Shown here: positions 1 through 64,000 of the stretch, in pieces
Layout of the letters: each line of letters begins with the position of its first letter
Numbering within the stretch: position 1 is the first letter of the stretch
From: Alphaproteobacteria bacterium
GTDB taxonomy: Bacteria; Pseudomonadota; Alphaproteobacteria; Rhizobiales; Xanthobacteraceae
NCBI GenBank assembly: GCA_037200445.1
Contig: JBBCGH010000001.1
Coordinates: forward strand, 4,335,162-4,399,161
Direction: 5' to 3'
DNA: 64,000 bases
Made by a program: the position numbers and the translations under genes
Notes under the pieces: model-generated
The model's database searches: none
The model's input: only the letters and a program-made list of their open reading frames with translations
What the model was told of the DNA's origin: nothing

Positions 1-534
1 AACGAGACCATCCTCGAGCGCGCGCTGGCGCGGCTCGCTCCGCAAGTGTCCGGCGTAATACTCAACGCCAACGGCGATGCATCGCGCTTCGCCTCATTCG
101 GCTTGCCGGTGATCGCCGACAGCGTGCCGGACTTCGCGGGACCGCTCGCCGGCATCCTCGCAGGGCTTGATTGGGTTGCGGCAAACAAGCCAAACATCGA
201 GTGGGTCGTCAGTGTGCCGGGCGATTGCCCGTTTCTGCCGCGCGATCTCGTCGCGCGATTGCACGAGGCGCGCGCGCGCGAGGGCAAGCCCCTCGCCTGC
301 GCGCATTCCGGCGAATGGCGCCATCCCGTCGTCGGACTGTGGCAGGTCGGCCTGCGCGAGGACCTGCGCCACGCGATCACGGTCGAGGACCTGCGCAAGA
401 TCGAGGTGTGGACCGCCCGCCACGGCATCGCGCTGGCCGACTGGCCGGTCGAGCCGGTCGATCCGTTCTTCAACGTGAACACGCCGGAGGATGTGGAGAG
501 GGCGACAAGGCTTGCGCCCGCCGAAGCTCTCTAG
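1..534 (+). CDS. mobA: Molybdenum cofactor guanylyltransferase MobA (N-terminus lies upstream of the window)
   Basis: Frame 1 is open from nt 1 to TAG 532-534. Translation includes [32 protein letters not shown] and [12 protein letters not shown], typical MobA segments. Lies in a Moco gene cluster. Confidence 0.85.
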
Positions 535-539
535 CCGCG

Positions 540-785
540 CTACAGCTGACCGTAGCGTTTCAGCACGTCCAGGCAGCGCTGTCCGACCTCGTTGTGGCGT
601 TCGGCAAGAGTCGCGCCGCATTTCCAAAGCGCAGCAGAGTTGATGCCCTGGGAGCGATCGCAGAGGCGAAGCGCCGCGGACTTGCATGGCAGCATCGTCC
701 AAAGCATCTTGCGATCTACTTCCTCGGCCTTCGCCGACGATGCAAGGCATAGCAACGCAGCCATCAAGACCCCAGTAATACGCAT
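540..785 (-). CDS. Small secreted Cys-containing protein (81 aa), function unknown
   Basis: An internal ATG (rc of 783-785) in ORF 540..977 gives MRITGVLMAALLCLASSAKA/EEV, a Sec-type signal peptide. The mature part has 4 Cys. The upstream part of the listed ORF looks non-coding. Confidence 0.5.
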   Translation of the reverse strand: MRITGVLMAALLCLASSAKAEEVDRKMLWTMLPCKSAALRLCDRSQGINSAALWKCGATLAERHNEVGQRCLDVLKRYGQL

Positions 786-966
786 GCTTCCCCCAAATAT
801 TGAGCGACAGAGCGCCGAAATCGCGGAGTATAGGATCGCGGCACCGGGCCCAATGCTCCAATGGGATACCGGTTCCGCCCATCGGATCGGCTTTTGATAC
901 TTGGAGCTATTTGATGAGCATGCCGGCGCCGGGGATGGTATTATCGTAGCGATCACGCAGGCGGAG

Positions 967-2223
967 CTAGCCCGCAAGCACCGAGTAGGGCAGAAAACCG
1001 ATCGTCTCGCCCTTCGCGATCTCGGTCACGTCGTCGGCGAGTTCGGCCAGGCCATCCGTCGCGGTCAGCGAGGAGATGACCCCCGCCCCATCCTGCGGAT
1101 GCTTGTGCGCTTCGTAACTGCCGTCATCGAGCCGCGCCAGCGATACGCGCACGTATTCGCGCCGGCCTTTCTTCTTGCGGTAGGGAAACCCGGCCTTCAC
1201 CGGCAGCGCGATCAGCGGCTCCGGATTTGCGCCGGCAAGGCGCAAGAGCAGCGGCCGCACCACGCGCGCGAACGTCACGAACACCGCGACCGGATTGCCC
1301 GGCAGCCCGACGAAGGCAGTCCCGCGCAGCACGCCCATCGCGACCGGACGGCCCGGCTTGATCGCGACCCGCCAGAACACCAGCGAGCCCGCCGCGCCGA
1401 TCGCGTCCTTCACGTAGTCGGCCTCACCCGTGGATACGCCGCCGGAGGTGAGCACGAGGTCCTGCCCCTGCGCGGCCTCGGCAAGACGCGCGGCGAGCTT
1501 CTCGCGATCGTCGCGCAGGATGCCGAGGTCGCTGACCTCGACTTCGAGCCGCGACAAAAGCCCACGCAGCAATTCGCGGTTGGCGTCGTAGAGGCCCGCG
1601 GCCGGCAGCGGCGCGCCCGGCTCCACGATCTCGTCGCCGGTCGAGAAGATCGCAACGCGCACGCGCCGGCGCACCGGCAGATCGCGCAAGCCCAGCGCCG
1701 CCGCCATGCTGAGATCCTGCGGCTGCAACCGCCGGCCGGCGGCAAGCGCGACCGCGCCGCGCCGCACATCTTCGCCAGCGTCGCGCATGTTGGCGCCGCG
1801 CTTGAGGCCCGCCGGGACGATCACCGCGCCGCCTTCCGTGCGCACGTCCTCCTGCATGAACACCGTATCGGCGCCCGCCGGCATCGGCGCGCCGGTGAAG
1901 ATGCGGATCGCCTCGCCTGCCGCAATGGCGTGCGCGGCGGCGCGTCCGGCCGTGAGCCGGTCAACGACTTTGAGGGCAGTCTCGTCTTTTGCGCCGATGT
2001 CCGCGTGACGCACCGCGTAGCCATCGACCGCCGAGTTGTCGAAAGGCGGCAGGTCGATCGGCGCAACGATATCCGCGGCGAGCACGCGGCCGCGCGCATC
2101 CCTGAGTGCAACCATCTCGGTCTCGGCGACCGGCGTGACCCGCTCGGCGATCAGCCGCTCGACGTCGTCGATCGCGAGCAGCGGCCCGCCGAACGCGAAG
2201 CAGTCGTCGGTGAGCTGGGCCAT
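967..2223 (-). CDS. moeA: Molybdopterin molybdenumtransferase MoeA
   Basis: 418 aa. The N-terminal PPFDNSAVDGYAV motif and full MoeA domain order are recognisable. The start overlaps the mobB stop (TGATG). Confidence 0.9.
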   Translation of the reverse strand: MAQLTDDCFAFGGPLLAIDDVERLIAERVTPVAETEMVALRDARGRVLAADIVAPIDLPPFDNSAVDGYAVRHADIGAKDETALKVVDRLTAGRAAAHAIAAGEAIRIFTGAPMPAGADTVFMQEDVRTEGGAVIVPAGLKRGANMRDAGEDVRRGAVALAAGRRLQPQDLSMAAALGLRDLPVRRRVRVAIFSTGDEIVEPGAPLPAAGLYDANRELLRGLLSRLEVEVSDLGILRDDREKLAARLAEAAQGQDLVLTSGGVSTGEADYVKDAIGAAGSLVFWRVAIKPGRPVAMGVLRGTAFVGLPGNPVAVFVTFARVVRPLLLRLAGANPEPLIALPVKAGFPYRKKKGRREYVRVSLARLDDGSYEAHKHPQDGAGVISSLTATDGLAELADDVTEIAKGETIGFLPYSVLAG

Positions 2224-2753
2224 CAGCTCACCTCTTCGAGCACCGCATCGAGCGGCCGAGCCTTCGCGACCAGAATGTCCGCGACCGCGTCGGTATCGTT
2301 AAGTGCGACGACCGGCACGCGCGCCTTCACGTCTCCGTCCGTTGCGATGGCCACGATATTCGGATCGTCCGGTGCAAGCAGCGGCTTGCCGACAACCGCG
2401 CGATAGACTTCGAGCTTTGGGTGCGCTTCGCGCTTGAAGCCTTCGACCAGCACGAGATCGACCGGCGACAATTTTGCGAGCAGCGCGCCCAGCGCAAGCT
2501 CGGGCGCGCCGCGCAGCTCGTGCATCAGCGCGAAGCGGTTGGCCGACGAGATCAGCACCTCGGTCGCCCCGGCGGCGCGATGGGTGTGCGAGTCCTTGCC
2601 GGGCTGGTCGACGTCGAAGGCATGGTGCGCGTGCTTGATCGTGGACACGCGTAGTCCCCGCGCGGTGAGGTGCGGGATCACACGCGTCAGCAGCGTGGTC
2701 TTCCCCGCCCCGCTCCAGCCTGCGATGCCGATGACCTTCATGGGCCGCATCAT
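2223..2753 (-). CDS. mobB: Molybdopterin-guanine dinucleotide biosynthesis adaptor MobB
   Basis: P-loop in MKVIGIAGWSGAGKTTLL, followed by STIKHAHH. The true start may be the MKVIG ATG at 2741. Tightly packed with flanking Moco genes. Confidence 0.9.
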   Translation of the reverse strand: MMRPMKVIGIAGWSGAGKTTLLTRVIPHLTARGLRVSTIKHAHHAFDVDQPGKDSHTHRAAGATEVLISSANRFALMHELRGAPELALGALLAKLSPVDLVLVEGFKREAHPKLEVYRAVVGKPLLAPDDPNIVAIATDGDVKARVPVVALNDTDAVADILVAKARPLDAVLEEVS

Positions 2754-2754
2754 A

Positions 2755-4731
2755 TCAGGCCGGCACCATACCGAGTGCCGCGATGCGCGCGCGCACGTCT
2801 GGATCGGTTAACGCCGCAAGGAACGCCTGAACCGGCGCACGCTCACGCCGGGCGTCGAGGAGCAGAAAATCGTAGTTCTCGGGCGAGAGCCGCAGGAAGC
2901 CGAGCCCATACATGTCGGCGACAGACTGGATCGCGACGCCCCAGTCGGCGCGGCCCTGCGCCACGGCCGCCGCAACCGCATTGTGCGAGCGCGGCTGGTT
3001 GCCGTAGCCGGGCGGGCGCGCCGCGCCGACGAGCCGATCGATCAGGATGCGGGTGCCGGCGCCGGCATTGCGATTGACCATGATGCAATCCGGATCGGCG
3101 AGCGCAGTTTTGAGCGCATCCTGCGCGCTCTTGCCTGTAAAGCGCGCATCGCCCGTGCGGAAGACGACGCCTTGCATGCGCTGCCAGCCGCGCACCAGCG
3201 AGAGACCATCCTTCGCATATTGCTCGTTGTAGACGCCGGTCGCCGGGTCCATGAGATGGATCGGCGCGAGATCGCATTCGCCGCGCCGCGCCGCCGCAAC
3301 GCCGCCCATGCTGCCGATCGCAATGGTGCGCGCCGAGATGCCTTGCGCGGAGAGCGCCGAGAGCATCGCATCGAGCGCCACGCAATGACTGCCCGCGATC
3401 ACCAGGTCGGGCGCGCGTGCCTGCCCGATCAGCGTGACCTTCGCGGTCGTTCCGGGATCGACCGCCGTGCGCAGCGCCTCGACTTCGAGGAACCCATCGG
3501 CCTGCGAGAAGGTCGTGACCGAGCCGGACCCCTTGCCGATCGGAAAGGCGATCTTGCCATTTTCGCCCGCGACCAGGGCCACAAGCACGAATTCCTTGCG
3601 GCCAAGTTCCGAGGGAATGCGCACCGGCACGGCGGCGTCGATCTGCACCGCCGCCTCGGGCGGGAGGCCCGCCTTGGCGCGGATCACCGGCGCAACGTAG
3701 GCGTGGAAGGTGAAGATCGCCGAGGTCGGAAAACCCGGCAGGACGACGATGGGCTTGCCTTCGACGACGCCGAGGCAGAGCGGCTTGCCGGGCTTGAGCG
3801 CGACGCCATGCACGATCACGCCGGGCGCGCCCAGGCGCGACACGATGCGGTGCGAGAGGTCGCCCGCGCCCTTGGAGGTGCCGCCGGAGAGCACCACCGC
3901 GTCGCATCGCGCGAGCGCGCCGCGCACCGCGGCCTCCAGCGCATCTTCGTCATCGGGAAACGCGCCGAAGGCGATCGCCTCGCCGCCTGCCTCCGCGACC
4001 GCCGCCGCGATGATCGCGCCGTTCGAATCATACACGGCACCCGGCCACAGCGGCGCGCCGAGCCTTGCCAGCTCGTCGCCGGTCGACAGCACCGCGATCT
4101 TGGGTCGCCGCACGACATCGACCGTAGCGAGCCCGCACGCCGCCAGCATGCCGATCTCGCGCGAGGAAATCATCGCGCCGCGCCGCAGCAGCGTCTCACC
4201 GCGCGCGATGTCGGACCCCGCGTAGGAGACGAACGTTCCGGGCGAGACGGCGCGGCGCAGATCGATCGCGGGCACGGCTGCGTCGATCAGCTCGGTGTTC
4301 TCGATCATCACCACGGCATCCGCGCCGCGCGGGATCATGCCGCCGGTCGCGATCGCGGTGGCGGTGGCGGGCGCGACGGTGAGGTGGGGTGCATGGCCGC
4401 AGGCGATGACCTCGGTGTTGAGCGTGAGGCGCTTCGGTGCGCCGTCGGCGGCGCCGGTCGTATCGGCGGCGCGAACCGCGAAGCCGTCGACGTTGGAGCG
4501 GTCGAACGGCGGTACGTCGATCGGCGCCGCAACATCGTGCGCCAGCACGCGGCCCAGAGCATCGGCGAGCGAAGCAGTTTCGGCGGAGAGCGGCGACAGA
4601 TCGAGATGCTTCGTAAACCGCGCCGTCGCCTCCTCGGCGGAAACGACTTCGAGAAACTGCTCCTGCCGGGCTGCCGCGCGCACCGCATCGAGCAGCGCGA
4701 TCTCGGGGCGCGTGCGGCTCGCGTCATTCAT
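2755..4731 (-). CDS. MoeA-domain protein fused to a C-terminal periplasmic-binding-protein-like domain
   Basis: The start was chosen at MNDASRTRPE (ATG, rc of 4729-4731), which forms an ATGA overlap with the upstream gene stop. The N-terminal two thirds are MoeA-like (PPFDRSNVDGFAV, GGTSKGAGD). The C-terminal roughly 250 aa resemble a PBP/LysR-substrate-like domain. Confidence 0.8.
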   Translation of the reverse strand: MNDASRTRPEIALLDAVRAAARQEQFLEVVSAEEATARFTKHLDLSPLSAETASLADALGRVLAHDVAAPIDVPPFDRSNVDGFAVRAADTTGAADGAPKRLTLNTEVIACGHAPHLTVAPATATAIATGGMIPRGADAVVMIENTELIDAAVPAIDLRRAVSPGTFVSYAGSDIARGETLLRRGAMISSREIGMLAACGLATVDVVRRPKIAVLSTGDELARLGAPLWPGAVYDSNGAIIAAAVAEAGGEAIAFGAFPDDEDALEAAVRGALARCDAVVLSGGTSKGAGDLSHRIVSRLGAPGVIVHGVALKPGKPLCLGVVEGKPIVVLPGFPTSAIFTFHAYVAPVIRAKAGLPPEAAVQIDAAVPVRIPSELGRKEFVLVALVAGENGKIAFPIGKGSGSVTTFSQADGFLEVEALRTAVDPGTTAKVTLIGQARAPDLVIAGSHCVALDAMLSALSAQGISARTIAIGSMGGVAAARRGECDLAPIHLMDPATGVYNEQYAKDGLSLVRGWQRMQGVVFRTGDARFTGKSAQDALKTALADPDCIMVNRNAGAGTRILIDRLVGAARPPGYGNQPRSHNAVAAAVAQGRADWGVAIQSVADMYGLGFLRLSPENYDFLLLDARRERAPVQAFLAALTDPDVRARIAALGMVPA

Positions 4732-5789
4732 GGGAAGGCCCGCATCTCGAGCGCAGCGCCTGCCGCGAAGCCTTCGCTTTCCGGCGCCACCAGCACCCAG
4801 CCGTCCGCGCGCGTGAGCGCCTGCATCGGCCAATACCCCGAGGCGAGCGGCTCGGCGCCCCGCTCCGTGACGCGCACCGGCACGACCTCGGCGAGGCCGA
4901 CGGTCGAGACGATCTTGCGTGCCAGCGTGATCGGCATGCCGCGAGATGTAGGCGCGCCGGTCAGCCCGCGCAAAAGCGCATCGCCGACGACGAGGAAGCC
5001 GCTCAGCGCGGCATCGAGTCGCCCCGGTAGCAGCAAAACGGGCTGCGCTCCGACCTGCCCGAGGGCCGCGGTTTCCCCCGGCGACAATCCGAAGCCATGA
5101 ATATCGACGGTTCCGGCGCGCGCGAGCATCTCGACACTGCGATCCTGCGTCCCCGCCCCGGTTCCACCGACCGCGATGATCGCATCGGCCTCCTCGGTGA
5201 GTGCGCGTTGCAGCGCGCGCACGAAAGTCACCTTCGCGCCGTGCGCCGCGACCCCGCGCGCGACCGCGAGCGCCGCGGCGTCAGCACCGGCCGACACGAC
5301 GCGGACACGCGGCTCGCGCACGTGGATACGCGACACGCCAACGGCTTCCAGCGCGCCCACGTCGGCGGCGCGCAATCTCTCGCTCGCGCGGCGGAGCGGA
5401 CGCTCCGGCGTCGCGTCGCCGCCCGCACCAAGCACCCCATCGCCCGCCGTTGCGGCGGCATGCGCTTCCGCGCCTGTGACAGCGTCGGGCGCCAGCACGG
5501 CGTCGGTGCCGGGCGGCATGGGGGCACCCGCATCCACCCAGGTCGGCGGAGCGCTCAGCACGACTGGTGCATAGGGCCCGGCGTCCGCCACCTCATCGGC
5601 GCGCACGGCCCACCCGTCGGTGAGCGCCATCAGCGCCGCGGGCCAGGGCCCCGCAAAAACATCCTCGGCCAGCACGCGGCCCTCGGCGTCCTGCAACGCG
5701 ACGCCGCGCGGGCCCAATGGCCGCACCAGCGCGGCGACGCGCGCAAGTACGTCGGCAAGCGGCGTCAATGTGGAAATCCGCTGTGTCAT
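4728..5789 (-). CDS. MoeA-like molybdopterin-binding protein (short paralogue)
   Basis: 353 aa with a MoeA N-terminal-like segment (LTDGWAVRADEV) and an MoCF-binding-like core (AIIAVGGTGAGTQD). First gene of the minus-strand Moco operon. Confidence 0.7.
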   Translation of the reverse strand: MTQRISTLTPLADVLARVAALVRPLGPRGVALQDAEGRVLAEDVFAGPWPAALMALTDGWAVRADEVADAGPYAPVVLSAPPTWVDAGAPMPPGTDAVLAPDAVTGAEAHAAATAGDGVLGAGGDATPERPLRRASERLRAADVGALEAVGVSRIHVREPRVRVVSAGADAAALAVARGVAAHGAKVTFVRALQRALTEEADAIIAVGGTGAGTQDRSVEMLARAGTVDIHGFGLSPGETAALGQVGAQPVLLLPGRLDAALSGFLVVGDALLRGLTGAPTSRGMPITLARKIVSTVGLAEVVPVRVTERGAEPLASGYWPMQALTRADGWVLVAPESEGFAAGAALEMRAFP

Positions 5790-5867
5790 GCCCCCTTGTG
5801 AGCGCGCCGGCGCGCGGCGGTCAAGCGCGCCCTTGACGTTGGGCGATAGGACACGTCCATTGCGCCA

Positions 5868-6098
5868 ATGTCCGAAACGACGCTCGACCTGCGCGGCCTG
5901 CGCTGCCCGCTGCCGGCGCTGAAGACACGCAAGGCGTTGACCCGCCTTGCGGCCGGCGACCGGCTTGTGGTCGAGTGCACCGACCCCTTGTCGACGCTCG
6001 ATATTCCGAACCTGATCAGCCAGACCGGCGACGTACTCGAAGGCTCCGAGAACCAGCCGGGCCTGTTCGTATTCCGCATCAAGAAGGCCGGCGCATGA
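5868..6098 (+). CDS. TusA/SirA-family sulfurtransferase-like protein
   Basis: 76 aa with LDLRGLRCPLPALKTRKAL, i.e. the conserved CPxP Cys motif of the TusA family. Divergent from the Moco operon. Confidence 0.8.
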   Translation: MSETTLDLRGLRCPLPALKTRKALTRLAAGDRLVVECTDPLSTLDIPNLISQTGDVLEGSENQPGLFVFRIKKAGA

Positions 6099-6139
6099 TC
6101 CCGAAAAGTGGGAACCGGTCTTCGGATCAGATCATGCGC
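6092..6139. repeat. Copy 1 of a roughly 48-nt nested-palindrome intergenic repeat (consensus gagcatgatcccgaaaagtgggtaccggttttcggaaaagatcatgctc)
   Basis: cgcatgatcccgaaaagtgggaaccggtcttcggatcagatcatgcg. It has an outer and an inner stem as in the other copies. It overlaps the TGA of the TusA-like gene (6096-6098). Confidence 0.75.
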
Positions 6140-6141
6140 AA

Positions 6142-7110
6142 ATGAAAGAGAACCCCATGCCGCACCGCTGCGCGATCCTCGACGATTACCAGAACGTCGC
6201 GACCAAGCTTGCCAACTGGTCGATCCCGGATGTCGAGGTGAAGATCTTCAACGAACCATTCGCAAGCCGCGAGGCGGCCGTGGCCGCCCTGAAGGGCTTC
6301 TCCATCATCTGCATGATGCGTGAGCGCACGCCGTTCCTCAAACCGACGCTGGAGCAGCTGCCGGACCTCAAGCTGCTGCTCACCTCGGGCATGCGCAACG
6401 CCTCGATCGATCTCGACTACGCGGCGGAGCGCGGCATCACGGTGTGCGGTACCGAAGCAGCCGGACAGCCGACCGCGGAGCTCGCCGTCGGCATCATGCT
6501 CGAGCTCGCTCGCAAGATCGGCTACGAGAACAACCGCATGAAGCAGGGCGTGCCGTGGCAGTCGACGCTCGGCATCGAGCTCGCGGGAAAGACGCTCGGC
6601 CTGCTCGGCTTCGGCAAGCTCGGCTCAAAGGTCGGTGAGATCGGCAAGGCGATCGGCATGAAGCTGATCGCCTGGAGCGAGAATCTCACAGAGGAGAAAG
6701 CGAAAGCCGGCGGCGCCACGCTGGTCTCGAAGCAGGACCTGTTCCGGCAGGCGGATTTTCTCTCCGTTCATCTCGTGCTGAGCCCGCGTTCGCGCGGTCT
6801 GGTGACCGGCCTCGATCTCGCGCTGATGAAGCCGACCGCCTTCATCATCAACACGTCGCGCGGCCCGATCATCGACGAGCCCTCTCTGCTCGCCGCACTC
6901 GGCAGCCGCAAGATCGCGGGCGCCGGCCTCGATACGTTCGACGTCGAGCCGCTGCCGGTGAACCACCCGTTGCGCAAGCTCGACAATGTCGTGCTCACCC
7001 CGCACCTCGGCTATGTCAGCCAGGAGGGATACAAGATCTACTACACGCAGATGGTGGACGACATCAGGCAGTGGCTGGCGGGGAGCCCGGTGCGGGTGTT
7101 GAAGAAATAA
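6142..7110 (+). CDS. D-isomer-specific 2-hydroxyacid dehydrogenase family, NAD-binding
   Basis: GKTLGLLGFGKLGSKVG Rossmann motif and a C-terminal NVVLTPHLGY catalytic His region. The more likely start is the MPHRCAILDDYQ ATG at 6157. Confidence 0.85.
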   Translation: MKENPMPHRCAILDDYQNVATKLANWSIPDVEVKIFNEPFASREAAVAALKGFSIICMMRERTPFLKPTLEQLPDLKLLLTSGMRNASIDLDYAAERGITVCGTEAAGQPTAELAVGIMLELARKIGYENNRMKQGVPWQSTLGIELAGKTLGLLGFGKLGSKVGEIGKAIGMKLIAWSENLTEEKAKAGGATLVSKQDLFRQADFLSVHLVLSPRSRGLVTGLDLALMKPTAFIINTSRGPIIDEPSLLAALGSRKIAGAGLDTFDVEPLPVNHPLRKLDNVVLTPHLGYVSQEGYKIYYTQMVDDIRQWLAGSPVRVLKK

Positions 7111-7120
7111 GCGCCGAACT

Positions 7121-7266
7121 CTCCTTCTTGACCTCTCCCCGCCTGCGGGGAGAGGTCGACACGCCGCAGGCGTGTCGGGTGAGGGGCAGTTTCGGAACGA
7201 TACCCCTCATCCGCCCTCGCTTCGCTCGGGCACCTTCTCACCGCGATGCGGGGAGAAGGAAAGAAG
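7121..7266. repeat. Roughly 145-nt composite palindromic (MITE/REP-like) element filling a convergent intergenic gap
   Basis: Hairpins cctctccccgcctgcggggagagg, gacacgccgcaggcgtgtc, and ccttctcaccgcgatgcggggagaagg at the other end. The ends are imperfect inverted repeats. Same architecture as 62799-62920. Confidence 0.7.
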
Positions 7267-8325
7267 CTACCCCTTCCACCCTTTCGCCTGCGCCTCCACC
7301 TCCTTGGCGTCGAACTTGTTGATGTCGTCGATCAGGTCGTTGGTGACGAGGTCGGCGCCGGAGACCTGCTGCTTCAGCACGCCGTTCTTGAAAAGAAATT
7401 CGGAATATTTCTCATAGTTCTCGACCAGGTTCTCGCCCCACTTCTTCGCGCCGACCGATTCAAGCCGCCAGCTCTTCGCGCGCGCCTCGAGCGTCTTCAC
7501 GTCGTCCTTCATCGCGTCCGCTTCGCTCTTTCCCGTCGCCTTGGTCTGCGGATACATCTCCCACATGATCCGGATCGCGGCCTCCGGGTTGGCAATCGCG
7601 AACACGGTGCCCATTGCGTAGCCCCTGGCCACCGCAACCGCCTCGGCGCGATTGTTGGCGAGCCGCTCCTCCAGCGCGATGAACCCGTTCGAGGGGAAAA
7701 TCGCGATCTCTTTGGTATCGAGCAGGCGCAGCTTGGCGCCGGCGTTTTCGGTCAGCGCGTATTGCGTGTCGAACTGCGAGAGCGCATCGACCTGATGCGA
7801 GCGCAGCAGCGCGGCGGTCTGCGCCGCCTCCCCGGCCACCACGATCGAGACGTCCTTGTCGGGATCGAAGCCGTTGTTCTTCGCGAGTGCGCGCGCCACG
7901 ATCACGCCCGCCGACGCCATCGAGGTCACGCCGATCTTCTTGCCCTTCAGGTCCGCGAAAGTCTTGATCGGCGAATCGTCGGGCACTGCGATGCCGTAAA
8001 TGTTCGCCTGATAGGCGGTGTAGAAGTTTTTGATCTTCACGCCCTGCGGCCGGATGATCGCGACCGGCTCGATCGAGGGTACGCCGTACTGCACGTCCTT
8101 GGTAGCCACCGCCTTCACGCAGTCGGTCGACCCGGGCATCGGCACCAGCTCGACCTTGATACCGGCTTTGGCGAACCAGCCCATCTTGGTGGCGATCGCA
8201 TACGGAGCGGCCGCCGACGACACGGTCTTGGCGCACCATGCGACGCGCACGTTGGTCTGCGCCTGCGCAAGGCTTGCGCCGGCCGCAAGCGCGATCGCGG
8301 ACAACAGAATGGCGGTTTTTCTCAT
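7267..8325 (-). CDS. ABC transporter substrate-binding protein (NitT/TauT, NMT1-like family)
   Basis: The internal ATG (rc of 8323-8325) is preceded by GGGAGAG. MRKTAILLSAIALAAGASLAQA is a signal peptide. Located next to the cognate permease and ATPase. Confidence 0.85.
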   Translation of the reverse strand: MRKTAILLSAIALAAGASLAQAQTNVRVAWCAKTVSSAAAPYAIATKMGWFAKAGIKVELVPMPGSTDCVKAVATKDVQYGVPSIEPVAIIRPQGVKIKNFYTAYQANIYGIAVPDDSPIKTFADLKGKKIGVTSMASAGVIVARALAKNNGFDPDKDVSIVVAGEAAQTAALLRSHQVDALSQFDTQYALTENAGAKLRLLDTKEIAIFPSNGFIALEERLANNRAEAVAVARGYAMGTVFAIANPEAAIRIMWEMYPQTKATGKSEADAMKDDVKTLEARAKSWRLESVGAKKWGENLVENYEKYSEFLFKNGVLKQQVSGADLVTNDLIDDINKFDAKEVEAQAKGWKG

Positions 8326-8350
8326 GTCTTCTCTCCCTCTCGAATTCGCT

Positions 8351-9148
8351 CTACACGGCGTCCTTCTTGGCGGCTTCGGCATCGAATTTCTGCGACGCGT
8401 CCCAGAACAGCACGCGGCGCCGCACGCCGATGACGATGCCGTTGAGCAGCAGCCCCAGGACCGACAGCAGCAGCAGCACGGAGAACTGCCCGGCCACATC
8501 CATGGTGAAATTCATGCTCTGGATCAGCATGCCCAGGCCGGACTGCGCGCCCACGAACTCCGCGACGATCGCGCCGATCAACGCGAAGATCATCGCGATC
8601 TCGAGGCCGGCGAAGATATAGGGCATCGCGTTCGGCAGCTGCAGCATCCAGAAGATCTGCGACCTGGTCGCCGCGAGCGACTTCATCAGATTGACCTTGT
8701 CCTCCTCGGCCGAGCGCAGACCCACGATGGTGTTGACCATGAGGGGAAAGAACGCCACCAGCGCGGCGTTCACCACCTTGGACGCCAGTCCAAGGCCGAA
8801 CCACACGATGATCAGCGGCGCGAGCGCGACCTTCGGCATCGACTGGAACATGACGATGAACGGATAGAGAAAATATTCGAACGGCCGCGACAGCGCGATC
8901 ACGGTGCCGAACAGGAACGCGAGCGTGGTGCCGACGACGAAACCGAGCAGGGTTTCGGAGAGCGTGATCCAGACGTGGTCGACATAGAGCCCGCTCACGA
9001 TGCCGCGCCAGAGTGCCGTGAACACGCTCGACGGGGTCGGCAGGATGAACATCGGGATCTCGAAGAAGCGCACCAGGGCTTCCCACACCGCGAGGAATGC
9101 GGCGATGAGCAGCAGTCGCAGCACGAAGTTCTTCGGGCCGCCGATCAT
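8351..9148 (-). CDS. ABC transporter permease (NitT/TauT family)
   Basis: 265 aa, multiple TM segments, EAA-like loop region (LMKSLAATRSQIFWMLQLPNAMPYIFAGLE). Confidence 0.9.
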   Translation of the reverse strand: MIGGPKNFVLRLLLIAAFLAVWEALVRFFEIPMFILPTPSSVFTALWRGIVSGLYVDHVWITLSETLLGFVVGTTLAFLFGTVIALSRPFEYFLYPFIVMFQSMPKVALAPLIIVWFGLGLASKVVNAALVAFFPLMVNTIVGLRSAEEDKVNLMKSLAATRSQIFWMLQLPNAMPYIFAGLEIAMIFALIGAIVAEFVGAQSGLGMLIQSMNFTMDVAGQFSVLLLLSVLGLLLNGIVIGVRRRVLFWDASQKFDAEAAKKDAV

Positions 9149-9945
9149 TCGAGCCCTCCCCCGGCATTGAGCGACCTGCGGATGCGCCGCACATAGACGC
9201 CGAACTTCTCGGTGGTCATCATCTCGAGCGTACGCGGGCGCGGCAGGTCCACGGCGAACAGATCGCCGATCTTGCCCGGCCGCGGCGTCATCACCATGAC
9301 GCGGTCGGCGAGGAACACCGCCTCGCTGGTCGAATGGGTGATGAACACCACCGTCTTGCGCCGCTCCATCCAGATGCGCTGCAGCTCGACGTTCATCTGC
9401 TCGCGCGTCATCGCGTCGAGCGCGCCGAACGGCTCGTCCATCAGGAGGAGCGCCGGGTCATGGATTAGCGCGCGCACCAGCGCCACGCGCTGCTGCATGC
9501 CGCCGGACAACTCCCACGGATAGCGGTGCTCGAAGCCGGTGAGCCCGACGAGGTTGAGCAGGTCGAGCGCGCGCTGCTTCATCTTCTCGCGGCCGAGCCC
9601 TTGCACATCGACCGGGAGCAGCACGTTGCCGAGCACGCTGCGCCAGGGAAACAGCACCGGCGACTGGAACACCACGCCGATGTCCTTGCGCGGCCCGTCG
9701 ATCGGCGTGCCGTTGAGCAGCGCCTCGCCGCTGGTGCGCGCCAGCAATCCGGCGAGAATCTTGAGCAAGGTCGATTTGCCGCAGCCGGAGGGGCCGACGA
9801 TCGACAGGAACTCGCCGTCCGCCACCGTGCAGTCGATATCGGTGAGCGCGACGACGCCGTCGGCGCGGCCATAGGTTTTCGACAGATGACGGATCGCGAT
9901 GACGTCGCGCGCCAATGGCGCGGTCTCGCGCGCGATTGCGTCCAA
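9145..9945 (-). CDS. ABC transporter ATP-binding protein
   Basis: Walker A GPSGCGKST, signature LSGGMQQRVALVRAL, Walker B LLLMDEPF. ATGA overlap with the permease gene. Confidence 0.9.
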   Translation of the reverse strand: MDAIARETAPLARDVIAIRHLSKTYGRADGVVALTDIDCTVADGEFLSIVGPSGCGKSTLLKILAGLLARTSGEALLNGTPIDGPRKDIGVVFQSPVLFPWRSVLGNVLLPVDVQGLGREKMKQRALDLLNLVGLTGFEHRYPWELSGGMQQRVALVRALIHDPALLLMDEPFGALDAMTREQMNVELQRIWMERRKTVVFITHSTSEAVFLADRVMVMTPRPGKIGDLFAVDLPRPRTLEMMTTEKFGVYVRRIRRSLNAGGGLE

Positions 9946-10046
9946 GCGCTCCCCTCTGGCGCCGTTCTCCCGGCGCGTTCTTGTCGCCCGGGCGGGAGGC
10001 TATGGCGCAGCGTGGCGGCTGGTCAATGGCTAGATCGCCGCGGCTG

Positions 10047-10627
10047 TCATGGCTTGGAAAGCTCGATATTCACAAGGCTCGCAAGAGATGTCATGCGATC
10101 TCGGAGAATTTCGGGGGCCGGGGGATTTCCCTCTGCGTTGGGCTGCGGCATGCGCTCGATCCGTGCCGCCATTTGTGTCAGAGAAAGCACGCCCGCCTTG
10201 AGGCCTTCGATGAGCCAGGCCCGATCCTTGTCGCGCCAGGCCGAGAGTTTGGCGAGCGCCAGATCGTTCTCTTCCGGAACCAAAGCAACGATTCCGGGGC
10301 ATTCTTCGCCCTGATATTCTATAGCGCGTTGCTCCAGTCGGTTGGCATCTTGGCGGTACCCGGAGACACCCCATCTCCGTAATAGCCAAACTGACTGTGA
10401 AATTGCGAGCCTTGGCCAATGTTTCCATCGATCAGCTCCGAGGCCAACCCCACATCGTCGGCATCGGGAGCGTAAATATCGATCTCCGGCGTATACATCA
10501 TGTTCAATGGAACATGCTTCGCCCGAGCTATGAGCGCAGCGGAACCAACCAATACGAATCGCTTGTTGCTTGTAACCTCTGCAGCAGCCCGCAGGATATG
10601 ATCGATGCTTTTTCTTCGCATGATCAT
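10047..10627 (-). pseudogene. Nucleotidyltransferase-fold protein (DUF6036-like), split by a 1-nt frameshift near 10320
   Basis: ORF 10319..10627 carries VLVGSAAL...EIDIYAPDADD (a GS...DxD NTase-like motif) and stops at WSNAL*. The next frame continues without a stop as IEYQGEECPGIVALVPEENDLALAKLSAWRDKDRAWLIEGL, which reads like the family C-terminus. Confidence 0.55.
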
Positions 10628-10636
10628 TCGAATGCC

Positions 10637-11002
10637 CTACGCTGCTACGGGTCCAGACCTCGCACGCCTGATCACTTGCTGTCTGATCTCAGGAGGAAGA
10701 ACAAGAAACACCGGCTGAGTGTCCCTCAGCAGGGAGCCGCGCGGTGAGTCCTCCAGCAGGTTTCGAACGATGTCGCTGGCATCCGCCCGCAGAAGCTCTT
10801 CCCAGATTGTAAAGTATTGCGATTGAGTCACATCTACACTCATATGGCGGCGGGCAAATGCGAGGCCGCTTTGCACAAGAGCTGGATCGTCGATAAGTCG
10901 CGCCGCCACAGCGCGGGTCATCTCGTAGTGACGCCGCTCATTGCGATCGTAAAATCGCGTTTTCCTGGGAAGTGTTTCGATAAATTGTTCGCCACGAGTC
11001 AA
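10637..11002 (-). CDS. Hypothetical protein, upstream partner of the NTase-fold gene
   Basis: TTG start preceded by GGAGG at about 9 nt. 121 aa. A 9-nt gap to the downstream gene suggests an operon. Contains RNERRH (an Rx4H pattern) near the N-terminus. No family recognised. Confidence 0.5.
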   Translation of the reverse strand: MTRGEQFIETLPRKTRFYDRNERRHYEMTRAVAARLIDDPALVQSGLAFARRHMSVDVTQSQYFTIWEELLRADASDIVRNLLEDSPRGSLLRDTQPVFLVLPPEIRQQVIRRARSGPVAA

Positions 11003-11057
11003 ATGCCAGCCTCCGACAGCATCGCAATGATCATAGATCGAGATGCTGAATCTGTCA

Positions 11058-12629
11058 TCACCACTGCGCCACCGCTGCCGACCAGGGCGAGATTGCGTCG
11101 CTGATGCCGGTGCGCAGGCCGTCGGCCTGCAGGATCAGGTTGGGGCAGGCGAAATTGACCGGCAGCACCGCGTGCTCGACGACCTGCAACGGCCCCTCGG
11201 CCTCGAGCGCGCGCATCACCTCGGGCGCGAGCCGCCGGTCCGCGGTGACAAGATCGGGACCGGAGACATCGATGCGCGGCTGATGGGCGGCGGCTTCCGG
11301 ACTCATCCCGAACTCCGCGACGAACCACAGCATCTGCAGCACCGCCGCCATGATGCGCCGTCCGCCGGAAGCGCCCGCCGCAATCAACGGGCGCGCGCCG
11401 TCGCGCAGGATCACCGGGAACATGTTGGTGAGCGGGCGCTTGCCTGGGCCGATGGAGTTCGGCTGGCCGGGCTGCGGATCGAACCACATCACCCCGTTGT
11501 TCATGAGGATGCCGGTTGCCGGCAGCACGGTGCGGCTTCCCATCGAGGAGAGCAGCGTCGTGGTCATCGCCACCATCGTGCCGTCCGCATCCGCGACCGT
11601 GATGTGCGTGGTGCAGCTTTCGGCCGCCTGCGGCTCGGCGTCCCCCAGCGAGGTGAGCCGCTGCGCGTATGCTGCCTTCAGCGCGCGCGCGAGCGCCGCA
11701 TACCACGCGGCGTCGGGCGTCGCGCCGACACGCACATCCCCCATCCGGCGCAGCACGTCGGCGGCGGTCGGCGCCGCAGTGAGCGGACCGGAGAGTTGCA
11801 GGGTACGCCCGCGCCAGGCGACTTCGGTTGCGGGCGAGACACGCGCCTTGCAGTTGCGCAAATCCTCGGCAGACAGCACGCCACCCAAGGCTTTCACGTC
11901 GGCGACGATCGCCTTCGCGATCTCGCCCTCATAGAAATCGCGCCAGCCGGCCCTCGCGAGTTGCTCCAGCGTGTCGGGCAACCTGCCGAGCCGGAAATAT
12001 TTGAGCCCGCCCTGGTAAGGCGGCATCGGCGGAAGCCCGTCGCGCAGATAGATGCGCGCGCTCTCGGCATACTTCCTCAGGATCGGCGCCGAGACGCCGA
12101 CCTTGAGCGAGGTGAACCAGTCCTCCGGCAGGCCGCGCCTGGCGAGCGCGATCGCGGGCGCGGCGATCTCGGCGAGCGGCAGCTTGCCCCAGCGCTGGTG
12201 AATCTCCGCGTAGCCGGCAGGCGCGGACGGGATCACGAACGAGAGCGGCCCGTGGATGTTGACGTCGCCTTCGACCTCCGGCCAGCCGAACAGATCGGCG
12301 GCGGTCTTGCCGGTCAGCTTGAACAAATTCGGATTGAGCGCGGCCGGCGCAGTCGGGCCGAAGTCGACGGTTTCGGCGCGCGCCTCGCCGGCGCGGTGGA
12401 TCACCGCATGGCCGATGCCGCCAAGCCCCGAATTCCATGGCTCGACGGCCGGAAGCGCGAGCGCCGCCGCGACCGCCGCATCGATCGCATTGCCGCCGGC
12501 ATCGAGCACGGCGACGCCGGCCTCGGCGGCGCTCTTGGCCTGCGAGACCACCATGCCACGCCGGCCCGAGGCCGACGGCTTGGTGAGCTGCCAGTGCTGG
12601 GTGATGTGGGGCGCGGGCGTGAACTGCAT
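11058..12629 (-). CDS. ggt: Gamma-glutamyltransferase
   Basis: Start at MQFTPAP (rc of 12627-12629). Autoprocessing-site context TTHITVADADGTMVAMTTT and GGIGHAVI segments typical of GGT. Confidence 0.9.
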   Translation of the reverse strand: MQFTPAPHITQHWQLTKPSASGRRGMVVSQAKSAAEAGVAVLDAGGNAIDAAVAAALALPAVEPWNSGLGGIGHAVIHRAGEARAETVDFGPTAPAALNPNLFKLTGKTAADLFGWPEVEGDVNIHGPLSFVIPSAPAGYAEIHQRWGKLPLAEIAAPAIALARRGLPEDWFTSLKVGVSAPILRKYAESARIYLRDGLPPMPPYQGGLKYFRLGRLPDTLEQLARAGWRDFYEGEIAKAIVADVKALGGVLSAEDLRNCKARVSPATEVAWRGRTLQLSGPLTAAPTAADVLRRMGDVRVGATPDAAWYAALARALKAAYAQRLTSLGDAEPQAAESCTTHITVADADGTMVAMTTTLLSSMGSRTVLPATGILMNNGVMWFDPQPGQPNSIGPGKRPLTNMFPVILRDGARPLIAAGASGGRRIMAAVLQMLWFVAEFGMSPEAAAHQPRIDVSGPDLVTADRRLAPEVMRALEAEGPLQVVEHAVLPVNFACPNLILQADGLRTGISDAISPWSAAVAQW

Positions 12630-12706
12630 GGCGAATGATATCCATGCGCGCCCTGCCCGCACTACCCCCTATCCAGCATGCCCGCCAAGCCGCTAAACCG
12701 CCCCCC

Positions 12707-13132
12707 ATGGACGCGAAGACAGAGCCTTTCGACCCCGCTGCGCAGGGCTGGGAGGTCTATCCGGGCGAAGGCTTCATTGGCCTCGTCGGGCCCTTTTGGA
12801 TGAAGCAGGACGGCGAAAGCTACCGCTACGGCTTTCTCGCCGAGAAGAAGCACCACAACCGGCGCGGCGTCGTGCAGGGCGGCATGATCATGACCTTCGC
12901 GGACCGCTCGCTCGGCATGACCGCCTGGTATGCGAACGAGAAGCAGCCGCAGGCGACCGTTCACCTCGACGTGCACTTCGTCGATGCGGTGCAGATCGGC
13001 GAGTTCGTCGAGGCCAAATGCCGCGTCGTGCGCCGCACGCGCTCGCTCCTCTTCATGAGTGGCGAGATCACCGTCGACGACCGCGTGGTCGCCACCGCGA
13101 ACGGCGTGTGGAAGACGCTCGGCAAGAACTGA
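12707..13132 (+). CDS. PaaI-family (hotdog fold) thioesterase
   Basis: Start at MDAKTEP (ATG 12707). HNRRGVVQGGMIMTFADRSLG is the typical PaaI/4HBT motif region. Confidence 0.8.
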   Translation: MDAKTEPFDPAAQGWEVYPGEGFIGLVGPFWMKQDGESYRYGFLAEKKHHNRRGVVQGGMIMTFADRSLGMTAWYANEKQPQATVHLDVHFVDAVQIGEFVEAKCRVVRRTRSLLFMSGEITVDDRVVATANGVWKTLGKN

Positions 13133-13138
13133 GCGCGA

Positions 13139-13441
13139 TCACCGCCACAGCCAGCCCGCGCTCGTGACCGCAACCCTGCGGCAGGCGACGAGACACGTGA
13201 TCGCGAAGCAGCACACGGTGTTGAGCGCAAACACCGACGCGACGACGAGATCGCTCGACACGGTCAGCGAATAACTCACGGTCGCAAGATTGGCGGCCGT
13301 GAACATCGCCCAGGTCAACAGCGAGACCGCCTCTGCGCCGTTGCGGTCGCGATAGACGCACATGATCTGCGGCATGTAGGCGACGATCCGGCCGCCGTTG
13401 AGCAGCGCGAACGCGGTCATCGAAAAATCGGCGAGCGTCAT
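13139..13441 (-). CDS. Small 3-TM membrane protein with a PQ motif (SemiSWEET/PQ-loop-like)
   Basis: 100 aa with three hydrophobic segments. AYMPQIMCVYRDRN resembles the PQ-loop motif after TM1. Assignment is tentative. Confidence 0.45.
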   Translation of the reverse strand: MTLADFSMTAFALLNGGRIVAYMPQIMCVYRDRNGAEAVSLLTWAMFTAANLATVSYSLTVSSDLVVASVFALNTVCCFAITCLVACRRVAVTSAGWLWR

Positions 13442-13742
13442 GATCCGTTCCTTTTGAAAGTAGCCTGCACTGAAATACCGTTGACGATCACGGCATCGCG
13501 AAATGTGCGCACCGAGGACCGCTCATCTACCGGAAGGCTCGCGGGCGCGCGCGGACTGCAGCGACAGCAGGCTGGACAGGAGCGAACTCGCGCGAGGAAA
13601 ATTCTTCAAAGTCCGTTTGAACCCGCGGATCGCCCACAGCGACTAAGGCACATCGAGAATTCTTTTCTTTGAAGCGTCGATCGGCGGCCCATTACGGCCC
13701 GTCCCACTCCGGTACCGGCGCAAGCGCGTATCAAGAGGTTTC

Positions 13743-14720
13743 TTGCTCATGAGCGCTGTGATTCATTTCTCGACCGACGACATTGCTCCGCGGGATCGCC
13801 TCGCGGTCTGGTGCGAGGCTCTGTTTCAGAGCGAATTCAACGTCGACATCGCGCCGACCTCATCGGCCCCCTTCCGCGCGCGGGCGCGGGTCCGCACGCT
13901 GCCCGGCTTGCGCGTCCTGTCCGGCGCAAGCTCGCCTGCCACTTATCAGCGCAATACCAAGCGAGTCGTGCGCGATGAAGTGGTCCTGACGTTCGGCAGG
14001 GAGGCCAATGTCGCGATGCCGCTACACGACCGCGACGCGCAGATCGAGACCGGCGACGCGTTCCTCCTGCCATGCGGCGACTGCGCCAGCATCCATGTCC
14101 CGCGCGAGGCGCAGTTCTGGAGTGTGCGCCTGCCACGCGCGGCGCTCGCCAGCAATGTCATCGACCTTCATGACACTTATTGCCGCCGCATTCCGCGCGA
14201 CACGCCGGCGCTCGTGCTGCTGAAGCGATATCTCGCGCTGCTCGACGACGAGGCGAGTGCGCTTGCCGATCCGAGCCTGCAGCATTCAGCCGTGACCCAT
14301 GTCTACGACCTGCTGGCAAAGACACTCGGTGCGACGCGCGATGCCGCGATGGTGGCGGACGCACGCGGTGTCCGCGCCGCGCGGCTGAAGATGATCAAGG
14401 ACGATATCGCGCGGCATCTCACCGATGCGCGCCTCTCGGTCCACGCCGTTGCGGTGCGCCACGACGTGTCGGCGCGCTACGTGCAGCGGCTGTTCGACGG
14501 CAGCGGCTCGACGTTTACCGAGTACGTGATGGCGCAACGCCTCGAACGCGCGCACCGTCTGCTGAGCGATCCGCAGCTCGGCGACCGCACGCTCACCGCG
14601 ATCGCCTTCGCGGCCGGATTCAACGACCTGTCGCACTTTCAGCGGCGTTTCCGCCGCCGCTACGGCGCGACGCCGTCGGATGTGAGGGCCGCTACGCGAA
14701 CAGAAAGTCCTTCGCGGTGA
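13743..14720 (+). CDS. AraC-family transcriptional regulator
   Basis: C-terminal double HTH (VHAVAVRHDVSARYVQRLF ... IAFAAGFNDLSHFQRRFRRRYGATPSDVR). Confidence 0.85.
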   Translation: MLMSAVIHFSTDDIAPRDRLAVWCEALFQSEFNVDIAPTSSAPFRARARVRTLPGLRVLSGASSPATYQRNTKRVVRDEVVLTFGREANVAMPLHDRDAQIETGDAFLLPCGDCASIHVPREAQFWSVRLPRAALASNVIDLHDTYCRRIPRDTPALVLLKRYLALLDDEASALADPSLQHSAVTHVYDLLAKTLGATRDAAMVADARGVRAARLKMIKDDIARHLTDARLSVHAVAVRHDVSARYVQRLFDGSGSTFTEYVMAQRLERAHRLLSDPQLGDRTLTAIAFAAGFNDLSHFQRRFRRRYGATPSDVRAATRTESPSR

Positions 14721-16032
14721 GCTGATGCTGCGCGTCGAGCAGCCAGCTGGTCATCGCATTGGTCGCATCGTCGTGCCACATCACGTCGCTCACCCCGTTG
14801 TGGTCGAAGTCGCCGATCGCGGCGACGCTCGATCCCGCCGGATGTGACCCGAGATCGACGCTTGCGGCCCAATGGCCGCCTGCGATTTCCCAGGCCTCGG
14901 CCGTGCTGCTCCCGGCGTTATCCCACAGGATGTCGCTCGTCCCGTCCCCATTGAAGTCGCCGATGCCGGCCGGGCGCGAGCCGGCCGGATGCGCGCCAAC
15001 GTCGGTACTTGCCGACCAATGGCCGTTCTGCAGCATCCAGATGTCGATATTGTTCGTTGCCGGATTGAACCATGCGATGTCGCTTGTCCCATCGCCGTTG
15101 AAGTCGCCGGCGCCTAGCGGCTGCCAGCCGGCCGGATGCGAGCCGACATTGCTGCTGGCGGACCAGTGGCCATCCGCGAGCGCCCAGATGTCGATGTTGC
15201 CGGTGGCGGCGTTGTACCACGCGATATCGCTTGTGCCGTCGCCATTGAAATCGCCGCTCGCGACAGGCAGCCAGCCGGCCGGGTGCGAGCCGACGTCGAT
15301 GCTGCCCGCCCACTGGCCGTCGGCGAGTTTCCAGAGGTCGATCGCGCCGCTCGCCGGATTGTACCAGGCGATGTCGCTCGTTCCGTCGCCGGTGAAGTCG
15401 CCGGTCCCTGCAAGCTGCCAGCCGCCAGGATGCGAGCCCACGTTGACGCTCGCGGACCAATGGCCGTTGTCGAGCTTCCAGAGGTCGAGGTTGCCGTTCG
15501 CCGCGTTGTACCAGGCGAGATCGCTGGTGCCGTCCGCGTTGAAGTCGCCCGCGTCCGCGGGGAGCCAGCCGGCCGGGTGCGACCCAACAGTAACGCTTGC
15601 GGCATGCGTGATCGGCGACGGGTCGACGTTGACATGCGCGATCACGATGCCTGCCGCGCCGCCGTCGGCATCCCAAAGGATGTCTCCGCTGTGCGCGTCG
15701 TAGACGATCGCCGGCCCCGCGCCTTTCGCGGCCCCGAGCGCAAAGGCGACGCCAGCCGCCGCAAGCGAGCCGCTGCCGGTGCCAAAGCCCTCATGATCGA
15801 GCACGATCCGATCTTCACCGGGGGTGAAGTCCGCCAGCAGATCGGAGCCATCGCCCGGGCCATCGATGAAGAACTGATCGTGGCCAGCGCCGCCGGAAAG
15901 CGTGTCGTGTCCCGGACCGCCGTGCAGTTGATCGTCACCCGCGCCCCCCCGACAGCATGTCGTCGCCGCGGCCGCCATAGAGGGTGTTGTCGGCCGCGTT
16001 CCCCACAATGGTGTCGTTGCCGTCACCGCCAT
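14692..16032 (-). CDS. C-terminal fragment of a large exoprotein: RTX nonapeptide repeats plus six FG-GAP/VCBS-like repeats
   Basis: GGAGDDQLHGGPGHDTLSGGAGHDQF is followed by six 49-aa units (GSHPAGW..GDFNGDGTSDIAWYN...W.L..GHWSAS..V). Ends ...TAKDFLFA. Continuous with ORF 15935..17791 if one G is removed from the G7 run. Confidence 0.75.
   Translation of the reverse strand: MAVTATTPLWGTRPTTPSMAAAATTCCRGGAGDDQLHGGPGHDTLSGGAGHDQFFIDGPGDGSDLLADFTPGEDRIVLDHEGFGTGSGSLAAAGVAFALGAAKGAGPAIVYDAHSGDILWDADGGAAGIVIAHVNVDPSPITHAASVTVGSHPAGWLPADAGDFNADGTSDLAWYNAANGNLDLWKLDNGHWSASVNVGSHPGGWQLAGTGDFTGDGTSDIAWYNPASGAIDLWKLADGQWAGSIDVGSHPAGWLPVASGDFNGDGTSDIAWYNAATGNIDIWALADGHWSASSNVGSHPAGWQPLGAGDFNGDGTSDIAWFNPATNNIDIWMLQNGHWSASTDVGAHPAGSRPAGIGDFNGDGTSDILWDNAGSSTAEAWEIAGGHWAASVDLGSHPAGSSVAAIGDFDHNGVSDVMWHDDATNAMTSWLLDAQHQLTAKDFLFA
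14695..15585 (-). repeat. Six tandem 147-nt coding repeats (FG-GAP-like propeller blades)
   Basis: Repeat units are visible both in the protein (49 aa each, starting at residue 150 of the 446-aa ORF) and as recurring DNA strings such as gatgtcgcttgt(c/g)cc(a/g)tcgcc(g/a)ttgaagtcgcc. Confidence 0.8.
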
Positions 16033-17755
16033 AGGCGTTCTCGATCACGGTGCCGGCAGCAATCATCACGCTGCGGCCGTCGATCATCGAGGTTGCGCCG
16101 GGCGTCAGATCGATCGAGAGCGCGCCGGTGACGGCCGCAGCGTTGATCGTGTCGTTGCCGCTCGCGTCGGAGAGCGTCGACCGGTCGCCCGAGAGCGCGG
16201 CGAAGTCGTTGGTGTAGTAGTAGGTCGAATCGTCGGTCTGATAGTCGCCGTGGACCTGCAGCGTCCATGACGCGACCGAGCCTCCGGTCTTGCCGGTATC
16301 TTCGACGACAAGCTTCCACGTACCGGCAGGCGACTCGCCCCAGGCATGGTCGGTCGAGAAGGTGAAACTGAGGTCGCCGGTCGCGTTGGTGCCACCGGCC
16401 GGATGATCGAGCAGCACGCTGTCGGTCCCATCCGGGCTGATCAGGTGGATCTTCAGATCGCCGAGCTCGGTGTGGACGAGCGAAAGATTGACCTCGACCC
16501 ATTCCACCGAGAAATTCTGAAAGTCGGACGACACGGTTGCGGTGTAGCCGCCGGGCGCGAAGCCGGACGGCGCCGCAACGGTTGCGCCTGTCACCTCGAA
16601 CGAGGCTTCGTTCGCCGCGGTGTGCACGCCGCTCCAGGTTTCGGCGAGGCGCACGGCCGCATGCGCATCGACAAGACCGAAACCGAAATCGTGGCTGACC
16701 ATGTGTCCGCCGCCGTTCCAGTCGGTCGCGCCGTTGACGCTCCAGCTTGCCGACGCCGGATCGATCTGGTGCGCCGAGAGCGCCAGGATCTCCTGCACGT
16801 CGCGATAGCCGAGGCCGGGATTGGCCTCGAGCATCATCGCGATCACACCCGAGACGATCGGCGCTGCGAACGACGTTCCGTTGACGAAGATGAAGTCGTT
16901 GCTGCGGTCGCCATCGCCATTGTCGGGGCTGGTGGTCAGGATCGAGTCGCCCGGCGCCGTCACCAGGATCGAAGCCCCCGGCGTGCTGAAGGGCGCAATG
17001 TGGCCGTCCTGCGTCGAGGCGGCGACGGTGATCTCGAAGCGGCTGTTGGTCAGATTGTGGGCGTTGGTGTTGTCGCCATCGAGCGTGCTCGAACCAGCGA
17101 CGTATTGCCGGTCGTTGCCCGCGGCGAACACATAGACGGTGCCGAGACCGTCGCGGCCCTGCGTGACGCCGAGATGGAGCGCGTCCGCGATGGGCGTCCA
17201 ACTCGCGTTCTGGAAGTTGTCGGAGAACGCCGTCGCGTAGCCCCAGCTGTTGTTGGAGACGTCTACGCTCACCTGATGCGCGAGCAGGTCGGCGATTTCG
17301 GCGCGCGACGAGCCGCCCGTTCCGAAGCGCGCGTAGAAGCCGGCCAGCGTCGCGCCCGATGCGACGCCGACCGTGCCGTAGCCGTTGTTGCCCGCGGCCC
17401 CCACGACTCCCGCAACCCAGGTGCCGTGCGTCGCCGAGGGCGAGTCCGGCGTGATCACGCTATGCGCAGGGTCGCGCGGATCGTAACTCAGGTTGAGATC
17501 GAAGCGTCCCGCGAGGTCGGGATTGGTGATGTCGAAGCCTTCGTCGACGAGACCGATGACGACACCATGTCCGGTGTATTCGGTCGAAACCGCTTCAATG
17601 TTCGCGCCGGCCGCGTTCGATCCCGCCGAGCGGCCGTCGAGATACCATTCGAGCGACCGCAGCGGATTGGAATTGGCTGAGGGCGTGTCTCCCGCCGCAG
17701 CCGCCTCAGGCGCAATCTCGCCCGCATCGCCATCGATACCGATCTTGTCGATCAT
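15935..17755 (-). CDS. N-terminal fragment of the exoprotein: S8 subtilase, proprotein-convertase P-domain, first RTX repeats
   Basis: Start chosen at MIDKIGIDGD (rc of 17753-17755). Catalytic-triad contexts VIGLVDEG, HGTWVAG and GTSFAAP. P-domain-like VEWVEVNLSLVHTELGDLKIHLISPDGT. Ends GGDGNDTIVGNAADNTLYGGRGDDMLSGGRG*. No N-terminal signal peptide. Confidence 0.8.
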   Translation of the reverse strand: MIDKIGIDGDAGEIAPEAAAAGDTPSANSNPLRSLEWYLDGRSAGSNAAGANIEAVSTEYTGHGVVIGLVDEGFDITNPDLAGRFDLNLSYDPRDPAHSVITPDSPSATHGTWVAGVVGAAGNNGYGTVGVASGATLAGFYARFGTGGSSRAEIADLLAHQVSVDVSNNSWGYATAFSDNFQNASWTPIADALHLGVTQGRDGLGTVYVFAAGNDRQYVAGSSTLDGDNTNAHNLTNSRFEITVAASTQDGHIAPFSTPGASILVTAPGDSILTTSPDNGDGDRSNDFIFVNGTSFAAPIVSGVIAMMLEANPGLGYRDVQEILALSAHQIDPASASWSVNGATDWNGGGHMVSHDFGFGLVDAHAAVRLAETWSGVHTAANEASFEVTGATVAAPSGFAPGGYTATVSSDFQNFSVEWVEVNLSLVHTELGDLKIHLISPDGTDSVLLDHPAGGTNATGDLSFTFSTDHAWGESPAGTWKLVVEDTGKTGGSVASWTLQVHGDYQTDDSTYYYTNDFAALSGDRSTLSDASGNDTINAAAVTGALSIDLTPGATSMIDGRSVMIAAGTVIENAYGGDGNDTIVGNAADNTLYGGRGDDMLSGGRG

Positions 17756-18150
17756 CTTCGCCCCCAGTCCCCATGACTGGAAGCATCGCAAAGATGATCT
17801 AAGATGAAGGTGAGATTAGAATCGAAATTCTACTGAACACGGCAAGCGGGTATTTACGAAGACTCTTTACGCTTTCGGCGACCTGAAACGTTTTGTTTGC
17901 CGTGATTTTTCAGCCCGCGACGCCGACCTACCTGGCGGAAATCCAATCAATCCGGACACTTTTGAAGTGCGGCCGTACGGACAGTCTTAAGCGAGAGCCA
18001 CAAGAGCAGCGCTTCCCGTATACTATTAATACTTAGAGAATCGCACGGTTGCGGGACTCCTGTCTCCACAACTCACCACTCGCATTTGTTGCATCGGCGC
18101 CGCGCGCGCCGTGCGTACTTTACGTTTTTCGAACGGACGCGCGAGAGCGT

Positions 18151-19326
18151 TCAGGGGCCGACAGCCGCACCGGTCTTGATCCCGGTCGCGAAGGTCGACG
18201 GCCGCAGCTCCTTTACCTGCTGGCGTCGCTTGGCGAGCCAGTAGGCCTGCGGCGACGGCACGGACTCGAATTTCACATCGACGCCGAGCTTCTGCGCGGC
18301 GTCCATCGGCCAGTTCGGATTGTAAAGAAGCTCGCGCGCAAGCGCGATGAGATCGGCACGGCCCTCCTGCAAAATCTGCTCGGCCTGGTCGCAATGCACG
18401 ATCAGCCCGACCGCCATGCTCATGATGTCGGCATCGCGGCGCAGCCGCTCCGCGTAGGGGACCTGATAGCCGTAGCTGACCGGTCCGGCGCTCACCACCG
18501 GCGAGCCACGCATCCCGCCGGAGGAGCAGTCGATCACGTCGACACCCTTCGGCTTCACGAGTTTCGCGAGCGCGACGCTCTGGTCCGGTCCCCAGCCGGC
18601 ATCGTCCTGCACCGAGAGGCGCAGGAACAGCGGCTTCGAAGCCGGCCAGTGCGCGCGCACGCTCTCGACCACTTCGACGGCGAAACGCATGCGATTGAGT
18701 TCGCTGCCGCCATACTCGTCGTTGCGCAAATTCGAGAACGGCGAGAGGAACTGGTGGATCAGGTAGCCGTGCGCCCCGTGGATATCGAGCACATCGAAGC
18801 CAGCCTCATGCGCACGCCGCGCCGCCTGCCCCCAATGCTCGACCACTTGCGGAATTTCGTCGCGCGTCAGCATGCGCGGGGTCGGATCGGTGTCGGGCGC
18901 GTTGACTGCGCTCGACGAGACAAGCTCCCAATCGTCCCAGTCATCCACCTCGGGCGAGGGCTTCAGCGGTGCGCCGCCTTCCCACGGGCGGAAGCGCCGG
19001 GCCTTGCGCCCCGAATGGCCGAGCTGGATGCCCGGCACCGCGTTGTGCTGCCGGATGAAGTCGACGCAGCGCTTCAACCCCGGAATGAACGCGTCGTCCC
19101 ACAGCCCGAGATCGCCGATCGTGCCGCAGCCGCGCCGCTCGACCTTGGTCGACTCCATGAACACGAGGCCGGCGCCGCCCGCCGCATAGCGCCCGACATT
19201 CATCAGGTGCCAGTCGGTCGCAAAGCCCTTCACGGCCGAATACTGGTGCATCGGCGCGACTACGACGCGATTTTTCAAGGTCACGTCGCGAATGGAAATC
19301 GGTTCGAACAGCATCGGGCCTACCAT
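18151..19326 (-). CDS. NADH:flavin oxidoreductase (Old Yellow Enzyme family)
   Basis: LKNRVVVAPMHQYSA and HGAHGYLIHQFLSP motifs. Alternative start at MLFEP (19314). Confidence 0.85.
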   Translation of the reverse strand: MVGPMLFEPISIRDVTLKNRVVVAPMHQYSAVKGFATDWHLMNVGRYAAGGAGLVFMESTKVERRGCGTIGDLGLWDDAFIPGLKRCVDFIRQHNAVPGIQLGHSGRKARRFRPWEGGAPLKPSPEVDDWDDWELVSSSAVNAPDTDPTPRMLTRDEIPQVVEHWGQAARRAHEAGFDVLDIHGAHGYLIHQFLSPFSNLRNDEYGGSELNRMRFAVEVVESVRAHWPASKPLFLRLSVQDDAGWGPDQSVALAKLVKPKGVDVIDCSSGGMRGSPVVSAGPVSYGYQVPYAERLRRDADIMSMAVGLIVHCDQAEQILQEGRADLIALARELLYNPNWPMDAAQKLGVDVKFESVPSPQAYWLAKRRQQVKELRPSTFATGIKTGAAVGP

Positions 19327-19353
19327 GCGTATCCTCCAGAGGGCCGCAGTTTA

Positions 19354-19402
19354 GAGCATGATCCCGAAAAGTGGGTACCGGTTTTCGGAAAAGATCATGC
19401 TC
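19354..19402. repeat. Copy 2 of the roughly 48-nt nested-palindrome repeat
   Basis: gagcatgatcccgaaaagtgggtaccggttttcggaaaagatcatgctc: a 10-bp outer stem (gagcatgatc/gatcatgctc) and a 7-bp inner stem (ccgaaaa/ttttcgg). Lies in a divergent intergenic region. Confidence 0.85.
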
Positions 19403-19488
19403 AAAAAGCTGGAGCCACGTGGCGACGAAATGGGAGGACTGGCCAACCCCCGCAGGCCTCGGCCATAGTCGGCGCAAAGGAGAGCCGC

Positions 19489-20670
19489 ATGGATGCGACG
19501 GTGAAGGACACGGCCGCAATCGACGGCGCCATCGATCAGGCGCTTGCCGAGAAGCGCATCGTCGGCGGCGTCGTGCTGGCGATGCAGGACGGCGCGATCG
19601 TCTATCGCCGGGCTGCCGGACTTGTGGACCGCGAGCGCGCCGTTGCGATGCACGAAGACGCCGTGTTCCGGCTTGCCTCGCTGACCAAGCCGCTGGTCAC
19701 CGCGGCCGCGCTGCGGATGGCCGAACTGGGCAAGATCGCGCTCGCCGAGCCGGTGACACGCTATCTGCCGGACTTCCGCCCCGCATTGCCGAACGGCGAA
19801 GTGCCGGTCATCACGCTGCGCCATCTTCTCACGCATACGGCGGGGCTTGCCTATCGCTTCATGCAGCCTGAGGGTGGCGCCTATGAGCGCGCCGGCGTGT
19901 CGGATGGCGCCGATGTGCCGGGTCTTTCGATGGACGAGAACCTGAAGCGCATCGCGCGCGCCGGGCTTTTCTATCCGCCCGGCGAGAAGTGGGAATATTC
20001 GGTCGCGATGGACGTCCTCGGTGCCGTGCTGCAGGTCGTGGAGGGACAGGACCTCGAAGCGGTGGTGAAGACGTATGTGAGCGCGCCGCTCGATGCACCG
20101 TCGCTCAGCTTTGACCTGACCGCCGACCAGCGCGCGCGCCTCGTGACGCCTTATGCGGACGGCAAGCCCGAGCCCGTGCGCATTCCGGACCATGGGCTAC
20201 GCGTGCGCTTTCCGGACGGCTTTCCGGTCTATGCGGGGCTCGCGGGCATCAACCTCGTTCCGGCGCGGGTGTTCGACAAGACCTCGTTCCGCTCCGGCGG
20301 CGGCGGCATGAACGGGACCGCGGGCGACATGCTGAAATTCGTCGAGGCGATCCGCACCGGTGGCGCGCCGATTGTGTCACGCGACACCGCGAAGGCGATG
20401 ATGACGATCCAGACCGGCGCGCTGCCGATCGTCAATCGCGGGCCCGGCTGGGCGTTCGGCTATGGCGGCTCGATCCTCACCGATCCGGCGGCGGCGCTCA
20501 CCCCGCAGTCGGCAGGCACCTTCGGCTGGGGCGGCGTGTGGGGCCACACCTGGTTCATCGATCCGGCGCGGCGGCTGAGCGTCGTATCGCTCAGCAACAC
20601 TGCCTTCGAGGGCATGATGGGGCGCTATGTGCGAGATTTGCGCAATGCGGTTTGCGGGGTGATGAATTAG
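19489..20670 (+). CDS. Serine hydrolase / beta-lactamase-family protein (class C-like)
   Basis: ATG at 19489 preceded by AAAGGAGAG. SxxK motif in FRLASLTKPLV. The long N-terminal extension of the listed ORF (18049..) is antisense to the OYE gene and was rejected. Confidence 0.85.
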   Translation: MDATVKDTAAIDGAIDQALAEKRIVGGVVLAMQDGAIVYRRAAGLVDRERAVAMHEDAVFRLASLTKPLVTAAALRMAELGKIALAEPVTRYLPDFRPALPNGEVPVITLRHLLTHTAGLAYRFMQPEGGAYERAGVSDGADVPGLSMDENLKRIARAGLFYPPGEKWEYSVAMDVLGAVLQVVEGQDLEAVVKTYVSAPLDAPSLSFDLTADQRARLVTPYADGKPEPVRIPDHGLRVRFPDGFPVYAGLAGINLVPARVFDKTSFRSGGGGMNGTAGDMLKFVEAIRTGGAPIVSRDTAKAMMTIQTGALPIVNRGPGWAFGYGGSILTDPAAALTPQSAGTFGWGGVWGHTWFIDPARRLSVVSLSNTAFEGMMGRYVRDLRNAVCGVMN

Positions 20671-20697
20671 GAGTCGTCGGTCCGACTGCTCTCCGAT

Positions 20698-20801
20698 CCT
20701 CATCCCGAAGAGGCGCGTTAGCGCCGTCTCGAAGGATGGCCACACGCACCGAGTTTGCCGCCATCCTTCGAGGCTCGCTTCGCTCGCACCTCAGGATGAG
20801 G
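20698..20801. repeat. Roughly 104-nt imperfect-palindrome element between convergent genes
   Basis: Left arm cctcatcccgaagaggcgcgttagcgccgtctcgaaggatggc. The reverse complement of the right arm is cctcatcctgaggtgcgagcgaagcgagcctcgaaggatggc. Shared termini are cctcatcc and tcgaaggatggc. Confidence 0.65.
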
Positions 20802-20807
20802 TCGGTG

Positions 20808-21311
20808 TCACTGCGTCCACTTCTTGAAATCCTCTTCCTTCGCGTCAGGCAGCTTCTTCAGGAACGCCACCACCGACCAGATCTCCGGGTCCTCCATGCC
20901 GGTCGCGCCGAAGCTCGGCATGCCGGTCATGTTGATGCCGTTCTTCACCACCCAGAACAGATGGCGCGGCTCGCGCTCCTTCACGATCTTGGTGAGGTCG
21001 GGCGGATCGGGCCGCAGCCCCTCGGAGAATTTCTGCCATTCGACGCCCGGCCCGCCGTGGCAATTGGTGCAGCCGCGTGTCGCGTAAGCCTTCGCGCCGG
21101 CCTGCACTTTCTCGGGCGTGTCGAAGCCCGCCGGCGGCCGGTCGGTCGCATAGTGGTCGACCGCAGCCATGCGCACCTTCACCAGGGCCCACGAGACGGG
21201 CGCCGGCTCGGGACTGGTGGCCGCGACGTTGAAGAATCCGCCGAAGAAGAACACCAGTGCGGCGATCCCAACGACAATCGCCAGAAAACCGATCAACGCC
21301 AGCAAGCGCAT
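20808..21311 (-). CDS. Membrane-anchored c-type cytochrome
   Basis: N-terminal TM helix, CTNCH haem-binding motif and a distal MTGMP Met region. GGAGG precedes the ATG. Confidence 0.8.
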   Translation of the reverse strand: MRLLALIGFLAIVVGIAALVFFFGGFFNVAATSPEPAPVSWALVKVRMAAVDHYATDRPPAGFDTPEKVQAGAKAYATRGCTNCHGGPGVEWQKFSEGLRPDPPDLTKIVKEREPRHLFWVVKNGINMTGMPSFGATGMEDPEIWSVVAFLKKLPDAKEEDFKKWTQ

Positions 21312-21368
21312 GAGACTCCTCCGGCCTGTGTGACAATCTGAACCAACGTTTGAACATCCCGTCCGGTT

Positions 21369-21656
21369 TCAACCTTGACCGAACATCCGGTCGCCCTGCT
21401 GGTCCACGATCTGGCGCGCCTTGCCGAGCGAGAATTCCACCGCATCGTCATAGGATGCGTGCCGGTCGGCGCGGATGAACTTGTGCTCCTTGGCGACCCC
21501 GCCGATCTCCTTGGTGATGACGCCGGCGGTCTGGTACTGCCCCTCCGACTTGTAGGGCGCGGCGCGGATGGTGAACCCATTGTACTCGACCGGCGCGCTC
21601 GCCTTCGCCTCGCTTTCGGACGAACCGCCGCCGAACAGGGATTTCCAGAAGGACAT
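21369..21656 (-). CDS. Small conserved protein of the type annotated HlyU-family in Rhizobiales
   Basis: 95 aa: MSFWKSLFGGG...EYNGFTIRAAPYKSEGQYQTAGVITKE...KEHKFIRAD. Matches my recollection of that family. The function is not established. Confidence 0.55.
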   Translation of the reverse strand: MSFWKSLFGGGSSESEAKASAPVEYNGFTIRAAPYKSEGQYQTAGVITKEIGGVAKEHKFIRADRHASYDDAVEFSLGKARQIVDQQGDRMFGQG

Positions 21657-21689
21657 GGGGCACCCGAAGTCTGAGTTAGCGAATTGTAG

Positions 21690-21717
21690 CCCGGATGAAG
21701 CGCAAGCGAAATCCGGG
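21690..21717 (-). terminator. Hairpin (cccggat-N14-atccggg) directly downstream of the LLM oxidoreductase gene
   Basis: 7-bp stem at 21690-21696 and 21711-21717, 5 nt after the stop codon at 21723-21725. No clear U-run, so a REP-like stabiliser or terminator role is only inferred. Confidence 0.35.
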
Positions 21718-21722
21718 GGGTC

Positions 21723-22931
21723 TCAGACGACGGCTTCCATCGCCGGGATCCGCGTCACCTGATGTGCTTGCAGCTTCGGCAGCACCTCGCGGCCGAAGCG
21801 ACGAACCTGCTCCATGAACAGATCGTTGGGCATCGCGCCAAAATTCACGTTGATCAAGAGCTTGTTGGCGCCGACCGCCTCGGCCTGTTCGATCAGCCGC
21901 TCGGTGACTTCCTTCGCATTACCGAACGCAAGTTCGCCGCTCGCGACCTTCGCCTCGACGTCCGGGCGGTCGAGCGCGCGCGCCTTCTCACGGTCGATCA
22001 CCGCTTCGCTCGCGTTCTCGGGCCGCACGTAGTCGTAGGACGAGGACTTCACATAGCCGGCGGCAACCGGGTTCGCCTTCTGCCCCGGCGGGTTGCCGCC
22101 GTGATGCCAGAGCACGTTGTTGAAGTAGAGGAAATACGGCCCGTATTCGTCGACCGCCTTGGCGGCGCTGTCGGCAACCCAGGCTTCCGTCATCATGCAG
22201 ATCTGGTCCGGCGAGATGCGATGGCCGCCCTCGGAAAGCTTCTTCCCGAAATAGGCGATCATGTCCTGCACCACGCCGCGATGCGGATGATGGATCGCGG
22301 CGCCGAAGTTTCCGGCGGCCGCGCACTCGATCGTCTCCTTCGAGCCGGTGAATGGAATCCACACCGGCGGATGCGGCTGCTGATAGGGACGCGGCCAGAT
22401 CGCGATGTCCTTGTACTTCCAGTACTTGCCCTCGTGCGTAAACGTATCTTCCTGCCAGGCACGCAGGATCACGGCGAGCGCCTCGTCGAAGCGCGCGCGC
22501 GACTCGGCCATCGGCACGTCGTAGACCTTGTATTCGCGCGGCACGCCGCGCGCGAAGCCCGCCATGATGCGGCCGCGCGAAATGCAGTCCGCCATCGCGA
22601 GCTCCTCGGCGATGCGCAGCGGATTGTGCAGCGGCAGCAGGTTGCCGAGGATAAAGAACTTCAGCTTCCTGGTACGCTGCGCGCCAGCCGCCGCCATCAT
22701 GTTGGGCGAGTTCATCAGCCCATGCGGCGTGGTGTGATGCTCGTTGAGGCCCACGCCGTCGTAGCCGAGCTTGTCCATCTCCTCCCACACCGCGAGATGC
22801 TGCTCGTAGGAGCGCGCCGCGGTTTCGGGGTCGAAATACGAGCCCGGCAGCGGGAACGGCATGTGGCGGCCGGCCTTGAACTCGTCGAAGTGGCGATCGA
22901 ACGGCAGCAGGTCGAAGAGGAAGATTTGCAT
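21723..22931 (-). CDS. LLM-class (luciferase-like) flavin-dependent oxidoreductase
   Basis: 402 aa. LGYDGVGLNEHHTTPHGLMNSPNMMAAA and the overall TIM-barrel LLM pattern. Confidence 0.85.
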   Translation of the reverse strand: MQIFLFDLLPFDRHFDEFKAGRHMPFPLPGSYFDPETAARSYEQHLAVWEEMDKLGYDGVGLNEHHTTPHGLMNSPNMMAAAGAQRTRKLKFFILGNLLPLHNPLRIAEELAMADCISRGRIMAGFARGVPREYKVYDVPMAESRARFDEALAVILRAWQEDTFTHEGKYWKYKDIAIWPRPYQQPHPPVWIPFTGSKETIECAAAGNFGAAIHHPHRGVVQDMIAYFGKKLSEGGHRISPDQICMMTEAWVADSAAKAVDEYGPYFLYFNNVLWHHGGNPPGQKANPVAAGYVKSSSYDYVRPENASEAVIDREKARALDRPDVEAKVASGELAFGNAKEVTERLIEQAEAVGANKLLINVNFGAMPNDLFMEQVRRFGREVLPKLQAHQVTRIPAMEAVV

Positions 22932-22942
22932 GAGATCGCTTT

Positions 22943-23356
22943 CTATCTCGGGATCGGCCTTGGTCGTCCGTCATCGCCGATCGCCACGAAGGTGAAGGTC
23001 GCGTCCGTCACCTTCTCGTGGACCCTGATCCGGAAGCGCCGCGCCCAGGCCTCGACATGCACCTTCATCGAGGTGCGGCCGATGCTCTCCACTTCGGTGT
23101 AGACCTCCAATACGTCGCCGACGCGTACCGGCCGGATGAAGGTCATGGCGTCGAGTGCGATTGTCACCACGCGCCCCTGCGCGCGTTCCACCGCCGCGAT
23201 GCCGCCGGCCTGGTCCATGCGCGACAGCACCCAGCCGCCGAAGATGTCGCCGTTCGCGTTGGTGTCGGCCGGCATCGCCGACACCCGCACGGTGAGCACG
23301 CCGCGCGGCTCGGGGCTCTCGGTGCGCCGCGCCTCGCTTGCGGTTGCGTCCGCCAT
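22943..23356 (-). CDS. Acyl-CoA thioesterase (YciA-like hotdog)
   Basis: Start at MADATAS (rc of 23354-23356) with GGAGG upstream. MPADTNANGDIFGGWVLSRMDQAG is the classic YciA-type motif. Confidence 0.8.
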   Translation of the reverse strand: MADATASEARRTESPEPRGVLTVRVSAMPADTNANGDIFGGWVLSRMDQAGGIAAVERAQGRVVTIALDAMTFIRPVRVGDVLEVYTEVESIGRTSMKVHVEAWARRFRIRVHEKVTDATFTFVAIGDDGRPRPIPR

Positions 23357-23448
23357 CGATGACCTCCATGAACCCACGGGCACCGCCGGGCGACCAATGA
23401 CCGGCGGTCGTCCGACCGCTGTCATCTCCCATAGTTCAGGAACCCACC

Positions 23449-23784
23449 ATGACCAAATGCCTGCTCGCAACCCTGGCGATGCTGATCGCCGCGCCTGCCT
23501 TCGCGCAGGGCAATGTGAGCCTGTTCAAGGTGATTTCCGTGAAGGATGAGGTGACGATCGGGTTGAATGCAGACGAACTGTCGGGCCTCGGCGGAAGCGA
23601 CGCCGGGGCAGTCGCCAAGGCGCTCCATGCCAAGGGCACGCTGTCAGTCTGGCAATACGCCACGCGCAAGGCCGCGAACGGCGACCTCGAACAGGCCCCG
23701 CGCGCGAAAATCGGCCTGATGGCGCACGACTCGCTGCGCGTCGAGCCCTATGCGAGCCCGCTGAAGGTGCTGCCGCACGAATAA
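23449..23784 (+). CDS. Secreted hypothetical protein
   Basis: MTKCLLATLAMLIAAPAFA/QG is a signal peptide. 111 aa. No family recognised. Confidence 0.6.
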   Translation: MTKCLLATLAMLIAAPAFAQGNVSLFKVISVKDEVTIGLNADELSGLGGSDAGAVAKALHAKGTLSVWQYATRKAANGDLEQAPRAKIGLMAHDSLRVEPYASPLKVLPHE

Positions 23785-23933
23785 GTGTGGCAAAAGCGGG
23801 GTTCTCAGCCTACATAATGGGGAGATCGCGGCCCGGCTCTCACGCCGGGCCGTTAACTTTCAACCGCTTGCAATCCGCCGAAGCGGCGCTAGTTTGCCGC
23901 CGCGGGCGGCGCACCAGCGAGGGAACAACAACC

Positions 23934-24212
23934 ATGGCACGCAAACCAACGGCCCGCGCCGAATACGTGATGTTCAACGTCTATTACGAGGACGGCACGC
24001 AGCGCTCGAACCGCCGCGTGCCGGCCGAGATCCTCGGCGGCATCGATGGCGATGAGCCTGCACGCAAGCTCATCGAGGAGCAGGATCGCGAGATCAGCGG
24101 CAAGTCCGGCATGCCGCCGCTGCGGATCGAGCGCATCGTGCGCGTCGACGACGACGTGAAGCAGCAGGCGCGCGACACCCGCCGCGCCAACGAGAAGCGC
24201 GCGTCGCGGTGA
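23934..24212 (+). CDS. Hypothetical protein (92 aa)
   Basis: Internal ATG at 23934 gives MARKPTARAEYVMFNVYYEDGTQRSNRRVP..., with a charged C-terminus. The part of the listed ORF upstream of this ATG looks non-coding. Confidence 0.5.
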   Translation: MARKPTARAEYVMFNVYYEDGTQRSNRRVPAEILGGIDGDEPARKLIEEQDREISGKSGMPPLRIERIVRVDDDVKQQARDTRRANEKRASR

Positions 24213-24259
24213 GCATGATCCCGAAAAGTGGGTACCGGTTTTCGGACAAGATCATGCTC
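24211..24259. repeat. Copy 3 of the roughly 48-nt nested-palindrome repeat
   Basis: gagcatgatcccgaaaagtgggtaccggttttcggacaagatcatgctc. It begins inside the TGA (24210-24212) of the upstream gene and lies between convergent genes. Confidence 0.85.
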
Positions 24260-24312
24260 AAAAGAAGAAGCTAGAGGGCGCACTCATTCACTGAGGTCCA
24301 CCGCCCACCGTT

Positions 24313-26358
24313 CTAATTGCGGATCGGCACGCCCTTGGTGGTGAAGCGCTGCATCTTGCGGCCGCCGTCGCTGATCGGGCGCCGCGTGCCGGCGGCCTTG
24401 CCGGTGCCGGGCGGCTGGTGGAACGGCACGAGCTGGTCGGGGCGCAAGCCGATCAGATCGGCGCGGCCCATGGCCTTTAGCGCCTCGCGCAGCAGCGGCC
24501 AGTTGTCGGGGTCGTGATAGCGCAGGAACGCCTTGTGCAACCGGCGCTGCCGCAATCCCCTGATCGCCTCGACCTTCTCGCTCGCGCCACGGCGCACGCC
24601 ACGCAGGGGATTGACGCCCGAGTGGTACATCGCAGTCGCGGTCGCCATCGGTGACGGCAGGAAGGTCTGTACTTGGTCGGCGCGATAGCGGTTCTTCTTG
24701 AGCCACAGCGCGAGGTTCATCATGTCCTCGTCGGTCGTGCCCGGATGCGCCGCGATGAAATACGGGATCAGATAATACTTCTTGCCGGCCTTCTGCGCGG
24801 CGGCGTCGAACATCTGTTTGAAGCGATTGTAGGTGCCGATGCCCGGTTTCATCATCTTGTCGAGCGGGCCCCGCTCGGTGTGTTCTGGCGCGATCTTCAG
24901 GTAGCCGCCGACGTGATGCGTGACGAGCTCTTCGATGTATTCCGGGCTTTCGACGGCGAGGTCGTAGCGCACGCCGGACGCGACCGTCACCTTCTTGATG
25001 CCTTTGGTTTCGCGCACCTTGCGATAGAGGCGGATCAATTCGTCATGGGAGGTGTTCAGGTTGGGGCAAATCTTGGGGAAGACGCAGGACGGCAGCCGGC
25101 ATGCGGCCTCGACCTTCGGATCCTTGCACGCCATACGATACATATTGGCGGTCGGCCCGCCGATGTCGGAGATCACGCCGGTGAAGCCCGGCGTCTTGTC
25201 ACGGATGCGCTCGATCTCGCGCAGGATCGAGCCTTCTGAACGGTTCTGGATGATGCGGCCTTCGTGCTCGGTGATCGAGCAGAATGTGCAGCCGCCGAAG
25301 CAGCCGCGCATGATCGTCACCGAGAACTTGATCATGTCCCAGGCCGGAATCTTCGCATCGCCATAGGACGGATGCGGCGCGCGCGCGTAAGGCAGGTCGT
25401 AGACCGCGTCCATCTCGTCGGAGGTCAGCGGAATCGGCGGCGCGTTGAGCCACAGGTCGCGATCACCGTGACGCTGTACGAGCGGGCGCGCATTGCCCGG
25501 ATTGGCCTCGCGATGCAGCACGCGTGAGGCGCGGGCATACGCTTCCTTGTCTTCCTCGACCTGCTCGCAGGACGGCAGCCGGATCACCGTAGCGCCGCGC
25601 TGACGGCTCGCGCCCTCGTCCGCGGAATCGAGATCGTCGGCGTGAAGCTCAATGTAGTTCTCGGGCACGCGGCGGAACAGCGCAACGCCGCGAATGTCAT
25701 CAAGCTCGCGGGGCGCTTCGCCGTTAGCGAGCCTGTGTGCCACCTCGACGACGGCACGTTCGGCGTTGCCATAGAGCAGCAAGTCCGCCTTCGCGTCGGC
25801 CAGAACCGAACGGCGCACCTTCTCGGACCAGTAGTCGAAATGCGCGATGCGGCGCAGCGACGCCTCGATGCCGCCGAGCACAATGGGAACATCCTTGAAC
25901 GCCTCGCGGCAGCGCTGCGCATACACGAGTGTGCAGCGATCCGGCCGCTTGCCGCCCACGCCACCCGGCGTATAGGCGTCGTCGTGGCGCAGACGTCGAT
26001 CCGCCGTGTAGCGGTTGACCATCGAATCCATATTGCCGCCGGTGACGCCGAAGAAGACGCGCGGCTTGCCGAGCGCCTTGAACGGCTCGGCCGAGTGCCA
26101 GTCAGGCTGGGCGATGATGCCGACGCGGAACCCCTGTGCTTCGAGCAGCCGGCCGATGATCGCCATGCCGAAGCTGGGATGGTCGACATAGGCGTCGCCC
26201 GTCACCAGCACGATGTCGCAGGCATCCCAGCCGAGCGCCGTCATCTCGGCGCGGCTCATCGGCAGGAACGGCGCCGCCTTGCCGGGATGCGCCCGCTGGC
26301 GCGGCCAGGACATCAAGGGCTTTTCGGCGGCCGCGAGGTTGCTCATGGGGCCACGCAT
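24313..26358 (-). CDS. ygiQ: YgiQ-family radical SAM protein
   Basis: N-terminal [43 protein letters not shown] and radical-SAM Cys cluster context [10 protein letters not shown]. Start at 26358 or 26346. Confidence 0.85.
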
Positions 26359-26464
26359 AAGACTCAAGGCCGGCAAATTCAACCAGCCGGAGCCCATTCT
26401 CTCGGGCGTGTCCGGGCAACAAATCCCGCGATTGTCCCCAGCACCCTGCCTATATCGATGTAGC

Positions 26465-27358
26465 TCACAAGAAACTACCTTGTGTGGTCTGCCGGTAAGG
26501 CCCGCGCTTTCCCGACTTCGGTAACGTTGCATCGATCATGTTCGCCAGATCGGTCACACTCCAAAGGGTCTCGCTAACGCCAGCGGCCATAGCGGGTGAC
26601 AGACCCTTCAGCGTCTTGTGCTGCTTCACGAAGTTGTACCAGACCGTGTAGAGCGCCACCATGTGCATGTGGTTCTCGAATTTCTTGGAGAACGTATTGG
26701 TCAGACGGGTAAAGCGGCGTATCTGCATCCGCATTGTAAGGTTCTGACGTTCCGCGAATGACGTGCTGATATGCTTCGGGTCCGGGCTCCCCTCAATCCG
26801 CTCTTTGCGCGCTCCAATACACTCTGCGGGGCTGTAGCGGCCCTTCATGCTCTCCGGCGCTTGGCCGTACAGCTTCACAAGCTGCGCGTAGTCAACGTCG
26901 CCGCCGAACGCGCCTTCAACCGCTTCGAGGTACGCGCGATGGCCGTCAGAGGCTAGCTGCACGCGGTTCGCAAGCCGCGACCGCTGATCGTCCATGAACG
27001 CCATCGCATAGTCACTGTCGCGGCCACCAACGAGCCAAGAGACAATCAGCTTGGACTCGGCATCAATCGCGGTCCACGTCCATGTATCGCCATAGGCCAA
27101 ATCCTGCCGCTTGGCGTGCGGGACGTTCTTCTGCTTCGCGTAGGTGAACGACCAGATTTCATCGACCTGCACGCGGCGGCTTTTCACGCCCTGCACGGTC
27201 GCGTCGTGGAAGACTGCGCACGCCTTCCCGGCATCGATCAGAAGCTTGGAAACGGTGTTGATGGAGACATCGCAGACCCGCGAAATCGACCCCATGGACG
27301 ACCCCTCGCAGAGCATGGAGAGGACTTGGACGCGGGTTTGAAGGGGTAGCTTGTTCAT
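26465..27358 (-). CDS. IS1-family-like DDE transposase (single ORF with N-terminal HTH)
   Basis: HTH ([16 protein letters not shown]), [28 protein letters not shown] and [30 protein letters not shown] resemble IS1/ISMhu11-type transposases. No terminal inverted repeats were found by eye. Confidence 0.6.
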
Positions 27359-27432
27359 GCCCCCCCGACCCTAATTGACAGGGAATATTTGTCAAGCATT
27401 CTGTTCAGGTTCACAGAATTGTAAACACGTTA

Positions 27433-27460
27433 TTGACTATTTAAGCGCCTGCTTTATAAG
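27433..27460 (+). promoter_or_regulatory. Candidate sigma70-type promoter for the XRE/ImmA gene
   Basis: TTGACT (27433-38), a 16-nt spacer, then TATAAG (27455-60), about 27 nt upstream of ATG 27487. Lies in an AT-rich divergent region that also holds two palindromes. Confidence 0.4.
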
Positions 27461-27486
27461 GACGATTTGAAAGAGGCGGACTTTCA

Positions 27487-28593
27487 ATGAACGACGCGCT
27501 GACGCCGGGGCAGCTTGTGCGGAATGCTATGAACGCCAAGGGTTGGGGGGAACGGGACTTGGCGTTTGCCATCGGAACCGCCCCGAACGCCATCAACCAA
27601 ATCCTAAACGACCGCCGGAGCATTAGCCACAGCATGGCTAGGGCGCTCGGGGTGGCGCTGGAACGACCGGCAGAGGACTTCGCACGCGCACAGGCCGAAT
27701 GGGACCTCAGGCGCACCGACGAACCCGACCCCCGTATTTCGGCGCGCGCCCGCATCTTGTCGCGCTACCCGCTGCGGGAGATGGTCAAGCGCGGCTGGAT
27801 CGATCCGGATCACCGTCCGGGCACGCTTGAAGAACAGGTCTGCCAGTTCTTTGGCGTCGCGTCGCTCGATGACGTTCCGCACCTAGAGCACTCCGCGAAG
27901 AAGTCTGACTATTCGGCCCTGCCGCCAGCGCAACTCGCTTGGCTGTTTCGCGTTCGACAAATCGCAAAGGAAATGCATCCACCCCCATACAGCGAAGAGA
28001 AGCTGCGAGAAGCAATCGATGTGCTGAAGGAAATGCGCACCGATCCTGAGGGCGTCCGGCATGTGCCGCGTCTACTGAACGATGCTGGCGTTCGCTATGT
28101 CGTGGCGGAAGGATTGCCGGGCGGCTTGATCGATGGCGTGTGCTTTTGGCTCGGCCCGAATACGCCGGTCATCGGAATGTCGCTGCGGTTCGACCGCATT
28201 GATAATTTCTGGTTCGTGCTTCGCCACGAGTGCGCGCACGTGCTGCACGGGCACGGCAAGGGACAGGCCATTGTTGATGAGGACATGGAGGCGAAAAGCC
28301 TTGCCTCAGACAATGAAGAAGAGCGCATCGCAAACACTGAGGCGGCTGATTTTTGCGTGCCCGCTGAGTCGATGCGTTCCTTCTATTTGCGGAAAAATCC
28401 GTTCTTTTCAGAGAGTGATGTTCTGGCGTTTTCGAAACGCATGAAGGTCCATCCCGGCCTAGCTGTGGGGCAACTCCAGCGGCTCGCTAAGCGATACGAC
28501 CTTTTGCGTAAGCACTTGGTTCGGGTTCGGTCTTACTTGGCCGGGTCAATGATGATGGACGGCTGGGGCGATGTTGTCCCAGTGGGCAGATGA
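27487..28593 (+). CDS. Fusion protein: XRE-type HTH plus ImmA/IrrE-family (COG2856) zinc metallopeptidase
   Basis: N-terminus LVRNAMNAKGWGERDLAFAIGTAPNAINQILNDRRSIS (Cro/C1-type HTH). HExxH in FVLRHECAHVLHGH with a downstream EERIANTEAADF segment. Confidence 0.8.
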   Translation: MNDALTPGQLVRNAMNAKGWGERDLAFAIGTAPNAINQILNDRRSISHSMARALGVALERPAEDFARAQAEWDLRRTDEPDPRISARARILSRYPLREMVKRGWIDPDHRPGTLEEQVCQFFGVASLDDVPHLEHSAKKSDYSALPPAQLAWLFRVRQIAKEMHPPPYSEEKLREAIDVLKEMRTDPEGVRHVPRLLNDAGVRYVVAEGLPGGLIDGVCFWLGPNTPVIGMSLRFDRIDNFWFVLRHECAHVLHGHGKGQAIVDEDMEAKSLASDNEEERIANTEAADFCVPAESMRSFYLRKNPFFSESDVLAFSKRMKVHPGLAVGQLQRLAKRYDLLRKHLVRVRSYLAGSMMMDGWGDVVPVGR

Positions 28594-28605
28594 AGGAGCG
28601 CCACT

Positions 28606-29094
28606 ATGGGCACCTACAAAGAGAACATGCTCGCCATTTGGGAGCAGTACTGCGAAGAGGTTTCGGCCGATCCGGCGGACCTTCGCGAGCTTGGCGATTG
28701 GGCGATCAAGAAGAGGCTATGGTCCCCTCGACCCGTTGACATCGCGGCAAGCTTCGCACGCGATATGGCGGACATCCTTCGTGAGCAAACGCGCCGCGAC
28801 AAGGATGGGCGCGAATATCGTGCTTTCATTCCGGCAAGAACGAGCGGCAAGGATGGAGCGCCTCTATTCAAGTGGGCTGACATCGATCTTGCGCCGCGTG
28901 CTCATGTCGAGAAGGGCGTTCAAAACGAGCGCCGTCAGATCGCGAACGATTGCTTCGCGCTGGCCATGAAGGTGGATCACTACAACGCAACGCACCCGAA
29001 GGAAGAGCAGCTAGTAATCCCGCTCAACTTCGAGGAAGACGTTGAGGAAATGAAAATTGCTCGGGGAATCGGCGAGGAAGACGACGCGGCCTAA
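28606..29094 (+). CDS. Hypothetical protein with an acidic tail, coupled to the XRE/ImmA gene
   Basis: GAAGGAG lies 7 nt before ATG 28606, and the gene starts 12 nt after the upstream stop. 162 aa, C-terminus EEDVEEMKIARGIGEEDDAA. No family recognised. Confidence 0.6.
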   Translation: MGTYKENMLAIWEQYCEEVSADPADLRELGDWAIKKRLWSPRPVDIAASFARDMADILREQTRRDKDGREYRAFIPARTSGKDGAPLFKWADIDLAPRAHVEKGVQNERRQIANDCFALAMKVDHYNATHPKEEQLVIPLNFEEDVEEMKIARGIGEEDDAA

Positions 29095-29318
29095 CGCGTC
29101 TTTTTCCAGCGGGCACCAGCCGCCGCACGCGCAATCTCCGAACGCTGTTCAGGCGTAAGAGCCGCCGCGCGTGCCTTGCCACCTTTCAGGCCGCCCTTGG
29201 CGCGCTTAGGGGCTTTGCCGTAGTCCTCGTCAGCCTCGCCAGTCGCGACCCGCATCACGCGAACCGCGTTGCCGATGACATCGGCTGGGCGTTTCTCGCC
29301 TTTGGGGCCTCTAGGCAT
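29091..29318 (-). CDS. Small basic protein (75 aa), unknown function
   Basis: MPRGPKGEKRPADVIGNAVRVMRVATGE...KGGKARAAALTPEQRSEIARAAAGARWKK. I recall this pattern from mobile or prophage contexts in Alphaproteobacteria. Its 3' end overlaps the convergent gene by 4 nt. Confidence 0.5.
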   Translation of the reverse strand: MPRGPKGEKRPADVIGNAVRVMRVATGEADEDYGKAPKRAKGGLKGGKARAAALTPEQRSEIARAAAGARWKKTR

Positions 29319-29583
29319 AGTCCCAACCTATTTCGTCATCCCAACCCATTTTGTAGCACCTCATGTAGTCATAGGCACAATAGAAGCCCAGCAACTTGAT
29401 TAGGTTCATCTGAATCTCTCGGGCGTCCGAGAGACCGGCAATGGCTTCTTCAATCTGGTAGTCATTGGATAGACCGGCGCGGGCGGCCCAATACCCCTTG
29501 GCGGGCCTCGCTGCGCTGGTCCCAAGACGAAAATGCTTTCGGTCTTGCCCAGCTTGACGCGGGGAAAATTCGCTGTGCTGCAT
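29311..29583 (-). CDS. Hypothetical ORF (90 aa or shorter)
   Basis: Open frame overlapping the downstream small gene by 8 nt. Only the C-terminal part (MNLIKLLGFYCAYDYMRCYKMGWDDEIGWDYA) looks protein-like. Weak support. Confidence 0.3.
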   Translation of the reverse strand: MQHSEFSPRQAGQDRKHFRLGTSAARPAKGYWAARAGLSNDYQIEEAIAGLSDAREIQMNLIKLLGFYCAYDYMRCYKMGWDDEIGWDYA

Positions 29584-29725
29584 TGGAGCCTCGCGTGCCA
29601 GTAGTCTGGCACGCGCTCATAATAGGCCCGTCCGGCCTAGCCCGCTATCCCGGCCCCGTCGGACCAAATTCAAACTGAGACACTACCTGGCCAAAGCAGA
29701 CCTTCAAAATCGACGGGTGCGCGAC

Positions 29726-30664
29726 CTAGCTTGCGCGGCGCTGAGGCTGTTGCACCGCCTTCACGCGGTGGTCGAGCCGCAGGGTGAGACAGCAGGCCGA
29801 CCCGCCCGAACGCTGGAACGCATCGAGCGGCGTTTCGATCACGCGGTAGCCGCGCTCCTCGAGCGTGCGCCGCAGCGCCGGGCTGGCCGACGAGAGCACG
29901 ATGTTACGGCCGACCACGACGGCGTTCGCGGCGAAGCGCGCGGCATCCTCGGATGAAAGCGCGATGCGGTCGGCCGGCGCAACATGTGCATGGATCGTCT
30001 CCAGCGCCGCGGACGTGAACGCGCCCGGATAGTAGATGACGCTCCCGCAGGGCAGCGCGCACATCGCGGTGTCGAGATGATAGTAGCTCGCCTCGCTGAG
30101 CTTGAGCGGCAGGCACGGCACGCCGAACGCGGCCTCGATCTCGCGCGCGGCCGCCTCGTCCGAGCGAAAGCCGCAACCCATCCAGAACAGTTTTCGCGTG
30201 CGGTCCCACAGGCAGTCGCCTGCGCCTTCGAGCGCGATGCCGCGCGGCAGCTCGATCACCGTGTCGATCAGGGAGCGCTCGGCGAGCGCGCGGAAGGCCG
30301 CGGCGAACACCGGCTCCTCGATTTGCCGCTCCGGATGACGGAAGCGCGCCAGCAGCGCCTTGCCGTCGAGCACCACCGCGGCGTTGGCGGTGAAGACGAG
30401 ATCCGGCGCGCCTTCGAGCGGCGGGACCGTTTCGATGATCGCGCCCGCCTCGCGCAGCGTCGCATGCAGCGCCATCCACTGCTGCGCGGCGCGCGCCTGC
30501 AAGGCAGTGCCATCGTCCGCCCACTTGGCCGGGTCCATCCAGGGATTGATGCTGTAGGTGACCGCGAAGTGCTGCGGCGGGCACATCAGGAAGCGAGGCG
30601 TCGCAACGGTCAAGGTGCTGGACCTTTCTGCCGGCGAATCGAAGCGCGCGGCGCAGCGTAACAC
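29726..30664 (-). CDS. Amidinotransferase / dimethylarginine dimethylaminohydrolase-fold enzyme (guanidino-group modifying superfamily)
   Basis: RFLMCPPQHFAVTYSINPWM at the N-terminus and the catalytic-Cys context SGGSACCLT near the C-terminus. The first ATG in a good context is at 30586, so the true start is uncertain. Confidence 0.75.
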   Translation of the reverse strand: MLRCAARFDSPAERSSTLTVATPRFLMCPPQHFAVTYSINPWMDPAKWADDGTALQARAAQQWMALHATLREAGAIIETVPPLEGAPDLVFTANAAVVLDGKALLARFRHPERQIEEPVFAAAFRALAERSLIDTVIELPRGIALEGAGDCLWDRTRKLFWMGCGFRSDEAAAREIEAAFGVPCLPLKLSEASYYHLDTAMCALPCGSVIYYPGAFTSAALETIHAHVAPADRIALSSEDAARFAANAVVVGRNIVLSSASPALRRTLEERGYRVIETPLDAFQRSGGSACCLTLRLDHRVKAVQQPQRRAS

Positions 30665-30738
30665 GCGCCATCAGGTAGGCGGCGGTGCGTCGCCTGCAAG
30701 ACCGCAGGACAATTTGCGCGGATTAAGAAAGGGTAATC

Positions 30739-31923
30739 TTACGCCGGCACGGCCTTCGCGAGATATTCCACCGCCGCTTGCGCGCCGCCCTTGCCGTGCG
30801 GGATGGCAAGCGCCGCGAGCGCCATCTCCACGACGCTGAGCGTGCCGAAGATCATCGGCGCATTGACGTGGCCCATGTGCGCAATGCGGAACGCCTTGCC
30901 CTCATGCGCGCCCAAACCCCGCCCGAGCACCACGCCGCACTTGTCGCGGCAGTAGTTCGCGATCGCAGTCGAGCTTGCGCCATTGCGCATCAGCACGGTG
31001 GTGACCGTGTCGGAGCGCTCCTCCGGCTCCGAGCAGTTGAAGCCGATCGACTGCCCCTCGGCCCAGGTGCCGACCGCGCGGCGCGTCGCCTCGGCGAGCA
31101 GGCGATGGCGCGCGAACGCGTTCTCCACTCCCTCGGCGAAGAGCAAGTCGAGCGCGGCGCGCAGTCCGAACAGCAGGTGCTCCGGCGGCGTGCCGCAGTA
31201 TTTGTGGTAGTGCACATCGCCGTCGCGGAAGGTCCAGTCCCAGTAGGGCGTGCGCATGTTGGCAGTCTTGTGCGCGTCGCGCGCACGCGGACCAGCGGCG
31301 GTGAACGAGAGGCCCGGCGGCGTCATCAGCCCCTTCTGCGAACCCGCCATCGCGACGTCCACACCCCACTTGTCCATCTCGAACGGCATGCAGCCGAGCG
31401 AGGCGACCGCATCGACCATGAGCAGCGCATCGCTGCCCGCCGCATCGCGCGCCTTGCCGATCGCCGCGATATCGTTCTGCACGCCGGACGCGGTATCGAC
31501 CTGCGTCACCAGGATCGCCTTGATGCTGCGGTCCGCCTTGAGCTTCGCCTCCACGGCTTCCGGCTGCACGGCGCGGCGGATATCGCCTGCGAGCACCTCG
31601 ACCTCGGCGCCGAGCATCTTCGCGGCCTCTCCCCAGGCGATCGCGAAGCGCCCGCTTTCCAGCACCAGCACCTTGTCGCCGCGCGAGAGCACGTTGGTGA
31701 GCGCGGCCTCCCAGGCGCCATGGCCGTTCGCCGCGTAGATGTAGGAGCGCCCCGCGGTGTTGAAGATGCGGCTCATGTCGGCGAGCAGCGAGTCGGTGAG
31801 CGCGACCAGCGGCCCCGCATAGATGTCGACCGCCGGCTTCTGCATGGCGGCGAGCACGGTATCCGGGATGACGGTCGGACCCGGGATGGAGAGAAATTCA
31901 CGGCCGGCGGAAACGGACATCAT
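30739..31923 (-). CDS. Class V PLP-dependent aminotransferase (serine-glyoxylate/alanine-glyoxylate type)
   Basis: FLSIPGPTVIPDTVLAAM at the N-terminus and the PLP-Lys context AGSQKGLMTPPGLSF. Confidence 0.85.
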   Translation of the reverse strand: MMSVSAGREFLSIPGPTVIPDTVLAAMQKPAVDIYAGPLVALTDSLLADMSRIFNTAGRSYIYAANGHGAWEAALTNVLSRGDKVLVLESGRFAIAWGEAAKMLGAEVEVLAGDIRRAVQPEAVEAKLKADRSIKAILVTQVDTASGVQNDIAAIGKARDAAGSDALLMVDAVASLGCMPFEMDKWGVDVAMAGSQKGLMTPPGLSFTAAGPRARDAHKTANMRTPYWDWTFRDGDVHYHKYCGTPPEHLLFGLRAALDLLFAEGVENAFARHRLLAEATRRAVGTWAEGQSIGFNCSEPEERSDTVTTVLMRNGASSTAIANYCRDKCGVVLGRGLGAHEGKAFRIAHMGHVNAPMIFGTLSVVEMALAALAIPHGKGGAQAAVEYLAKAVPA

Positions 31924-32157
31924 TATCCTCGTTGGGGGAAACGGAAACGCGCCTGCCTAGCATGTTTTGCTGCGCCGTCCGATCAATGAATTTGACTGAT
32001 GGATCAACGGGATTGACGGCGCGGCGGCGCCGCGCGCCCGCTGTGGTCCCTCCCGCCGCACGGGGAGGAACGGGGTGGGAACCTTTTTTTGCCGCAAAGC
32101 CGCCTATACTACCTATGGTTAAGTCATTTCAAACCTGAGATTTGAAGGAGCACGATC

Positions 32158-32502
32158 ATGGCACTCACTTACGAACTGCAGCGCGATTGCCTGAACAACG
32201 CGGAGGACGCCGGCGGCCGCTGGCAGATCGAAGGCGGCAAGGCGTTCGAGGAGAAGAAGCACGTCGCCAATTATTCGAGCGTGAAACGGGTCAGCTGTGG
32301 CACGCAGGAGCAGAACACGGCGCAGCTGTGGCTCACTTTGTTCTTCATCGGGCAGAAGCCGCCCGAGAACATCACCCTGCACGGCGCGCACGACTTCAAC
32401 AGCGGCGGCGAGATCGGCAGCGTCAGCGCGGCGTCGGGCGCGTTCGCGCCGCACATCGGCAAGCAGTTCAAGCGCGTCGTGAACACGCTCACCATCGCGT
32501 AG
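32158..32502 (+). CDS. Hypothetical protein (114 aa)
   Basis: AAGGAG lies 8 nt upstream of the ATG. Codon usage looks native. No family recognised. Confidence 0.6.
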   Translation: MALTYELQRDCLNNAEDAGGRWQIEGGKAFEEKKHVANYSSVKRVSCGTQEQNTAQLWLTLFFIGQKPPENITLHGAHDFNSGGEIGSVSAASGAFAPHIGKQFKRVVNTLTIA

Positions 32503-32658
32503 CCGGCGCGGCGGAAGCGGCATCCCGTCCGGGACAACGAGCGGAGCGCGCCAGCCGGCGAAGCGGCGCGCTCCAGGCCTTGACGCGCCTCGCGAAGGGG
32601 CCGATCTCCGGTGCGCCGGAGATCGCCGGCCGATACGGCCAGCCCGCGGGGAAACGTC

Positions 32659-33648
32659 ATGACCTTGCACCGCCGCCGATTTCTGCATGTCGCGGCCGCC
32701 GCCGCGTTGCCGGCGCTCCCGCGCAGCGCTGCCGCCGAGATCTACCCGAGCCGCCCCATCACATTCATCGTGCCCTTCCCGCCCGGCGCCGCCACGGACG
32801 TTTGCGCCCGCATCGTGGCCGACCACATGTCGCGCACGCTTGGGGTACAGCTCATCGTCCAGAATGTCGCGGGCGCCGGCGGCACCGTCGGCTCGACCCG
32901 CGCAATGCGCGCGGAGGCGGATGGCTACACCATCCTGATGGGGCAGATGGGCACCCACGCGGCCGCCGTCGCGCTCTATCCGAACCTTGCCTACCGGCCG
33001 GCCGAGGACTTCGAGGCAATCGGCATGGTCGCGGGCTTTCCGCTGATGATCGTGGCGCGCAAGGATTTTCCCGCGGACGATCTCAAAGAATTTATCGCTT
33101 ACCTGAAAGCGAACGATGCCGGGATCAATCAGGGGCACGCCGGCGTCGGCTCAATCTTCTTCACCGCGTGCCTCCTCTTCAATTCGATGCTCGGCACCAA
33201 GCCGACGCTGGTGCCGTTCGCCGGCGGCGCGCCGGCCATGAACGCGCTGGTGGGCGGCCAGGTCGATTTTATGTGCGCCGACATCCTCACCGGCGCGCCG
33301 CATTTCCTCGACGGCAAGGTCAAGGCCTTTGCGCTGGCGGCGCCGGCGCGCAATGCGAACATACCGACCGTCCCGACCACCGCCGAAGCCGGGCTACCCG
33401 ACTACGTGGTGACCGGCTGGAACGGCCTGTTCGCGCCGAAGGACACACCGGCGCCGATCGTCGATCAGCTCGCAGCGGCGCTCGACAAGGCGCTCGACGA
33501 CGAGACGACGCGAAAGAGGTTGACCACGCTCGGCTGCGACATCCCCGGCAAGCCGCAGCGCGGGCCGGCGCCGTTCCGCGCTTTGGTCAAAGCCGAGATC
33601 GCGCGCTGGAGCCCGATCATCAAGGCGGCTGGGGTGAGGATGGATTAG
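32659..33648 (+). CDS. Tripartite tricarboxylate transporter substrate-binding protein (Bug/TctC family)
   Basis: Start at MTLHRRRFLHVAAAAALPALP (Tat-like signal). YPSRPITFIVPFPPGAATD and VTGWNGLFAPKDTP are Bug-family hallmarks. Confidence 0.85.
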   Translation: MTLHRRRFLHVAAAAALPALPRSAAAEIYPSRPITFIVPFPPGAATDVCARIVADHMSRTLGVQLIVQNVAGAGGTVGSTRAMRAEADGYTILMGQMGTHAAAVALYPNLAYRPAEDFEAIGMVAGFPLMIVARKDFPADDLKEFIAYLKANDAGINQGHAGVGSIFFTACLLFNSMLGTKPTLVPFAGGAPAMNALVGGQVDFMCADILTGAPHFLDGKVKAFALAAPARNANIPTVPTTAEAGLPDYVVTGWNGLFAPKDTPAPIVDQLAAALDKALDDETTRKRLTTLGCDIPGKPQRGPAPFRALVKAEIARWSPIIKAAGVRMD

Positions 33649-33806
33649 GCTCTGACTTGAGAGCCGACACTAACGCGCAGCTTTAGACAGACTTGCAGTC
33701 ATTCCAGTCACGGTCGTGTTGGCAGAACACCCATCTGCGCCCGGGTCCGCATATTGTTGATTGAAAACATCCATATCTGTGACTCCCGCCCCGAAATTAT
33801 TTACAA

Positions 33807-34850
33807 TTGCAATATGTTAGCGTGATTCTATGTACGGCCCGTTCAGATGGCATCACCGTGAGTGTCGAACAAGAATTAGCGACAGACCACAGCGACCCCG
33901 CGCAACTACTTGCAAGTTTGCGCAGGGACTATTCGGGTTTGTCTTCTCGCATTCGTGATCTGCGTCACTCCGTAACTTCGAACTGCTCCGGTGTCACGTT
34001 TCGCCTGCACTTTCCCGCACTCCGAGACGGAGCGGCGACGGTGTCGGATTTAGTGAATGTTGTTGTCCGTTACCTGACCGTATTCGCCCTGCCGCGCTCC
34101 CGTATTGCAGAGCTCGACGAACAAATTGGACAAATCTCTGCGGACGAATTCAGACTTCGAACGCTGGCGCTTCAGCAAGAAGCGACCAGCCTCTTCATGC
34201 GTTCGCAACAGGCTACCAGACGAAACGGCGAAGCAGGAGAGCTTTTGCTTTTCTTGTTGACGGAATGGGCCTTGGAGGCACCTCAATTACTGGCAAAGAT
34301 GAGTCTGAAAACCAACCGTGAGATGCCCGTCCACGGATCAGATGGGATTCACGTCAAGTACTGTCCCGTTAACAAGAAGCTCCTTCTCTACTGGGGTGAG
34401 TCCAAGATTCACAAGGATGTAGGAAAAGCAGTAAGTAGTGCTGTTACTTCAATTGTAACCGCCCTGAAGGACGAAAACATCAATCACGAGCTGAAGCTCG
34501 TAGAGCGATTCATCGACTTGAGCGGGCTTACGCCTGCGGCGAAGGCTGCGGTACTAGGGCATCTAGACCCGCTCGACGAGCGTTCCAATCAGCGTATCAA
34601 TATCACAACTTGCCTAATTGGCTTTGATTTCGACGCATATGAAAAGAATGAAGTTATAAAGAGTCCAGACCCTGAGGCAGCATTCCGCCTGCTCGCTATA
34701 GCAAAGTTGGGAGAGCTCGCTCCGCGAGTCGCTACCGCACTAGCCAACGCTGGCATCCATGATCACAAGATCGAGCTTTTCTTTTTTCCGGTCCCGTCGG
34801 TCGAAACGTTGAGAGATCTATTCCAAGCGGCGATCGGCTGGAAACGATGA
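33807..34850 (+). CDS. hamA: DUF1837/HamA-like protein (putative PD-(D/E)xK nuclease effector of a Hachiman-type system)
   Basis: Core NGEAGELLLFLLTEWALEAPQLLAKMSLKTNREMPVHGSDGIHVKY...LLLYWGESKIHKD matches my memory of the DUF1837 signature (GExGE..L, K.s....v.G.DG.H, GE(S/A)K). GESK is at 34395-34406. The listed start is TTG; GTG at 33822 or 33858 is possible. Low G+C. Confidence 0.7.
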   Translation: MQYVSVILCTARSDGITVSVEQELATDHSDPAQLLASLRRDYSGLSSRIRDLRHSVTSNCSGVTFRLHFPALRDGAATVSDLVNVVVRYLTVFALPRSRIAELDEQIGQISADEFRLRTLALQQEATSLFMRSQQATRRNGEAGELLLFLLTEWALEAPQLLAKMSLKTNREMPVHGSDGIHVKYCPVNKKLLLYWGESKIHKDVGKAVSSAVTSIVTALKDENINHELKLVERFIDLSGLTPAAKAAVLGHLDPLDERSNQRINITTCLIGFDFDAYEKNEVIKSPDPEAAFRLLAIAKLGELAPRVATALANAGIHDHKIELFFFPVPSVETLRDLFQAAIGWKR

Positions 34851-36829
34851 TTCAGGATCTTTCTGACAAGGTGTGGTCGAATCCACGCTTTCACACGACA
34901 GCCAAGGCCGTTGAAGCTGCTTGGCTCAGAAGAGAACTCGGAATCAATACTGAATCATTGGTCACCGAGAATATTGCCGCGAGAGCCATGGAAGCCGCGG
35001 CCATCTTGGCGTGCTCAAGACAACTCGAACGGAGGCGAGCCGCACACCGCGTTGCGACGTGCGCATTCGAGCTGTTTGAGAAAAGTGATCTACCTTTTGA
35101 TGCGGCGCTGCGAGTAGTACTGGCTCGGCTTTCAAATTTTCCAGCGATGATAACTAAGAAAGAGATCGACGATTCAATAAGTACTTTACCGTGGGTCTTC
35201 GCCCTAGAAGAGCTCGTCGCTGCAGATAGGACAACGATCCAAATTAACAATCGCCTCGTCCGACTAACGAACTATCAGCGGCGATTGTGGGATAGTCTGC
35301 AACGTAAACAGTCTGTGGCTCTCTCCGCTCCTACTTCTGCGGGGAAGTCTTTCATCCTTCAGCTGTACATATCATCCATTTTTGCGAATGGTGCGCCCTC
35401 GGTTGTCTACATAGTTCCAACGCGAGCGCTAATTTCCCAAGTAGCCCGCGAGATCGATGAGCTATTTCGTAAGGAGGGGCAAGTTGTTCCGGAAATCGTT
35501 ACAGTCCCGCTGAGATCGGGTGCCGACCCTCCAAGCTCCTCAATCTACGTCATGACTCAGGAGCGTGTTCACCTGTCCCTTGAGTCTAATCCGCTCTTGC
35601 ACGCTACTCTTCTCGTTGTTGATGAAGCTCACTCTATTGCTGAGGGCTCGCGGGGCATTCTGCTGCATAGCGTGATTGACCAGCTACTACGCCGCAATCC
35701 CACAGCCCAAGTATTGTTTGCTAGTCCAACCACGCGCAACTTGTCGCTTTTCGGAGAGCTTTTTGCTCTGGAGGTCGAAAGACGCCCTTCGCGAGAACCA
35801 ACTGTTTCTCAAAACTTCTTGTTTGTTAGCTCGAATAGTCCAGCCAAGGGCCACGTCGCAATCAGCGCCACGGATGGAACGCGACAGCCAATATCAATCG
35901 GCGAGATACAAACTGGCCTAGCCTTGTCTAGTCGAATCGACCGGCTAGCGCATCTTCCAGACAAACTGTGCGCCAGACAACCTAATCTCGTTTACGCAAA
36001 CGGCGCCGACGAAGCCGAAGAGATTGCCTTGCGGATAGCCAGAACTCGCGAAAATCGCGAGCCAACAGCTCGGCTCCTGGCACTCCGGACACTCTCGGCC
36101 GAGTCAGTACATCGCAAGTACATTCTCGGCGAATGTGTAATAAAGGGTGTCGGATTTCATTATTCCAACATACCGACAGTCGTACGTCACGAGATTGAGG
36201 CGGCATTTGCCTCCGGCGATTTGGACTGCCTTGTATGCACAAGCACTCTGTTGCAGGGCGTCAACCTTCCCGCGAAGAATATCTTCATGTTGAAGCCTAC
36301 AAGGGGGCGGGACTCACCAATGGAATCCCCCGACTTCTGGAACTTGTCCGGGAGAGCCGGCCGTCTGATGCGAGAGTTTCAGGGGAACATCTTTTTAATT
36401 GACTACCACAGTTGGAGCAGGAAGCCGCTCAGCGGCCCAAAGGATACCGAAATTGCATCGGCCATCGAAACGACAGTTCGATTCCGACAAGAAGAGCTAG
36501 CAAATGTCATAGCGGGTGCCGAAGGAGGGCGATTTAGGCGCAGACCAATTGATCTAGATAGCGCTTTCGTTCGTCTTCTCTCGGACCTAAGAGATGGATC
36601 CCTTCGGCAGACATTCGAGCGAATTGGATTGCCGGCGAGCGAGCGCGCCGAGTTGACCGCTGCTTTAGAGAGCGCAGGCGCTGCGATTCTCGCTTCCGGA
36701 CGAAGTGTTGCGGCGTACGCCAAGCGTCTCTCCGCACAAACAGCAAAGGTTGTACCGGCGACTAAAGGGGCTGATCGATCACCAACCGAGCACTATCCAG
36801 AATCTCATTCCCCTCCACCCACGCGATGA
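34847..36829 (+). CDS. hamB: SF2 DEAH-box helicase, HamB-like (N-terminal roughly 615 codons credible; the tail after about 36690 is out of frame)
   Basis: ATGA overlap with hamA. Walker A APTSAGKS (35327-35350), DEAH (35621-35632), motif III FASPT, motif VI SGRAGR (36347-36364). The last roughly 45 codons (SVAAYAKRLSAQTAKVVPATKGADRSPTEHYPESHSPPPTR) look non-coding. Confidence 0.75.
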   Translation: MIQDLSDKVWSNPRFHTTAKAVEAAWLRRELGINTESLVTENIAARAMEAAAILACSRQLERRRAAHRVATCAFELFEKSDLPFDAALRVVLARLSNFPAMITKKEIDDSISTLPWVFALEELVAADRTTIQINNRLVRLTNYQRRLWDSLQRKQSVALSAPTSAGKSFILQLYISSIFANGAPSVVYIVPTRALISQVAREIDELFRKEGQVVPEIVTVPLRSGADPPSSSIYVMTQERVHLSLESNPLLHATLLVVDEAHSIAEGSRGILLHSVIDQLLRRNPTAQVLFASPTTRNLSLFGELFALEVERRPSREPTVSQNFLFVSSNSPAKGHVAISATDGTRQPISIGEIQTGLALSSRIDRLAHLPDKLCARQPNLVYANGADEAEEIALRIARTRENREPTARLLALRTLSAESVHRKYILGECVIKGVGFHYSNIPTVVRHEIEAAFASGDLDCLVCTSTLLQGVNLPAKNIFMLKPTRGRDSPMESPDFWNLSGRAGRLMREFQGNIFLIDYHSWSRKPLSGPKDTEIASAIETTVRFRQEELANVIAGAEGGRFRRRPIDLDSAFVRLLSDLRDGSLRQTFERIGLPASERAELTAALESAGAAILASGRSVAAYAKRLSAQTAKVVPATKGADRSPTEHYPESHSPPPTR

Positions 36830-37394
36830 GAATGCGTACGGCTCTTATGCAGACGCACTCGGATTGTGTCACGAGCTCATTCTCGGCTTAGACCCAGCGC
36901 GGGGCCTCCATAGATTCCACGCCCTAATGGCGATGCAGTGGATGCAAGGGTGGTCCCTCCCTCGAATTATTGGCGACAGGCTTAGACGCCGTCCGAAGGC
37001 TAACCCTCGAATCATTATTCGGAATACGCTGGAGCTAATTGAAACTCAGATTAGGTTTCAGACACTGCGACTCTTTGGTTGCTATAATGCTGTGTTGGAA
37101 TTCGCTCTCCAGCAGGCTGGCGAGAGGCAGCTGTCAGACCACATTCCCGATGTGGAGCTATTCTTGGAAGTCGGTGCCTCCAACCAGACGATGATAAGTT
37201 TCATCTCGCTGGGTTTATCACGTGCCGCAGCCGTCCGTCTGAGCGGCGCGCGCGAGGAAGACGAGCCTGAACTGGAAATTGAGGACGCCCTAGAATGGCT
37301 GCGCCGGCAGGACCTGGATGCCCTTGGCCTATCGCCGCTACTCCGCGCTGAAGTGGATGCGTTGCTGGAAAAGCTAAGACCAAGATCGAACTAA
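36705..37394 (+). CDS. hamB: C-terminal domain of the HamB-like helicase in a different frame (frame open from 36669)
   Basis: The frame reads ...LPDEVLRRTPSVSPHKQQRLYRRLKGLIDHQPSTIQNLIPLHPRDENAYGSYADALG... to the stop at 37392-37394. It has no SD or ATG of its own (the listed start is GTG), so it is most simply a continuation of hamB after a 1-nt indel. Confidence 0.55.
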   Translation: MLRRTPSVSPHKQQRLYRRLKGLIDHQPSTIQNLIPLHPRDENAYGSYADALGLCHELILGLDPARGLHRFHALMAMQWMQGWSLPRIIGDRLRRRPKANPRIIIRNTLELIETQIRFQTLRLFGCYNAVLEFALQQAGERQLSDHIPDVELFLEVGASNQTMISFISLGLSRAAAVRLSGAREEDEPELEIEDALEWLRRQDLDALGLSPLLRAEVDALLEKLRPRSN

Positions 37395-37420
37395 GGACGC
37401 GTTCGAGCTCGACCACTTCA

Positions 37421-37452
37421 CCCCCGGATCAGCGCTTCGCGCCGTCCGGGGG
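37421..37452. terminator. GC-rich hairpin shared by the convergent hamB and rpoD 3' ends
   Basis: cccccgga (37421-28), a 16-nt loop, then tccggggg (37445-52). Lies between the stops at 37394 and 37460. No T-run on either side. Confidence 0.45.
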
Positions 37453-37459
37453 CTAAAGG

Positions 37460-39859
<2,400 letters not shown>

Positions 39860-39896
39860 AACTGTCCTCTGCGCAGCCCTTGGGGCCGCGGATAGC

Positions 39897-39922
39897 GAAA
39901 AAGGGCAGCGCAAGCGCCACCC
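39897..39922 (-). terminator. Hairpin plus T5 between the dnaG stop and the rpoD start
   Basis: Minus strand reads gggtggcgcttgcgctgccctttttc. The stem has two G-U pairs and ends about 38 nt upstream of the rpoD ATG. Confidence 0.35.
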
Positions 39923-40081
39923 GTCACGAATCAAGGCCGGAAGTCTGGGCAGGGCTCATTAAGCCCCGATTAACCCTCGATCAACCGGCCAAACCTGGCC
40001 TTTTCCCGGTTCCCCCGCGATGCCACCGCGCCCGGCGCAACTTGTCTCCCTACCCTATGTACGGAGTCTCGGTTTTTTGCC

Positions 40082-42013
40082 TCAGAACGTCCGCACCGGC
40101 CGCCCGGACAGGGCACCGAACCCGTCGATCAGGGCCTCGGTCCCTTCGAGCGACGAGAGCCGTGCCTGAACGTCGCGCAGCCAGGCGAGGTTTTCCTCGC
40201 TCGGCTCAGTGCCCAAGGCAGCTTCGGCGTCTTTGAGCTCCTTATGTAACGTCCGCGACTTGCGATGCAAGCTGACAACATGGGTCCACCAGAGGCTTAC
40301 GTCCTCCGGCGCCGTCCCCTCGCGCGCGGGCCAATCTGACGGATGGGTAATCGCCTGCTCGACCCGCGCGAGGAGTGCCCCCTGCCCTCGCGTGGCAATC
40401 GCAGCGCGCATGGCTGCAGGGCTCACCGGGTGCTCGGTTGAGGCCGCATCGAGAATGGCGCCACGCAGCCGGTCGCCATCGGCGTGGCGGAACTCGAGCG
40501 CCGCCAGTTCCTCGGCATGCGTATCGAGCAGCCACGGGTGATTGACCAGCGCGAGGAGAATGAGCGCCTCGCGCACTGGAAGTGCGCTGCGCATCCCGCG
40601 AACGATCGGGCTCGCAGTAAGGCGCGGACTAGGCACTGCCGGTACGTCGCGCGGCGGCCCCGACCGGCCGCGGCCCTTCCAGCGGTCCTTGGAGCCGGAC
40701 CGGCTTTCCCATGCGCGCCGGTTTTCATTCGCCGGCCGTGGCGCCGGCGCAAACAGCGTGCGCACCCGTTCGTCCAGATCCTGCCGGTAATATTTCCGCA
40801 CCGAGGGATCGTTGACCTGGTTCGTCACCTCGGCGATGCGCTGGTCGAGACCGGCGCGGCGCTCCGGCGTGTCGAAGCCGCCCGCCTCGGTCTCGCGCTG
40901 CCACAGCATGTCGGCGAGCCCCTGCGCTGCGCCGATCACTTCGCCAATGGCTTCGCGCCCGCCCGAGCGCATCAGATCATCCGGGTCCTGCCCTTCAGGC
41001 AGCAACGCGAATTTGATGGTCTTGCCCGGCTTGATGTGCGGCAGCGCCAGATCGACCGCCCGGTAAGCGGCGCGGCGGCCCGCGCCATCGCCGTCGAAAC
41101 ACAGCACCGGCTCGTCGGTCATCTTCCAGATCAGCGCGAGCTGATCTTCGGTGAGCGCGGTGCCAAGCGGCGCGACCGCCGCCTCATAGCCTGCCGTCAC
41201 CATCGCAATGACGTCGACGTAGCCTTCGACCACGACGACCGGCTTGCCGTCATGAGCGGCTTGCCGCGCGAGAAATCCGTTGTAAAGCGTCGCGCCCTTG
41301 TGGAAGAGCGGCGTCTCGGGCGAGTTCAGGTATTTCGCCGGCACATCCTTTTCGAGCGCGCGCCCGCCGAAAGCGATCGTGCGCCCGCGCAAGTCCGCGA
41401 TCGGAAACATCACGCGATCGCGGAAACGATCGTAGGGCACTCGATTGTCTTCACCGGTCACCAGCAGCCCGGCTTCGATCATGTCTTCGACCGAGATGCC
41501 TTGCGCGCCCAGATGCTCCTTCAGGGCGAAGCGCTCCGGCGGCGCATATCCGATGCGGAATTGCAGTTGCGTCGTTGGCTCGATCTCGCGGTCGGCCAGA
41601 TAGCCGCGCGCCTTGGCGCCCGCGCGTGAGGCGAGCGTCGTCTCGAAGAACTTCGCCGCAAGCTCGACGATGTCGTGCAGCGTCTTGCGCCGCTCGTCGC
41701 GCGCCTCGGCTTCCGGCGTCGACTTCGGTAGGGCCACGCCGGCCATGGAGGCGAGCCGCTCCACGGCCTCCGGGAACGTCACCCCCTCCGTCATCATCAC
41801 GAAATCGTAGATGCTGCCGTTCTTGCCGGACGAGAAGTCGAACCATGCCGCCTTCTGGTCGTTCACGAAGAACGACGGCGTCTTCTCCTTGTTGAATGGC
41901 GATAGCCCCCTCCATTCGCGCCCGGCCTTCTTCAGCGCGACGCGCCGCCCGACGACTTCCGAAACCGGAAGGCGGGATTTCAAGTCCTCTAGGAAATCGG
42001 GCGAAAAGCGCAT
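40082..42013 (-). CDS. dnaG: DNA primase DnaG
   Basis: Zn-ribbon region GLSPFNKEKTPSFFVNDQKAAWFDFSSGKNGSIYDFV and TOPRIM segment VVVVEGYVDVIA. Confidence 0.95.
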   Translation of the reverse strand: MRFSPDFLEDLKSRLPVSEVVGRRVALKKAGREWRGLSPFNKEKTPSFFVNDQKAAWFDFSSGKNGSIYDFVMMTEGVTFPEAVERLASMAGVALPKSTPEAEARDERRKTLHDIVELAAKFFETTLASRAGAKARGYLADREIEPTTQLQFRIGYAPPERFALKEHLGAQGISVEDMIEAGLLVTGEDNRVPYDRFRDRVMFPIADLRGRTIAFGGRALEKDVPAKYLNSPETPLFHKGATLYNGFLARQAAHDGKPVVVVEGYVDVIAMVTAGYEAAVAPLGTALTEDQLALIWKMTDEPVLCFDGDGAGRRAAYRAVDLALPHIKPGKTIKFALLPEGQDPDDLMRSGGREAIGEVIGAAQGLADMLWQRETEAGGFDTPERRAGLDQRIAEVTNQVNDPSVRKYYRQDLDERVRTLFAPAPRPANENRRAWESRSGSKDRWKGRGRSGPPRDVPAVPSPRLTASPIVRGMRSALPVREALILLALVNHPWLLDTHAEELAALEFRHADGDRLRGAILDAASTEHPVSPAAMRAAIATRGQGALLARVEQAITHPSDWPAREGTAPEDVSLWWTHVVSLHRKSRTLHKELKDAEAALGTEPSEENLAWLRDVQARLSSLEGTEALIDGFGALSGRPVRTF

Positions 42014-42148
42014 GGGTGATTCGGGGTTTGTTACCCGATCATACCCTTACAGTGATGCTGCCGGACCCGCCCTGAGGACGGCCGCTTGTCCCGGCTATCC
42101 ACAAAGGGACATCGGGTAGGATACACTGGGGCGGCGTGGGAGATTTCC

Positions 42149-42511
42149 ATGGACTTGGAGGTACTTAGTCGACGAGTCCTCGCCGAAATTGATAACTATC
42201 GATACGAGTTTCCCGACGGCATGATTGGCGGGCCGTGGAGCCCAACACATGTCGACTCTCATCTGCGGCAGATGCGGTCGGCACTGGTCGCTCCCTATTG
42301 GGCCGAAATCACGCGGCGCGACAGCCTTGAACAAATCCACGCGGATCAGCCGCTGGTGCATCCCTGCGCGGTCGTCGCCGACGACGGCAAGGGAACCCTG
42401 CTCGCGTTCGACCCTCAGGCCAACGAATTTCTTCTTGCCGAGTCTCGCGGCGACAAGCTCGTAAGCTTCGGCGTGACCGGGGATGCAGTGGGTTGTTTCA
42501 TGGCCCGATGA
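42149..42511 (+). CDS. Hypothetical protein (120 aa)
   Basis: ATG at 42149 preceded by GGGAG. No family recognised. Lies between dnaG and yqeY. Confidence 0.45.
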   Translation: MDLEVLSRRVLAEIDNYRYEFPDGMIGGPWSPTHVDSHLRQMRSALVAPYWAEITRRDSLEQIHADQPLVHPCAVVADDGKGTLLAFDPQANEFLLAESRGDKLVSFGVTGDAVGCFMAR

Positions 42512-42541
42512 GGGTGCGATGTGTCGGAGCAGGGTGCTCTG

Positions 42542-43000
42542 TCACCCCCCGCTCAATATCCTCTTCACTGCGCCGCTCGCCTTGCCGAAGTCGAGTTTGC
42601 CGGCATAGCGCTCTTTCAAGGCCGTCATCACGCGGCCCATGTCCTTCATGGCGGAGGCGCCGGTTTCCTTCACCAGCGCGACGATCGTGTCGTGGATCTC
42701 CTGCTCGGTCATCTGCGCCGGCAGGTACTTCTCGATGATGGCGATCTCCTCGCGCTCCTGCGCGACGAGGTCGGCGCGCCCGCCCTTTTGGTAGAGTTCG
42801 GCGGATTCGTGACGCTGCTTGATCATCTTCTGCAGCACGCCGAGCATGTCGTCGTCGGAGAGCGCGGGCTTGCCCTGCCCGCGCGCCTCGATGTCGGCAT
42901 TCTTCAGCGATGCGTTGACGAGCCGCAGCGTCGAGACACGGCGCGCATCGCCCGCCTTCATCGCGTCTTTCAGGGCATTGTTGATGTCGTCACGCAGCAT
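42542..43000 (-). CDS. yqeY: GatB/YqeY-domain protein
   Basis: MLRDDINNALKDAMKAGDARRVSTLRLVNASLKNADIE... is the typical YqeY pattern. Confidence 0.85.
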   Translation of the reverse strand: MLRDDINNALKDAMKAGDARRVSTLRLVNASLKNADIEARGQGKPALSDDDMLGVLQKMIKQRHESAELYQKGGRADLVAQEREEIAIIEKYLPAQMTEQEIHDTIVALVKETGASAMKDMGRVMTALKERYAGKLDFGKASGAVKRILSGG

Positions 43001-43097
43001 CGGAGAAAGCCTCTAACCGATTGATTCGTCGGAAACTCGCCGCCCGCTTGCCCGCCTGTTTTGACCCCGCGGGAGCACGCCGCTATCTAAGCCCACC

Positions 43098-44288
43098 ATG
43101 GACCACAAACAAGACGATTCCGGCTGGGCCGAGCACACGCCCACGGCCCTCCTGGTGCTTGCCGACGGCACCGTGCTGGAAGGCTATGGCCTAGGCGCGA
43201 CCGGCCATGCGGTCGGCGAAGTGTGCTTCAACACCGCGATGACCGGCTACGAGGAAATCCTCACCGATCCATCATACGCCGGACAGATCATCACCTTCAC
43301 GTTCCCGCACATCGGCAATGTCGGCACCAACGAGGAGGACATCGAGACGGTGAACATGGCGGCGACGCCAGGCGCGCGCGGCGTCATCTTGCGCACCGAC
43401 ATCACCGAGCCGTCGAGCTGGCGCGCGACCGCGCATCTCGACCAGTGGCTCAAGCGCCGCGGCGTCATCGGCCTTTCCGGCATCGACACGCGCGCACTGA
43501 CCGGCCTGATCCGCGAGAAGGGCATGCCCAACGCGGTGATCGCGCATTCGCCGGACGGCAAATTCGATCTCGACGCACTGAAGAAGGAAGCGCGCGAGTG
43601 GCCCGGCCTCGTCGGCATGGACCTCGTGCCGATGGTGACCAGCGGCCAGCGCTTCACCTGGGACGAGACCGAATGGAAGCTCGGCGAAGGATACGGGCGC
43701 CAGACCAACGGCGAATTCCATGTCGTCGCGATCGACTACGGCATCAAGCGCAACATCCTGCGCCTGCTCGCAGGCACCGCCGGCAAGGTCACGGTGGTGC
43801 CGGCGACGACCTCGGCCGACGATATCCTCGCCATGAAACCCGACGGCGTGTTCCTGTCGAACGGCCCGGGCGATCCGGCGGCGACCGGCGAATACGCCGT
43901 GCCCGTAATCAAGCAGGTGATCGATTCAGGCACGCCGACCTTCGGCATCTGCCTCGGCCATCAGATGCTCGGCATCGCGCTCGGCGGAACGACCAGGAAG
44001 ATGCATCAGGGCCACCACGGCGCGAACCACCCCGTGAAGGACCTGACCACCGGCAAGGTCGAGATCACCTCGATGAATCACGGTTTCGCGGTCGACAAGG
44101 ACACGCTTCCGGGCAACGTCGAGCAGACCCACGTCTCGCTGTTCGACGGCTCCAACTGCGGCCTTGCGCTCAAGGACAAGCCGGTGTTCTCGGTGCAGTA
44201 CCATCCCGAAGCGTCACCCGGCCCGCGCGACAGCCACTATCTGTTCCGCCGCTTCGCCGACCTGATGAAGGCCAGGAGGGCGTCGTGA
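43098..44288 (+). CDS. carA: Carbamoyl-phosphate synthase small (glutaminase) subunit
   Basis: GICLGHQ catalytic-Cys motif, HGANHPV, and [12 protein letters not shown]. Confidence 0.95.
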
Positions 44289-44338
44289 CGCCCGGCGGAA
44301 CGCCGCGCTAAGATTGCCTCCTCTCTGGGGGGCGAGGC

Positions 44339-44941
44339 GTGCACGACAAATCCCGATCGATCCCGAAACTGCGTCTCGACGCGTTGACCGACGGCGTGTT
44401 CGCGGTCGCGATGACCCTGCTGGTGATCGATCTCAAGCTGCCGGAAAGCTTCCATCCGAAGGATGCGGCGGAGTTGATGCATCGGCTCGGAGAACTCTGG
44501 AATCAGGTCATCGTCTACGTCGTCAGCTTCTACGTGCTCGGACTGCGCTGGACCGGAATGGTGCAGATGACGCCGCCGGGCGAAGAGATTAGCGCACGGT
44601 ACGCCCGATGGGCGTTGCTGCATCTCTTGCTCATCACGTTGGTGCCGTTCACCACCATGGTGATGGGCCGCCACATCAATTATGCCCCAGCGACCTGGCT
44701 CTACGCGGCCAACACGATTGCGTTCGCGCTGGTCGCGATCCGCATGATCTCGCTCACCGAGCCCGAGCACGCCCGCGCGCACCTCGACGACCGGCTCGGC
44801 CTCCTCGTGCTGATCGGAGCGTCGCTGCTCACGATCGCGGCGAGCCTTGTCGTGCCGCAGTATGCGATGCTTTTCTATCTGACGAACCTGCTCAACGGCC
44901 CGCTGCGCTGGTTTCTGCGGCGCAGGGGCGTCATCACCTAG
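44339..44941 (+). CDS. TMEM175-family (DUF1211) potassium-channel-like membrane protein
   Basis: GTG start. RLDALTDGVFAVAMTLLVIDL matches the RxxxFSD-type helix-1 motif. About six TM segments. Confidence 0.65.
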   Translation: MHDKSRSIPKLRLDALTDGVFAVAMTLLVIDLKLPESFHPKDAAELMHRLGELWNQVIVYVVSFYVLGLRWTGMVQMTPPGEEISARYARWALLHLLLITLVPFTTMVMGRHINYAPATWLYAANTIAFALVAIRMISLTEPEHARAHLDDRLGLLVLIGASLLTIAASLVVPQYAMLFYLTNLLNGPLRWFLRRRGVIT

Positions 44942-44991
44942 GCAACCGGAGGCGCTGCCGCGCGTTACCCTCCGTCCCACGAGACAGACGC

Positions 44992-45507
44992 ATGAGCACG
45001 AAGGCCCCCGCAGAGCCCCTCACCTTCCAGTTCGCCGACGATGGCGCGGTGCCGAACAACCGCCTGCCGTTCCTCGTCTACAAGGGCGCGATCGGCGGAC
45101 GCGATCTCGCCTCGGCGATCGAGAAGACGTTTCGCCGCAACGATTGGGGCCATGGTCTCTGGCACAACGGCATCTTTCCGTTCGTGCACTATCACTCGCA
45201 GATCCACGAGGTACTCGGCATCGCGGCCGGCAAGGCGCGCGTGCGCTTCGGCGGCAACAAGGGCGAGGAGCTCGACGTCGAAGCCGGCGATGTGGCGGTG
45301 CTGCCGGCCGGCACCGGGCATCAGCGCCTGTCATCAACACCGGATCTCCTGGTGATCGGCGCCTATCCGCCCGACGGCCACTACGACCTTTGCCGCGGCA
45401 CCAGTGCCGAGCATGCCCGCGCGCTCGCGACGATCCCGCGCGTGGCACTGCCGGACACCGATCCGCTGTTCGGCGCGGACGGGACGCTGACGAAGCTGTG
45501 GCGTTGA
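44992..45507 (+). CDS. Cupin-domain protein (YjlB-like)
   Basis: Start at MSTKAPAEP (ATG 44992). FVHYHSQIHEVLGIAAGKARVRFGG...GDVAVLPAGTGH is a cupin motif pair. Confidence 0.7.
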   Translation: MSTKAPAEPLTFQFADDGAVPNNRLPFLVYKGAIGGRDLASAIEKTFRRNDWGHGLWHNGIFPFVHYHSQIHEVLGIAAGKARVRFGGNKGEELDVEAGDVAVLPAGTGHQRLSSTPDLLVIGAYPPDGHYDLCRGTSAEHARALATIPRVALPDTDPLFGADGTLTKLWR

Positions 45508-45518
45508 ACTTTCCTCTT

Positions 45519-45612
45519 GTCATGCTCCGCGAAAGCAGAGCATCCAATAACCACCAGCGCTTCAATCAGGCGCCCGGTGTTTACTGGATCGCCCGCCTGC
45601 GCGGGCGATGAC
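45519..45612 (-). repeat. Structured roughly 90-nt repeat, copy A (reverse orientation relative to copy B)
   Basis: The reverse complement starts gtcatcgcccgcgcaggcgggcgatccag (29 nt identical to 52024-52052) and ends tggatgctctgctttcgcggagcatgac. There is a hairpin at each end. Confidence 0.75.
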
Positions 45613-45624
45613 GATGGGTGTTTG

Positions 45625-46320
45625 ATGACCTCCTGGCGCGAATTCTGGGATAGCTCCCATTCGATCTACGTGAGCGAGCGCCACAAGGACGTGCACTATC
45701 GCGACGTCGCCGAACAGCTCGCCGCGTTCGTAGCTGCGCCGCAGGCGCGCGTGCTCGACCACGGCAGCGGTGAAGCGATTCACGCCGACTTGGTGGCGGC
45801 GCGTGCGGGCGAACTCATCCTGTGCGACGCGGCCGCAACGGTCCGCGCCTCGGTGGCGGCGCGCTTTGCCGGCATCCCCAAGATCACGGTGATCGCGCCC
45901 GAGGATGTGGACCGTCTGCCGGACGCCAGCCTCGATCTGATCTTCGCCAATTCGCTGATCCAATACCTCACGGCTGACGAGCTCGACCGCATGCTCGCGC
46001 TTTGGCGCCGCCTGCTGATCCCCGGCGGCGTCCTGATTGTCGCCGACGTGATCCCACCCAACGTCGGCGCGCTGAGCGACGGGCTCGCGCTGTTGCGGTA
46101 TGCCGCCGCGAATGGATTTCTCGGAGCGGCGTTCGCCGGCCTGACGCGGACCGCGCTCTCGCGCTATGCCCGGCTGCGCAGCGAACTCGGCATTGCGCGC
46201 TACAGCGAAGCCGAGTTCACGCAGAAATTGCGCGCAGCCGGTTTTTCCGCCGAACGCTTGCCGAAAAACGTCGAGCATAACCCGGCGCGTATGACGTTTC
46301 GCGCGCGCTCGACCGATTAA
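45625..46320 (+). CDS. Class I SAM-dependent methyltransferase
   Basis: Start at MTSWREFWDS (ATG 45625). Motif I-like VLDHGSGEA, followed by GGVLIVADV. Confidence 0.7.
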   Translation: MTSWREFWDSSHSIYVSERHKDVHYRDVAEQLAAFVAAPQARVLDHGSGEAIHADLVAARAGELILCDAAATVRASVAARFAGIPKITVIAPEDVDRLPDASLDLIFANSLIQYLTADELDRMLALWRRLLIPGGVLIVADVIPPNVGALSDGLALLRYAAANGFLGAAFAGLTRTALSRYARLRSELGIARYSEAEFTQKLRAAGFSAERLPKNVEHNPARMTFRARSTD

Positions 46321-46374
46321 CCTTCTCTTTACCTTGTTGATGCGCGCGCCCCCCCGGAGAGGAATAATCGCCCC

Positions 46375-46451
46375 GACCCGGTGGCGGAGTGTAACGCGGG
46401 GGCGCAGCAAACGTCCTTCACGTCTGGTTCGAATCCAGACCCGGGTCTCCA
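46375..46451 (+). tRNA. tRNA-Cys(GCA)-like gene with non-canonical features
   Basis: 77 nt. Acceptor stem gacccgg/ccgggtc (7 bp), T8, D arm gcgg-agtgtaa-cgc, anticodon stem gggcg/cgtcc, loop cAGCAaa, T arm (g)tctgg-ttcgaat-ccaga(c), discriminator T and an encoded CCA. AATAAT lies about 6 nt upstream of the 5' end. Confidence 0.55.
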
Positions 46452-46536
46452 TCCGCCTTCGCTAACGCTTCGGCGGACGAGGCGTCTCGTAGCGGATGTC
46501 CGTCGTAGCTCTAGCGAAGACGGACTGCATCGGCCA

Positions 46537-47490
46537 TCAACTCTTCGCCTCGCCAACAGTGTCGGCCATGACCGCGCCGCGCGCGCCGAGCGGCTTGCCG
46601 CCGCCTTCCGTCGTATCGCGCGCGGTTTGATGCTCGATCTCTGCGTTGAGTTCGGCGCCAATCAGGATCACGATGACCGACAGCCAGATCCACATCATCA
46701 GTCCGATGACGGCGCCGAGCGAGCCGTAGGTCGCGTTATAGTCGGTGAATTTCGACAGATAGAGCGAGAACAGCGCCGAGATCGCGAGCCACGCAAACGA
46801 CGCGAAGATGCTGCCCGGCGTCACCCAGCGCCATTTCGCGTCGCGCCGCGAGGGGCCGAAGCGATACAGCAGCGCAAGCCCGAGCATCACCAGCACAAAG
46901 AGTGCAGGCCAACGCAGCAGTGCGAGAAGCCAGGTTTGCCGATCCTCCGCGAGCCCGAGATATTGGAGCACCAGCGGCAGCGCCACCACCGCCGCGACCG
47001 CCGTCAGCAAAGCCAGAACAGCGCACAGTGTGAAGGTGAGCGAAATTGCGTTCAGCTTGATGAAGCCGCGCTTCTCGTCTTCGTCGTAGACGACGTTGAG
47101 CGCATCGAAGATCGACTTCATGCCGGCGTTCGCGCTCCAGAGCGCAAGGCCGAGCCCGAAGATGAACGCGAAGGTGAGCTTCCCGTCGTTGTTACCGGCA
47201 ATGCGCGTGATCTGATCTCGGACCAGCTCATAGGCCGTCCCCGGCATCACGCTCGCAATGAAGCTTAGGTGTTCGTTGATGGTGCTCGCCTTGGCGAACA
47301 GCCCGTAGATCGACACCAGTGCGGTAATCGCCGGCACCACGGCCAGCATGGCGTAAAACACCACACCTGCGGCGATCATCAGCAAGCGGTGACCGCTGAT
47401 GTCTTCGTAGGTGCGCCAGAAGATGTCTTTCCAGCCGCGTGAGGGGATCGTTGTCGGGCTGTCGGCACCCCGTCCTCGACCCGACTGCAT
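46537..47490 (-). CDS. YihY/BrkB-family membrane protein
   Basis: Start at MQSGRGRGADSPTTIPSRGWKDIFWRTYEDISGHRLLMIAAGVVFY (rc of 47488-47490). An alternative upstream ATG is at 47667. Six TM segments. The rest of the 738-aa listed ORF is spurious. Confidence 0.8.
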   Translation of the reverse strand: MQSGRGRGADSPTTIPSRGWKDIFWRTYEDISGHRLLMIAAGVVFYAMLAVVPAITALVSIYGLFAKASTINEHLSFIASVMPGTAYELVRDQITRIAGNNDGKLTFAFIFGLGLALWSANAGMKSIFDALNVVYDEDEKRGFIKLNAISLTFTLCAVLALLTAVAAVVALPLVLQYLGLAEDRQTWLLALLRWPALFVLVMLGLALLYRFGPSRRDAKWRWVTPGSIFASFAWLAISALFSLYLSKFTDYNATYGSLGAVIGLMMWIWLSVIVILIGAELNAEIEHQTARDTTEGGGKPLGARGAVMADTVGEAKS

Positions 47491-47796
47491 GCTGCGCCCA
47501 ACCTGCTGCGAGTATGGCTCCTCGGAAGGGCGATCGGCCCCTGGTGGCTGAGCGCTTTTCGGTCGTCCCCCTTTGCGCCGGACGCCCTCGAGCCGCAGGA
47601 CGCCAGCCGCGATCGCAAAGCCCGCGAGGGCTGCAAGCATGGGGGGGATGGCGCGCGGGGTGTGCATGGCCTGCACTAACGCGCAAAGGGCATCCGGTTT
47701 CCCGTCCACAGTGTGGATTAGCCCGCGCCTTTCGCCCTTCCCTGACCCTCGATTCTGGTCTAGACAGCCCGCGCGCGGGGCCGGGCCCTGCCGCGG

Positions 47797-47825
47797 GGGA
47801 CGCGCGTTCGGCGCGCCCTTTTTTT
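47797..47825 (+). promoter_or_regulatory. Hairpin plus T7 (intrinsic-terminator-like) in the carB leader
   Basis: ggg(a)cgcgc-gttcg-gcgcgccc is followed directly by ttttttt (47819-47825), 22 nt upstream of the carB ATG. There is no upstream plus-strand gene to terminate. Confidence 0.45.
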
Positions 47826-47847
47826 GTGCGCCAAATACCTGAGTTGG

Positions 47848-50800
47848 ATGCCGAAACGCACTGATATATCGACGATTTTGATCATCGGCGCGGGCCCGAT
47901 CGTGATCGGTCAGGCCTGCGAGTTTGACTATTCGGGAACGCAGGCCTGCAAGGCGCTCAAGGCCGAGGGCTACCGGATCGTGCTGGTCAACTCCAATCCG
48001 GCCACGATCATGACCGATCCGGAGTTGGCGGACGCGACCTACATCGAGCCGATCACGCCCGAGATCGTCGCCCGCATCATCGAAAAGGAGCGCAACGTCG
48101 TCCCGGGCGGTTTCGCGCTGTTGCCGACCATGGGCGGACAGACCGCGCTTAACTGCGCGCTGTCGCTGCGCCGCATGGGGACGCTTGAGGAATTCGATGT
48201 CGAGATGATCGGCGCGACCGCCGACGCGATCGACAAGGCCGAGGACCGCGCGCTGTTCCGCGACGCGATGACCAGGATCGGGCTGGAGACCCCGCGCTCG
48301 AAGCTCGCGAACGCGTCCGAGCTCAAGCGGCAGGACCGCGACAGATACAAGCTCGAACGCGCGCACATCGAAGGGCGCGACGTGTCCGACACCCAGAAGC
48401 AGAAGATGCTCGCCGAATACGAACTCGCATGGCGCAAGGGCGAGCCCGAGCGGCGCGAGCGCTATCAGGACCGCGCGCTGATCGAGGCGCTGGAAGCGCT
48501 CGAGTACGTCGGGCTGCCGGCGATCATCCGCCCGTCTTTCACGCTTGGCGGTACCGGCGGCGGCATCGCCTATACCAAGGGAGAGTTCCTCGAGATCGTG
48601 GAGCGTGGGCTCGATGCCTCCCCGACGAACGAAGTGCTGATCGAGGAGAGCGTTCTCGGCTGGAAGGAATTCGAGATGGAGGTGGTCCGCGACAAGGCGG
48701 ACAACTGCATCATCATCTGCTCGATCGAGAATGTCGATCCGATGGGTGTGCACACTGGCGATTCGATCACCATCGCGCCGGCGCTGACCCTCACCGACAA
48801 GGAATACCAGATCATGCGCGACGCCTCGATCGCGGTGCTGCGCGAGATCGGGGTCGAGACCGGCGGCTCGAACGTGCAGTTCGCCGTCAACCCGGCGGAC
48901 GGGCGGCTCGTCATCATCGAGATGAACCCGCGCGTGTCACGCTCGTCCGCACTCGCCTCGAAGGCGACGGGCTTTCCCATCGCCAAGGTCGCCGCCAAGC
49001 TCGCGGTCGGCTACACGCTCGACGAGATCGCCAACGACATCACCGGCGGCGCGACACCCGCGAGCTTCGAGCCGACGATCGATTACGTCGTCACCAAGAT
49101 CCCGCGCTTTGCCTTCGAGAAATTTCCTGGCGCCGAGCCGACGCTGACCACCTCGATGAAGTCGGTCGGCGAGGCGATGGCGATCGGCCGCACCTTCCAG
49201 GAGTCGCTGCAGAAGGCGCTGCGCTCGCTCGAAACCGGCCTCACCGGCCTTGACGAGATCGCGATCGACGGACTTGGCCAAGGCGACGACAAGAACGTGA
49301 TCCGCGCGGCGCTCAGCACGCCGACGCCCGACCGGCTCCTCAACGTCGCGCAGGCGATGCGGCTCGGTTTCTCGGACGAAGACATCTTCACTGCTTGCAA
49401 GATCGATCGGTGGTTCCTCGCGCAGATCCGCGGCATCGTCGAGACTGAAGCGCAGATACAGGCCAAAGGGCTGCCGACGACCGCCGGCGCGTTCCGGCGG
49501 CTCAAGGCGATGGGATTTTCGGACGCGCGCCTTGCCGTGCTGACCAAGCACACCGAGGCGCATGTGACGGTGGCGCGCCGTGCGCTCAACGTGCGGCCGG
49601 TGTTCAAGCGCATCGACACCTGTGCGGCCGAGTTCGCTTCGCCGACAGCCTACATGTACTCGACCTATGAGGCGCCGTTCGCAGGCGCGGTCGCGAACGA
49701 GGCCCGGCCGTCCGACAAGAAGAAAGTCATCATCCTCGGCGGCGGACCGAACCGCATCGGCCAGGGGATCGAGTTCGACTACTGCTGCTGCCACGCCTGC
49801 TTCGCGCTGCACGAGGCCGGCTACGAGAGCATCATGGTCAACTGCAATCCCGAAACGGTTTCGACCGACTACGACACCTCGGATCGCTTGTACTTCGAGC
49901 CGCTGACTCCGGAGGACGTGCTCGAAATCATCGATACGGAACGAAGCAACGGCACGCTCCATGGCGTGATCGTGCAGTTCGGCGGACAGACGCCGCTCAA
50001 GCTCGCCGAGCCTTTGGAAAAGGCCGACGCTCCGATCCTCGGCACCTCGCCCGACGCAATCGATCTCGCCGAGGACCGCAATCGCTTCAAGCTGCTGCTC
50101 GACCGGCTCAAGCTGCGGCAGCCCGAGAACGGCATCGCCTACTCGGTCGAACAGGCGCGGCTTATCGCCGCCGACCTCGGCTATCCATTCGTCGTGCGTC
50201 CCTCCTACGTGCTGGGCGGACGCGCGATGCAGATCATTCGCGAGGAGAGTCAGCTCGGCGACTATCTGCTTGGTACGCTGCCCGAGCTCGTGCCGCACGA
50301 CGTCAAGGCGCGCTATCCGAATGACAAGACCGGGCAGATCAACACGGTGCTCGGCAAGAACCCGCTGTTGTTCGACCGCTATCTCGCCGACGCGATCGAA
50401 GTCGACGTCGACTGCCTGGCCGACGGCAAGGACACCTTCATCGCCGGTATCATGGAGCACATCGAGGAGGCCGGGATTCATTCCGGCGACTCGGCCTGCT
50501 CCCTGCCCCCGCATTCGCTTGACGCAAAGACCATCGCAGAGCTGGAGCGCCAGACGCGCGCCCTTGCGCTTGCGCTCAATGTCGGCGGCCTGATGAACGT
50601 GCAGTATGCGATCAAGGACGGCGATATTTACGTGCTCGAAGTGAATCCGCGTGCATCGCGCACGGTGCCCTTCGTCGCCAAGGTGATCGGGCTACCCGTC
50701 GCCAAGATCGCAGCCCGGATCATGGCGGGCGAAACGCTTGCGAGCCTCAATCTCAAGCCGCCGAAGTACCAGCATGTCGGCGTGAAGGAGGCCGTGTTCC

Positions 50801-51342
50801 CATTCGCCCGGTTCCCGGGTGTCGATACGGTGCTCGGCCCGGAGATGAAGTCGACGGGCGAGGTCATGGGCCTCGACCGCTCCTTCGACGTTGCTTTCGC
50901 GAAAAGTCAGATCGGCGGCGGCACGAACCTGCCGCGCGCCGGAACCGTGTTCGTGTCGATGCGCGACAGCGACAAGCCGCGCATCGTCGAAGCCGTCAAA
51001 TTATTGGAAAAGCTCGGTTTCAAGGTGATCGCCACCGGCGGAACGCAGCGCTATCTGAGCCAGAGCGGCATTACCTCGGAGAAGATCAACAAGGTCCTGG
51101 AAGGACGCCCGCACATCGTCGATCGCATCAAGAACGGGGGTGTCCAGCTCGTATTCAACACCACGGATGGGGTGACCGCCCTGACCGACAGCCGGTCGCT
51201 GCGTCGGGCTGCCCTCTTGCATAAAGTCCCCTACTACACCACTCTTGCGGGAGCCGTCGCTGCGGCGCAGGGGGTCAAGGCTCATCTCGAGGGCGATCTC
51301 CAGGTTCGCGCGTTACAGAGCTACTTCGGCGGCAAGGCCTGA
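47848..51342 (+). CDS. carB: Carbamoyl-phosphate synthase large subunit
   Basis: [33 protein letters not shown] start. Duplicated ATP-grasp halves. 1164 aa. Confidence 0.95.
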
Positions 51343-51361
51343 TGGCGGGCCTGCTGCCGCA

Positions 51362-51406
51362 AGCATGATCCCCGATATTGAACCGGTCTTCGGACAAGAT
51401 CATGCT
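51362..51406. repeat. Copy 4 (diverged) of the roughly 48-nt nested-palindrome repeat
   Basis: agcatgatccccgatattgaaccggtcttcggacaagatcatgct, 20 nt after the carB stop. Followed by the shared tail caa(c)aaaagctagg. Confidence 0.7.
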
Positions 51407-51471
51407 CAACAAAAGCTAGGCCTAAGGCTCGGCGAGCTGACGGTCTGGGACGGTAAAGAGTTTGGACAGGT

Positions 51472-51515
51472 CTGCGGTCGCGTGGCGATATCCGGCACGC
51501 GATCGGAGTTTTTTT
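51472..51515 (+). terminator. Intrinsic terminator / leader attenuator between carB and greA
   Basis: 13-bp stem ctgcggtcgcgtg / cacgcgatcggag (1 mismatch, 1 G-U), an 11-nt loop, then ttttttt at 51509-51515. It ends 25 nt before the greA ATG. Confidence 0.55.
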
Positions 51516-51540
51516 GTGAGGTTGGAGGCAACCTGGAGCG

Positions 51541-52014
51541 ATGGAAAAGATCCCGATGACCGCTGCCGGCTATTCGGTGCTGGAAACGGAGTTGAAGCAC
51601 CGTCAGCAGGTCGAGCGGCCGCGCATCATTCAGCAGATCACCGAGGCGCGCACGCACGGCGATCTTTCGGAGAACGCCGAGTATCACGCCGCCAAGGAGT
51701 CGCAGTCGCATAACGAGGGCCGCATTGCAGAGCTCGAGGACAAGCTCGCGCGCGCCGAGGTCATCGACGTGTCGAAGCTGTCGGGCGAGACCATCAAGTT
51801 CGGCGCGACCGTCACGTTGATCGACGAAGACACCGACAAGAAGCAGGTGTGGCAGATCGTCGGCGAGCCGGAAGCGGACGCCAAGGCTGGCCGCATCTCG
51901 ATCACCTCACCGCTGGCGCGCGCGCTGATCGGCAAGACCAAGGGCGTCTCGGTCGAGGTTGTCACGCCGAGCGGCGCGAAGGGCTACGAGGTGAAGAAGG
52001 TCGAGTGGCGATAA
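51541..52014 (+). CDS. greA: Transcription elongation factor GreA
   Basis: [53 protein letters not shown] is canonical GreA. Confidence 0.95.
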
Positions 52015-52023
52015 GGCCGCCTC

Positions 52024-52110
52024 GTCATCGCCCGCGCAGGCGGGCGATCCAGCAATCGCAAATCTCGAATGTTGGTGTGCACTGGATGTCCCGCCTTTGC
52101 GGCGCATGAC
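52024..52110 (+). repeat. Structured roughly 90-nt repeat, copy B
   Basis: gtcatcgcccgcgcaggcgggcgatccag ... tggatgtcccgcctttgcggcgcatgac. Fills the gap between the convergent greA and lrp genes. Confidence 0.75.
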
Positions 52111-52118
52111 ACCGCGAG

Positions 52119-52595
52119 CTACTCCCTCCGCAACTCCAGTGGCACCATCGGCGCGTCCTTCGAATTGCGCAGCGTGAGCGAGGTCTTCACGTTGCGCACC
52201 GCGGGCGCTGCGGTCAGTTCGGCCACGAAGGCCTGGAACGCCGTCAGGTTCGGCGCGACGCACTTGAGGATGAAGTCGATCTCGCCGGAGAGCATCCAGC
52301 ATTCGCGCACCATCGGCTGCGCGCGCACGAAGGTCTCGAACGCCGCAAGATCGGCCTCGGCCTGGCTCGACAGGTGCACCATGGCAAACACCGTCACCTC
52401 GAAACCCAACAGCTTTTCGTCGAGCAGGCCGCGATAGCCCTTGATGAAGCCGGCTTCCTCCAGCGCCCGCACCCGCCGCAGGCAGGGGGGTGCCGAGATG
52501 CCGACCCGGCGCGCCAGTTCCACATTGGTCATGCGCCCGTCGTCCTGAAGCTCTTTCAGGATTTTCCAGTCGATGGCATCGAGGCGGGCGGACAA
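52119..52595 (-). CDS. lrp: Lrp/AsnC-family transcriptional regulator
   Basis: TTG start with GGGAG upstream. LDAIDWKILKELQDDGRMTNVELARRVGISAPPCLRRVRALEEAGFI. Confidence 0.85.
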   Translation of the reverse strand: MSARLDAIDWKILKELQDDGRMTNVELARRVGISAPPCLRRVRALEEAGFIKGYRGLLDEKLLGFEVTVFAMVHLSSQAEADLAAFETFVRAQPMVRECWMLSGEIDFILKCVAPNLTAFQAFVAELTAAPAVRNVKTSLTLRNSKDAPMVPLELRRE

Positions 52596-52843
52596 CGGGC
52601 AACTCCCAGGCGATTCCGGCCCTCATTAGCCTGAAAGCCGCGGGCACGAAAGAATATTGCGCGAAACCCCTGGGCCCGGCTCGTTATCCGCATCTAATTA
52701 CCGGAGCTTAGTTGCGGTGGGTTGCGAAACTTGCATGGCTGGCCCGAACCCTTACATTTGGGGCGAAACACGACTCGACCGGCAAAGGGGCACGACCGCA
52801 CCAAGAGCGGCTCCGCAGCGCCGTCCGGCCAGGAGCCCCCTGA

Positions 52844-53809
52844 ATGTCCAAAGTCACCCACGCCAAGCTGATCATCATCGGCTCGGGTCCCGCCGGTTGC
52901 ACTGCGGCAATCTATGCGGCGCGCGCGATGCTGGAGCCGGTGATGATCCGCGGCGTGCAGGCCGGCGGCCAGCTCACCATCACCACCGACGTCGAGAACT
53001 ACCCTGGCTTCGCCGAGGTCATCCAGGGTCCCTGGCTCATGGAGCAGATGGAGAAGCAGGCCGCGCATGTCGGCACGAGGCTTGTCGCCGACCAGGTCGT
53101 CAGGCTCGACCTCTCGCAGCGGCCGTTCCGGCTCGAATGCGACTCGGGCGATGTCTATCTCGCCGACGCGATCGTGCTCGCGACCGGCGCGCAGGCGCGC
53201 TGGCTCGATCTCCCGAGCGAACAGAAATTCAAGGGCTACGGCGTCTCGGCCTGCGCGACCTGCGACGGCTTCTTCTATCGCGGCAAGAACGTCATCGTGG
53301 TCGGCGGCGGCAACACCGCGGTCGAGGAAGCGCTGTTCCTCACCAATTTTGCCGCGCACGTGACCGTCGTCCACCGCCGCGATCATTTCCGTGCCGAGAA
53401 GATTCTGCAGGACCGGCTGTTCAAGAATCCGAAGATCTCGGTGATCTGGGACAGCGTGCTGCATGACGTCACCGGCGACGACAATCCGCTCAAGGTGAAA
53501 AGCGTGGCGCTGAAGAATGTGAAGAGCGGCGTCATCAGCGAGAAGCAGGCCGACGGTGTGTTCATCGCGATCGGCCACTCGCCCGCAACCGAACTGGTGC
53601 AGGGACAGCTCGAGATGAAGCCGTCGGGCTACGTGAAGGTCGCGCCGTTCTCGACCGCGACGTCGGTGCCCGGCGTGTTCGCGGCCGGCGACGTCACCGA
53701 CGATATCTATCGCCAGGCGGTCACCGCCGCCGGCTTGGGATGCATGGCGGCGCTGGAGGCCGAGCGCTTTCTCGCCGCACAGGAAGAGCGCCGCGACGCG
53801 GCGGAATAA
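52844..53809 (+). CDS. trxB: Thioredoxin-disulfide reductase
   Basis: GSGPAGCTAAIYAARA, redox CATCDG, and GGGNTAVEEALFL. Confidence 0.95.
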   Translation: MSKVTHAKLIIIGSGPAGCTAAIYAARAMLEPVMIRGVQAGGQLTITTDVENYPGFAEVIQGPWLMEQMEKQAAHVGTRLVADQVVRLDLSQRPFRLECDSGDVYLADAIVLATGAQARWLDLPSEQKFKGYGVSACATCDGFFYRGKNVIVVGGGNTAVEEALFLTNFAAHVTVVHRRDHFRAEKILQDRLFKNPKISVIWDSVLHDVTGDDNPLKVKSVALKNVKSGVISEKQADGVFIAIGHSPATELVQGQLEMKPSGYVKVAPFSTATSVPGVFAAGDVTDDIYRQAVTAAGLGCMAALEAERFLAAQEERRDAAE

Positions 53810-53851
53810 AGGAGCCCGCAAATCAAGCGGGACCCGAGGGACAGCTGGATT

Positions 53852-54742
53852 ATGGACTGGGACAAGCTGAAAGTGTTTCACGCCGCCGCGGAGGCCGGCA
53901 GCTTCACCCATGCGGGTGAGCAGCTCGGGCTCTCGCAGTCGGCGGTGTCGCGTCAGGTGAGCGCGCTGGAGCAGGAACTCTCGGCGCCGCTGTTTCATCG
54001 GCATGCGCGCGGGCTGATCCTCACCGAGCAGGGTGAGTTGCTCTATCGCACGGCGCACGACGTGTTCATGAAGCTGGAAGCGGCGCGCACCAAGCTCACC
54101 GACAGCCGCGAGAAGCCGCATGGCGAATTGAAGGTGCAGACCACCGTCGGCCTCGGCGTGCACTGGTTGACCCCGCGGCTCGGTGAATTTCTCGAGCTCT
54201 ATCCCGACATCCGCATCACGCTGATGACCACCGAGCAGGAGCTGGATCTCGCAATGCGCGAGGCCGACGTCGCGATCAGGCTGCGGCTGCCGACGCAGCC
54301 CGATCTGATCCAGCGCAAGCTCTTCACGATGCACTTTCACGCCTGCGCGTCGCCGGAATACCTGAAGCGCTTCGGCACGCCGCGCAGCCACGAGGAACTC
54401 GACAACCATCGCCTGCTGGTGCTGGGCGGATCGGTGCCAACTTACCTGCGCAGCTCCGGGTGGCTGATCGACGCAGGCCGCGACGGCAAGGGTCCGCGTA
54501 AGCCGTGGCTCACCATCAACAACATTCTTGGCCTGCTGCGCGCCTGTCAGCGCGGGCTCGGCGTCGCGATGCTGCCCGACTATCTTGTCGAAGAAAATGG
54601 CGGCCTTGTGCAGCTTTTCGGCGACATCGACGATTTCACATTCGACGCGTTCTTCGTCTATCCGGAAGAACTCAAATCAGTCGCGCGCATCCAGGTCTTC
54701 CGCGACTTTCTGGTCGCGAAAGCACAGCAGTGGAATTTCTAA
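53852..54742 (+). CDS. LysR-family transcriptional regulator (position equivalent to LsrB/VtlR of Rhizobiales)
   Basis: N-terminal wHTH FHAAAEAGSFTHAGEQLGLSQSAVSRQVSALE. Lies immediately downstream of trxB and upstream of the sRNA candidate. Confidence 0.8.
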   Translation: MDWDKLKVFHAAAEAGSFTHAGEQLGLSQSAVSRQVSALEQELSAPLFHRHARGLILTEQGELLYRTAHDVFMKLEAARTKLTDSREKPHGELKVQTTVGLGVHWLTPRLGEFLELYPDIRITLMTTEQELDLAMREADVAIRLRLPTQPDLIQRKLFTMHFHACASPEYLKRFGTPRSHEELDNHRLLVLGGSVPTYLRSSGWLIDAGRDGKGPRKPWLTINNILGLLRACQRGLGVAMLPDYLVEENGGLVQLFGDIDDFTFDAFFVYPEELKSVARIQVFRDFLVAKAQQWNF

Positions 54743-54814
54743 ACTGCGCGGCTGCATGGCTGACATGCGGCATCCCTCGTTGTTCGCGTGCGCGATGAGG
54801 CACATACTCTGGTT

Positions 54815-54945
54815 GCGCTGTAGGCACACGATCGTTGTTCCTCCCAGGTGACGATCGCGATGCAGCCAGCTGTTCCCCTCTGGAAGGTGATTGCCGATTT
54901 CGGTCGGCAAGACTGCAACCGGGCCCGCAAGGGCCCGGTTTTTTC
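54815..54945 (+). ncRNA. abcR: Candidate AbcR / alpha-r15-family sRNA
   Basis: Candidate promoter: TTGTTC (54780-85), 17 nt, CATACT (54803-08). Hairpin 1 is cgatcgt[tgttcctcccaggtg]acgatcg (54829-54857). Hairpin 2 is ccag[ctgttcccct]ctgg. Terminator is ccgggccc-gcaa-gggcccgg plus tttttt (54919-54944). No credible ORF. The 5' end is only estimated. Confidence 0.55.
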
Positions 54946-55000
54946 TTGAGGTGACTATTCGCGAGAAAATTCTTCGCGCCATTCTGCGCGCAACGAAACA

Positions 55001-55969
55001 TCACGCCCAGAGGCGCTCTTTCTCAAGGTCTCTGTAGAGGTGCGCGACGTATTCGGCATAGCCGTTGAAGAGCACGGTCGGCCGCCGCGTCTTGGTGCCG
55101 ATGTCCTCTTCGCTCGCCTGGCTCCAGCGCGGATGCGGCACATCCGGGTTCACGTTCGCCCAGAAGCCATACTCCGACGCCTGCAAGCCTTCCCAGAAGG
55201 TCTTCGGTCGCCTGTCGGTGAACTCGAAGCGCACGATCGACTTCACCGACTTGAAGCCGTACTTCCACGGCACCGCGAGGCGCAGCGGCGCGCCCATCTG
55301 CTTCAGCGCCGGCTTGCCGTACATGCCGGTGACCAGGAACGTCAGCTCGTTGCTGGCTTCCTCGATCGTCAATCCTTCGGTGTAGGGCCACGGATACCAG
55401 GTCTGCCGGAAGCCCGGCGCCGTGTTGTCCTGGAATGTGTACATGACGATGTACTTCGCCGATGAAGTCGGCTGCGCGAGCTTCATGAGCTCGCTCATCG
55501 GAAAGCCGCTCCACGGGATCGTCATCGACCACGCCTCGACGCAGCGATGGCGGTAGAGCCGCTCCTCGAGCGGCATCTTGCGGATCAGGTCGTCGATGCC
55601 GATCTCGAACGGTTTCTCCACCATACCGTCGATCTTCACCATCCACGGACGGATGCGCAGATTCTGCGCCGCCTTGGTCACGTTCTTGCTCGTGCCGAAT
55701 TCGTAGAAATTGTTGTAGCTGCCGTTGACCTCCTCCGGGGTGATCGGGCGATCGCCGATCCCATACTTCTCGTTGCGCTTGAGCGGATAGAGATCCTTGG
55801 TCGGATCGAGAATGTCGGTGACGCGCTGAGCGTTCGCGATCTCCGGGACCAGTGTCGCCGCCGCGAAGCCTGCGGCGGCATTCATGAAGCTGCGGCGGTT
55901 CAGGAACACGCCCTCCGGCGTCGCCTGACGCTCGGGGATTTCCCATCCCCGGCGATGGATCACATGCAT
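55001..55969 (-). CDS. msrP: Protein-methionine-sulfoxide reductase catalytic subunit MsrP (YedY)
   Basis: Start at MHVIHRRGW (rc of 55967-55969). Tat signal NRRSFMNAAAGFAAATL. Molybdopterin oxidoreductase core HRCVEAWSMTIPWSGF. Confidence 0.9.
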   Translation of the reverse strand: MHVIHRRGWEIPERQATPEGVFLNRRSFMNAAAGFAAATLVPEIANAQRVTDILDPTKDLYPLKRNEKYGIGDRPITPEEVNGSYNNFYEFGTSKNVTKAAQNLRIRPWMVKIDGMVEKPFEIGIDDLIRKMPLEERLYRHRCVEAWSMTIPWSGFPMSELMKLAQPTSSAKYIVMYTFQDNTAPGFRQTWYPWPYTEGLTIEEASNELTFLVTGMYGKPALKQMGAPLRLAVPWKYGFKSVKSIVRFEFTDRRPKTFWEGLQASEYGFWANVNPDVPHPRWSQASEEDIGTKTRRPTVLFNGYAEYVAHLYRDLEKERLWA

Positions 55970-56184
55970 TGAGGCATATCCTCTGGTGGTTCTTGCACCA
56001 GAGGTACGCGCGCCGCGGATCACCGGCAAGTCACGGCTCTGCGACGCGCACGTGTTCGTCCGGTCGGCGGCCTTTTCGTTTGAGCCTGATCTTGTCCGAC
56101 CTGCCTACGCCCGCCGAAACATTCGTCCACGAGATCGGACCGCGCAAGGCTTCGCGCAGGCGGGAAACCGGCTCCCATCGCATC

Positions 56185-56215
56185 AAGTGCGGGACAGGCT
56201 TTTTCGGGATCACGC
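56185..56215. repeat. Degenerate half-copy of the roughly 48-nt palindrome repeat
   Basis: aagtgcgggacaggctttttcgggatcacgc compares with the reverse-complement consensus ...ccggtacccacttttcgggatcatgctc. Only the 3' half is convincing. Confidence 0.3.
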
Positions 56216-56216
56216 T

Positions 56217-58280
56217 CTACGCCGCCGCTTGCGAGGCCTTCTTCGCCGCGATGATCTGGTCGGCGGTGCGGCCAGTGAGTTCGGCCATATGGTCGAACTT
56301 CGCCGTGAACGTGCCGACCCCGGCGGTCGCCGAGCGAATCTCGATGATGAGATCGCCGATCTCGGTTTCCGGAATCATCGCCTTGACCAAGTCCCAGCCG
56401 GCCCAGCCCTCGCGCGTGTCGAAGCCGAGGATCTGGCCGCGCCGGCCTGACATGATGGCGTTGATCTTCGCTGTGGCTTCGTTCGGACACACGATCTCGA
56501 CCAGATGGATCGGCTCGAGCAGCACGGGCTGCGCCTGCGGCAGCGCGTCGTTGATGCCGATCCGGCCGGCCTGACGGAACGCCATGTCGGAGGAGTCGAC
56601 CGCATGGTACGAGCCGTCGGTCAGCGTGACCGCGAGATCGACCACCGGGAAGCCGAGCGGACCGTGCTTGATTGCCTCGGTCACGCCTTCCTCGACGGAC
56701 GGAATGTAATTGCGCGGTACCGCGCCGCCGGTGATTACCTCGTTGAACTTGAACCCGCTGCCGCGCGGCAGCGGTTTGACGTCGATCACGATGTCACCGA
56801 ACTGGCCGTGACCACCCGACTGCTTCTTGTGCCGGCCACGCACATTGAGCACCGGCTTCTTGATCGTTTCCCGATAGCCAACCTGGGGCTTGTGCCGCTC
56901 GATCGGGACCGTGAAGCGGTCGGCGAGTCGCTCGGTCGCGACGCGTAGATGCATCTCGCCCTGCCCCCACACCACGATCTCGTGGGTCTCGGGATTGTGC
57001 ACCACAGTCAGCGACGGATCCTCGTCGGTCAGCTTGTTCAGCGCCTGCCCGAGCTTCACGTCATCCTTGCGTTCCTTGGCGGCAATCGAGATCGCCAGCA
57101 CCGGCGGATAGGGCGTCACCTGCACGATCGGCTTGTGCGCCTGCTTGCCTGCCGTCATGGTGTCGCCGGTCTTGGCGTGATCGAGTTTGCCAAGGCCGAC
57201 GGTCTCTCCCGCTCCAGCCGCACCCCGCTTCTCGGTGTTGTGACCGACCAGCTTGAACGTGCCGGAGACGCGCCCGGCCTCCTCATCCGGCGTGATGAAC
57301 GTGGTGTTGTCGCCGGCCTGACCGGTGAGCACGCGCGCGATCGACATCTTGCCGCCATGCGCGGTGTGCAGCGTCTTGAGCACGCAGGCAACCGCATCGC
57401 CGGTCGGCGTGACGCCCAGCCGTTTCACCGTATCGGCCACCCCGGGCGCCTCGTGGCGCAGTGCCTTCATCAGCCGCAGAACACCATTGGTGCGCGTCGC
57501 CGAGCCGATCAGCACCGGGCAGATCAGACCGTCGCGCAGTTCCTTGGCGAGATCGTCGAACACCTTGTCGCGCGGCGGCGGAATATCGTCGAGCAACTGC
57601 TCCATCAGCTCGTCGTCGTGATCGGCGAGCGATTCCAGCATCGTGAAACGCGCTTCCTTGTTGCGGTCGGCATGCTCGCCTTCGAGCGGCACGACCTCGG
57701 ATGGCGCATGCTCCTTGTAGATATGCGCGCGTTCGAGTGCGAGATCGACAAAGCCGATGACGATATCGTTGGTCCAGATCGGGATCTGACGCAGCACCAG
57801 CGGCACGCGCGAAGCGGGCTGCAAGAGCTTCAACGTCTCGCGCACGCGCTTGTCGGCCTTGTCGATCTTGTTGAGGAACAGGAAGCGCGGGATTTTCAGG
57901 TCTTCCAGCTCGCGCAGGATCAGCTGCAGCTGCGGGATCTTCTTCTCGTCCGCCTCGCACACCACCACCGCCGCATCGATCGCCGGCAGCGCCGCGCGCA
58001 TGTCGTGGATGAATTCAACCGAGCCCGGGCAATCGATGAAGGTGTAGCTGTCGCCGAGGAAACTTGTCGTCGCGACCGAGAGCTCGACACTCATCTTGTG
58101 GTGACGCGCTTCGGCCGAAGCATCGCCGACAGTCGAGCCGCCCTCTATTGTGCCCTGTCGCGCAATCGCGCCGGTTCGCGCCAGGATCGCTTCGAGCAGC
58201 GTGGTCTTGCCGCTCTGGAAGGGGCCCACCAATGCGATGCATCGGGGACCCTTTGGACTGGTGCCGCCGTTTCCCGCCAT
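56217..58280 (-). CDS. Elongation factor G paralogue (EF-G-like translational GTPase)
   Basis: G1 GPFQSGKTT, G3 DCPG, G4 NKID, and EF-G domain III-V-like C-terminus. GGAGGGAGG precedes the ATG. Not in the str operon context. Confidence 0.8.
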   Translation of the reverse strand: MAGNGGTSPKGPRCIALVGPFQSGKTTLLEAILARTGAIARQGTIEGGSTVGDASAEARHHKMSVELSVATTSFLGDSYTFIDCPGSVEFIHDMRAALPAIDAAVVVCEADEKKIPQLQLILRELEDLKIPRFLFLNKIDKADKRVRETLKLLQPASRVPLVLRQIPIWTNDIVIGFVDLALERAHIYKEHAPSEVVPLEGEHADRNKEARFTMLESLADHDDELMEQLLDDIPPPRDKVFDDLAKELRDGLICPVLIGSATRTNGVLRLMKALRHEAPGVADTVKRLGVTPTGDAVACVLKTLHTAHGGKMSIARVLTGQAGDNTTFITPDEEAGRVSGTFKLVGHNTEKRGAAGAGETVGLGKLDHAKTGDTMTAGKQAHKPIVQVTPYPPVLAISIAAKERKDDVKLGQALNKLTDEDPSLTVVHNPETHEIVVWGQGEMHLRVATERLADRFTVPIERHKPQVGYRETIKKPVLNVRGRHKKQSGGHGQFGDIVIDVKPLPRGSGFKFNEVITGGAVPRNYIPSVEEGVTEAIKHGPLGFPVVDLAVTLTDGSYHAVDSSDMAFRQAGRIGINDALPQAQPVLLEPIHLVEIVCPNEATAKINAIMSGRRGQILGFDTREGWAGWDLVKAMIPETEIGDLIIEIRSATAGVGTFTAKFDHMAELTGRTADQIIAAKKASQAAA

Positions 58281-58431
58281 GTCCGCCTCCCTCCGGCCGA
58301 ACTGCCGCGGTCGGCCGTGTGTTGGTTTCGTGACAATATCGTTTCAGGAGAGCGCGTGGCTGGCAAGTGCGCCTTTTGCGGCAATTTTCGAAGGCGCTGG
58401 CCGAATGCGGCGTGGTTTGAAATGCTGGCGC

Positions 58432-60132
58432 ATGCGATCACGGTACGCCTGTGTTCCCGCCCTGCTGATCGTCCTCGCGCCGGCTGAGGCTGCCGAGGTC
58501 ACGCCCGACCGGCTGGCCCATGCTGACCGCGAGGCACACAACTGGCTCATGAACCATCGCACCTACGACAGCCATCGTTATTCGCCGCTCGATCGCATCA
58601 ACAGAAGCAATATCGGACAACTACGGCTCGCCTACGCATTGCCGCTCGGCAACGGAACTCCCGGCGAGAATCTCCAGGCAACGCCGCTTGCGGAAGACGG
58701 GTTTCTCTATGTGGTCGAACAGTCCGGTGTTCTCTCCAAGATCGACGCGCGCACCCCGGATCAGGGTCGCATCGTCTGGCGCGTGGATCCGGGGCAGGAG
58801 CATCCTCCCCTCTCGAACCGCGGGGCCGCGTTGTGGGGAAACTTTGTCGTTACTGTCGCCAACTATCCGCCGCGTGTGATCGCAATCGACAAGGAGACCG
58901 GCAAACCTGTCTGGTCGGCCGATCTTTCTGATGGGCAGCCTGACTTGCAGCTCACCGCTGCGCCTCTGGCGATCAAGGACAAGATCATCGTCGGCGCCGC
59001 CGGAGGCGATCTCGGTACACGCGATTTCATCGCCGCACTCGATGGCGCGACCGGGACGCTGCTCTGGCGCAGGTATGTCATCCCCGCCCCGGGCGAGCCG
59101 GGCAGCGAGACATGGAAGGATCAGAACAACGCCTGGGAAACCGGCGGCGGCTCCATGTGGGTGACCGGCTCATACGATGTCGCAAGCAATCAGGTGATCT
59201 GGGGCACCGGCAATCCCGTGCCCGGCTTCGATGCGAACTACCGTCCCGGCGACAATCTGTTCACGTCGAGCGCTATCTCGTGGAATCCGGATTCCGGAGC
59301 GATGAACTGGTACTTCCAGTATACGCCGGGAGGCATGTGGGACTACGATGCCACCGGCCCGCATATCCTCGTTGACAGCGAAGCCAGCGAGCACTCTCGC
59401 ACGCTGGTCGTCCACGCGGGCCGCAATGGCTTTCTCTATGGATTGGAGCGCGACAGCGGACGTGTGGTGTTCGCGAAGCCGCATATGGAGGTCACCTGGA
59501 CCAGCGGAATCGACCCGCACACTGGCAGGCCCCTCGATTACAACCCCGATGACGACGTGCAGGCCTATGCGGGCGTCCTGAAGTCGACAGGATGGGGCCG
59601 CGGCAAAGCACAAAGGCTATGCCCATCAACGTATGGGGGAGCCAACTTCTGGCCGCCGTCGTATAGCGAGCGGACTAGGCTGCTGTACATCCCGGTTCTC
59701 ACCGGCTGCGTCGAACTCACCACCTTTCCGTTCGAGCGCGAAAAGAAGAACTGGCGCGGCGGGAACGCCGAGCTGCTGGGACGGATGGAGGGTAGCCTTA
59801 CGATCGCCGATCCATTCACCGGCGAGATCAAGGCGCGGCGCCAGATGCGCTATCCGATCTACTCGGGCGCATTGTCGACCGGAGGCGGCCTTGTTTTTTT
59901 CGGACTTCTCGACGGGACCTTTGCGGCGCTCGACGACACGACCTTCGAGCAGCTCTGGTCGATCAATGTCGGGATCGGGTTCGCGGCACCGCCGATCACC
60001 TTCGAGGCAGAGGGCCGTCAGTACATCGCGATCCTGTCCGGCATGAGCCCGATCGCGCGTACCCTGCTGGTGCGCACACCCGAATTACACGATCAGCCCA
60101 ACCCGACCATGCTGTTCGTGTTTGGTCTGTAA
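58432..60132 (+). CDS. PQQ-dependent dehydrogenase (methanol/ethanol-family beta-propeller)
   Basis: Start at MRSRYACVPALLIVLAPAEA/AEV (signal peptide; alternative ATG at 58405). Propeller W-motifs. Active-site WDYD at 59338-59349. Confidence 0.8.
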   Translation: MRSRYACVPALLIVLAPAEAAEVTPDRLAHADREAHNWLMNHRTYDSHRYSPLDRINRSNIGQLRLAYALPLGNGTPGENLQATPLAEDGFLYVVEQSGVLSKIDARTPDQGRIVWRVDPGQEHPPLSNRGAALWGNFVVTVANYPPRVIAIDKETGKPVWSADLSDGQPDLQLTAAPLAIKDKIIVGAAGGDLGTRDFIAALDGATGTLLWRRYVIPAPGEPGSETWKDQNNAWETGGGSMWVTGSYDVASNQVIWGTGNPVPGFDANYRPGDNLFTSSAISWNPDSGAMNWYFQYTPGGMWDYDATGPHILVDSEASEHSRTLVVHAGRNGFLYGLERDSGRVVFAKPHMEVTWTSGIDPHTGRPLDYNPDDDVQAYAGVLKSTGWGRGKAQRLCPSTYGGANFWPPSYSERTRLLYIPVLTGCVELTTFPFEREKKNWRGGNAELLGRMEGSLTIADPFTGEIKARRQMRYPIYSGALSTGGGLVFFGLLDGTFAALDDTTFEQLWSINVGIGFAAPPITFEAEGRQYIAILSGMSPIARTLLVRTPELHDQPNPTMLFVFGL

Positions 60133-60142
60133 GCGTTGGCGC

Positions 60143-60622
60143 TTAGCGCACGAACTGCAGTGCGATTTCCGCGATGCCGGCCGCGACGTTGAGGCCGATC
60201 TGCCCCTGGATCGACAGCGGCTGCAGCGCGACCGAGCGATCGCTGCCGCCGACCAGAACGTTGGCGCCAAGACCGGCAACGACCGTCGCTTCAGCGCTCG
60301 CGCCCGCATAGTTGCCCGCCAGCGCGCCGCGGCGGCGCGAGGTCGACTGAAGCACCGACCAGACAAGCTGGCCGGCGCCGGTGAAGCCTACGTCGAGGCC
60401 GACCTTGGTGATGGTGCCGATGTACTGCTCGGGCGGGGCCGGATAGCTCGGTGTGAACAGGCAATTGACCTGCCGCTGCGAGCCGACCACGAAACCGATG
60501 CCCCCCGACACGTCGCAATTCAGGGTCCCGGCCTGCTCCCAGACCGGCCGCTGCGCCTGTGCCGGCAGGCACATCGCAAGCCCCAGCAGCGCCGCACCCA
60601 GCCCAAACTGTCTCATCCCCAT
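60143..60622 (-). CDS. DUF992-like secreted protein
   Basis: Signal peptide MRQFGLGAALLGLAMCLPAQA. Gly-rich body with two Cys (LNCDVSGGIGFVVGSQRQVNCLF), as in DUF992 proteins of Rhizobiales. Confidence 0.65.
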   Translation of the reverse strand: MGMRQFGLGAALLGLAMCLPAQAQRPVWEQAGTLNCDVSGGIGFVVGSQRQVNCLFTPSYPAPPEQYIGTITKVGLDVGFTGAGQLVWSVLQSTSRRRGALAGNYAGASAEATVVAGLGANVLVGGSDRSVALQPLSIQGQIGLNVAAGIAEIALQFVR

Positions 60623-60810
60623 AACTCCCCGATTAACTGTGCGGTTCTACCATCCGTCAGCCGCAAACCAAAGGCGCAATTGTCAATGCGCCACGCTGAT
60701 GCCAGTCAGCCACAGTCGCCGCATTTATGCGGCTTTTACATCACCGAGGGGTTGGCTCACGCGAATTCCTGTGCTGCCCTCCTCTATCTCTAGGCGAGGA
60801 GGAATCGGTC

Positions 60811-60966
60811 ATGCTGTCCCAGTTCGCCCAGCTCGTCGGGAAGGTCGCCACGATGCTGTTCAACACTTGGCCGACGCTCGGCGGTACCGGCGTGTACCGG
60901 CCCGAGAAATACTACATGCGCGGCCCCGGCCCGCAGTGGCACGCCAAGCACGATCGGATCCGCTGA
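60811..60966 (+). CDS. Small hypothetical protein (51 aa)
   Basis: GAGGAGG lies 8 nt upstream of ATG 60811. MLSQFAQLVGKVATMLFNTWPTLGGTGVYRPEKYYMRGPGPQWHAKHDRIR. Confidence 0.45.
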   Translation: MLSQFAQLVGKVATMLFNTWPTLGGTGVYRPEKYYMRGPGPQWHAKHDRIR

Positions 60967-61022
60967 CCCCCGTGACCGCGCTGGCGGCGCCGTCACGCTA
61001 AATTGGGGAGAGCCGACCCAGG

Positions 61023-62327
<1,305 letters not shown>

Positions 62328-62373
62328 TCACCAATAAGGGTCCGTTAGGCGTTTCGCGCCTAATGCTCAACCC

Positions 62374-63711
62374 ATGGCCGGATTCCTCGACATTTTGCGC
62401 AGCGGCGACTGGCTGATCTCGTCGCGTGCGCGGCTGTGGGCGATTGCGGTTCTCATCGCCTCGGCGGGAGGGCTCGTCTACCTGGTCGCCACGTCGGACG
62501 GGCTGATCGACTATCAGGGACGTCCGCTCGGGACCGACTTCTCCAACGTCTACGCCGCCGGTACCCATGTGCTCGACGGCAATCCGGCTGCGCCGTTCGA
62601 CCCGCGGCTGCAGCACGCGCGCGAGCAGAGCGTCTTCGGCGAGAAGACGCCGTTCTACGGCTGGCACTATCCGCCCTTCTTCCTTGCCGTCGCGGCTGGG
62701 CTCGCGCTGATGCCGTATCAGCTTGCGCTGATCGTGTGGCAGGGCGTGACGCTGGTGCTTTATCTGCTCGCAATACGGATGATCGTCTCGCCGCTTATCC
62801 CTCCCCCGCAGGGGGAGGGTGGTCGGCGAAGCCGACCGGGTGGGGCTCTCGCCGCAAACACAGACACCCCACCCGACCGCCGCTTCGCGGCGGCCACCCT
62901 CCCCGCTTCGCAGGGAGGGATTTGGCTCCTCCTTGCCCTCGCCTACCCGGCCGTGTTCGTGAACCTCGGCCATGGTCACAATGGTTTTCTCACCGCCGCG
63001 CTGATGGGCTTTGCGCTGATCATGCTCGACGCGCGCCCAATCCTCGCAGGCATCCTGTTCGGGCTGCTCGCCTACAAGCCACAGTTCGGCCTGATGATCC
63101 CGCTGGTCCTCCTTGCGACCGGGCGCTGGCGCACGCTGATCGCGGCCGGCGCAACAGTCGCCGCGCTCATCGTCGCCGCAACGCTCGCGTTCGGGGTGGA
63201 GGCATGGCGCGCGTTCTTCACGTTTGCCGAATATACCCGCACGATCGTGCTCGAGACCGGCGAGACCGGCTGGCACAAGATCCAGAGCGTGTTCGCATGG
63301 GCGCGTATGTGGGGCGCCCCGGTCTCCCTCGCGTACGCGATACAGGCCGCGATCACGCTTCTCGTCGCTGCGGCGCTGATCTGGCTGTGGCGGTCGCCCA
63401 CATCGTACGCGCTGAAAGCGGCGGCGCTCTGCCTCGCGGCGATCCTCGCGACGCCCTACAGCCTCGACTACGACCTGATGGTACTCGCCCCCGCCATCGC
63501 GTTCCTGACAATCGACGGCCTCGAACGCGACTTCGCCCCCTGGGAAAAGAGCGCGCTCGCATTTCTCTGGGCGGTGCCGCTTGTCGCGCGTGGCGTCGCG
63601 CAGGTCACGTTCATCCCGCTCGGCGTGATCGCCATGATGGTGATGTTCGGGCTGATCCTGCACCGGGCGGGCCTATTGGCGGCCCGCGGCAATCCAGTGC
63701 CCGCGCGTTAG
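62374..63711 (+). CDS. Polytopic membrane protein, GT87/DUF2029-like glycosyltransferase, carrying an in-frame repeat insertion
   Basis: About 10 TM segments. N-terminal DFSNVYAAG... and HYPPFFL motifs typical of DUF2029. Residues roughly 142-183 are encoded by the repeat element. Confidence 0.65.
   Translation: MAGFLDILRSGDWLISSRARLWAIAVLIASAGGLVYLVATSDGLIDYQGRPLGTDFSNVYAAGTHVLDGNPAAPFDPRLQHAREQSVFGEKTPFYGWHYPPFFLAVAAGLALMPYQLALIVWQGVTLVLYLLAIRMIVSPLIPPPQGEGGRRSRPGGALAANTDTPPDRRFAAATLPASQGGIWLLLALAYPAVFVNLGHGHNGFLTAALMGFALIMLDARPILAGILFGLLAYKPQFGLMIPLVLLATGRWRTLIAAGATVAALIVAATLAFGVEAWRAFFTFAEYTRTIVLETGETGWHKIQSVFAWARMWGAPVSLAYAIQAAITLLVAAALIWLWRSPTSYALKAAALCLAAILATPYSLDYDLMVLAPAIAFLTIDGLERDFAPWEKSALAFLWAVPLVARGVAQVTFIPLGVIAMMVMFGLILHRAGLLAARGNPVPAR
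62799..62920. repeat. Roughly 122-nt composite palindromic element (same architecture as 7121-7266) located inside a CDS
   Basis: ccctcccccgcagggggaggg, ggtcggcgaagccgacc, gggtgggg ... ccccaccc, ccgccgcttcgcggcgg, ccctccccgcttcgcagggaggg. No stop codon in the host frame. Confidence 0.7.
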
Positions 63712-63724
63712 GCCGAGGCCAACG

Positions 63725-63967
63725 CTAAGCTGGAGATCGCGCTCGCGCGGTGCTCTCCGCCTCAAACAGCGCAACGCGCGCGACAAGCACAAAGGCCGGG
63801 ATCAGGAACAGCGCGCCCAACGCTATCCCGGTGGCGTTCGCAAGGATCGACGCGAAGAGCGGAACGACCAGGATCAGCGCCGACGCGAGCACCGCAGGTT
63901 TCCGCAAGTGAGGCGCCGCTTGCGACATCGTCATCAGCCACACGGCCACGAATGCGCCGACGACCAT
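63725..63967 (-). CDS. Small membrane protein; the ORF may extend beyond the window
   Basis: Three hydrophobic segments. The frame stays open upstream of the listed ATG all the way to nt 64000. Confidence 0.4.
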   Translation of the reverse strand: MVVGAFVAVWLMTMSQAAPHLRKPAVLASALILVVPLFASILANATGIALGALFLIPAFVLVARVALFEAESTARARSPA

Positions 63968-64000
63968 GTCGTAGTCCTGAAGATAGGGCGTCGCGAGAAA

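What the first reader, a model, noticed from the sequence alone, without database searches (positions are those of the whole stretch)
33660..37455. Low-GC two-gene nuclease/helicase defence island (Hachiman-type architecture) placed tail-to-tail with rpoD
Composition changes abruptly between the TctC-type gene (stop 33648) and rpoD (stop 37460). A 100-nt sample at the start of the helicase gene, counted by hand, is about 50% G+C, whereas the flanks look like about two-thirds. The island holds two genes coupled by an ATGA overlap. The first has the pattern I associate with DUF1837/HamA: GEAGELLLF, then K-x-N-x-x-x-P-V-H-G-S-D-G-I-H, then GESK, i.e. a PD-(D/E)xK-like D...ExK. The second is an SF2 helicase with Walker A APTSAGKS, DEAH, and motif VI SGRAGR. 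That pairing is the published Hachiman (HamA/HamB) anti-phage architecture. This copy is diverged enough that I recognise only the motifs. Its HamA start is unclear (no ATG start codon, and roughly 130 residues precede the core). No integrase, tRNA or flanking repeat explains how it arrived. It is the strongest candidate in the window for a dedicated immune system and could be an unsampled variant.
Basis: partly seen in the sequence, partly recalled or inferred. Interest (0 to 1): 0.8.

Follow-up and report, generated by a model that had tools for sequence, protein, structure and literature searches.

The report
Ordinary Hachiman anti-phage gene pair
This is a standard two-gene Hachiman (HamA nuclease plus HamB helicase) anti-phage system in an uncultured soil alphaproteobacterium; it sits in a slot next to the essential rpoD gene where related genomes carry different foreign genes, so it is a well-known kind of system in a mildly interesting location.

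Summary
Window 33650-37460 is a low-GC block (0.53 against 0.65; GC3 0.55 against 0.87-0.91) holding hamA and hamB joined by an ATGA overlap and convergent with rpoD.

It is not a diverged variant. Both proteins match Hachiman profiles end to end (HamA1 E=7e-105; repaired HamB1 E=1e-256). The D162/E181/K183 nuclease triad is invariant in 35 homologues. The only significant fold matches of the HamA model are solved HamA chains. It is a plain type I (I-A) Hachiman.

HamA starts at GTG 33858 (330 aa). The hamB frameshift is one extra T at 36687/36688. An independent assembly of the same organism (SRR28211699) lacks it and encodes an intact 848-aa HamB.

Four related lineages keep tctC and rpoD as neighbours. 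One carries the same Hachiman (HamA 90% identical). Three carry other low-GC cargo: a methylase with a GmrSD-like nuclease, a dCTP-deaminase/DUF1643/Nmad2 set, and unknown genes with a ParE toxin.

The variable segment reaches about 43 nt into rpoD. The last 13 codons are recoded without changing the protein, and sisters keep decayed rpoD-tail copies. No integrase, tRNA or repeat is present in the window.

Verdict: new member of a known kind, low interest.

The parts
33649..33857 (+). Left arm of the island, from the base after the tctC stop to the hamA start. It holds a promoter-like site, GTGACT-17 nt-TACAAT, at 33779-33807. Homology to the second Hachiman-bearing lineage (L166) begins at 33801.
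   Evidence: Homology to sisters L003 and L004 ends at 33651 and 33649. Promoter-like match. The -10 box is conserved as TATAAT in L166. Promoter function is inferred, not shown.
33858..34850 (+). hamA: 330-aa DUF1837 PD-(D/E)xK-type effector nuclease with a GTG start.
   Evidence: Pfam PF08878 E=1.4e-47. PADLOC HamA1 PDLC00165 E=6e-105, residues 15-330 on profile positions 4-307 of 308. NCBI calls a 330-aa product, MEJ0078003.1. The GTG is conserved in L166 and a 2-nt indel breaks the upstream frame. AF2 model has pLDDT 86 and pTM 0.87. The only significant PDB fold hits are HamA chains 8zue_A, 8vx9_A and 8vxy_A.
34341..34406 (+). HamA catalytic D...ExK: D162 (34341-34343), E181 (34398-34400), K183 (34404-34406).
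   Evidence: These columns are invariant in the 35-sequence alignment A1. Coordinates. The equivalent E/K residues are required for defence in characterised systems: E138A/K140A in ECOR31 (PMC12278908) and E150A/K152A in DEC14B (PMC11914072).
34847..37394 (+). hamB: Ski2/Hel308-like SF2 sensor helicase. It is 848 aa once one T at 36687/36688 is removed. As written in the window it splits into 34847-36829 (660 aa) and 36705-37394.
   Evidence: In PADLOC HamB1 PDLC00187 the window fragments match profile positions 5-611 and 623-845 of 851. The repaired protein matches 5-844 of 851 in one stretch, E=1.4e-256. Pfam DEAD, ResIII and Helicase_C. PDB hits include 9wh1_B at 3.5e-46, HamB 8vx9_B and 8zue_B.
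35327..35350 (+). HamB motif I (Walker A), APTSAGKS.
   Evidence: Motif I mutants abolish defence in E. coli Hachiman (PMC11914072).
35621..35632 (+). HamB motif II, DEAH.
   Evidence: The motif II D431A mutant abolishes ECOR31 defence (PMC12278908).
36347..36364 (+). HamB motif VI, SGRAGR.
   Evidence: within the Pfam Helicase_C match.
36687..36688 (+). Single-base insertion (TT where the other assembly has T; GATTCTC against GATCTC) that frameshifts hamB.
   Evidence: It is the only difference in 11,290 aligned bases between the window and Logan contig SRR28211699_2916.
37421..37452 (.). GC-rich hairpin (9+4 bp) between the convergent hamB and rpoD stops. It may act as a two-way transcription barrier, but has no U-tract on either strand.
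   Evidence: centroid structure, but z-score only -1.1 against shuffles. It is not conserved in sister genomes. Function is inferred and weak.
37460..37502 (-). The last ~13 codons and stop of rpoD, recoded synonymously. This is the right-hand junction of the variable segment.
   Evidence: Window against L004: 24 mismatches in the last 45 nt against 0-4 per 45-nt bin upstream, with identical protein. blastn homology to the L004 and L003 rpoD genes stops at 37499 and 37479. Seven different tail versions occur among the genes and remnants.
32659..33648 (+). tctC-family (Bug) periplasmic binding protein gene. This is the conserved left flank of the slot.
   Evidence: PF03401 on record. 82-85% identical orthologues flank the slot in L003, L004, L083 and L166.
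37460..39859 (-). rpoD (sigma-70, 799 aa as called in the MAG). This is the conserved right flank, followed by dnaG.
   Evidence: Sigma70 domains on record. Synteny.

Best explanation
The island is a canonical two-gene type I (I-A) Hachiman anti-phage system. The mechanism below is inferred from the characterised E. coli systems.

- HamB, a Ski2/Hel308-like DNA helicase, binds HamA through its N-terminal helical bundle and holds the nuclease inactive while the complex surveys intact dsDNA.
- Phage replication or DNA damage produces free 3' ssDNA ends. An end enters the helicase core and ATP hydrolysis ratchets HamB.
- This releases or activates the HamA D162/E181/K183 nuclease. HamA degrades phage and host DNA indiscriminately, which is abortive infection.

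What is shown here: family membership of both proteins, intact catalytic and ATPase motifs, operon coupling, foreign composition, and patchy presence among relatives.

The hamB frameshift in the window is one inserted T that an independent assembly of the same organism lacks. The organism therefore most likely carries, or at least has an allele of, an intact and functional system.

The pair sits in a variable slot between tctC and rpoD. Related Xanthobacteraceae-like genomes hold other defence-like cargo in that slot. Cargo turnover there involves replacing the last ~13 codons of rpoD. This points to recombination or integration at the rpoD 3' end, followed by loss of any integrase.
For: Family membership:
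- Pfam HamA E=1.4e-47; DEAD, ResIII and Helicase_C for HamB.
- PADLOC HamA1 E=7e-105. HamB1 E=1e-186 plus 5e-61 for the two fragments, and E=1.4e-256 as one stretch after removing the T.
- D162, E181 and K183 are invariant in 35 homologues.
- Helicase motifs I, II and VI are present.
- The AF2 HamA model (pLDDT 86) matches only solved HamA chains, at probability 1.0.
- HamB matches solved HamB helicases.
- ATGA coupling of the two genes.
- The Bradyrhizobium relative has the same hamA-hamB (844 aa) layout in a different neighbourhood.

Frameshift: one T in 11,290 bases, absent from the Logan contig.

Foreign origin and slot:
- GC and GC3 contrast.
- Three syntenic relatives carry different cargo and one carries the same Hachiman.
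- rpoD-tail remnants in sisters and a recoded rpoD tail in the window.

Mechanism: PMC12278908 and PMC11914072.
Against: - As written in the window, hamB is broken after residue ~614. The C-terminal ~230 residues are out of frame. If that is the true state, the system is dead here.
- No experiment or expression data exist for this MAG.
- Sequence identity to the characterised E. coli HamA proteins is only 13-14%, and fold TM-scores are moderate at 0.45-0.59. Details of activation could therefore differ.
- The closest solved HamB (9wh1_B) comes from a trypsin-MBL Hachiman variant. That variant uses a different effector logic from the plain nuclease type.
- No integrase, att repeat or rpoD remnant is present in the window itself, so the arrival route is inferred from sister loci only.
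Confidence: 0.9

Rival explanations
1. It is a decaying Hachiman pseudogene. The extra T is real and fixed in this organism, HamB lacks its C-terminal third, and the locus no longer defends.
For: The deposited MAG contig carries the frameshift, and the gene call there is a 660-aa truncated product. The insertion makes a TT dinucleotide, not a long homopolymer where sequencing errors concentrate. A sister cargo gene, Nmad2 in L003, is also frameshifted, so decay does happen in this slot.
Against: An independent assembly of run SRR28211699 is identical over 11,290 bases except that it lacks this T, and it encodes a full 848-aa HamB that fits the profile in one stretch. No other lesion is present: all motifs are intact and the C-terminal ORF is still stop-free for 229 codons. 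That fits a very recent change or an artefact better than long decay.
Confidence: 0.3
2. It is a different Hachiman-like variant rather than the plain nuclease type. Candidates are AbpAB (type I-B, Cap4-fused), PADLOC type II (with hamC), or the trypsin-MBL Hachiman.
For: The second-best PADLOC models are HamA2 and HamB2 (E=1e-80 and 1e-165). The best solved HamB relative is from the trypsin-HamAB complex 9wh1.
Against: HamA is 330 aa with only the DUF1837 domain and an intact D-ExK site. It has no Cap4 or trypsin fusion. The island has exactly two genes, with no room for hamC or an MBL gene between tctC and rpoD. The best profile matches are HamA1 and HamB1.
Confidence: 0.03
3. It is a housekeeping DNA-repair helicase-nuclease pair (Hel308-like) with no role in immunity.
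For: HamB shares the Ski2/Hel308/Pol-theta helicase core. Hachiman responds to DNA damage in general (PMC12278908).
Against: It has foreign composition, a patchy distribution among close relatives, and sits in a slot otherwise filled with restriction-like and toxin genes. No NCBIfam repair-helicase model reaches its cut-off (best 88 bits against 887). Defence-system profiles give far stronger full-length matches.
Confidence: 0.03

Closest known systems
Type I-A Hachiman, stand-alone DUF1837 HamA with active D-ExK plus HamB. Examples: E. coli ECOR31 HamAB (PDB 8VX9; PMC12278908) and E. coli DEC14B HamAB (PMC11914072).
   Same: Two co-oriented, translationally coupled genes. HamA is DUF1837 only, with a conserved D...ExK site. 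HamB is a Ski2-like SF2 helicase with an N-terminal extension and motifs I, II and VI. The fold of the HamA model matches 8vx9_A and 8vxy_A.
   Different: Only 13-14% sequence identity to the solved HamA chains. HamB is 848 aa against 1174 aa in ECOR31, with a weak sequence match (E=3e-17). Nothing has been tested experimentally here. hamB is frameshifted in this assembly.
Alphaproteobacterial HamA/HamB pairs, for example Bradyrhizobium WP_157158066.1 (P0008), plus Mesorhizobium and Rhodopseudomonas palustris homologues.
   Same: 51-60% identity over about 90% of HamA, the same lengths (325-334 aa), and the same hamA-hamB (844 aa) operon.
   Different: Different genomic context. The Bradyrhizobium copy lies next to a SNIPE/T5orf172 nuclease and a resolvase, not next to rpoD.
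Trypsin-HamAB / MBL Hachiman variant (PDB 9WH1; bioRxiv 10.1101/2025.09.03.673762).
   Same: Its HamB is the closest solved relative of this HamB (E=3.5e-46 over residues 135-712).
   Different: Its HamA is 528 aa with an added N-terminal domain and matches the HamA profile only weakly (E=0.04). The window has no protease domain and no MBL gene.
Core defence hotspots flanked by conserved chromosomal genes, as in Pseudomonas aeruginosa cDHS (PMC10250203) and E. coli integration hotspots (PMC10121019).
   Same: A fixed slot between conserved genes (tctC and rpoD) holds different defence-like cargo in related genomes. The slot has no mobility genes.
   Different: Only five lineages were sampled, all uncultured. 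One junction lies inside the 3' end of an essential gene, with recoded terminal codons and decayed tail copies. I did not find this described for rpoD.

Membership tests
Hachiman (type I / I-A) | HamA carries a DUF1837 (PF08878) domain | tested here: met
   Pfam E=1.4e-47, 162.9 bits against a cut-off of 25, covering profile positions 2-230 of 230. PADLOC HamA1 E=7e-105.
Hachiman (type I / I-A) | The DUF1837 domain keeps the catalytic D...ExK residues (this separates I-A from I-B, I-C and I-D) | tested here: met
   D162, E181 and K183 are invariant in alignment A1 of 35 homologues. Definition from PMC11914072.
Hachiman (type I / I-A) | HamA fold resembles solved HamA | tested here: met
   AF2 pLDDT 86. 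Foldseek top three hits are 8zue_A, 8vx9_A and 8vxy_A at probability 1.0, E=5e-7 to 4e-5, TM 0.45-0.59. The next hit has E=0.13.
Hachiman (type I / I-A) | HamB is an SF2 Ski2-like helicase with motifs I, II and VI and HamB-specific N- and C-terminal regions | tested here: met
   PADLOC HamB1 profile positions 5-844 of 851 in one stretch, E=1.4e-256, for the repaired protein. Pfam DEAD and Helicase_C. Motifs.
Hachiman (type I / I-A) | hamA and hamB are adjacent, co-oriented and in one operon, with no further obligatory gene | tested here: met
   ATGA overlap at 34847-34850. Only these two genes lie between tctC and rpoD.
Hachiman (type I / I-A) | Uninterrupted hamB reading frame (functional state, not family identity) | tested here: inconclusive
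   Broken by one T in the window. Intact in Logan contig SRR28211699_2916, which is otherwise identical.
Hachiman (type I / I-A) | HamA-HamB heterodimer in which HamB restrains the nuclease | not testable with these tools
   No multimer prediction or biochemistry is available. Inferred from PMC12278908.
Hachiman (type I / I-A) | Protection against phage by abortive infection, triggered by DNA damage | not testable with these tools
   Needs cloning and plaque assays.
AbpAB / type I-B Hachiman | HamA homologue has an N-terminal Cap4-like nuclease fused to a catalytically dead DUF1837 | tested here: not met
   HamA is 330 aa with a single Pfam domain and an active-site triad.
PADLOC Hachiman type II | HamA2/HamB2 as best models plus a third gene, hamC | tested here: not met
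   The best models are HamA1 and HamB1. There is no third gene in the island.
Trypsin-MBL Hachiman | Trypsin-like protease fused to or next to HamA, plus an MBL-fold effector | tested here: not met
   No such domain or gene is present. Only HamB resembles 9wh1_B.
Site-specific integrative island targeting a gene's 3' end | Integrase or recombinase gene in the island | tested here: not met
   None in the window island or in the cargo of L003, L004 and L083.
Site-specific integrative island targeting a gene's 3' end | Direct repeat or displaced copy of the target gene's 3' end at the far side of the island | tested here: not met
   No remnant or repeat in the window. Remnants exist only in the sisters, at L003:9596-9901, L003:15151-15300 and L004:7439-7535.
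Site-specific integrative island targeting a gene's 3' end | The target gene's 3' end is replaced by an island-borne copy that encodes the same residues | tested here: met
   24 of 45 synonymous-only mismatches in the last 45 nt of rpoD against L004, compared with 25 of 855 upstream.

The most novel reading that the evidence does not exclude
The interval between tctC and the last ~13 codons of rpoD may be an undescribed defence-cargo exchange slot in a clade of uncultured Xanthobacteraceae-like bacteria. Each incoming cassette would bring its own synonymously recoded RpoD C-terminus and leave decayed rpoD-tail copies behind, with no resident integrase. If so, the unannotated cargo genes in sister genomes would be candidates for new defence genes. 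These are L083:2318-4280 (431 aa plus 219 aa), L004:4450-5103 (217 aa) and L003:14354-14872 (172 aa). None of them matches PADLOC; the L083 and L004 proteins also have no Pfam match, and the L003 172-aa protein was not searched against Pfam.
Probability: 0.4. Interest if true: 0.45.

Novelty: new member of a known kind. Interest (0 to 1): 0.2.

Why it matters
On its own it adds one more Hachiman to a family found in more than 5% of prokaryotic genomes (PMC12278908), so it changes little. It has three modest uses.

1. It flags an apparent single-base frameshift in a deposited MAG that would make automated tools call a broken system.

2. It gives a plain nuclease-type Hachiman whose helicase is nearest, among solved structures, to the trypsin-MBL variant. 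That could help trace how effectors were swapped on one helicase scaffold.

3. It points to a chromosomal slot at the 3' end of rpoD where cargo turns over. Such slots have been productive places to look for new defence genes.

Tried and rejected
- Direct phmmer of HamA against PDB sequences gave nothing. A 35-sequence profile reached only 9wh1_A at E=0.04. The link to solved HamA came from fold comparison instead.
- Exact look-up of the 345-aa TctC ORF failed, probably because the ORF start differs from the called gene. The HamA cluster representative P0001 located the source instead.
- I searched the window for an rpoD-3' remnant or any flanking direct or inverted repeat, using blastn with word size 7 and the repeat finder. 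Only chance-level matches turned up.
- tRNA and Rfam scans found nothing near the island.
- blastn against plasmids found only ~68% matches to the helicase core on Rhizobium plasmids, so no plasmid source was identified.
- The TTG at 33807 as the HamA start was rejected. A 2-nt indel in L166 breaks that frame, and the N-terminal length from the GTG matches homologues.
- The hairpin at 37421-37452 as an intrinsic terminator is not supported. It has no U-tract and a z-score of -1.1.
- A single vertical acquisition shared by the window and L166 lineages is not clearly supported. On 462 nt of tctC, L166 groups with the Hachiman-less L003 and L083 (92-93%) rather than with the window (89%). The segment is too short to be decisive.
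- A literature search for an rpoD-linked defence hotspot found none. The rpoD mentions looked like reference-gene uses, judged from titles only.

Full report
**1. What is there**

The window comes from NCBI MAG GCA_037975565.1, contig JBBCBH010000033.1 (5.84 Mb, 'Alphaproteobacteria bacterium'). Window position 1 is about record position 428,793. Its nearest relatives by the flanking tctC gene are uncultured Xanthobacteraceae and Rhodoplanes-like MAGs.

Between the tctC-family gene (stop at 33648) and rpoD (stop at 37460-37462, minus strand) the composition drops sharply:
- GC is 0.534 for 33649-37459 and 0.650 for the rest of the window.
- Third-codon-position GC is 0.55 for both island genes, against 0.87 for tctC and 0.91 for rpoD.

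**2. Identity**

The first gene matches Pfam HamA/DUF1837 across the whole model (E=1.4e-47). It matches a PADLOC HamA1 model nearly end to end (E=7e-105).

The second gene matches PADLOC HamB1 over profile positions 5-611 of 851. A third ORF in the +1 frame continues at positions 623-845. So this is one hamB gene with a frameshift.

In a 35-sequence alignment of HamA homologues, D162, E181 and K183 (the D...ExK triad) are invariant. So is the GEAGE segment (G124, E125, G127, E128). HamB has motif I (APTSAGKS), motif II (DEAH) and motif VI (SGRAGR).

An AlphaFold2 model of HamA (pLDDT 86, pTM 0.87) has only three significant PDB fold matches. All three are HamA chains from solved E. coli Hachiman complexes: 8zue_A, 8vx9_A and 8vxy_A, at probability 1.0. 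TM-scores are moderate (0.45-0.59) and identity is 13-14%.

HamB matches solved HamB helicases and the Hel308/Pol-theta/Ski2 group.

HamA is 330 aa with no fused domain, and there is no third gene. In the published scheme this is therefore type I-A: stand-alone, catalytically competent DUF1837 (PMC11914072). It is not AbpAB-like, not PADLOC type II and not the trypsin-MBL variant. This holds even though the closest solved HamB (9wh1_B, E=3.5e-46) belongs to that last variant.

**3. How diverged is it?**

Not very. Apart from its own cluster, the best HamA relatives are 60% identical. More than 100 proteins are 50-60% identical over about 90% of the length, with E below 1e-100. They come from Bradyrhizobium, Mesorhizobium, Rhodopseudomonas, Azospirillum, Ensifer and Pseudomonas.

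NCBI already names the protein a DUF1837 domain protein (MEJ0078003.1). A Bradyrhizobium relative has the same hamA-hamB (844 aa) operon, but next to a SNIPE/T5orf172 nuclease and a resolvase. So the pair moves between genomic contexts. The suggestion of an 'unsampled variant' is not supported.

**4. The two open points in the finding**

*HamA start.* The long ORF begins at TTG 33807, but four things point to GTG 33858:
- NCBI's 330-aa call starts there.
- Homologues are 325-334 aa, and their N-termini line up with that start.
- The GTG is conserved in a second lineage, L166.
- In L166 a 2-nt indel breaks the frame upstream of it.

A promoter-like site lies just upstream at 33779-33807. Its -10 box is conserved as TATAAT in L166. 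Promoter function is inferred only.

*hamB frameshift.* A Logan assembly of run SRR28211699 (contig of 11,290 bp, equal to window 26254-37544) is identical to the window except for one base. The window has GATTCTC at 36685-36691 where the contig has GATCTC. Without that T, hamB encodes 848 aa and fits the HamB1 profile in a single stretch (E=1.4e-256, 852 bits). There is no other lesion.

I therefore rate an assembly error or minor allele as more likely (about 0.6-0.7) than a fixed pseudogene. Only the reads can settle it.

**5. Mechanism (inferred from the family)**

In E. coli ECOR31, HamB binds and restrains HamA while the complex surveys intact dsDNA. A free 3' ssDNA end entering the helicase triggers ATP hydrolysis and ratcheting. 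HamA is then activated, and both phage and host DNA are degraded, which is abortive infection. E138A/K140A in HamA or D431A in HamB abolish defence, and DNA-damaging agents trigger the system without phage (PMC12278908).

The DEC14B type I-A system behaves similarly: E150A/K152A and Walker A mutants are dead (PMC11914072).

The window's proteins keep all the corresponding residues, so the same mechanism is the best-supported reading. The steps shown here are identity, motifs, fold and operon structure. Complex formation, the trigger and the phenotype are inferred.

**6. How it got there**

The window itself has no integrase, no nearby tRNA (nearest is tRNA-Cys at 46375), no flanking repeat and no Rfam element. 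Relatives are more informative. Four other lineages keep tctC next to rpoD or have the tctC side of the slot:

| Locus | Cargo between tctC and rpoD |
|---|---|
| L004 | 4.1 kb, low GC (0.44-0.55): a type II methyltransferase, a GmrSD_N/NsnA-like nuclease, an unknown 217-aa gene and a DUF2442 gene |
| L003 | 4.6 kb, low GC: dCTP-deaminase-like, DUF1643, a weak TIR-like match and a frameshifted Nmad2 |
| L083 | 3.5 kb: two unknown genes (431 and 219 aa, no Pfam or PADLOC match), DUF2442 and a ParE/RHH toxin-antitoxin pair |
| L166 | A 2.9-kb metagenome contig: tctC, one extra gene, then the same Hachiman (HamA 90% and HamB 86% identical, 81.6% at DNA level, also low GC) |

So the pair is accessory cargo in a variable slot. 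It is present in two of five sampled lineages.

On 462 nt of tctC, L166 groups with the Hachiman-less L003 and L083 (92-93%) rather than with the window (89%). This hints at replacement or exchange rather than simple inheritance, but the segment is short.

**7. The right junction is inside rpoD**

The window and L004 encode identical RpoD residues over the last 300 codons. They differ at 25 of 855 upstream nucleotides, but at 24 of the last 45. blastn homology stops at 37499.

The final 13 codons ([13 protein letters not shown]) are thus recoded, including AGC-to-TCT type serine switches that ordinary drift at about 3% divergence would not produce.

The sister loci also hold decayed copies of the rpoD 3' end, each running up to its own stop codon:
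- L003:9596-9901 (306 bp)
- L003:15151-15300
- L004:7439-7535

All seven tails, real and remnant, differ from one another.

This is the scar pattern left when incoming DNA replaces the 3' end of a target gene. It fits either site-specific integration whose recombinase was later lost, or homologous exchange with a breakpoint in rpoD. The window has no displaced remnant, so I cannot tell these apart. I found no description of an rpoD-linked hotspot in the paper library. The general phenomenon of core-gene-flanked defence hotspots is known (PMC10250203, PMC10121019).

**8. Verdict**

This is a new member of a known, abundant family, probably intact in the organism. It lies in a cargo slot that is of modest interest in its own right. 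Interest 0.2.

Noticed in passing
L003:9596-9901 and 15151-15300; L004:7439-7535: Decayed partial copies of the rpoD 3' coding end, each running to its own stop codon. They lie downstream of the real rpoD in sister genomes. One (L003:9596-9901, 92% identical to window 37464-37768) lies on the far side of tctC, next to a 1181-aa repeat protein gene. That placement is not explained by a simple tandem-insertion model.
   Followed up: partly
L083:2318-4280: Two adjacent low-GC genes (431 aa and 219 aa) with no Pfam or PADLOC match. They occupy the same tctC-rpoD slot, next to DUF2442 and a ParE/RHH toxin-antitoxin pair. By position they are candidates for an undescribed defence pair.
   Followed up: partly
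L004:4450-7397: Three-gene minus-strand cassette in the slot: a type II-like DNA methyltransferase (406 aa), a GmrSD_N/NsnA-like DUF262 nuclease (350 aa) and an unknown 217-aa protein. GC is 0.44-0.55.
   Followed up: partly
L003:11960-14872: Slot cargo of nucleotide-metabolism type: dCTP-deaminase-like (202 aa), DUF1643 (179 aa), a weak ThsB/TIR-like match (150 aa, E=3e-6), an unknown 172-aa protein with no PADLOC match (not searched against Pfam), and an Nmad2 gene split by a frameshift.
   Followed up: partly
window 27487-29094: A 368-aa HTH_3 plus Peptidase_M78 (ImmA/IrrE-like) protein matches PADLOC PD-Lambda-2_B (E=4.7e-49). It is followed by an unannotated 162-aa gene and lies in a lower-GC patch (0.55-0.59). 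This may be part of a second defence or toxin-antitoxin-like module. The other PD-Lambda-2 components were not found among the neighbours tested.
   Followed up: partly
window 26465-27295 (minus strand): A 276-aa ORF with a marginal IS1-type DDE transposase match (E=4e-5), right beside the lower-GC patch. This may be a mobile-element remnant.
   Followed up: no
window 29091-29583 (minus strand): Two small overlapping genes (75 and 90 aa) with no Pfam or PADLOC match. Their layout looks like a toxin-antitoxin pair.
   Followed up: no
L166:606-1148 and L003:11254-11616: A high-GC gene sits directly after tctC in L166 and L003 but is absent from the window, L004 and L083. It is 180 aa in L166 and called as 120 aa in L003, which had no Pfam match. 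So the left edge of the slot also varies.
   Followed up: no
window 37460-39934: The longest rpoD ORF (824 aa from TTG) is longer than the 799-aa call in the MAG. The N-terminus is an Ala/Pro/Lys-rich low-complexity tract, so the true start is uncertain.
   Followed up: no
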